Assembly: GCA_049322255.1 (NCBI GenBank)
Contig: JBMORE010000133.1
Coordinates: 62,001 to 86,069 of the forward strand
DNA from: Myxococcota bacterium
GTDB taxonomy: Bacteria; Myxococcota; Myxococcia; Myxococcales; Myxococcaceae
DNA: 24,069 bases
Direction of reading: 5' to 3'
Both the position numbers and the translations under genes were made by a program. Numbering within the stretch: the first letter of the stretch is position 1; each line of letters begins with the position of its first letter. The notes under the pieces were generated by a model. That model was not told where the DNA came from, searched no databases, and worked only from the letters and a program-made list of their open reading frames with translations. This document shows, piece by piece, positions 1-24,069 of this stretch.

Positions 1-2
1 GT

Positions 3-713
3 GCGCACCCGGGCGCGGTGGGGCGGGCAGGCAGGGAAAATGCCCCGGACCAAGAGCGGCGGCTGGCGAACCGGGGCACCAGGTTGCTCGAGGGCCTCTT
101 CGGCGGCGGAGTGGTGAACGCGGTGGTGTCCGGAAATGGGCTGGGGACCGATCTTCTCGAAGCCGTGGGCCGTCTGACCGGAAACGTGGTGGGAGATTCG
201 GCGGGAACCGGGGGGGTGGGAATGGGAGGAACGGGCGTTGGGGGAGGTGGGCTCGACCCCGTCGGTATCGGGAGCCTTCCTCTCCCTGGTCGCGGCTCCG
301 GATACGGAAGAGGCGAGGTGCCGCTGCGGAAGGAGAAGGGCCCCAGGCCGTCCATCGATTCCGGCCCGGTCTACTCCTGCGGGGGTGGTGGTGAAGGCTG
401 TCTCGACAAGGAGCTGGTGCGCCAGGTCATTCGCCGCAACGTGGGTCAGATTCGCTACTGCTACGAGGCGCAGCTCAACCAAAAGCCCGAGCTTTCGGGC
501 AAGGTGGCGGTGCGCTTCGTCATCTCCGCACAAGGAGTGGTCAGCCAGGCGGAGATCGCCGAGTCGTCGGCCGACCATGCGGGGCTCGAGGCCTGTGTCA
601 CCTCGCGGGTGAAAAGCTGGCGGTTTCCCAAACCGCGCGCGAACGGGCAGGTGGTGGTGACCTACCCCTTCCTCTTCCGCCAAGCCCCTCTCCCCGTGGG
701 GGAGGCAGGGTGA
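3..713 (+). CDS. gltG: GltG/PglI-like gliding motility protein, C-terminal part (Gly-rich linker plus AgmX/PglI TonB-C-like domain); 5'-truncated by the window edge
   Basis: Frame is open from position 3 (AHPGAVGRAG...). A Gly-rich stalk is followed by LDKELVRQVIRRNVGQIRYCYE...GKVAVRFVI...CVTSRVKSWRFPKP...VVVTYPFLF, typical of the AgmX/PglI C-terminal domain. It lies directly upstream of gltH, as in the M. xanthus G1 cluster. It looks divergent and may be a paralog. Confidence 0.7.
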   Translation, partial: AHPGAVGRAGRENAPDQERRLANRGTRLLEGLFGGGVVNAVVSGNGLGTDLLEAVGRLTGNVVGDSAGTGGVGMGGTGVGGGGLDPVGIGSLPLPGRGSGYGRGEVPLRKEKGPRPSIDSGPVYSCGGGGEGCLDKELVRQVIRRNVGQIRYCYEAQLNQKPELSGKVAVRFVISAQGVVSQAEIAESSADHAGLEACVTSRVKSWRFPKPRANGQVVVTYPFLFRQAPLPVGEAG

Positions 714-757
714 GGGAACCGTACCCCTCACCCCTACCCTCTCCCAGAGGAAGAGGG
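685..757. repeat. Inverted doublet of REP-like palindromic elements (REPIN-like)
   Basis: 685-716 CCCCTCTCCCCGTGGGGGAGGCAGGGTGAGGG and 724-757 CCCCTCACCCCTACCCTCTCCCAGAGGAAGAGGG are imperfect reverse complements separated by 7 nt. They match the CCCTCACCC-n-CCCTCTCCC-n-GGGAGAGGG REP type common in GC-rich bacteria. Confidence 0.75.
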
Positions 758-779
758 AGTTGGGGTAGGTTCACGATTC

Positions 780-1406
780 ATGACACGCACCTCGGTTCTT
801 CTGTCGCTGGCGCTGTGGGGTCCGGGCACTGCGATGGCGCAGGGCTCGACCGCCCAGACCCAGGACAAGCCCGTCGAGACCTTCAATGAGATTGAGCGAG
901 GGTTCTACCTGGGGGTGACCGCGGGCCCCTGGTTCGTGTTGAACCCTCCCGCCGGCCCCGGCTCGAGCTCTCCTTTCTCGCCCGGGCAGATGGCTCAGGT
1001 CGAGGCGGGCCTGGACATCGGCGAGCGCCTCTCGTTCGCCCTCTTCCTCATGGGCTCGGCCAACCGCGCCGGCTCGGAGTACACCGGCAAGTCGAACGGC
1101 CTGGCGTCGGGAGACTTCTCGGCAATCGCTCCCGGAGCGGTGGTGCGCGCCAACCTCGTCGGCTTCAACGACGCGCAAGACGTCAAGCGCACCTGGGTCT
1201 ACCTGCGTGCCGGAGCCGGCTACATGATGTTCTCTCCCAAACCGCTCTTGCTCGACCCCGAGCTGCTCGTCTTCGGCGGCTCGGGGGTGGAGTACTACAC
1301 GCGGCTACGTCACTTCTCGGTCGGCCTGGAGGTGAGCGGAGCATTCCTCCTGCCTTCGGCCACCGTCGGCTTTGCCGTCACGCCAAGCTTGCGTTACGCG
1401 TTCTAA
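780..1406 (+). CDS. gltH: Adventurous gliding outer-membrane beta-barrel protein GltH (CglE/AgmV)
   Basis: 208 aa with a signal peptide ending AMA-Q, then FNEIERGFYLG, alternating amphipathic beta-strands, GVEYYTRLRHFSVGLE and a terminal LRYAF (BAM-type C-terminal Phe). Position fits the G1 cluster. Confidence 0.85.
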   Translation: MTRTSVLLSLALWGPGTAMAQGSTAQTQDKPVETFNEIERGFYLGVTAGPWFVLNPPAGPGSSSPFSPGQMAQVEAGLDIGERLSFALFLMGSANRAGSEYTGKSNGLASGDFSAIAPGAVVRANLVGFNDAQDVKRTWVYLRAGAGYMMFSPKPLLLDPELLVFGGSGVEYYTRLRHFSVGLEVSGAFLLPSATVGFAVTPSLRYAF

Positions 1407-1445
1407 GTCCGGTAGCTAGCCACCCTAAAAAAGAGGTTACTTTCG

Positions 1446-3158
1446 GTGGCGAACGAGCAAAGCAAGGGACCGGGCCGTGGGCCCGGCGGTGGAAAGGGCC
1501 GTCCCCCTCGGGGCGGCGAGCGCGAAAAACGGCGCGGTAAGGGCCGGGGCGAGCGGGGCGGGCGGGGACGCGACGAGCGACGCGAGGGCCCAGGTGCCGC
1601 TTCCTTCCGCGTCGTCACCGAGCTTTCCACGCTGGAGAAGGCGCTCACCAAAAACGACCTTGCCGCCCAGAAAGCACCGCTGGAGTCGATTCTCAAGGCG
1701 CTCAAGCCGTTGCGCCTTCAGTCGATCGAAAACCTCGACCTCAACACCCGTGGCCGGCTCATCACCAGCCTTTCCCGCGTCAGCCGCCAGCCCAAACCGC
1801 CCGGCTTCGACGAAGCCATCGCGGCAGAGTCGAAGCCCGAGGGCGTCAAAGTGGAGGCCGGGCCCTCCGAAGCGCCGCCGGTAGATGCGGCTCCAGCCGG
1901 AGAAAGGCCCTCCGAGGAGGCAGCTGCGCCCGGCGCCACGCCGGTACCGACAGAGGCTCGAGCGGAGGAGACGCCAGCCGAAGAGGCGGCGGCTGCGCCC
2001 ATTTCGGAGCCGGCGCAGGCTCCGGCAGAAGAAAAGCCGGTGCAAGAGGTGGCTTCGCCCACGTCGACGTCGGCGAAGCCCCCCATCGACGAGAAAATCA
2101 CCGCCTACCAGGACGTGATGTGGCTGGTGGGCGCCATCTGGCGCGCCGTCGGTGAGGAGCAGCGCGCGGCGCTGGCTTTTGCCTCCAGCGGGCGCAAGGC
2201 CGATCGCGCCGAGGCGGTGAAAGTCCTCCACCAAGTGGGCGACTGGCGCGAGGAAGCACGCGTTCTCGCCGAGCAGGGCCGGACGCGCGACGCCGCCCGC
2301 ATTCATGAACGGCAAAAGTCCTTCGCCGAGGCGGCCCGGCTGTTCGAGCTGGGCAAGGACTTCAAGGGAGCGCTGCGTGCCGCCCTGGCGGGAAAGGACA
2401 CCGACGCCGCCCGCAGGCTCTTGACGCAGCTGTCCCCCGAGGAGTCGCGGCCCCTTCTGGAGAAGGCCGGCGCTTGGGAGCTGCTCATGGAGCGCTACAT
2501 CGAAGCCAAGGACTTCGACAACGTGGCCAAGCTCTACGAGCGGGCACACCAGTTCGACCAGGCTGCCCTCGCCTGGGAGCACGCCGGAAAATACTCCAGC
2601 GCCCGCAAGGCCTACGAGCGTGCCAAGGACCATGCCTCCGCCGCCCGGGTGCGCGAGCTCGAGGTGAGAAAGCTCATCGAGCGTGGAGATCGGCTCGGCG
2701 CCGCGGTGCTCCAGGTGGCAGCGAACGACCGTGCCGGCGCGGTGGCCACCCTTTCGGCGCTGCCCGGCCACAAGGCCTTTCGCTTCATGCAGAAGGCCCG
2801 GCTCGACCAAGAGGCTCTCGCCTTCGCGCGCAAGGAAATCGCCAAGGCCCAGAGCGAGAACCAGCCGGGCGAGATGGCGCGCTGGCTCGAGCTGGTCGGC
2901 GAGGCCTCCGCCGCCGCCGAAGCCTGGGAGAAGGCCGACCGCAAGGACAAGGCGATGGCGATGTACGAGACCGCCGGCAACTGGCAACGCGCCGGCGAGC
3001 TTGCCGAAGCCATCGGTCAGCTGGACAAAGCGGTCGCCCTCTTCCACCGCGCGGGCGACAAGACCAACGCCGAACGCGTGGCTGCGCTGCCCAGACCCGC
3101 ACCAGCGGCCGAGCCCGCTGCGGCGCCGGAGCAAGACGGGGAGCCGGCCGAGGCATAG
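1446..3158 (+). CDS. Uncharacterised alpha-solenoid (TPR/SNAP-like repeat) protein of the G1 gliding cluster
   Basis: GTG start after AAGAGG. Arg/Gly-rich N-terminus, Pro/Ala/Glu-rich linker, then short helical repeats (AARLFELGKDFKGA, AKLYERAHQFDQAA, AMYETAGNWQRA). High GC3 codon usage. Lies between gltH and gltI. Confidence 0.85.
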   Translation: MANEQSKGPGRGPGGGKGRPPRGGEREKRRGKGRGERGGRGRDERREGPGAASFRVVTELSTLEKALTKNDLAAQKAPLESILKALKPLRLQSIENLDLNTRGRLITSLSRVSRQPKPPGFDEAIAAESKPEGVKVEAGPSEAPPVDAAPAGERPSEEAAAPGATPVPTEARAEETPAEEAAAAPISEPAQAPAEEKPVQEVASPTSTSAKPPIDEKITAYQDVMWLVGAIWRAVGEEQRAALAFASSGRKADRAEAVKVLHQVGDWREEARVLAEQGRTRDAARIHERQKSFAEAARLFELGKDFKGALRAALAGKDTDAARRLLTQLSPEESRPLLEKAGAWELLMERYIEAKDFDNVAKLYERAHQFDQAALAWEHAGKYSSARKAYERAKDHASAARVRELEVRKLIERGDRLGAAVLQVAANDRAGAVATLSALPGHKAFRFMQKARLDQEALAFARKEIAKAQSENQPGEMARWLELVGEASAAAEAWEKADRKDKAMAMYETAGNWQRAGELAEAIGQLDKAVALFHRAGDKTNAERVAALPRPAPAAEPAAAPEQDGEPAEA

Positions 3159-3204
3159 CGACGGAAGCGCCAGTGTTTTAGCGGGTTTAACCCGCACACG
3201 GCCA

Positions 3205-3232
3205 TTGCCGATGCCTCGATGGGTGGTAGAGT
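3205..3232 (+). promoter_or_regulatory. Candidate sigma70-type promoter for gltI
   Basis: TTGCCG-N16-TAGAGT with an extended -10 (TGnTAGAGT), 15 nt upstream of the ATG at 3248. No Shine-Dalgarno in between. Confidence 0.35.
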
Positions 3233-3247
3233 TCGGCCCTCTTCCCC

Positions 3248-6200
3248 ATGGCATCGAACGAGACTCGCGCGCAACGAGGGCCGGAAGACAAACCGTTCGT
3301 CGAGATGGAGGCGTCGCTCGAGAAATCCGGGCGCGTGGAGGAGCTGATTCGCCTTTACGAGTCACGCTCCCACGAGGTGCCTTCGGCCGACGAAGCCGCG
3401 CACCTGCTCAGCCTGGCCGGAGAGCTGGCGCGCGACCGCCTCAAAAACCACGCGCGCGCCGAAGAGCTCTACCGCCGCGCCCTGGGCGCCCAGCCCGCTT
3501 CGCGCGAGGCGCTCGACGGCTTACGTGCGCTCTACGAGCAGCGGCAAGATTTCGCGGCGCTGGCGGAAGTGCTCGAGCGCCTCGCCAGCCTCATCGGGGG
3601 GGCGATGGCCGCCTCCTTGTACCTGAAGGCCGCCGACCTCCACGAGCAGAAGCTCTCCCGTCGCGATCGCGCGGTGCTCTGCTGCCAGCGGGCTTCGCGC
3701 GCCGAGCCCAAGGAGCGCCTCTCCTTCCGCCGTGCCCGGGTGCTCTTCCTCGCCGAGGGGCGCACCCGGCCAGCCTTCGATTCGCTCGAGCGCGAACGCG
3801 CTGCCCTGGGCGACCGCGAGATGGCCGAGGAGTACATCGCCTTCGCCGAGCAGCTGCAAGACGACCCCACCGAGCAGGGCGTGGCGCTTCAAGCGCTGGA
3901 CATCGCTCTCAAGCTCGACCCCAAAAACCCCCGCGCGGAAAAAGCGCAGAAGGCCATCGGCAAGCTGGAGCACGAGTGGCGCAGCCGGGTGCGGGACCTG
4001 CGCGCCGCGTCGCTGGAAGAACGCGATCGCAAGACGGCCGCGCGGCTGTCCTTGCTCGTGGCGAAGCTGAACGCCTGGTACGACAGCGAGGCGAAGGGAA
4101 AGGTCAAGGAGGCGCTCGATCGCTGCTTTCTCTTGTGGCCGGCGATGCCCGACGCGCTCACCTTCGTCGAAAAGCTCGCCGAGAAGGAGGGCGACTTCAC
4201 CTCCGCGGCCAAGCAGCTGGAGAAGATGGCCGCGGCGGCGAAGGACAAGCCCGCCCAGGTCGACCTGTGGCTGCGGTTGGGCACGCTCGAGCTTTCCCGG
4301 CTGAACCCGCCCGACCGCGCCGCGGCGCTGGCGGCCTTCGAAAAGGCGACCAAGCTCGACCCCTCTCGGGCGGATGCGGCGAGCCTCGCCGCCGAGCTCT
4401 TCATCGAGGAAAGCCGCGGGAAGGACGCGGTGGCGGTGCTCGAGGCGCACCTGGCCACCGTCAAAGACCAGCACACCCGCGTCGGGTTGCACTTGCGCCT
4501 GGCCGACTTGTGCCAACTTCACCTCAAAGACGAGGCGGGGGCGCGCGCACATTTGGAATCCGCGCTGAAGCTCGAGCCGGCCAACGCACAGGCTGCCTTC
4601 CGGCTGGCGCGCATCTTCGCCGACGCGGGCGAGCTGGCCCACCTGTGGCCGCTGATGGAGCTGGCGGTCACCGCCCCCCGCCCGGTGAGCGAGCGCGTCG
4701 CCTTCTGCGAGAACGTGGCCATGCTCTTCGACGAGGCGGAAGAGGCGGGCAAGGCTTTCGAGGCGCTCGCGCTGGCGTTGGTGCTCGAGCCGGAGCGGCC
4801 GATGCTCCTGTCGTCCACGCTGGAGAGCGCCAAGAAGGCTTCGGCCGAGCAGGCGCTGGCGGTCACCTTGCGCCGCGCGGCCCTGGTCGCCTCGCCGGAG
4901 GCGGCCACCGCGCTGTGGCGCTCGCTGGCGCAGCTTTGCGAATCGCCGCTCTCACGCCCCGACGAGGCGGAAGGAGCTTGGCTGGAGGTGCTCAAGCACG
5001 CCCCCGGTGACCCCGCCGCCACCGAGGCCCTGGCCGCGCTCAAGCGCTCCACCGCCGACGGTGAGCCGACCGAACCCCGCGCCAAGCTTTTGGCCGAGGC
5101 GAAGAAGCTCGAGGCCTCTGCCGCCGACCCCGCTGCCGCCGCCGCGGTGTACCGCCAACTTTTGACGCTGCAGCCCGACGACGTCCCCACTCTCAAGCGT
5201 CTGGGGTCCGCGGCCGCGGCCCTCTCTCAGTGGGAGGAGGTCGCCACCGTCGCCGAGCGGCTGATGGCGCTCGCCGAGACCTTGCCCGAGCGCCAGGAGT
5301 GGCGCTGCCGGCTGGCGCAGCTGTATGCCGAGCGGCTGGCGCGCAAGGAAGAGGCCGCGCGGCTGTATTTGAACCTGCTGGCTGAAGGCATCGCCAGCGC
5401 GGCGGTGGTGGGGGGGCTCGAACGGCTTGCCTCCGAAGGGGTACGCCAGGGCGACATCTCCAAGGCGCTCGCGCCTCACTACGCCAAGGGCGGTGATTAC
5501 CAGCGGCAGGTGGCTTCGCTCTTGGTGCAGCTTTCCACCGTGCAGGGCAAGGAAGAGCAAAAGGGCTTGCTCTCGCTTTTGGCCGACACCAGCGAGAAGC
5601 ACCTGTTGGACAGCCGCGGGGCGTTCGACTTTCGCCTGCGCGGGCTCACCGTCGACCCTGCCGACTCCGCCTTCCGTGCCGAGGCGGTACGGCTGGCGCG
5701 CTTCCTCTCTGCCCACGCCGAGCTGGGCCGGTTCCTGCTCGAGTTGGGCGGCAAGGTCGCCGACGCTGGCTTGGCCGCTTCCCTGATGCAGGAAGCCGCC
5801 GAGCTGGCCGAAGAAGGTGGGGCGATCGACGACGCCGCCACGGCCCTCAAGGCGGCTTTGGACAAGAGCGCCGATCACCCCGAGATTCTCGCCCGGCTGG
5901 TACAGCTGTACTTGAGGGCCCACCGCTTCGCCGACTGCGACCAGGTGTTGCGCCGGCGCATCCTCGTCGCCGAGACGGAGGAGAAGCCCTCGCTCTACCT
6001 GCAGCTTGCCGAGGTGAACGCGGAGCTTTCCCGCCCGCGGGAAGCGGCGCAGGCGATTTTGGAGGCGATCAAGGCCGGTGCCGACGAAGAGGAAAACCTG
6101 CCGCGGCTTTCGCAGCTGCTCGAGCAGGGTGGCCGGCTGGGTGAGCTGTCGGACGTCCTGGGCCGGATGATCGAGCTGGCCGAACAAAAGGGCGACAAGG

Positions 6201-9200
6201 ACCGCGCGGGAAACCTCTCTTTGCGCCGCGCGCAGCTTCTGGAGGCTTCGCTGGGCGACAAGGCCGAGGCGGTGCGCAAGTACTCGGAGGTACTGGCGCA
6301 GCGGCCCTCCGACCCCGATGCCCTCGCTGCGCTGGAGCACTTGCTCACCGACCCGGTCTGCCGCGAGGAGGCGGCGCGCGGGCTGGTTCCGGCGTACGAG
6401 GCGGTGAAGGAGCACCGCAAGCTGGTGGCGGCGCTGGGGATCATCGCCGACGCCGCGCAGGACTCCCTGGAGAAAGTCCTCGCGCTCAAGCAAGCGGCGT
6501 ACATCCACACCCACCACCTGCGTCAGCCCGACCAGGCGTTCGCCGCTTTGGCCAGCGCGCTGCGCCTGTCGCCCGGGGACGAGGGTGTTCGCCACGCCGC
6601 CCGGGCCGCCGCCGAAGACGCCGACGCTGTCGACCTCTACGCCGAGGTGGTGAGCGAGCTCGTCGATGGGGAAGCCGCTGCTTCGGCCATCGCCCTGCAC
6701 AAGGAGCTGGCCGAGGTCTACGAGAAGAAGCTGAGCAACCGGCCGGCGGCGGTGGAGCAGCTGCGCCGGGTGCTGGGCATCGAGCCGAAGAACGCCGAGG
6801 CCCTCAAGGCCCTGGCCCGACTGCACCGCGCCGACGAGCAGTGGGCGGCGCTCGCCGACGTGTTGGAGACGTTGGCCGCCGTCACCGCCGACCCGGGTGA
6901 GAAGATTGCCCTGTGGCGCGAGGTGGCCACCTTGGCCGATCAACGCCTGGAGGATGTCGAGCGTGCGGCGGCGGCCTTCCGGCAGATCGCCGCCTACGAC
7001 GTGCTCGACCGCGAGGCGGCCTGTGCGCTCGATCGGCTCTACTCCGCGCTCGACAAGCCCAAGGAGCTCGCCTTCGCTCTCGAGCTGCGGCGCAACCAGG
7101 AAGGGCAGAGCCCCCAAGGGCGGGAGCTGGCCTTCCGCTTGGCCCAGCTTCGCCACGACAAGCTCGACGATCAGCCGGGGGCGCTCCAGCTCTACCGGCA
7201 GATTCTGGGGGAGGACCCCGCCCACCAAGGCACCCGCGACACGCTGGAGGTGTGGGCCCGGCAGGCGGCGGCGGAGAGCGGCGCGGCGATGGAGATTCTC
7301 GACCCGGTGCTGGCCCGCTTCGGCGACCACGCCAAGCGCATCGCCTTGCGGGAAGCGCGCATGGAAGCCGCCTCACAGACCGAGCGCGCCCGGCTCCGAA
7401 GCGAGATTCGCGCCATCTTCGAGCGCGATCTCGGCCAGCCTCAGGCCGCCTTCATGGCCGCGCTCAAGGCGTTCACCGAGGGCCTCGATCGTGACTCGAT
7501 TCGGCCCGACCTCGAGCGCCTGGCCCGCGAGACGGGCTCTTTCGAGGACTTGGCGGAGATCTACGAGAGCTGTGCCGGCGAGCTCTTGCCCGGCGACCCC
7601 CAGACGGTGCCGCTCTTGCGCAGGGCGGGGGAGATTCGCGAGCAGCTGGGGCAGTTCGACGACGCGGTGCGCGTGTGGAAGGAGCTCCTCGGCGAAGCGC
7701 CGCAGGACCGGCAGGCGCTCGACGCGCTCTCGCGGCTGTACGAGCGGAGCCACAACGCCAAGAACCTCTCCGAGGTGTACGCGAAGAAGGCGCAGCTGGC
7801 GAGCGACCCCGCCGAGCGGTTGGAGCTGCTCCTCAAAGCCGGGGCGGCGTTCGAAGAGGCGGGGGCGGACGATGCGGCGATCGAAGCCTTCAAGCGCGCC
7901 CACGCGATCAAAAAGGGCGAGGAGTCGCTCGTCGCCCTCGACCGTCTGTTCGGCCGCACGAAGCGTTTTTCCGAGCAGGCCGACGTGCTCGATCAACTGA
8001 CCGAGCTGTCCGCCGACCCCGAGGCCAAGCGCGCCTACGTCTTGCGCCGCGCGCAGCTCTTGGAAAAGGAGGGCCGCGCGGCCGAGGCGATTTCCGCCTA
8101 CGCGATCGCCCTGGAGCTCTTCGCCCAAGAGCCCACCGCCGTCGCCGGGCTGGAGCGTCTGCTCGCCGTCGACCAGGCCAGGCTCGAGGCGGCCCGCCTG
8201 CTCGAACCGCGCTACCGCCAGCAGAACGACCGCAAGAAGCTGGTCGAGGTGCTCGACGTCCGCCTGGGCGCCGCCGACCCCTCCTCGCGCATGCAGCTGC
8301 TCACCGAGGTCGCCACCTTGCGCGAGGCGCTGGGGCAAAAAGCGCTCGCCTTCGCCGCAAGGCTACGGGCCTTCGCCGAACAGCCCGAGGACAAGGAGGC
8401 CCGCGAGGAGCTGGAGCGCCTGGCGGCCGACACCGGGGCGTTCGAAGAGCTCGCCGCCGCCTACGAAGACCAGCTGGAGCGGGGCGTCACCCCTACGCTG
8501 GCGGAGGACCTGTGGCGCCGGCTGGCGGTGGTCTACGGAGATCGGCTCAGCCGCTCCGACCTCGCCGCCCGCGCCTGGGCCGAGGTGCACCAACGAGACC
8601 CCAAGAACCTCTTCGTCCTCGACGCGCTGGCGCGCATCTACCGCAAGACCTCGGCCTTCAAAGACTTGGCGGTGGTGATGAAGAAGCAGATCGCCCTCGA
8701 GCCCAACCTCGAGGCGCAGGTGAACCTGCTCTTCGAGCTCGCCAACCTCGCCGAGGAAACCCTCTCGGACAAAGCGCTCGCGGCGCAGTGCTACCAGGAG
8801 GTCTTGGAGCGCAAGCACGACGACCCCAACGCCATCAAGTTCCTCGGCCGGGTGCTCTTGGAGACGGAACGCTACCCCGAGCTGGCGCAGCTCATCGGCC
8901 GCGAGGTGCAGCTGGCGGAGGGGCGGGGCGCCACCGAAGAGGCCTTCGACCTCATGGTGCGCTTGGGCAGGCTCAAGCTGTCCCGCTTGGGCGATGCGCG
9001 CGGGGCGCTCACCTTGTTTCAGGAGATTTTGCAAAGGCGCCCCGACCATGCCGGCGCGGTGGGTGCGCTGGAGGAGATGGCCCGTTCGGAGAGCAACTTG
9101 CGGGGCGAGGCGGCCACCGCCCTCGAGCCGGTGTTCGCTCACCACGGCGACCACCTCAAGCTGGTGCAGATGCTCGAGTCGCGCGCCTCGGCGGAGACGG

Positions 9201-12200
9201 TGCCCCAGGAGCGCGCCGCCCTGTGGCGCAAGGTCGCCGAGCTGTACGCCACCACCCTCGCCAACCCGGAGATGGGCTTCGTCAACGCCACCCGCGCGTT
9301 GCGCGAGGTGCCCGACGACGAGCGCTCGCTGGCGCTGTGCCTACAGCTGGTGGGCGCCGCCGACGCCTCCGACGAGCTGGCCGAGCTTCTGATGGAAGTC
9401 GCCCAGAAGGCTTCGGAGGACAAGGCCCGCGCCGCGCTCTACCGGACGTTGGCGAAGCTGCAGGTGGAGCGAGCCGAGCACGACGAGGCGGTCGAGAGTT
9501 GGAAGCGGGTGCTGGAGGTGCTCCCCAGCGATCCCGAGGCGCTCGACGCCATCGGCCGGCTGTTGGGCAAGCAGAACAAGGTGCCCGAGCTCTTGGAAAT
9601 CCTGCGCCGGCAGCTCTCCACCACCGAAGAGCCCGCGCGCCGCGCGAACCTCTTGTTTCAGATCGGGTCGCTGCAGGACGAGCACCAAAAAGACGCCATG
9701 GGGGCGCTGGCCACCTTCCGCCGCCTGCTCGAGCTTCGCCCCGACGACGCGCTGGCGCTTTCGCGCATGGACCAGCTGTGCGAAGAGCTGCAACGCTGGC
9801 CGGAGCTGGCCGACGTTCTTGCCAAGCGAATCTCACTCGCAGTCACCGACCCCAGCGTCGAGCTCAAGTTTCGCCTCGCCCAGGTGCGCGAGCTCAAGCT
9901 GTTGGACAAGGTGGGCGCGCTCGATCTCTACACCGAGATCCTCGCGCTGCAGCCGCAGCACCCCGGCGCCATCGGCCGCATGGAGGCGATCGCCGCCCGC
10001 GAGCCGCAAAACCAGGCCGCCGTCGACGTCTTGATGCGGGCCTACCGCGCCAACGGCGACCTCGCCAAGCTCGCCCAGCTCATCGAGGCGCGGGTGGCGG
10101 TGAGCGCCGACGCCTGGGAGCGCAAGACGTTGCTCTCCGAGCTGGCCACCTATCGCGAGACGCAAGAAGAGCCCGAGCTCGCTTACCTCGCGTTGTGGCG
10201 CGCGTACAAAGAAGACCCCAACGACGCCGACCTGCGCACCCGCCTTCAGCGCGCCGCCGACGCCGCCAAGGCCTACGACGAGCTGGCGACGGCCTACGAA
10301 GAAGAGCTGCCGCGCATCGCCGAGGCCGCCGACGCCGCCGAGGTGTGTCTGACGCTGGGCTACCTCTTCGACCAGAAGCTCTCCGAGCCGGAGAAGGCCG
10401 CCGCCTATTACGAGAAGGCCCGCGCGCTCGACCCCGCGGTGTGGAGCCGCGCGCTGCCCGCCCTCGATCGGCTCTACAACGTCATCGACAAGCCGGTGGA
10501 GCTGGCCGCGGTGCTCGAGGCGCTCGCCGCGCTCACCAGCGAGCCGCAGGAAAAGGTGGGGCTGCTCTTCCGTCTGGGGCAGCTGGCGGTGGAGCGGCTC
10601 GACAGCCCCGACCGCGCCGCCGCCGCGCTGGAGAAGATTCTCGAGCTCGCCCCCGACCATCTGCCCTCGGCGCGCCTGTTGGAGACGCTCTACGAGGCCG
10701 CGGGCCACCACGACAAGCTCTACGCCATTCTGGAAACGCAGCGCGACCTGGTCACCGGCCCAGAGAAAGAGCGCATTCTTTCCAAGATGGCGATCGTCTC
10801 GGCCGAGGGCCTGTCGGACGTCTCGCACTCCATCGAGCTCTACCGCGAGCTGCTCACCAAGAACCCGCGCAACGAGCAGGCCTTCGCCGCGTTGGACACG
10901 CTGCTCGAGCGCGGCGGCCGCTTCGAGGAGCTCAAAGGGCTTTTGGAGACGCGCGTGTCGCACACCATCGACCCGCGCGAGCTGGTGCGGCTCAACGATC
11001 GGCTGGGCCGGGTCGTTGGCACCATGCTCGACCGGCCGGAGGAGGCGATCGCCTACTTCAAGGCGGCCCTCGAGCGCGACGCGCGCCACAAGGGGGCCCT
11101 GGAGGCGCTCCAGGAGATCTACGAGAAGCTCGACCGCCCCGACGACCTGGTGATCGTCCTGCGCCGCCTGGTACCGCTGCAGGAGGGTGCCGAGGGGGTG
11201 AAGGCGATTCGCCTGCGTCTGGCCGAGGTGCTCGCCCAGATGAACCGCCGCGAGGAGGCGCTCGACGCCGCCCGCCGCGCCTTGGAGATCGAGCCGCACA
11301 ACCTCGCCGACTTGAACCGCGTCTTCGCCGTCTTCGACGAGCTTCGGGCGTACGGCGATGCGGTGCGTGCGCTCGAGCTGCGCGCGCAGGTCGAGCTGGG
11401 TCTGGAAGATCGTGAAGCGGCGGTGGCGACGCTCGTTCAGGTGGCCGACGTGTGGCGCGGGGTGGGGAACAAGCCGGAGGGCGCCGGCCCTGCGCTGGAG
11501 AAGGTGCTGGAGATCGACCCCGCCAACCGTTCTGCCTATGAGCAGACGACCGCGCTGTACTCTCAGGTCAACGACTGGCGCGCCTACGCACAGGTGGTCG
11601 ACCGGTACCTGCCCCACCTGGTCACCGACGAGGAAAAGCTGTCTGCCTTACGCGAGCTGGCCCGGGTGCAGGAGCAGAAGCTCGGGCAGAAAGACGTGGC
11701 CTTCCTCGCCATCTGCCGCGCGCTTCAGCTCAACCCCTCCGATCACACCATTCGCGAGGAGGTGGAGCGGCTGGCGGAGGACACCGGTTCGCACGAAGAG
11801 CTCGCCGCCGTCTACGAGGAGGTCGCCGACGGGCTGCCCCGAGGCCCACTGGCCGAGCGCATCTACCTGGTGCTGGCCAAGGTACACGACGAGAAGCTCG
11901 ACGACCCGGCCGCCGCCGAAGCGTCGCTGCGCAAGATTCTCGAGTTCGACCCCACCAACGAGCTCGCCCTCGACGCACTGGCAGGCATGTTCAGCCGCCG
12001 CGGGCGCGACAAGGAGTACGTGGTCTCGCTGGAGCAGAAGCTCGAGGCCGCAGGGTCGATAGAGAAGCGCAAGGAAATCTTGCGGGAGATCGGCCGGGTC
12101 TTCGACGAGCGCCTGGGAGACCCGCGCGAGGCCGCCTCGGCGCTCCTACGCGCGCTCGAGCTCGAGCCCGACTTCCAGACCCTCGACGAGCTGAGCGCGC

Positions 12201-15200
12201 TCTACCGGCGGCAAAAGGACTTCGCCAACGTCGCCGCCACGCTCTTGCGCGGGCGCGATTTGGCCCCCACCCCCGAGGAGCGCAGCCGCTTCCAGGCCGA
12301 AGTGGCGCAGGTCTACGAACGCGATCTGGCGGACGACGAGGCGGCGATCGACGCCTACCGGCAAGCGCTGGAGTTCGACCCCGCCAACAAGGTGGCCCTC
12401 GACGCCCTCGAGCAGCTCTACACCAAGCTCGATCGCCCCGCCGAGCTGCTCGCCGTCTACGAGCGGCAGCTCGAGCTGTCGCAAGACTGGCGCGAGCGGG
12501 TGAAGGTGCTCTTCAAGAGCGCCTCCATCTGGGAGGACCGCTACCAAAATCTGGGCAACGCCGACGCCTGCATCGAGGGCGTGCTCTCGATGGACCCGCA
12601 AAATCTCCAGGCGATCAAGACCCTGGAGCGGCTGCGCCGGGCGCAGGAGCGCTGGGAGGAGCTGATCGGCGTCTTGGGCCGCCACATCGAGCTGCTCACC
12701 CAGCCCGCAGAGCAGGCCGAGCTGTTCGTGGAGGTGGGCGACACCTACCACCAGCAGCTCAAACAGGTGGACCGCGCGGTGCAGGCCTATCACCAAGCGC
12801 TCGAGCTCAACCCGCGGTGCCGGTTGGCGATTCACGCCTTGGGCACGCTCTACGAGCGCAGCGGCAACTGGCCCTTCGCGTTGGACATGCTGCAGCGCGA
12901 GGCGCAGGTGGCCGGCACTACCGCCGACGCGGTCGAGCTGTACCACCGCATGGGGAAGATCAACGAGGACATGCTCCTCGACCCTGGCAGCGCCAAGGCC
13001 TGCTACCAGGATGCGCTGAAGATCAACCCGGGGTACCTACCGTGCATTCGCGCCCTCAAGGGCATTTACGAGATCGAGAAGGACTGGGGGGCCTTCGAGC
13101 GCGCGCTCGTGCAAGAAGCCGAACAGACCGAGGACCCCGAGGCGAAGAGCCGCGCGATGCTCGAGGTGGCGCGCTACCACGCCGAGTCCAAAGACGACCG
13201 CGACGCCGCCACCTCCTGGTACGAAGAGGCCTTGCGGCTGGTGCCCGACTCGTTCGACGCCGCCCGCCCGCTCGCCGACATCTACATCGCCAAGGAGAAT
13301 TGGGAAGGCGCCGAGAGAATGCTGGACATCGTCGCGGTCAAGATGGCCGAGCGCGCGGTCGACCAGCAGGACGAGCAGCTGGCCAAGGACCTCTGCCGCC
13401 AGCTCTACCGGCTGGGCTACGTCGCCGAGAAGCTCTCCAACAAAGACAAGGCGCTCAAGAGCTACGAGAAGTCCTACCAGCTCGACGCCACCTACCTGCC
13501 CGCGCTCGAGGGGCTGGGCAACCTCCTGGTGCAGGCCGGCCGCCACGAGGAGGCGCTCAAGGTCTACTCGACCATTCTCATTCACCACCGCGACGACCTC
13601 ACCGACCTCGAGGTGGTGGAGATCTATTGGCAGCTGGGTGACATTCACCTGGCGCTGCAGCAGCTCGATCGCGCCCAGAACCACTTCGAAAAGGCGCTGG
13701 CGATCGACCCCACGCACGAGCCGTCGTTGCGCTCGCTCGTCAAGCTCGCCGACGGCGCTCAGAAGTGGGACCGGGCCGCCGAGTACCGCCAGAGCCTCAC
13801 CCAGGTGCTCGACGGAGAGGCCAAGTTCGCCGTCTGCCTGGAGCTGGGCCAGCTCGCCCGCGAAAAGCTCGCTGATGCCTACATGGCGATCGACGCCTAC
13901 CAGGCGGCGCACAAGATCGACCCCGCCTCGCTCGAGGTGATGGACGCGCTCTACGTCCTCTACCGCGAGACCAAACAGGGAGTGAAGGCCGCGGAGGTCC
14001 TGGAGAAGATGCTCGCGCAGCCCTCGCTGCAGGCCGACCCGCAGAGGGCCAAGAGAGTCTACTTCGCCCTGGGAGAGATGTGCCGCGACGAGCTCAAGGA
14101 GGTCGACCGCGCGGTGGTCGCCTTCAATGCCGCCCTCGACGCCGACTTCCGCTTCATCGAGGCGTTCAGCGCGATCGAGGCGCTGTTGGGCCAGCACAAG
14201 CAGTGGAAGGTGCTGGAAGAGAACTACGCCCGCATGGTGCAGCGCCTGCCCAAGACCGAGGAGACGCACACCGCCCGCATGAGCCTGTGGCGCGCGATGG
14301 GTGACCTCTACCTACGGGTGATGAAGAACCCCGAAGGGGCCCTGATGGCTTACCAGGTGGTGGCGGCGGGGCTCCCCGACGACTCCTCGGTGCAGGAGGC
14401 CTACGCCGAGCTCGCCGCTGCGCACCCAGGCCATGAGGAGAAGGCGATCGCCGCCTATCGCCGCGCGCTGACACAGACCGGAAACCCCGGCAAGGTGGCC
14501 TCGGCGCTCGCCGAGCTCGCCGCCCGCCGCAAAGACTACGACTCGGCGTGGCTCGCCGCCCAAGTCTCCAGTGGACTGATCGGGCAGGCTGGGCCCGGAG
14601 AGCGCGAGATTCTCACCAAGCTCACTCCCTACGCGAAGAAGAAGGAGGTCGCTTCGCGCGCGCTCACCGACCGGCTGTGGCAGAGCCACCTGTTCCATCC
14701 CAAAATCCGCGGGCCGATCTCCGAGCTGATGGCCATCCTCTTCGAGCAGGCGGGGCACCTGTACCATGAGGACTTCGCCAAGTACCAAATCAACCCGCGC
14801 AAGCACCTCATCGACGTCGCCTCGGCCCAGGAGTACCAGATCCACCACTTCCGCTACGTGGCCCGCCTGTTGGGCATGGAGCAGGTGGCGCTCTTCTCGC
14901 CGTTCTTGGTGGCCACCCGCGAGCGGCTGGCGAAGCGCTCGAGCGAGCCGGCGCCGGAGCCGATGGTGGGCGTCGAGATCTGCCACACGCACCCGGTGGC
15001 GCTCAAAGTCGGCGGAAAGTTCTTCTCCGAGACCGGGCAGAAAGAGACCTACTACCTCTTGGGACGCACGATGGCGCTCTTACGCCCCGAGCTGGCGCTC
15101 TCCCATCAACTGCCCGCGCAGCGCCTGGAAGCCGTCTTTCAGGCGGCGATCAGCCTCTCGGTGAACACCTTCCGCTTCAGCGCCGACCCGCGCGCCATCG

Positions 15201-15529
15201 ACACCGAGCGGCGGGCGTTGGAGAAGGCCTTGCCCGAGCAGGCGCGGGGCGCGCTCGCCCGCGTCACCCGTGAGTACGTCAAGGCCGCGACTCCCCAGGA
15301 CTTGCGCAACTACCTCGAGGGCGCCGAGCTCTCCGCGGTGCGCACCGGCCTGTTCGTCGCCGGGGAGATCGAACCGGTGAAGAAGATGGTGCTGGGAGAG
15401 AGCGGCGCCGCCTATCGCGTGCAGGCACGCTCGAAAATCCGCGACTTGATGGTCTTTGCCCTCTCCGAAGACCTACATGCCCTCCGGGTGGCGGTGGGCA
15501 CCCACGTCGAGGTTCAGGTTCGGCGATAG
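3248..15529 (+). CDS. gltI: Giant TPR-repeat gliding motility protein GltI (AgmK)
   Basis: 4093-aa uninterrupted ORF with dozens of TPR-like units (A...Y..AL..DP.N..AL..L..LY). No signal peptide. Lies directly upstream of gltJ, as in the M. xanthus G1 cluster. Confidence 0.9.
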   Translation: MASNETRAQRGPEDKPFVEMEASLEKSGRVEELIRLYESRSHEVPSADEAAHLLSLAGELARDRLKNHARAEELYRRALGAQPASREALDGLRALYEQRQDFAALAEVLERLASLIGGAMAASLYLKAADLHEQKLSRRDRAVLCCQRASRAEPKERLSFRRARVLFLAEGRTRPAFDSLERERAALGDREMAEEYIAFAEQLQDDPTEQGVALQALDIALKLDPKNPRAEKAQKAIGKLEHEWRSRVRDLRAASLEERDRKTAARLSLLVAKLNAWYDSEAKGKVKEALDRCFLLWPAMPDALTFVEKLAEKEGDFTSAAKQLEKMAAAAKDKPAQVDLWLRLGTLELSRLNPPDRAAALAAFEKATKLDPSRADAASLAAELFIEESRGKDAVAVLEAHLATVKDQHTRVGLHLRLADLCQLHLKDEAGARAHLESALKLEPANAQAAFRLARIFADAGELAHLWPLMELAVTAPRPVSERVAFCENVAMLFDEAEEAGKAFEALALALVLEPERPMLLSSTLESAKKASAEQALAVTLRRAALVASPEAATALWRSLAQLCESPLSRPDEAEGAWLEVLKHAPGDPAATEALAALKRSTADGEPTEPRAKLLAEAKKLEASAADPAAAAAVYRQLLTLQPDDVPTLKRLGSAAAALSQWEEVATVAERLMALAETLPERQEWRCRLAQLYAERLARKEEAARLYLNLLAEGIASAAVVGGLERLASEGVRQGDISKALAPHYAKGGDYQRQVASLLVQLSTVQGKEEQKGLLSLLADTSEKHLLDSRGAFDFRLRGLTVDPADSAFRAEAVRLARFLSAHAELGRFLLELGGKVADAGLAASLMQEAAELAEEGGAIDDAATALKAALDKSADHPEILARLVQLYLRAHRFADCDQVLRRRILVAETEEKPSLYLQLAEVNAELSRPREAAQAILEAIKAGADEEENLPRLSQLLEQGGRLGELSDVLGRMIELAEQKGDKDRAGNLSLRRAQLLEASLGDKAEAVRKYSEVLAQRPSDPDALAALEHLLTDPVCREEAARGLVPAYEAVKEHRKLVAALGIIADAAQDSLEKVLALKQAAYIHTHHLRQPDQAFAALASALRLSPGDEGVRHAARAAAEDADAVDLYAEVVSELVDGEAAASAIALHKELAEVYEKKLSNRPAAVEQLRRVLGIEPKNAEALKALARLHRADEQWAALADVLETLAAVTADPGEKIALWREVATLADQRLEDVERAAAAFRQIAAYDVLDREAACALDRLYSALDKPKELAFALELRRNQEGQSPQGRELAFRLAQLRHDKLDDQPGALQLYRQILGEDPAHQGTRDTLEVWARQAAAESGAAMEILDPVLARFGDHAKRIALREARMEAASQTERARLRSEIRAIFERDLGQPQAAFMAALKAFTEGLDRDSIRPDLERLARETGSFEDLAEIYESCAGELLPGDPQTVPLLRRAGEIREQLGQFDDAVRVWKELLGEAPQDRQALDALSRLYERSHNAKNLSEVYAKKAQLASDPAERLELLLKAGAAFEEAGADDAAIEAFKRAHAIKKGEESLVALDRLFGRTKRFSEQADVLDQLTELSADPEAKRAYVLRRAQLLEKEGRAAEAISAYAIALELFAQEPTAVAGLERLLAVDQARLEAARLLEPRYRQQNDRKKLVEVLDVRLGAADPSSRMQLLTEVATLREALGQKALAFAARLRAFAEQPEDKEAREELERLAADTGAFEELAAAYEDQLERGVTPTLAEDLWRRLAVVYGDRLSRSDLAARAWAEVHQRDPKNLFVLDALARIYRKTSAFKDLAVVMKKQIALEPNLEAQVNLLFELANLAEETLSDKALAAQCYQEVLERKHDDPNAIKFLGRVLLETERYPELAQLIGREVQLAEGRGATEEAFDLMVRLGRLKLSRLGDARGALTLFQEILQRRPDHAGAVGALEEMARSESNLRGEAATALEPVFAHHGDHLKLVQMLESRASAETVPQERAALWRKVAELYATTLANPEMGFVNATRALREVPDDERSLALCLQLVGAADASDELAELLMEVAQKASEDKARAALYRTLAKLQVERAEHDEAVESWKRVLEVLPSDPEALDAIGRLLGKQNKVPELLEILRRQLSTTEEPARRANLLFQIGSLQDEHQKDAMGALATFRRLLELRPDDALALSRMDQLCEELQRWPELADVLAKRISLAVTDPSVELKFRLAQVRELKLLDKVGALDLYTEILALQPQHPGAIGRMEAIAAREPQNQAAVDVLMRAYRANGDLAKLAQLIEARVAVSADAWERKTLLSELATYRETQEEPELAYLALWRAYKEDPNDADLRTRLQRAADAAKAYDELATAYEEELPRIAEAADAAEVCLTLGYLFDQKLSEPEKAAAYYEKARALDPAVWSRALPALDRLYNVIDKPVELAAVLEALAALTSEPQEKVGLLFRLGQLAVERLDSPDRAAAALEKILELAPDHLPSARLLETLYEAAGHHDKLYAILETQRDLVTGPEKERILSKMAIVSAEGLSDVSHSIELYRELLTKNPRNEQAFAALDTLLERGGRFEELKGLLETRVSHTIDPRELVRLNDRLGRVVGTMLDRPEEAIAYFKAALERDARHKGALEALQEIYEKLDRPDDLVIVLRRLVPLQEGAEGVKAIRLRLAEVLAQMNRREEALDAARRALEIEPHNLADLNRVFAVFDELRAYGDAVRALELRAQVELGLEDREAAVATLVQVADVWRGVGNKPEGAGPALEKVLEIDPANRSAYEQTTALYSQVNDWRAYAQVVDRYLPHLVTDEEKLSALRELARVQEQKLGQKDVAFLAICRALQLNPSDHTIREEVERLAEDTGSHEELAAVYEEVADGLPRGPLAERIYLVLAKVHDEKLDDPAAAEASLRKILEFDPTNELALDALAGMFSRRGRDKEYVVSLEQKLEAAGSIEKRKEILREIGRVFDERLGDPREAASALLRALELEPDFQTLDELSALYRRQKDFANVAATLLRGRDLAPTPEERSRFQAEVAQVYERDLADDEAAIDAYRQALEFDPANKVALDALEQLYTKLDRPAELLAVYERQLELSQDWRERVKVLFKSASIWEDRYQNLGNADACIEGVLSMDPQNLQAIKTLERLRRAQERWEELIGVLGRHIELLTQPAEQAELFVEVGDTYHQQLKQVDRAVQAYHQALELNPRCRLAIHALGTLYERSGNWPFALDMLQREAQVAGTTADAVELYHRMGKINEDMLLDPGSAKACYQDALKINPGYLPCIRALKGIYEIEKDWGAFERALVQEAEQTEDPEAKSRAMLEVARYHAESKDDRDAATSWYEEALRLVPDSFDAARPLADIYIAKENWEGAERMLDIVAVKMAERAVDQQDEQLAKDLCRQLYRLGYVAEKLSNKDKALKSYEKSYQLDATYLPALEGLGNLLVQAGRHEEALKVYSTILIHHRDDLTDLEVVEIYWQLGDIHLALQQLDRAQNHFEKALAIDPTHEPSLRSLVKLADGAQKWDRAAEYRQSLTQVLDGEAKFAVCLELGQLAREKLADAYMAIDAYQAAHKIDPASLEVMDALYVLYRETKQGVKAAEVLEKMLAQPSLQADPQRAKRVYFALGEMCRDELKEVDRAVVAFNAALDADFRFIEAFSAIEALLGQHKQWKVLEENYARMVQRLPKTEETHTARMSLWRAMGDLYLRVMKNPEGALMAYQVVAAGLPDDSSVQEAYAELAAAHPGHEEKAIAAYRRALTQTGNPGKVASALAELAARRKDYDSAWLAAQVSSGLIGQAGPGEREILTKLTPYAKKKEVASRALTDRLWQSHLFHPKIRGPISELMAILFEQAGHLYHEDFAKYQINPRKHLIDVASAQEYQIHHFRYVARLLGMEQVALFSPFLVATRERLAKRSSEPAPEPMVGVEICHTHPVALKVGGKFFSETGQKETYYLLGRTMALLRPELALSHQLPAQRLEAVFQAAISLSVNTFRFSADPRAIDTERRALEKALPEQARGALARVTREYVKAATPQDLRNYLEGAELSAVRTGLFVAGEIEPVKKMVLGESGAAYRVQARSKIRDLMVFALSEDLHALRVAVGTHVEVQVRR

Positions 15530-15589
15530 GTTTTGGAACCCGCCCCCGTCGTTCGGCGTCGGAGATCTCCAAATGGAGGGGTCATCTGC

Positions 15590-15618
15590 TTGACCCCCCC
15601 ACCTATGACCTCTACGAT
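15590..15618 (+). promoter_or_regulatory. Candidate sigma70-type promoter for gltJ, overlapped by the palindrome GGGGTCA-N6-TGACCCC (15578-15597)
   Basis: TTGACC-N17-TACGAT, ending 47 nt upstream of the ATG at 15666. Confidence 0.55.
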
Positions 15619-15665
15619 TTTGATGGTTTGTGTGCCTTTGACCCCCTGTTTCGCCCTCGTGGGGA

Positions 15666-17645
15666 ATGATGCGCTTCGTCTGTGACAGCTGCCGCGCGCA
15701 GTACATGATCAGCGACGAGAAGGTCGGCGCCAAGGGCGTCAAGGTTCGCTGCAAGAAGTGCGGGTTCGTCATCCTGGTTCGGCGCGCCGAAGCGGCCATC
15801 GCGGCGCCCCCGCCCGACCCCGACGACGGCATGGCGACCCAGGTGATGCAGCTGCCCATCGGGGCGCCGCCCAACTTCGACCCCGACGCCACCAGCCCCA
15901 ACGTCCACGCTCCCAAGGCGAAAGGCCCCTTGGGCGCGGTGGGCGAGGACGAAATCGGCGCGGTGTTCGACCAGGTGCTCAACTCCGGCACGCACGGGCT
16001 CCCGGAAGAGGAAAACGGCGCCGCCAAGCCTGCCCCTTCCACGCTGGACGACGACGACGACGACGACGATCGCCAGAGCACCCGCATTCTCGACCCGGAC
16101 ATGGTGAAGAAGCTCGCCTTGGAGGCGGGTGCAAGCGCCAGTGAGGCGGCTGCGAAGCCCACCAATGGGGAGGAGCCCTCTCACGATTGGTTCGTCGCCA
16201 TCGACGAAAAGCAAGTCGGGCCGGTCTCGGTGGAGAAGCTCAAGGACCACTGGAACCGCGGGGAGATCGGCCCAGACTCGTTGTGCTGGCGGGCGGGGTT
16301 CTCCGACTGGTTGCCTCTCTCCGAGGTCGCCGAGCTGACTTCGGTGCTGGCCCCGCGGCCCGCCAAGCCCGTCATCGTCGCCCCGGCCCCTGCGGCCGCG
16401 GTGGTCTCGGTACCGATCGAGAGTGCCTTCTCCGCCGGAGGAGTCGCCAAGAGCGTGCGCGGGGAGATGCAGGTGCCGCTGGCCGCCGCCCCCGTCGAAG
16501 AGACCTCCGGTGGGTGGAAGCCCTCGGCCGCTTCGGCACTTGCCTCGCTGGCGAAGGAGGAGATCGCAGCGCTGACCCGGCCCCCGTCCAAGGCGTCCGA
16601 GCCGGCGCATGGAGAGGACGTGCCGCTTCCCATGGCAGGCGGGTTGCTCGACCTGCCCGCGGCGGAGGAAAAGCCCGCTGGCAACGGCAAGCACAACGGC
16701 GCGCATGCGGCGCCGGCGATCGCCGAGCGGCCAGTGGCCAACCCGTACGTCGCGCCTCCGCCGACGTATAGCTCTCCGGGGTACTCGACCTACAGGCCGC
16801 CTTCGCGCAACAACCTGCTCATTGGCTTGGCGATCGGCGGGGCGGTGCTGGTGCTGGGGCTCATCACCCTCATCGTGTACCTCCTCGTTCGGCAGCCGGT
16901 GTACGTGCAGCCGCCGGTGCCGAGTCAGCCGGTGGCGGTGGCTCCGCCCGTGCAGCCAGCGCAGTCGGCCGTCACTCCGCCTTCCGTGGCCACTCCGCCT
17001 GCTGCGGTTGCTGCGCCGCCTGCCGCTGCTCCGCCGACATCGCCTCAGCAGCCTGCGGCTTCCCCCACCCCCATCAAGTCCACGGCCCAACCCGGGGAGC
17101 GCCCGCCGGTCAAGTCGCCGCGCACCATCTCTGGAGGCCGCGACAGCTCGGGCGGGGGCAGCGAGATCATCGCCCCTCCCAAGCAACCGGATAGGCCTGC
17201 CCCTAGCGGCGGACGCGGGGGTGACGAGGACGATTTCTGCAAAGAGTTCGGTGGGTGCGAGAAGACCGAACCCTCCAAAACCAGAGAGCCATCTGGAGGT
17301 GGCAGAGGCAATTCGCGGTCGGTCTACGTCCCGCCCGCGCCCGGCTCAGGCGGCGACCTTCCCGAGAAGCTCAACGAGTCCGACATCTTTCAGGTGGTGT
17401 TGGGGAACAAACCCGCGCTGGTTCGCTGTGTCGAAGAGCAGCGTAAGAAGGAACCCGGTGTCTCCGGCACCCTGATGATGCAGTGGACCATTCAGACCAA
17501 TGGCAGAACCTCGAACGTGCGGGTGCTCACCGACGAGTTCAAGAACAGCTACATGGCCACCTGCATGGGTGGGCTGATCAAAAGGTGGAGCTTCCCCAAG
17601 CACCGGGCGCAAGGCGAACCGGTGAAGTTCCCGTTCAAGTTCTGA
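15666..17645 (+). CDS. gltJ: Adventurous gliding motility protein GltJ (AgmX): zinc ribbon, GYF_2 domain, TM helix, TonB-C-like domain
   Basis: N-terminal MRFVCDSCRAQYMISDEKVGAKGVKVRCKKCG zinc ribbon. GYF_2 motif WFVAIDEKQVGP...LCWRAGFSDWLPLSEV. One TM helix (LLIGLAIGGAVLVLGLITLIVYLLV), a Pro-rich stalk and a C-terminal ...IKRWSFPKH...VKFPFKF. Start may be the ATG at 15669. Confidence 0.92.
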   Translation: MMRFVCDSCRAQYMISDEKVGAKGVKVRCKKCGFVILVRRAEAAIAAPPPDPDDGMATQVMQLPIGAPPNFDPDATSPNVHAPKAKGPLGAVGEDEIGAVFDQVLNSGTHGLPEEENGAAKPAPSTLDDDDDDDDRQSTRILDPDMVKKLALEAGASASEAAAKPTNGEEPSHDWFVAIDEKQVGPVSVEKLKDHWNRGEIGPDSLCWRAGFSDWLPLSEVAELTSVLAPRPAKPVIVAPAPAAAVVSVPIESAFSAGGVAKSVRGEMQVPLAAAPVEETSGGWKPSAASALASLAKEEIAALTRPPSKASEPAHGEDVPLPMAGGLLDLPAAEEKPAGNGKHNGAHAAPAIAERPVANPYVAPPPTYSSPGYSTYRPPSRNNLLIGLAIGGAVLVLGLITLIVYLLVRQPVYVQPPVPSQPVAVAPPVQPAQSAVTPPSVATPPAAVAAPPAAAPPTSPQQPAASPTPIKSTAQPGERPPVKSPRTISGGRDSSGGGSEIIAPPKQPDRPAPSGGRGGDEDDFCKEFGGCEKTEPSKTREPSGGGRGNSRSVYVPPAPGSGGDLPEKLNESDIFQVVLGNKPALVRCVEEQRKKEPGVSGTLMMQWTIQTNGRTSNVRVLTDEFKNSYMATCMGGLIKRWSFPKHRAQGEPVKFPFKF

Positions 17646-17780
17646 CACGTATGCCCTGACGGCGGTGTCTGGTCTCGAGGCGGGACAGGGGCGCTCCATG
17701 GGCGCCACCCCTCAAAGAAACGCGGCCTTGGCCTGTTCCGTTGGGTGCGCTTCTTGCCCTTCCGAGGGAGTCAACTTTCG

Positions 17781-17809
17781 TTGACACCCCGGATCGTCGG
17801 GGCAAGACT
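17781..17809 (+). promoter_or_regulatory. Candidate promoter of the Cys-rich lipoprotein gene, overlapped by the palindrome GTCAAC-N4-GTTGAC (17770-17785)
   Basis: Perfect -35 TTGACA, 17-nt spacer and a weak -10 AAGACT. Shine-Dalgarno GGAGGA at 17847-17852. Confidence 0.4.
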
Positions 17810-17860
17810 CGGCGCCGTTTTTTGGTAGCCCTCGGTCGTTTCACTGGGAGGAACACACCT

Positions 17861-18937
17861 ATGCAGTTCAATCGAATCGGATATCTGCTGGCCGCCGGTG
17901 GCCTGGCTGCCTTCGCGGTTGCCTGTGGAGAAGGTGGAGGTGACAACACAGGCGCATGCAGCAGCGACTCGCAGTGCCTGACCGGCGAAATCTGTCACCC
18001 CGTCGCCAAGCAGTGTGTGCAGACGTGTACCGCCGGTGCCGACTGTCCGGACAGCGCGAAAAACTGCGCACCCATTGGTGGCGCGGGCTCGTCCGACGCG
18101 GGCACGGCCCCTGACGGCGGCACCACCGGCGGCACCAAGATTTGCCAGTGCGCCACCACCCAGCTGTGCAACAGCGGCAGCGCCGGCGGCTCGCTGGTGT
18201 GCAACAACGAATCGAAGGTTTGCGAGGTGAAGTGCACCAATGACTCCGGGTGCTCGGGCGGGCGCAAGTGCGACACCGCCACCGGCGAGTGCAAGACCGC
18301 GGCGCCGGTGGGCTGCACACCTGCCTGCACGGGCAACCAGGTCTGCGACACCTCGATGAACATGTGCATGGACAGGTGCACCACCGGCAGCTGCGCCAGC
18401 GGGAAGACCTGCAACGTCTCCACCGGCGTGTGCGAGACGGCGGGAACGTGTAACGCCGCCAACGCCCAGCCCGACACCTGCGCCTACGGCCAGTACTGCA
18501 GCACGGGCACCTGCGCCGACGTGGCGCCGAAGCCGACCTGCGCCAACTTCACCTCCGGAGCGACCATGGCGACCTGGAACGCCGCCACCGACACCGGCCC
18601 GATCATCTTCAGCGTGCAGAAGATCTCTCAAGACTCTACCTGGTGCTCGGGGGGCGTCGACCCGGACAACATCCGCATCACGGTGAAGGCCTACAACAAG
18701 AACGGTACCTTCCCGGCGCAGCTTTCAGCGCTCCAGGGTTTCTTCTACGTCAAGGTCAACGGAGACACCGTCGACGCCACCACCCTGGCCCGGCCGACAT
18801 CGGGGTTCAGGCAGATGCAGGGAGGCAAGGAGGCCGAGTTCGACCTCAACTTCTGCGTGGCGACCAACATCAACAGCATCTCGATCGGCCTGAAGTTCAC
18901 GGGCGGCAACGAGGTGTGCCAGCAAGTCGCCAAGTAG
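17861..18937 (+). CDS. Cys-rich lipoprotein with EGF-like disulfide repeats (358 aa)
   Basis: True start is most likely the ATG at 17861 (GGAGGA SD), not 17741. Signal peptide MQFNRIGYLLAAGGLAAFAVA-C ends in a lipobox. Repeated C-x-x-D-x-x-C-x-x-G-x-x-C and CDTATGEC/CNVSTGVC units precede a beta-rich C-terminal domain. Confidence 0.88.
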   Translation: MQFNRIGYLLAAGGLAAFAVACGEGGGDNTGACSSDSQCLTGEICHPVAKQCVQTCTAGADCPDSAKNCAPIGGAGSSDAGTAPDGGTTGGTKICQCATTQLCNSGSAGGSLVCNNESKVCEVKCTNDSGCSGGRKCDTATGECKTAAPVGCTPACTGNQVCDTSMNMCMDRCTTGSCASGKTCNVSTGVCETAGTCNAANAQPDTCAYGQYCSTGTCADVAPKPTCANFTSGATMATWNAATDTGPIIFSVQKISQDSTWCSGGVDPDNIRITVKAYNKNGTFPAQLSALQGFFYVKVNGDTVDATTLARPTSGFRQMQGGKEAEFDLNFCVATNINSISIGLKFTGGNEVCQQVAK

Positions 18938-18960
18938 GCGAGTCCGCGGTGTAGATGGAG

Positions 18961-19004
18961 GAGGCCCTGCTCCGGTGTAGGTGGAGCGGGGCCTTCTGCC
19001 TTTT
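18961..19004 (+). terminator. Probable intrinsic terminator
   Basis: Stem GGCCCTGCTCC / GGAGCGGGGCC (one G-U pair) followed by TTCTGCCTTTT, starting about 24 nt after the lipoprotein stop codon. Confidence 0.55.
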
Positions 19005-19096
19005 GAGGGGCGAAAGTGAATTCCCTCACGGGGCCTTCGTTGGGAGAATTCGCGGCGGCGCGCAAGAACGACTTTCTAAAACCGAAAGGGCAAACG

Positions 19097-19609
19097 ATGC
19101 GACAGACGATGAAGTGGTTGGGCTTGTCGATGGCGATGGTGCTTCCGGCGATGGCGCTGGCGGGGGAGGTGATGGTGCCGATGACCAAGGGCCCCGGTGG
19201 CAAGCTGATTCTGAAATGTCCAACAGGGACCCAGCAGATGGGTGGTCCCCAATCTCCGCTCGAGGCGACGCTGTGCGTCAAGCTCGACAAGAGAGGGAAC
19301 CGCGTCTTTCACGGGCCTTACGTGGTGCAGTACGCCGACGGAAAAATTCAGTCGATGGGGCAGTACGAGAACCACTTCCGCTCGGGCCGCTGGGCGTTTT
19401 TTGACGCGGACGGGCGCAAGACTGGCGAGACCGAGTTCACCCGGGGCGACTACAACGGCCAGCGCATCGAGCTCTACCCCAACGGAATGAAGAAGCTCGA
19501 AGAGCGCTGGGTGATGGGTCGCCGCCAGGGCGAGGTGAAGAGCTGGGACGAGAAGGGCCAGCTCACCGTGGTGCAATACAAGGACGACAAGCCCATCGCC
19601 CTGCGCTGA
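19097..19609 (+). CDS. Secreted MORN-variant repeat (YwqK-like) protein
   Basis: ATG at 19097 after GAAAGGG (alternative ATG at 19109). Signal peptide ends ALA-GE. Repeats HGPYVVQYADGKIQSMGQY, SGRWAFFDADGRK, NGQRIELYPNGMKK and QGEVKSWDEKGQL. Confidence 0.8.
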   Translation: MRQTMKWLGLSMAMVLPAMALAGEVMVPMTKGPGGKLILKCPTGTQQMGGPQSPLEATLCVKLDKRGNRVFHGPYVVQYADGKIQSMGQYENHFRSGRWAFFDADGRKTGETEFTRGDYNGQRIELYPNGMKKLEERWVMGRRQGEVKSWDEKGQLTVVQYKDDKPIALR

Positions 19610-19666
19610 AAAACAGGCTGTGACGGGGCTTCCACCCCGCTTCAACGCTGAATAAAAAGAGCGTCC

Positions 19667-20788
19667 GTGAAGCCGATGCTCCAACCCGCCGAGCCGCTCC
19701 TGCCCGACCTGCCGGTGCGCACGGTGGCGCAGATGGGGCTCAAGGAGCTCGAGCGCATTCGCCTCATCTTGCGCGGGGGCTCGGTCATCGAGTGGCGGCG
19801 GCTGCACTTCCAGACACGCGAGGAGGTCGACCGCTTCTTGCGCCTGTGCCAGGTCGATCCTTCCAACCCGCACGACGAGGCGTGGGTGCGCACCATTCTC
19901 GCCGACGCGGTGGAGTACCTGCGCAAGACCTTCAACTACCGGGTGGCCGAAGCGGTCGCTGCGCCCAAGGAGGTTCACGACCTCTTTCTCTACGCCTCGG
20001 GGGCGAAGCCGCCCAAGCGCCTGCGGAAGATTGCCTGCATCGTGCTCAAGGTGATGCACGTCATTCAGCACATCGAGGGGCGCGACCTCTTGTTCAAGGT
20101 GCCGGTGTCGGAAGCCGAGCTCAGCCAGATGGTGTCGGAGAAAGTGCTGCGGGTCGCCGAGGAGATGAAGGCCAAGGGTCTGCCGATCGTCGAGTTCGCC
20201 GACTCGATCAAGACGCGCGAGTCGATCGTCACCAAGCTCTTGGCGAAGAAGGAGACGGTGGCGGCGCAGATTTACGATCGCACCCGCTTTCGCATCGTCA
20301 CTCGACACAAGGAAGACGTGCTCCCGGTGCTGTACTTTCTCACCCAGCGGCTCTTCCCCTTCAACTTTCTGGTGCCCAAGCAGACCGAGAACACGCTCCT
20401 CGCCTTCAAGGAGCTGGTGAAGGAGAACGCTCACTTCGCGCGCTACGCGGAGGACCTGCACCTCGATTTGGACTACGAAGATCGCGAGCGGCGGCGGCCG
20501 GGAAACGAGTTCTCCGGCAGCGGGTACAAGATTCTCAACTTCGTGGTCGACGTGCCCTTGAGGCTCGACGCGTACCTGCCGCCCCCCGAGCAGGATTTCC
20601 GCCCGCGCAAGGGGCGCATCGTCTTCTCGCTGGTCGAGTTCCAGATCGCCGATGAGGAGACGGCGAAGAGGAACGAGGCGGGTGAGAACTCCCACGAGCG
20701 CTACAAGGAGCGGCAGAAGAAACAGGTCTTGCGGCGCCTCTCGCGGGGGCTGGTGGTGCCCAAGCGCGCCCGAAAGTCTCCACGCTGA
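19667..20788 (+). CDS. TIGR04552-like protein with a RelA/SpoT-type nucleotidyltransferase domain
   Basis: N-terminal LILRGGSVIEW..LHF segment is recalled from this myxobacterial family. The C-terminal half has SIKTRESIVTK, YDRTRFRIV, SGYKILN, EFQI and SHERYK in the order of RelA/SpoT synthetase motifs. Confidence 0.85.
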   Translation: MKPMLQPAEPLLPDLPVRTVAQMGLKELERIRLILRGGSVIEWRRLHFQTREEVDRFLRLCQVDPSNPHDEAWVRTILADAVEYLRKTFNYRVAEAVAAPKEVHDLFLYASGAKPPKRLRKIACIVLKVMHVIQHIEGRDLLFKVPVSEAELSQMVSEKVLRVAEEMKAKGLPIVEFADSIKTRESIVTKLLAKKETVAAQIYDRTRFRIVTRHKEDVLPVLYFLTQRLFPFNFLVPKQTENTLLAFKELVKENAHFARYAEDLHLDLDYEDRERRRPGNEFSGSGYKILNFVVDVPLRLDAYLPPPEQDFRPRKGRIVFSLVEFQIADEETAKRNEAGENSHERYKERQKKQVLRRLSRGLVVPKRARKSPR

Positions 20789-20842
20789 CGGCGGGCGCCC
20801 GCTCGGCGGCTCGGGTGTTCACCCAAACGTTGCCTGGCCGTC

Positions 20843-21400
20843 ATGCCCTCGCCCTGGCCGGTGAGTACCTTTCCGAGCGTGACGACCTTGCGACGGCTTT
20901 TGGCGTACGACCAGGCGTTGCTCCTCCGGGTGCACCGCTGGCAACGTCCGTGGATCACCCGGGTGATGAGCGCGGCGACCCACCTGGCCGATCCGCAGAG
21001 CTGGGTAGTGCTTGGCGTCGCCTTGGCTGCGAGCGGCACGCCGACCGGAGAGAAGCTCGCCTTGCGCTTGGCGTGGGGCGCAGGCGGGGCGGCGCTGGTG
21101 GCGCAGCTCATCAAGCGGTTGAGCCGCCGCAGCCGGCCTGATGCAGGCATCGCCGACTTCAAGGCGCTCGCGGTCAACCCCGACGCGTATTCGTTTCCCT
21201 CGGGTCACACGGCGGCCACGGTGGCGGTGGCAGTGGCTTGGACGGGGCAGGGCAACGGGCTGGGAGGTCTTGCCGCAGCGCTCTCCGCGCTGGTCGGGTT
21301 CTCCCGTGTCTACCTGGGCGCGCATTACCCGCTCGACGTGTTCGCGGGGGCCCTCTTGGGGACGGCGTTGGGGGCGGCGGCGCGGGTGGTGGTGCCGTAG
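20843..21400 (+). CDS. PAP2-family membrane phosphatase
   Basis: All three PAP2 motifs are intact: KRLSRRSRP (KX6RP), SFPSGH and SRVYLGAHYPLD (SRX5HX3D). Several hydrophobic helices. Confidence 0.92.
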   Translation: MPSPWPVSTFPSVTTLRRLLAYDQALLLRVHRWQRPWITRVMSAATHLADPQSWVVLGVALAASGTPTGEKLALRLAWGAGGAALVAQLIKRLSRRSRPDAGIADFKALAVNPDAYSFPSGHTAATVAVAVAWTGQGNGLGGLAAALSALVGFSRVYLGAHYPLDVFAGALLGTALGAAARVVVP

Positions 21401-21411
21401 CGTCTGGCGCC

Positions 21412-23058
<1,647 letters not shown>

Positions 23059-23068
23059 GGTCGCGCGG

Positions 23069-23096
23069 TTTATAACAACGGCCGCTCGAGAGTCGA
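23069..23096 (-). promoter_or_regulatory. Candidate ffh promoter with extended -10
   Basis: Minus strand reads TCGACT-N16-TATAAA with TGn before the -10. The -10 ends 10 nt upstream of the ffh ATG. Confidence 0.4.
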
Positions 23097-23212
23097 TGGG
23101 CGAGCCGATTCGACTTTTGCGGGCGAAGCCGTTATACGCACCGCTGCGCTCTTAAAAGAAGGGCGACAGGCTGGCGATTCGCGCCTGCCTGGAACAGAAA
23201 GAAGCAAGCAAT

Positions 23213-23419
23213 ATGGCAAGTGGTACCGTGAAGTGGTTCAACGACGCGAAGGGCTTTGGGTTCATCACGCAGGACAACGGGGGCCCAGACGTCTTCTGCC
23301 ACCACACTGCGATTCAGTCGGACGGGTTTCGCACCCTCGCCGAGGGTCAGAAGGTCGAGTTCGACACCAAGAAGGGCCCCAAGGGCCTTCAGGCCGAGAA
23401 CGTTCGGGCGGTGAGCTAA
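23213..23419 (+). CDS. cspA: Cold-shock domain protein (CspA family)
   Basis: [15 protein letters not shown] (RNP1), DVFCHHTAI (RNP2 variant), [13 protein letters not shown] and KGLQAENV. The exact paralog cannot be determined. Confidence 0.95.
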
Positions 23420-23443
23420 AGCGCTCGCCTGCTTGGTGTGAAC

Positions 23444-23480
23444 GGGCCCGGTCTCGTGCGAGGCCGGGCCTTGTTTTTTT
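23444..23480 (+). terminator. Rho-independent terminator after csp
   Basis: GGCCCGGTCTC-GTGC-GAGGCCGGGCC hairpin followed by TTGTTTTTTT. Confidence 0.85.
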
Positions 23481-23493
23481 AAAGGAGGCCGTG

Positions 23494-23676
23494 ATGCAGG
23501 GCAGGTCGACCAAGCGCCAGAGAGAAAAGGAGCGCCAGGAGTACCAAAAGGAAAAAGAGGCCAAGCGCGCCGAGCGCAAACGCCTCAAGTCGGATCGGCC
23601 CCCTCGCATGCCCGGTGACCCCGACCCCGACATCGCCGACATCGTGCCCGGCCCTCAGCCACCGTTGTTCGAGTAG
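23494..23676 (+). CDS. Small basic csp-associated protein (60 aa)
   Basis: Strong SD AAAGGAGG at 23481-23488 before GTG/ATG (23491/23494). Translation: MQGRSTKRQREKERQEYQKEKEAKRAERKRLKSDRPPRMPGDPDPDIADIVPGPQPPLFE. It appears in the ORF track only as the tail of the spurious ORF 22531..23676. Confidence 0.8.
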   Translation: MQGRSTKRQREKERQEYQKEKEAKRAERKRLKSDRPPRMPGDPDPDIADIVPGPQPPLFE

Positions 23677-23681
23677 ATCGC

Positions 23682-23764
23682 GCACGAGTGGCGAAACAGG
23701 TAGACGCAGCGGACTTAAAATCCGCAGGCCCAAAGCCATCCGGGTTCGAATCCCGGCTCGTGCA
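23682..23764 (+). tRNA. tRNA-Leu(TAA); CCA not encoded
   Basis: Acceptor stem GCACGAG/CTCGTGC plus discriminator A, D arm TGGCGAAACAGGTAGACGC, anticodon arm GCGGA-CTTAAAA-TCCGC, long variable arm and T arm CCGGG-TTCGAAT-CCCGG. Confidence 0.97.
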
Positions 23765-23823
23765 AGTGCCGTCGACTTGACTCGAGACTTCGAAAAGCCG
23801 TATTCGCGGCCCCGGAGCTGCCC

Positions 23824-24069
23824 ATGCGCCTCGGTTCGGTCTTGCTCGTTCTCTTTCTTTCCGCCTGTGGCGGTTTCCCTCGGCAGTTCGAATACGAGTC
23901 GTACTCTCCCTCAGAGGGTGGAGGAGGCGGCGGACTCGATGCCGCGGTGGAGGTCGACTCTGGTACTCCCGGCGATGATGGGGGAGGAGGCGGTGGCGGT
24001 GGTGGTGGTGGAGGCGGAGGTGGTGGTGGGGGAGGCGGAGGCGGAGGCGGAGGCGGAGGGCAGGACGCC
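23824..24069 (+). CDS. Putative lipoprotein with poly-Gly linker; 3'-truncated by the window edge
   Basis: GGAG SD, signal peptide MRLGSVLLVLFLSA-C (lipobox LSAC), then GGFPRQFEYESYSPSE...DAAVEVDSG and a Gly run. Open to the window end. Confidence 0.75.
   Translation, partial: MRLGSVLLVLFLSACGGFPRQFEYESYSPSEGGGGGGLDAAVEVDSGTPGDDGGGGGGGGGGGGGGGGGGGGGGGGGGGQDA
23980..24060 (+). repeat. GGN trinucleotide low-complexity tract encoding 27 consecutive Gly
   Basis: Counted directly in the frame of the 23824 ORF. Includes (GGT)n and (GGAGGC)n sub-runs. Confidence 0.9.

Follow-up and report, generated by a model that had tools for sequence, protein, structure and literature searches.

The window, that is the whole 24,069-nt stretch of myxobacterial DNA that was analysed, carries a G1 gliding cluster with gltG, cglE/gltH, gltJ (HMM), a gene for a giant TPR protein, a lipoprotein-like gene and a MORN-repeat gene; the gene of the TIGR04552 family that is the subject of this study forms the tail of the cluster (Table 1). 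A scan for promoters and terminators at the locus found nothing above chance. The frame of the gltG gene, which ends at position 713 of the window, is 1015 aa long, contains a run of N and holds the C-terminal half of gltG twice (L162:9667-12714); this may be a tandem duplication or may have arisen in the assembly. A gene for a 570-aa TPR/clathrin-repeat-like protein, with a basic, low-complexity N-terminus and without an NCBIfam name, separates cglE/gltH from the giant TPR gene. On the other side, ffh converges on the cluster and is also found near the gene in 59 of 80 related loci, and a tRNA gene lies at the end of the window.

Table 1. Features of the locus, in window coordinates; residue numbers refer to the 373-aa TIGR04552-family protein.
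Feature	Position	Strand	Basis and remarks
Gene for 570-aa TPR/clathrin-repeat-like protein	1446-3158		
4093-aa TPR protein, gltI/agmK	3248-15529	+	named by size and position; no specific HMM match
gltJ (agmX), gliding focal-adhesion protein, upstream	15666-17645	+	NF033761, 605.7 bits (cut-off 450)
Cys-rich lipoprotein-like gene	17861-18937	+	positional equivalent of MXAN_4860; putative start codon
Exported MORN-repeat protein	19097-19609	+	positional equivalent of MXAN_4859; ends 57 nt before the TIGR04552 gene; putative start
TIGR04552-family gene	19667-20788	+	GTG start, 373 aa; alternative start ATG 19676
Family-specific helical N-terminal domain, ~residues 20-147	19724-20107	+	models and conservation
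RelA/SpoT synthetase-fold domain, residues 148-353	20108-20725	+	structure and profile matches
β1/basic helix of putative donor site: S180 (canonical Arg lost), K182, S186, K190, K194	20204-20248	+	
β2: D204 (Mg ligand position), R/K205, new R207 (canonical Gly/Ala), R209	20276-20293	+	
Rebuilt acceptor side: P237-x-Q/E239 (canonical PGR), N280-E-F-S283, Y287 kept, I289/N291 replacing S/H of YxSxH	20375-20539	+	
E324-x-Q326-x2-D329 and N336-E-x-G339-x3-H343-x2-Y-K-x-R-Q350	20636-20716	+	
PAP2-family membrane phosphatase	20843-21400	+	54 nt downstream of the TIGR04552 gene
ffh (SRP54)	21412-23058	-	
tRNA-Leu(TAA)	23682-23764	+	

The database copy of the protein (P0001) begins three codons later than the frame used here, at the alternative ATG, and has 370 aa. 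The protein belongs to both TIGR04552 (408 bits; cut-off 125) and TIGR04562 (362 bits; cut-off 140), while Pfam RelA_SpoT (PF04607; 25.7 bits, E 1.4e-5, residues 181-349) narrowly misses its cut-off of 27. The five motifs in RelA/SpoT (RSH) order that an initial annotation of this DNA had pointed out are all present in the frame: S180-I-K182-x3-S186-x3-K190, D204-R-T-R207-F-R209, Y287-K-I-L-N291, E324-F-Q326-I-A-D329 and H343-x2-Y346-K347. The TIGR04552, TIGR04562 and PF04607 scores, together with an AlphaFold model whose best matches are RSH enzymes, indicate that this likeness is greater than chance. HMM searches of the 373-aa protein with the HD, TGS and ACT families gave no match at E up to 1, in agreement with the annotated lack of a TGS/ACT region; the long-Rel model TIGR00691 scores 14.5 bits where 499 are required, and 373 aa leave no room for C-terminal domains. 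The protein is a common one, matched by 2462 of 8000 scored candidates; a homologue survey at E up to 0.001 comprised 791 representatives at 50% identity, with 150 among the matches listed. The window copy is an ordinary member of a catalogued, widespread myxobacterial family, and nothing distinguishes it. The family had been described as lacking an assigned function, and a search of the openly accessible literature indeed yielded no biochemical characterisation of TIGR04552, TIGR04562 or the M. xanthus member MXAN_4858. Judged by titles and the opening of abstracts, the Bdellovibrio papers listed for RelA/SpoT and ppGpp hold nothing on the TIGR04552 family; the Bdellovibrio sp. NC01 member DOE51_RS08710 appears in a mutation table (PMC9888234).

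For structural comparison, the query was aligned with 75 full-length representatives (from 150) and 57 of 120 close homologues; the resulting AlphaFold model of the whole protein has a pLDDT of 93.3 and a pTM of 0.90. When the model was compared with 48,161 PDB representatives (VIA), the 11 best rows were all RSH synthetases, with Z scores of 13.7-7.2. The best match is B. subtilis Rel (8acu; Z 13.7, rmsd 2.9, 131 aligned), followed by RelP (12.7 and 12.1), RelQ (12.5), RelA, SpoT, CapRel (7.8) and Tas1 (7.2); other nucleotidyltransferase folds begin at Z 7.0 in the same comparison, and FaRel2 scores 5.9. Foldseek also returned RelP, RelQ and Rel as best matches (E 3e-6). The structural check proposed in the initial annotation thus found an RSH synthetase fold, which spans residues 148-353. 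A divergent family profile searched against PDB sequences gave six matches, all six to RSH enzymes, and when profiles were compared, the match to the synthetase domains of five long Rel proteins had a probability of 89 (E 2.2e-6); a PDB search with the query as a single sequence gave no significant match. The C-terminal motif segment aligns without gaps to the EVQIRT...AAHWxYK segment of long Rel and has the same motif spacing. This points to an origin from long Rel, and the protein was probably derived from the synthetase domain of such an enzyme.

The region that precedes the synthetase fold had been described as helical, about 170 aa long and devoid of an HD hydrolase motif. The lack of an HD match holds, but helix 149-169 already belongs to the part that aligns with the synthetase fold, which leaves a shorter separate domain of about 147 aa. 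Folded alone, the N-terminal domain reaches a pLDDT of 88.9. Its conserved residues are G37-S39-x2-D42-W43, K128 (449/449), H131 and H135, and in the model and 449 homologues the invariant K128 shares one long helix with the conserved H131, H135 and R139. The K128-x2-H131-x3-H135 spacing resembles the KLAD..N helix of Rel. The domain model has no Foldseek match at E 0.001, and the best structural score (RbcX, a helical pair, Z 5.9) is not above background. The fold searches list no RSH hydrolase and the domain is not recognisably HD, an absence that is not proof of a new fold. This domain probably gates the activity or chooses the acceptor.

To map the active site we relied on FaRel2, whose ATP residues are R64, K66, S70, K74, R77, D90, G93, R95, E145 and Q147, and whose Y128 contacts the acceptor base, as described in PMC11782079; equivalent residues are used for ATP and Mg by RelP (PMC5794853). 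HMM alignments to RelP/YwaC and RelSeq map the FaRel2 sites to S180, K182, S186, K190, K194, D204, R207, R209, Y287, E324 and Q326, with K194 one residue off in the HMM alignment. A direct MAFFT alignment to Rel was misaligned because of an insertion, and the mapping therefore rests on the HMM and profile alignments and on a divergent member, P0474, that is discussed below. Conservation was counted over 449 full-length sequences, 73 fragments having been dropped from a set of 522. Lys is found at 182 in 445 of these and at 190 in 445 (with Arg in another four), S186 in 437, D204 in 445, R209 in 439, Tyr or Phe at 287 in 447, E324 in 446 and Q326 in 443. The eight ATP, Mg and base-stacking positions, including Y/F287, occur together in 432 of the 449 sequences, and in 93 of 105 after thinning to <60% identity. 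Non-conservation of the D, E and K residues, named in the initial annotation as evidence against its reading, was not seen at D204, E324, K182 or K190.

The initial annotation had placed the substitutions on the acceptor side; the R-to-S change at position 180 actually lies on the ATP-donor side. Arg is found at this position in none of the 449 sequences, and Ser, Gly or Asn takes its place in 445. Since the canonical β1 Arg of FaRel2 touches adenine, ribose and phosphates (PMC11782079), its loss could cripple catalysis, and taken alone the lost donor-site Arg argues against activity. It is, however, probably offset by R207: Arg occupies position 207 in 445 of the 449 sequences and in all 77 full-length members of a further set of 80 metagenome homologues, where the canonical enzymes compared have Gly or Ala. 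Couplings 157-208, 157-181 and 153-179 (effective number of sequences 202) tie strand residues 179, 181 and 208 to residues 153 and 157 of a helix, which places 180 and 207 on the same open face; the β1-β2 register is ambiguous in the couplings (sums 384-387), which do not fix it exactly. We suggest that the adenine-stacking Arg has probably moved from β1 (180) to the neighbouring β2 (R207), compensating for the loss. A large Arg at the Gly position of the adenine pocket could also block ATP binding rather than rescue it.

That the acceptor pocket is changed, as had been annotated, is borne out by HMM and profile alignments at positions 239, 283, 289 and 291. The Arg of PGR (position 239) is Gln or Glu in 430 of 449 sequences and the Lys of the G-loop (position 283) is Ser or Thr in 446. 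Position 289 is mostly Val, Ile, Ala or Met and position 291 is Asn in 369 and His in 36, so that YxSxH becomes Y-x-[VIAM]-x-N. An insertion of ~35 aa (246-279) precedes the G-loop, which is the least certain part of the mapping, the hhalign alignment being offset there. Further on, ExQIRT has become ExQxxD (D329 in 448/449), and N336 is new (446/449). New basic residues (R/K205, R207, R299 and R349) might restore a GDP pocket by another route. The divergent member P0474 (L163:11842-13059) has H180, G207, R239, S289 and H291, with Ser at 336, in query numbering. It is near-canonical at exactly these sites, which supports the position mapping and suggests that the family has two subtypes, a myxobacterial one and a near-canonical one, the latter known from this one sequence. 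According to the account of toxSAS enzymes in PMC11782079, the tRNA-modifying FaRel2 is set apart from alarmone synthetases by the smaller basic patch of its acceptor site.

The host genome, which is 99.6% complete, has one copy of the gene and one canonical Rel of 728 aa, and no match to a separate RSH hydrolase. Matches are present in 304 of 355 Myxococcota genomes (a tally that includes two weak matches and one unpublished genome, G225) and in 164 of the 170 genomes of the host's family, mostly one in each; in 53 genomes without a match or with a weak one, no protein exceeds the TIGR04562 cut-off. Plasmids, IMG/VR and PADLOC gave no match, and neither did a metagenome scan with a single divergent protein as the query. 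The one match in a phage collection was rejected, as it lies among fabI, glyS, secDF and scpAB and has the look of a bacterial chromosome, not of a genuine phage. The record in question is GenBank MW495066.1, 'Microcystis phage MaAM05' (274 kb), in which the stretch 111573-136628 (L163) carries the TIGR04552 homologue surrounded by fabI, engB, glyS, gatD, secD/F, acpS and scpA/B. Members of the small family f19 (L156 and L157, genomes G311 and G313) have lost several otherwise invariant catalytic-site residues, a loss visible in the closely grouping P0240, and their branch is long; they are possible natural pseudoenzymes.

The gene order of the window recurs widely. Among 80 close loci, kept of 105 and with contig ends counted as misses, gltJ lies upstream in 61, the Cys-rich lipoprotein gene is present in 71 and the MORN gene in 60. 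The PAP2 phosphatase, considered as a 'make-and-break' partner, was discarded, being present in none of the 80. In a set of 49 distant loci, hand-picked to span 25 other families of the phylum, gltJ is upstream on the same strand in 30, and in several of these the GltJ match ends as little as 3-30 nt away. Another metagenome scan found gltJ near the gene in 24 of 32 loci of one group and in 0 of 48 of another clade. No conserved small antitoxin-like partner gene was seen in the close or the distant loci. The protein does not strictly co-occur with GltJ: all 17 genomes of family f11 contain GltJ matches (end to end in at least 10) but no TIGR04552-family member over the cut-off, and genomes G116 and G117 have the TIGR04552 gene with GltJ matches that are only domain-sized. 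The link to gltI-gltJ is old and frequent, not obligatory; kin loci are not independent, and gene order may have been passively retained.

Other arrangements are seen as well. In the metagenomic clade without gltJ (L198-L225) the commonest neighbour is mfd, with the gene often divergent from an unannotated gene of ~370-450 aa that is followed by mfd, and with a matrixin-like gene downstream. One further clade (L148, L149, L151, L153, L155, L160) has the gene not with glt genes but among rpsT, murJ, mazG, mutS, an amidase gene and, in two loci, glnD. In G116 (L123:3127-6971) a canonical long rel is followed by cglE/gltH and then by the TIGR04552 gene, all on the same strand. GltJ itself binds MglA-GTP, AglZ and MglB (PMC11135422); the text passages and one supplement of that paper make no mention of the TIGR04552 protein. 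A complex prediction with GltJ residues 1-230 scored 0.00, which speaks neither for nor against pairing.

The M. xanthus locus has the same gene order as the window. Its member MXAN_4858 (WP_011554841.1) is annotated as TIGR04552 in the supplementary tables of PMC6791715, where its expression is flat at 51-103 RPKM from 0 to 96 h of development, next to 84-117 for gltJ and 51-124 for relA; it is lower in csgA (log2 -2.39) and fruA (-1.34) mutants in a supplementary table of PMC11980068. A BarSeq preprint (10.64898/2026.08.28.747804) describes MXAN_4858 insertions as behaving like glt mutants in development, with a modest defect, and cites an earlier insertion without an overt motility effect (Pathak and Wall 2012); its passages on the gene do not note the likeness to RelA/SpoT. 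Polar effects of these insertions on the glt genes are not expected, since those genes precede MXAN_4858 on the same strand. The 2011 RSH survey has an unclassified 'SYNTH[S]' entry, YP_633016.1, as a third, synthetase-only RSH of M. xanthus DK1622 (PMC3153485 Table S1), and the 2020 update has an unclassified 'Rel[S]' entry for M. xanthus (PMC7229694 dataset); unclassified entries appear for Sorangium too (PMC3153485, PMC7229694). The M. xanthus SYNTH is absent from the 30 subgroups in the 2011 main text (PMC3153485), and the type does not appear for Bdellovibrio or Anaeromyxobacter among the survey rows listed. YP_633016.1 is probably MXAN_4858, since the accession spacing relative to RelA fits.

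We favour, at slightly short of an even chance, the view that the protein is an active ATP pyrophosphotransferase with an acceptor other than GDP or GTP. It would be a constitutively made, non-toxic, stand-alone RelA/SpoT-fold enzyme in which D204 and E324 hold Mg, K182, S186, K190 and K194 hold the triphosphate of ATP, and the adenine is held between R209 and the migrated R207. Pyrophosphate would be passed to the 3'-OH of an acceptor stacked on Y287. Since the protein has other residues where alarmone synthetases carry their basic and guanine-side ones, this acceptor would lack either a 5'-di- or triphosphate or the guanine that GDP and GTP have; the likeliest candidates would be a nucleotide of the adenosine type or with a 5'-monophosphate, or else the 3' end of an RNA. 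The canonical Rel already in the genome supports such a reading, and so, by analogy, may FaRel2, where the basic patch of the acceptor site is lost and the activity is not that of an alarmone synthetase. Steady expression without an antitoxin suggests that the activity is low or gated, perhaps through the N-terminal domain.

Much of the same evidence can also be read as that of a dead or very weak pseudo-synthetase that binds ATP, GTP or (p)ppGpp and serves as a sensor or adaptor, plausibly at the cytoplasmic gliding machinery. The β1 Arg is absent in 449 of 449 sequences, Gly/Ala of the adenine pocket has become Arg, the acceptor residues are lost, expression is flat with no antitoxin, the gene stands directly behind gltJ in many families, and the fitness described for the mutants is glt-like. 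We nevertheless consider this doubtful, as the metal-binding and catalytic carboxylates and Q326 are almost invariant down to ~30% identity, which exceeds what pseudoenzymes usually show, and as the loss of R180 with the gain of R207 looks compensatory. We regard it as unlikely that the protein is a divergent but otherwise conventional small alarmone synthetase that supplements Rel with a locally regulated supply of (p)ppGpp or pGpp. Against this, relA mutants of M. xanthus are reported to make no starvation-induced (p)ppGpp (Harris 1998), although they retain MXAN_4858; in its favour, the closest structures are Rel, RelP and RelQ (Z 13.7-12.1), not toxSAS (CapRel 7.8, Tas1 7.2, FaRel2 5.9), Y287 is retained, and YRSLH, the Arg of PGR and the Gly of DxxGxR are all still present in the related subtype P0474. 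It is hardly credible that the protein serves as a toxSAS-type toxin in a defence or toxin-antitoxin module and carries its antitoxin fused to it as the N-terminal domain: the gene is near-universal and mostly single-copy (164/170 genomes of the family) in a housekeeping/motility region, it has no conserved small partner and no PADLOC, plasmid or genuine phage match, and the insertion mutants are described as resembling motility mutants, even though the reduced acceptor patch resembles that of tRNA-targeting toxSAS and CapRel provides a precedent for a fused toxin-antitoxin protein (PMC11782079).

If the protein is a pyrophosphotransferase with a non-GDP/GTP acceptor, its activity may tune gliding-dependent behaviour, because the gene travels with gltI-gltJ in most Myxococcota. 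For a functional tie of the protein to gliding, whatever its chemistry, we see the chances as about evenly balanced. A more specific idea is that the Myxococcota branch is a housekeeping, RelA/SpoT-derived pyrophosphotransferase with a migrated catalytic Arg and a new acceptor. Its product, either a new nucleotide signal or a 3'-pyrophosphate added reversibly to a target, would influence the focal-adhesion cycle of the Agl-Glt machinery, for instance through the MglA GTPase switch at GltJ; this is speculation and distinctly improbable. To our knowledge, RSH synthetases have so far been found to make (p)ppGpp, pGpp and (p)ppApp and to pyrophosphorylate tRNA, and the chemistries other than alarmone synthesis come from toxins. 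Here, a core, steadily expressed, non-toxin RSH-fold protein is present in the tractable M. xanthus, with a developmental phenotype described in the BarSeq preprint. Should it make a new product, myxobacterial biology would gain a signal or modification; should it be a pseudoenzyme, a new nucleotide sensor would stand close to the gliding machinery. A signal for motility would couple nucleotide status to gliding and developmental aggregation, and would make the protein the first RSH enzyme for motility rather than for stress or toxicity. New here are the proposed Arg migration, a second subtype that is near-canonical, the linkage with gltI-gltJ and the tie to M. xanthus data; the initial annotation was silent on R207, on this gene order, on the gene being core and mostly single-copy, and on the published M. 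xanthus expression and mutant data.

Compared with known systems, the protein shares with Rel, RelP and RelQ the fold (Z 13.7, 12.7, 12.5, 12.1) and the K/S/K, D, R, Y and E-x-Q residues. It differs from them in the lost β1 Arg and the gained β2 Arg, in ExQxxD for ExQIRT, in the invariant N336, in the altered PGRFK, G-loop Lys and YxSxH, in the insertion of ~35 aa before the G-loop, and in a new N-terminal domain of ~147 aa. Unlike long Rel, it has no HD, TGS or ACT match. Of the toxSAS enzymes, FaRel2 and CapRel pyrophosphorylate tRNA CCA, and Tas1 and FaRel make (p)ppApp. With these the protein has in common that the donor-site residues and the aromatic residue of the G-loop are kept and the acceptor side is altered; in contrast to them, the TIGR04552 gene is core, vertical and without an antitoxin partner, and FaRel2 keeps the β1 Arg and the β2 Gly (PMC11782079). 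Judged by sequence, the protein thus falls outside the RelP/RelQ-type small alarmone synthetases, the long RSH enzymes and the toxSAS modules alike, with a donor half that looks like theirs.
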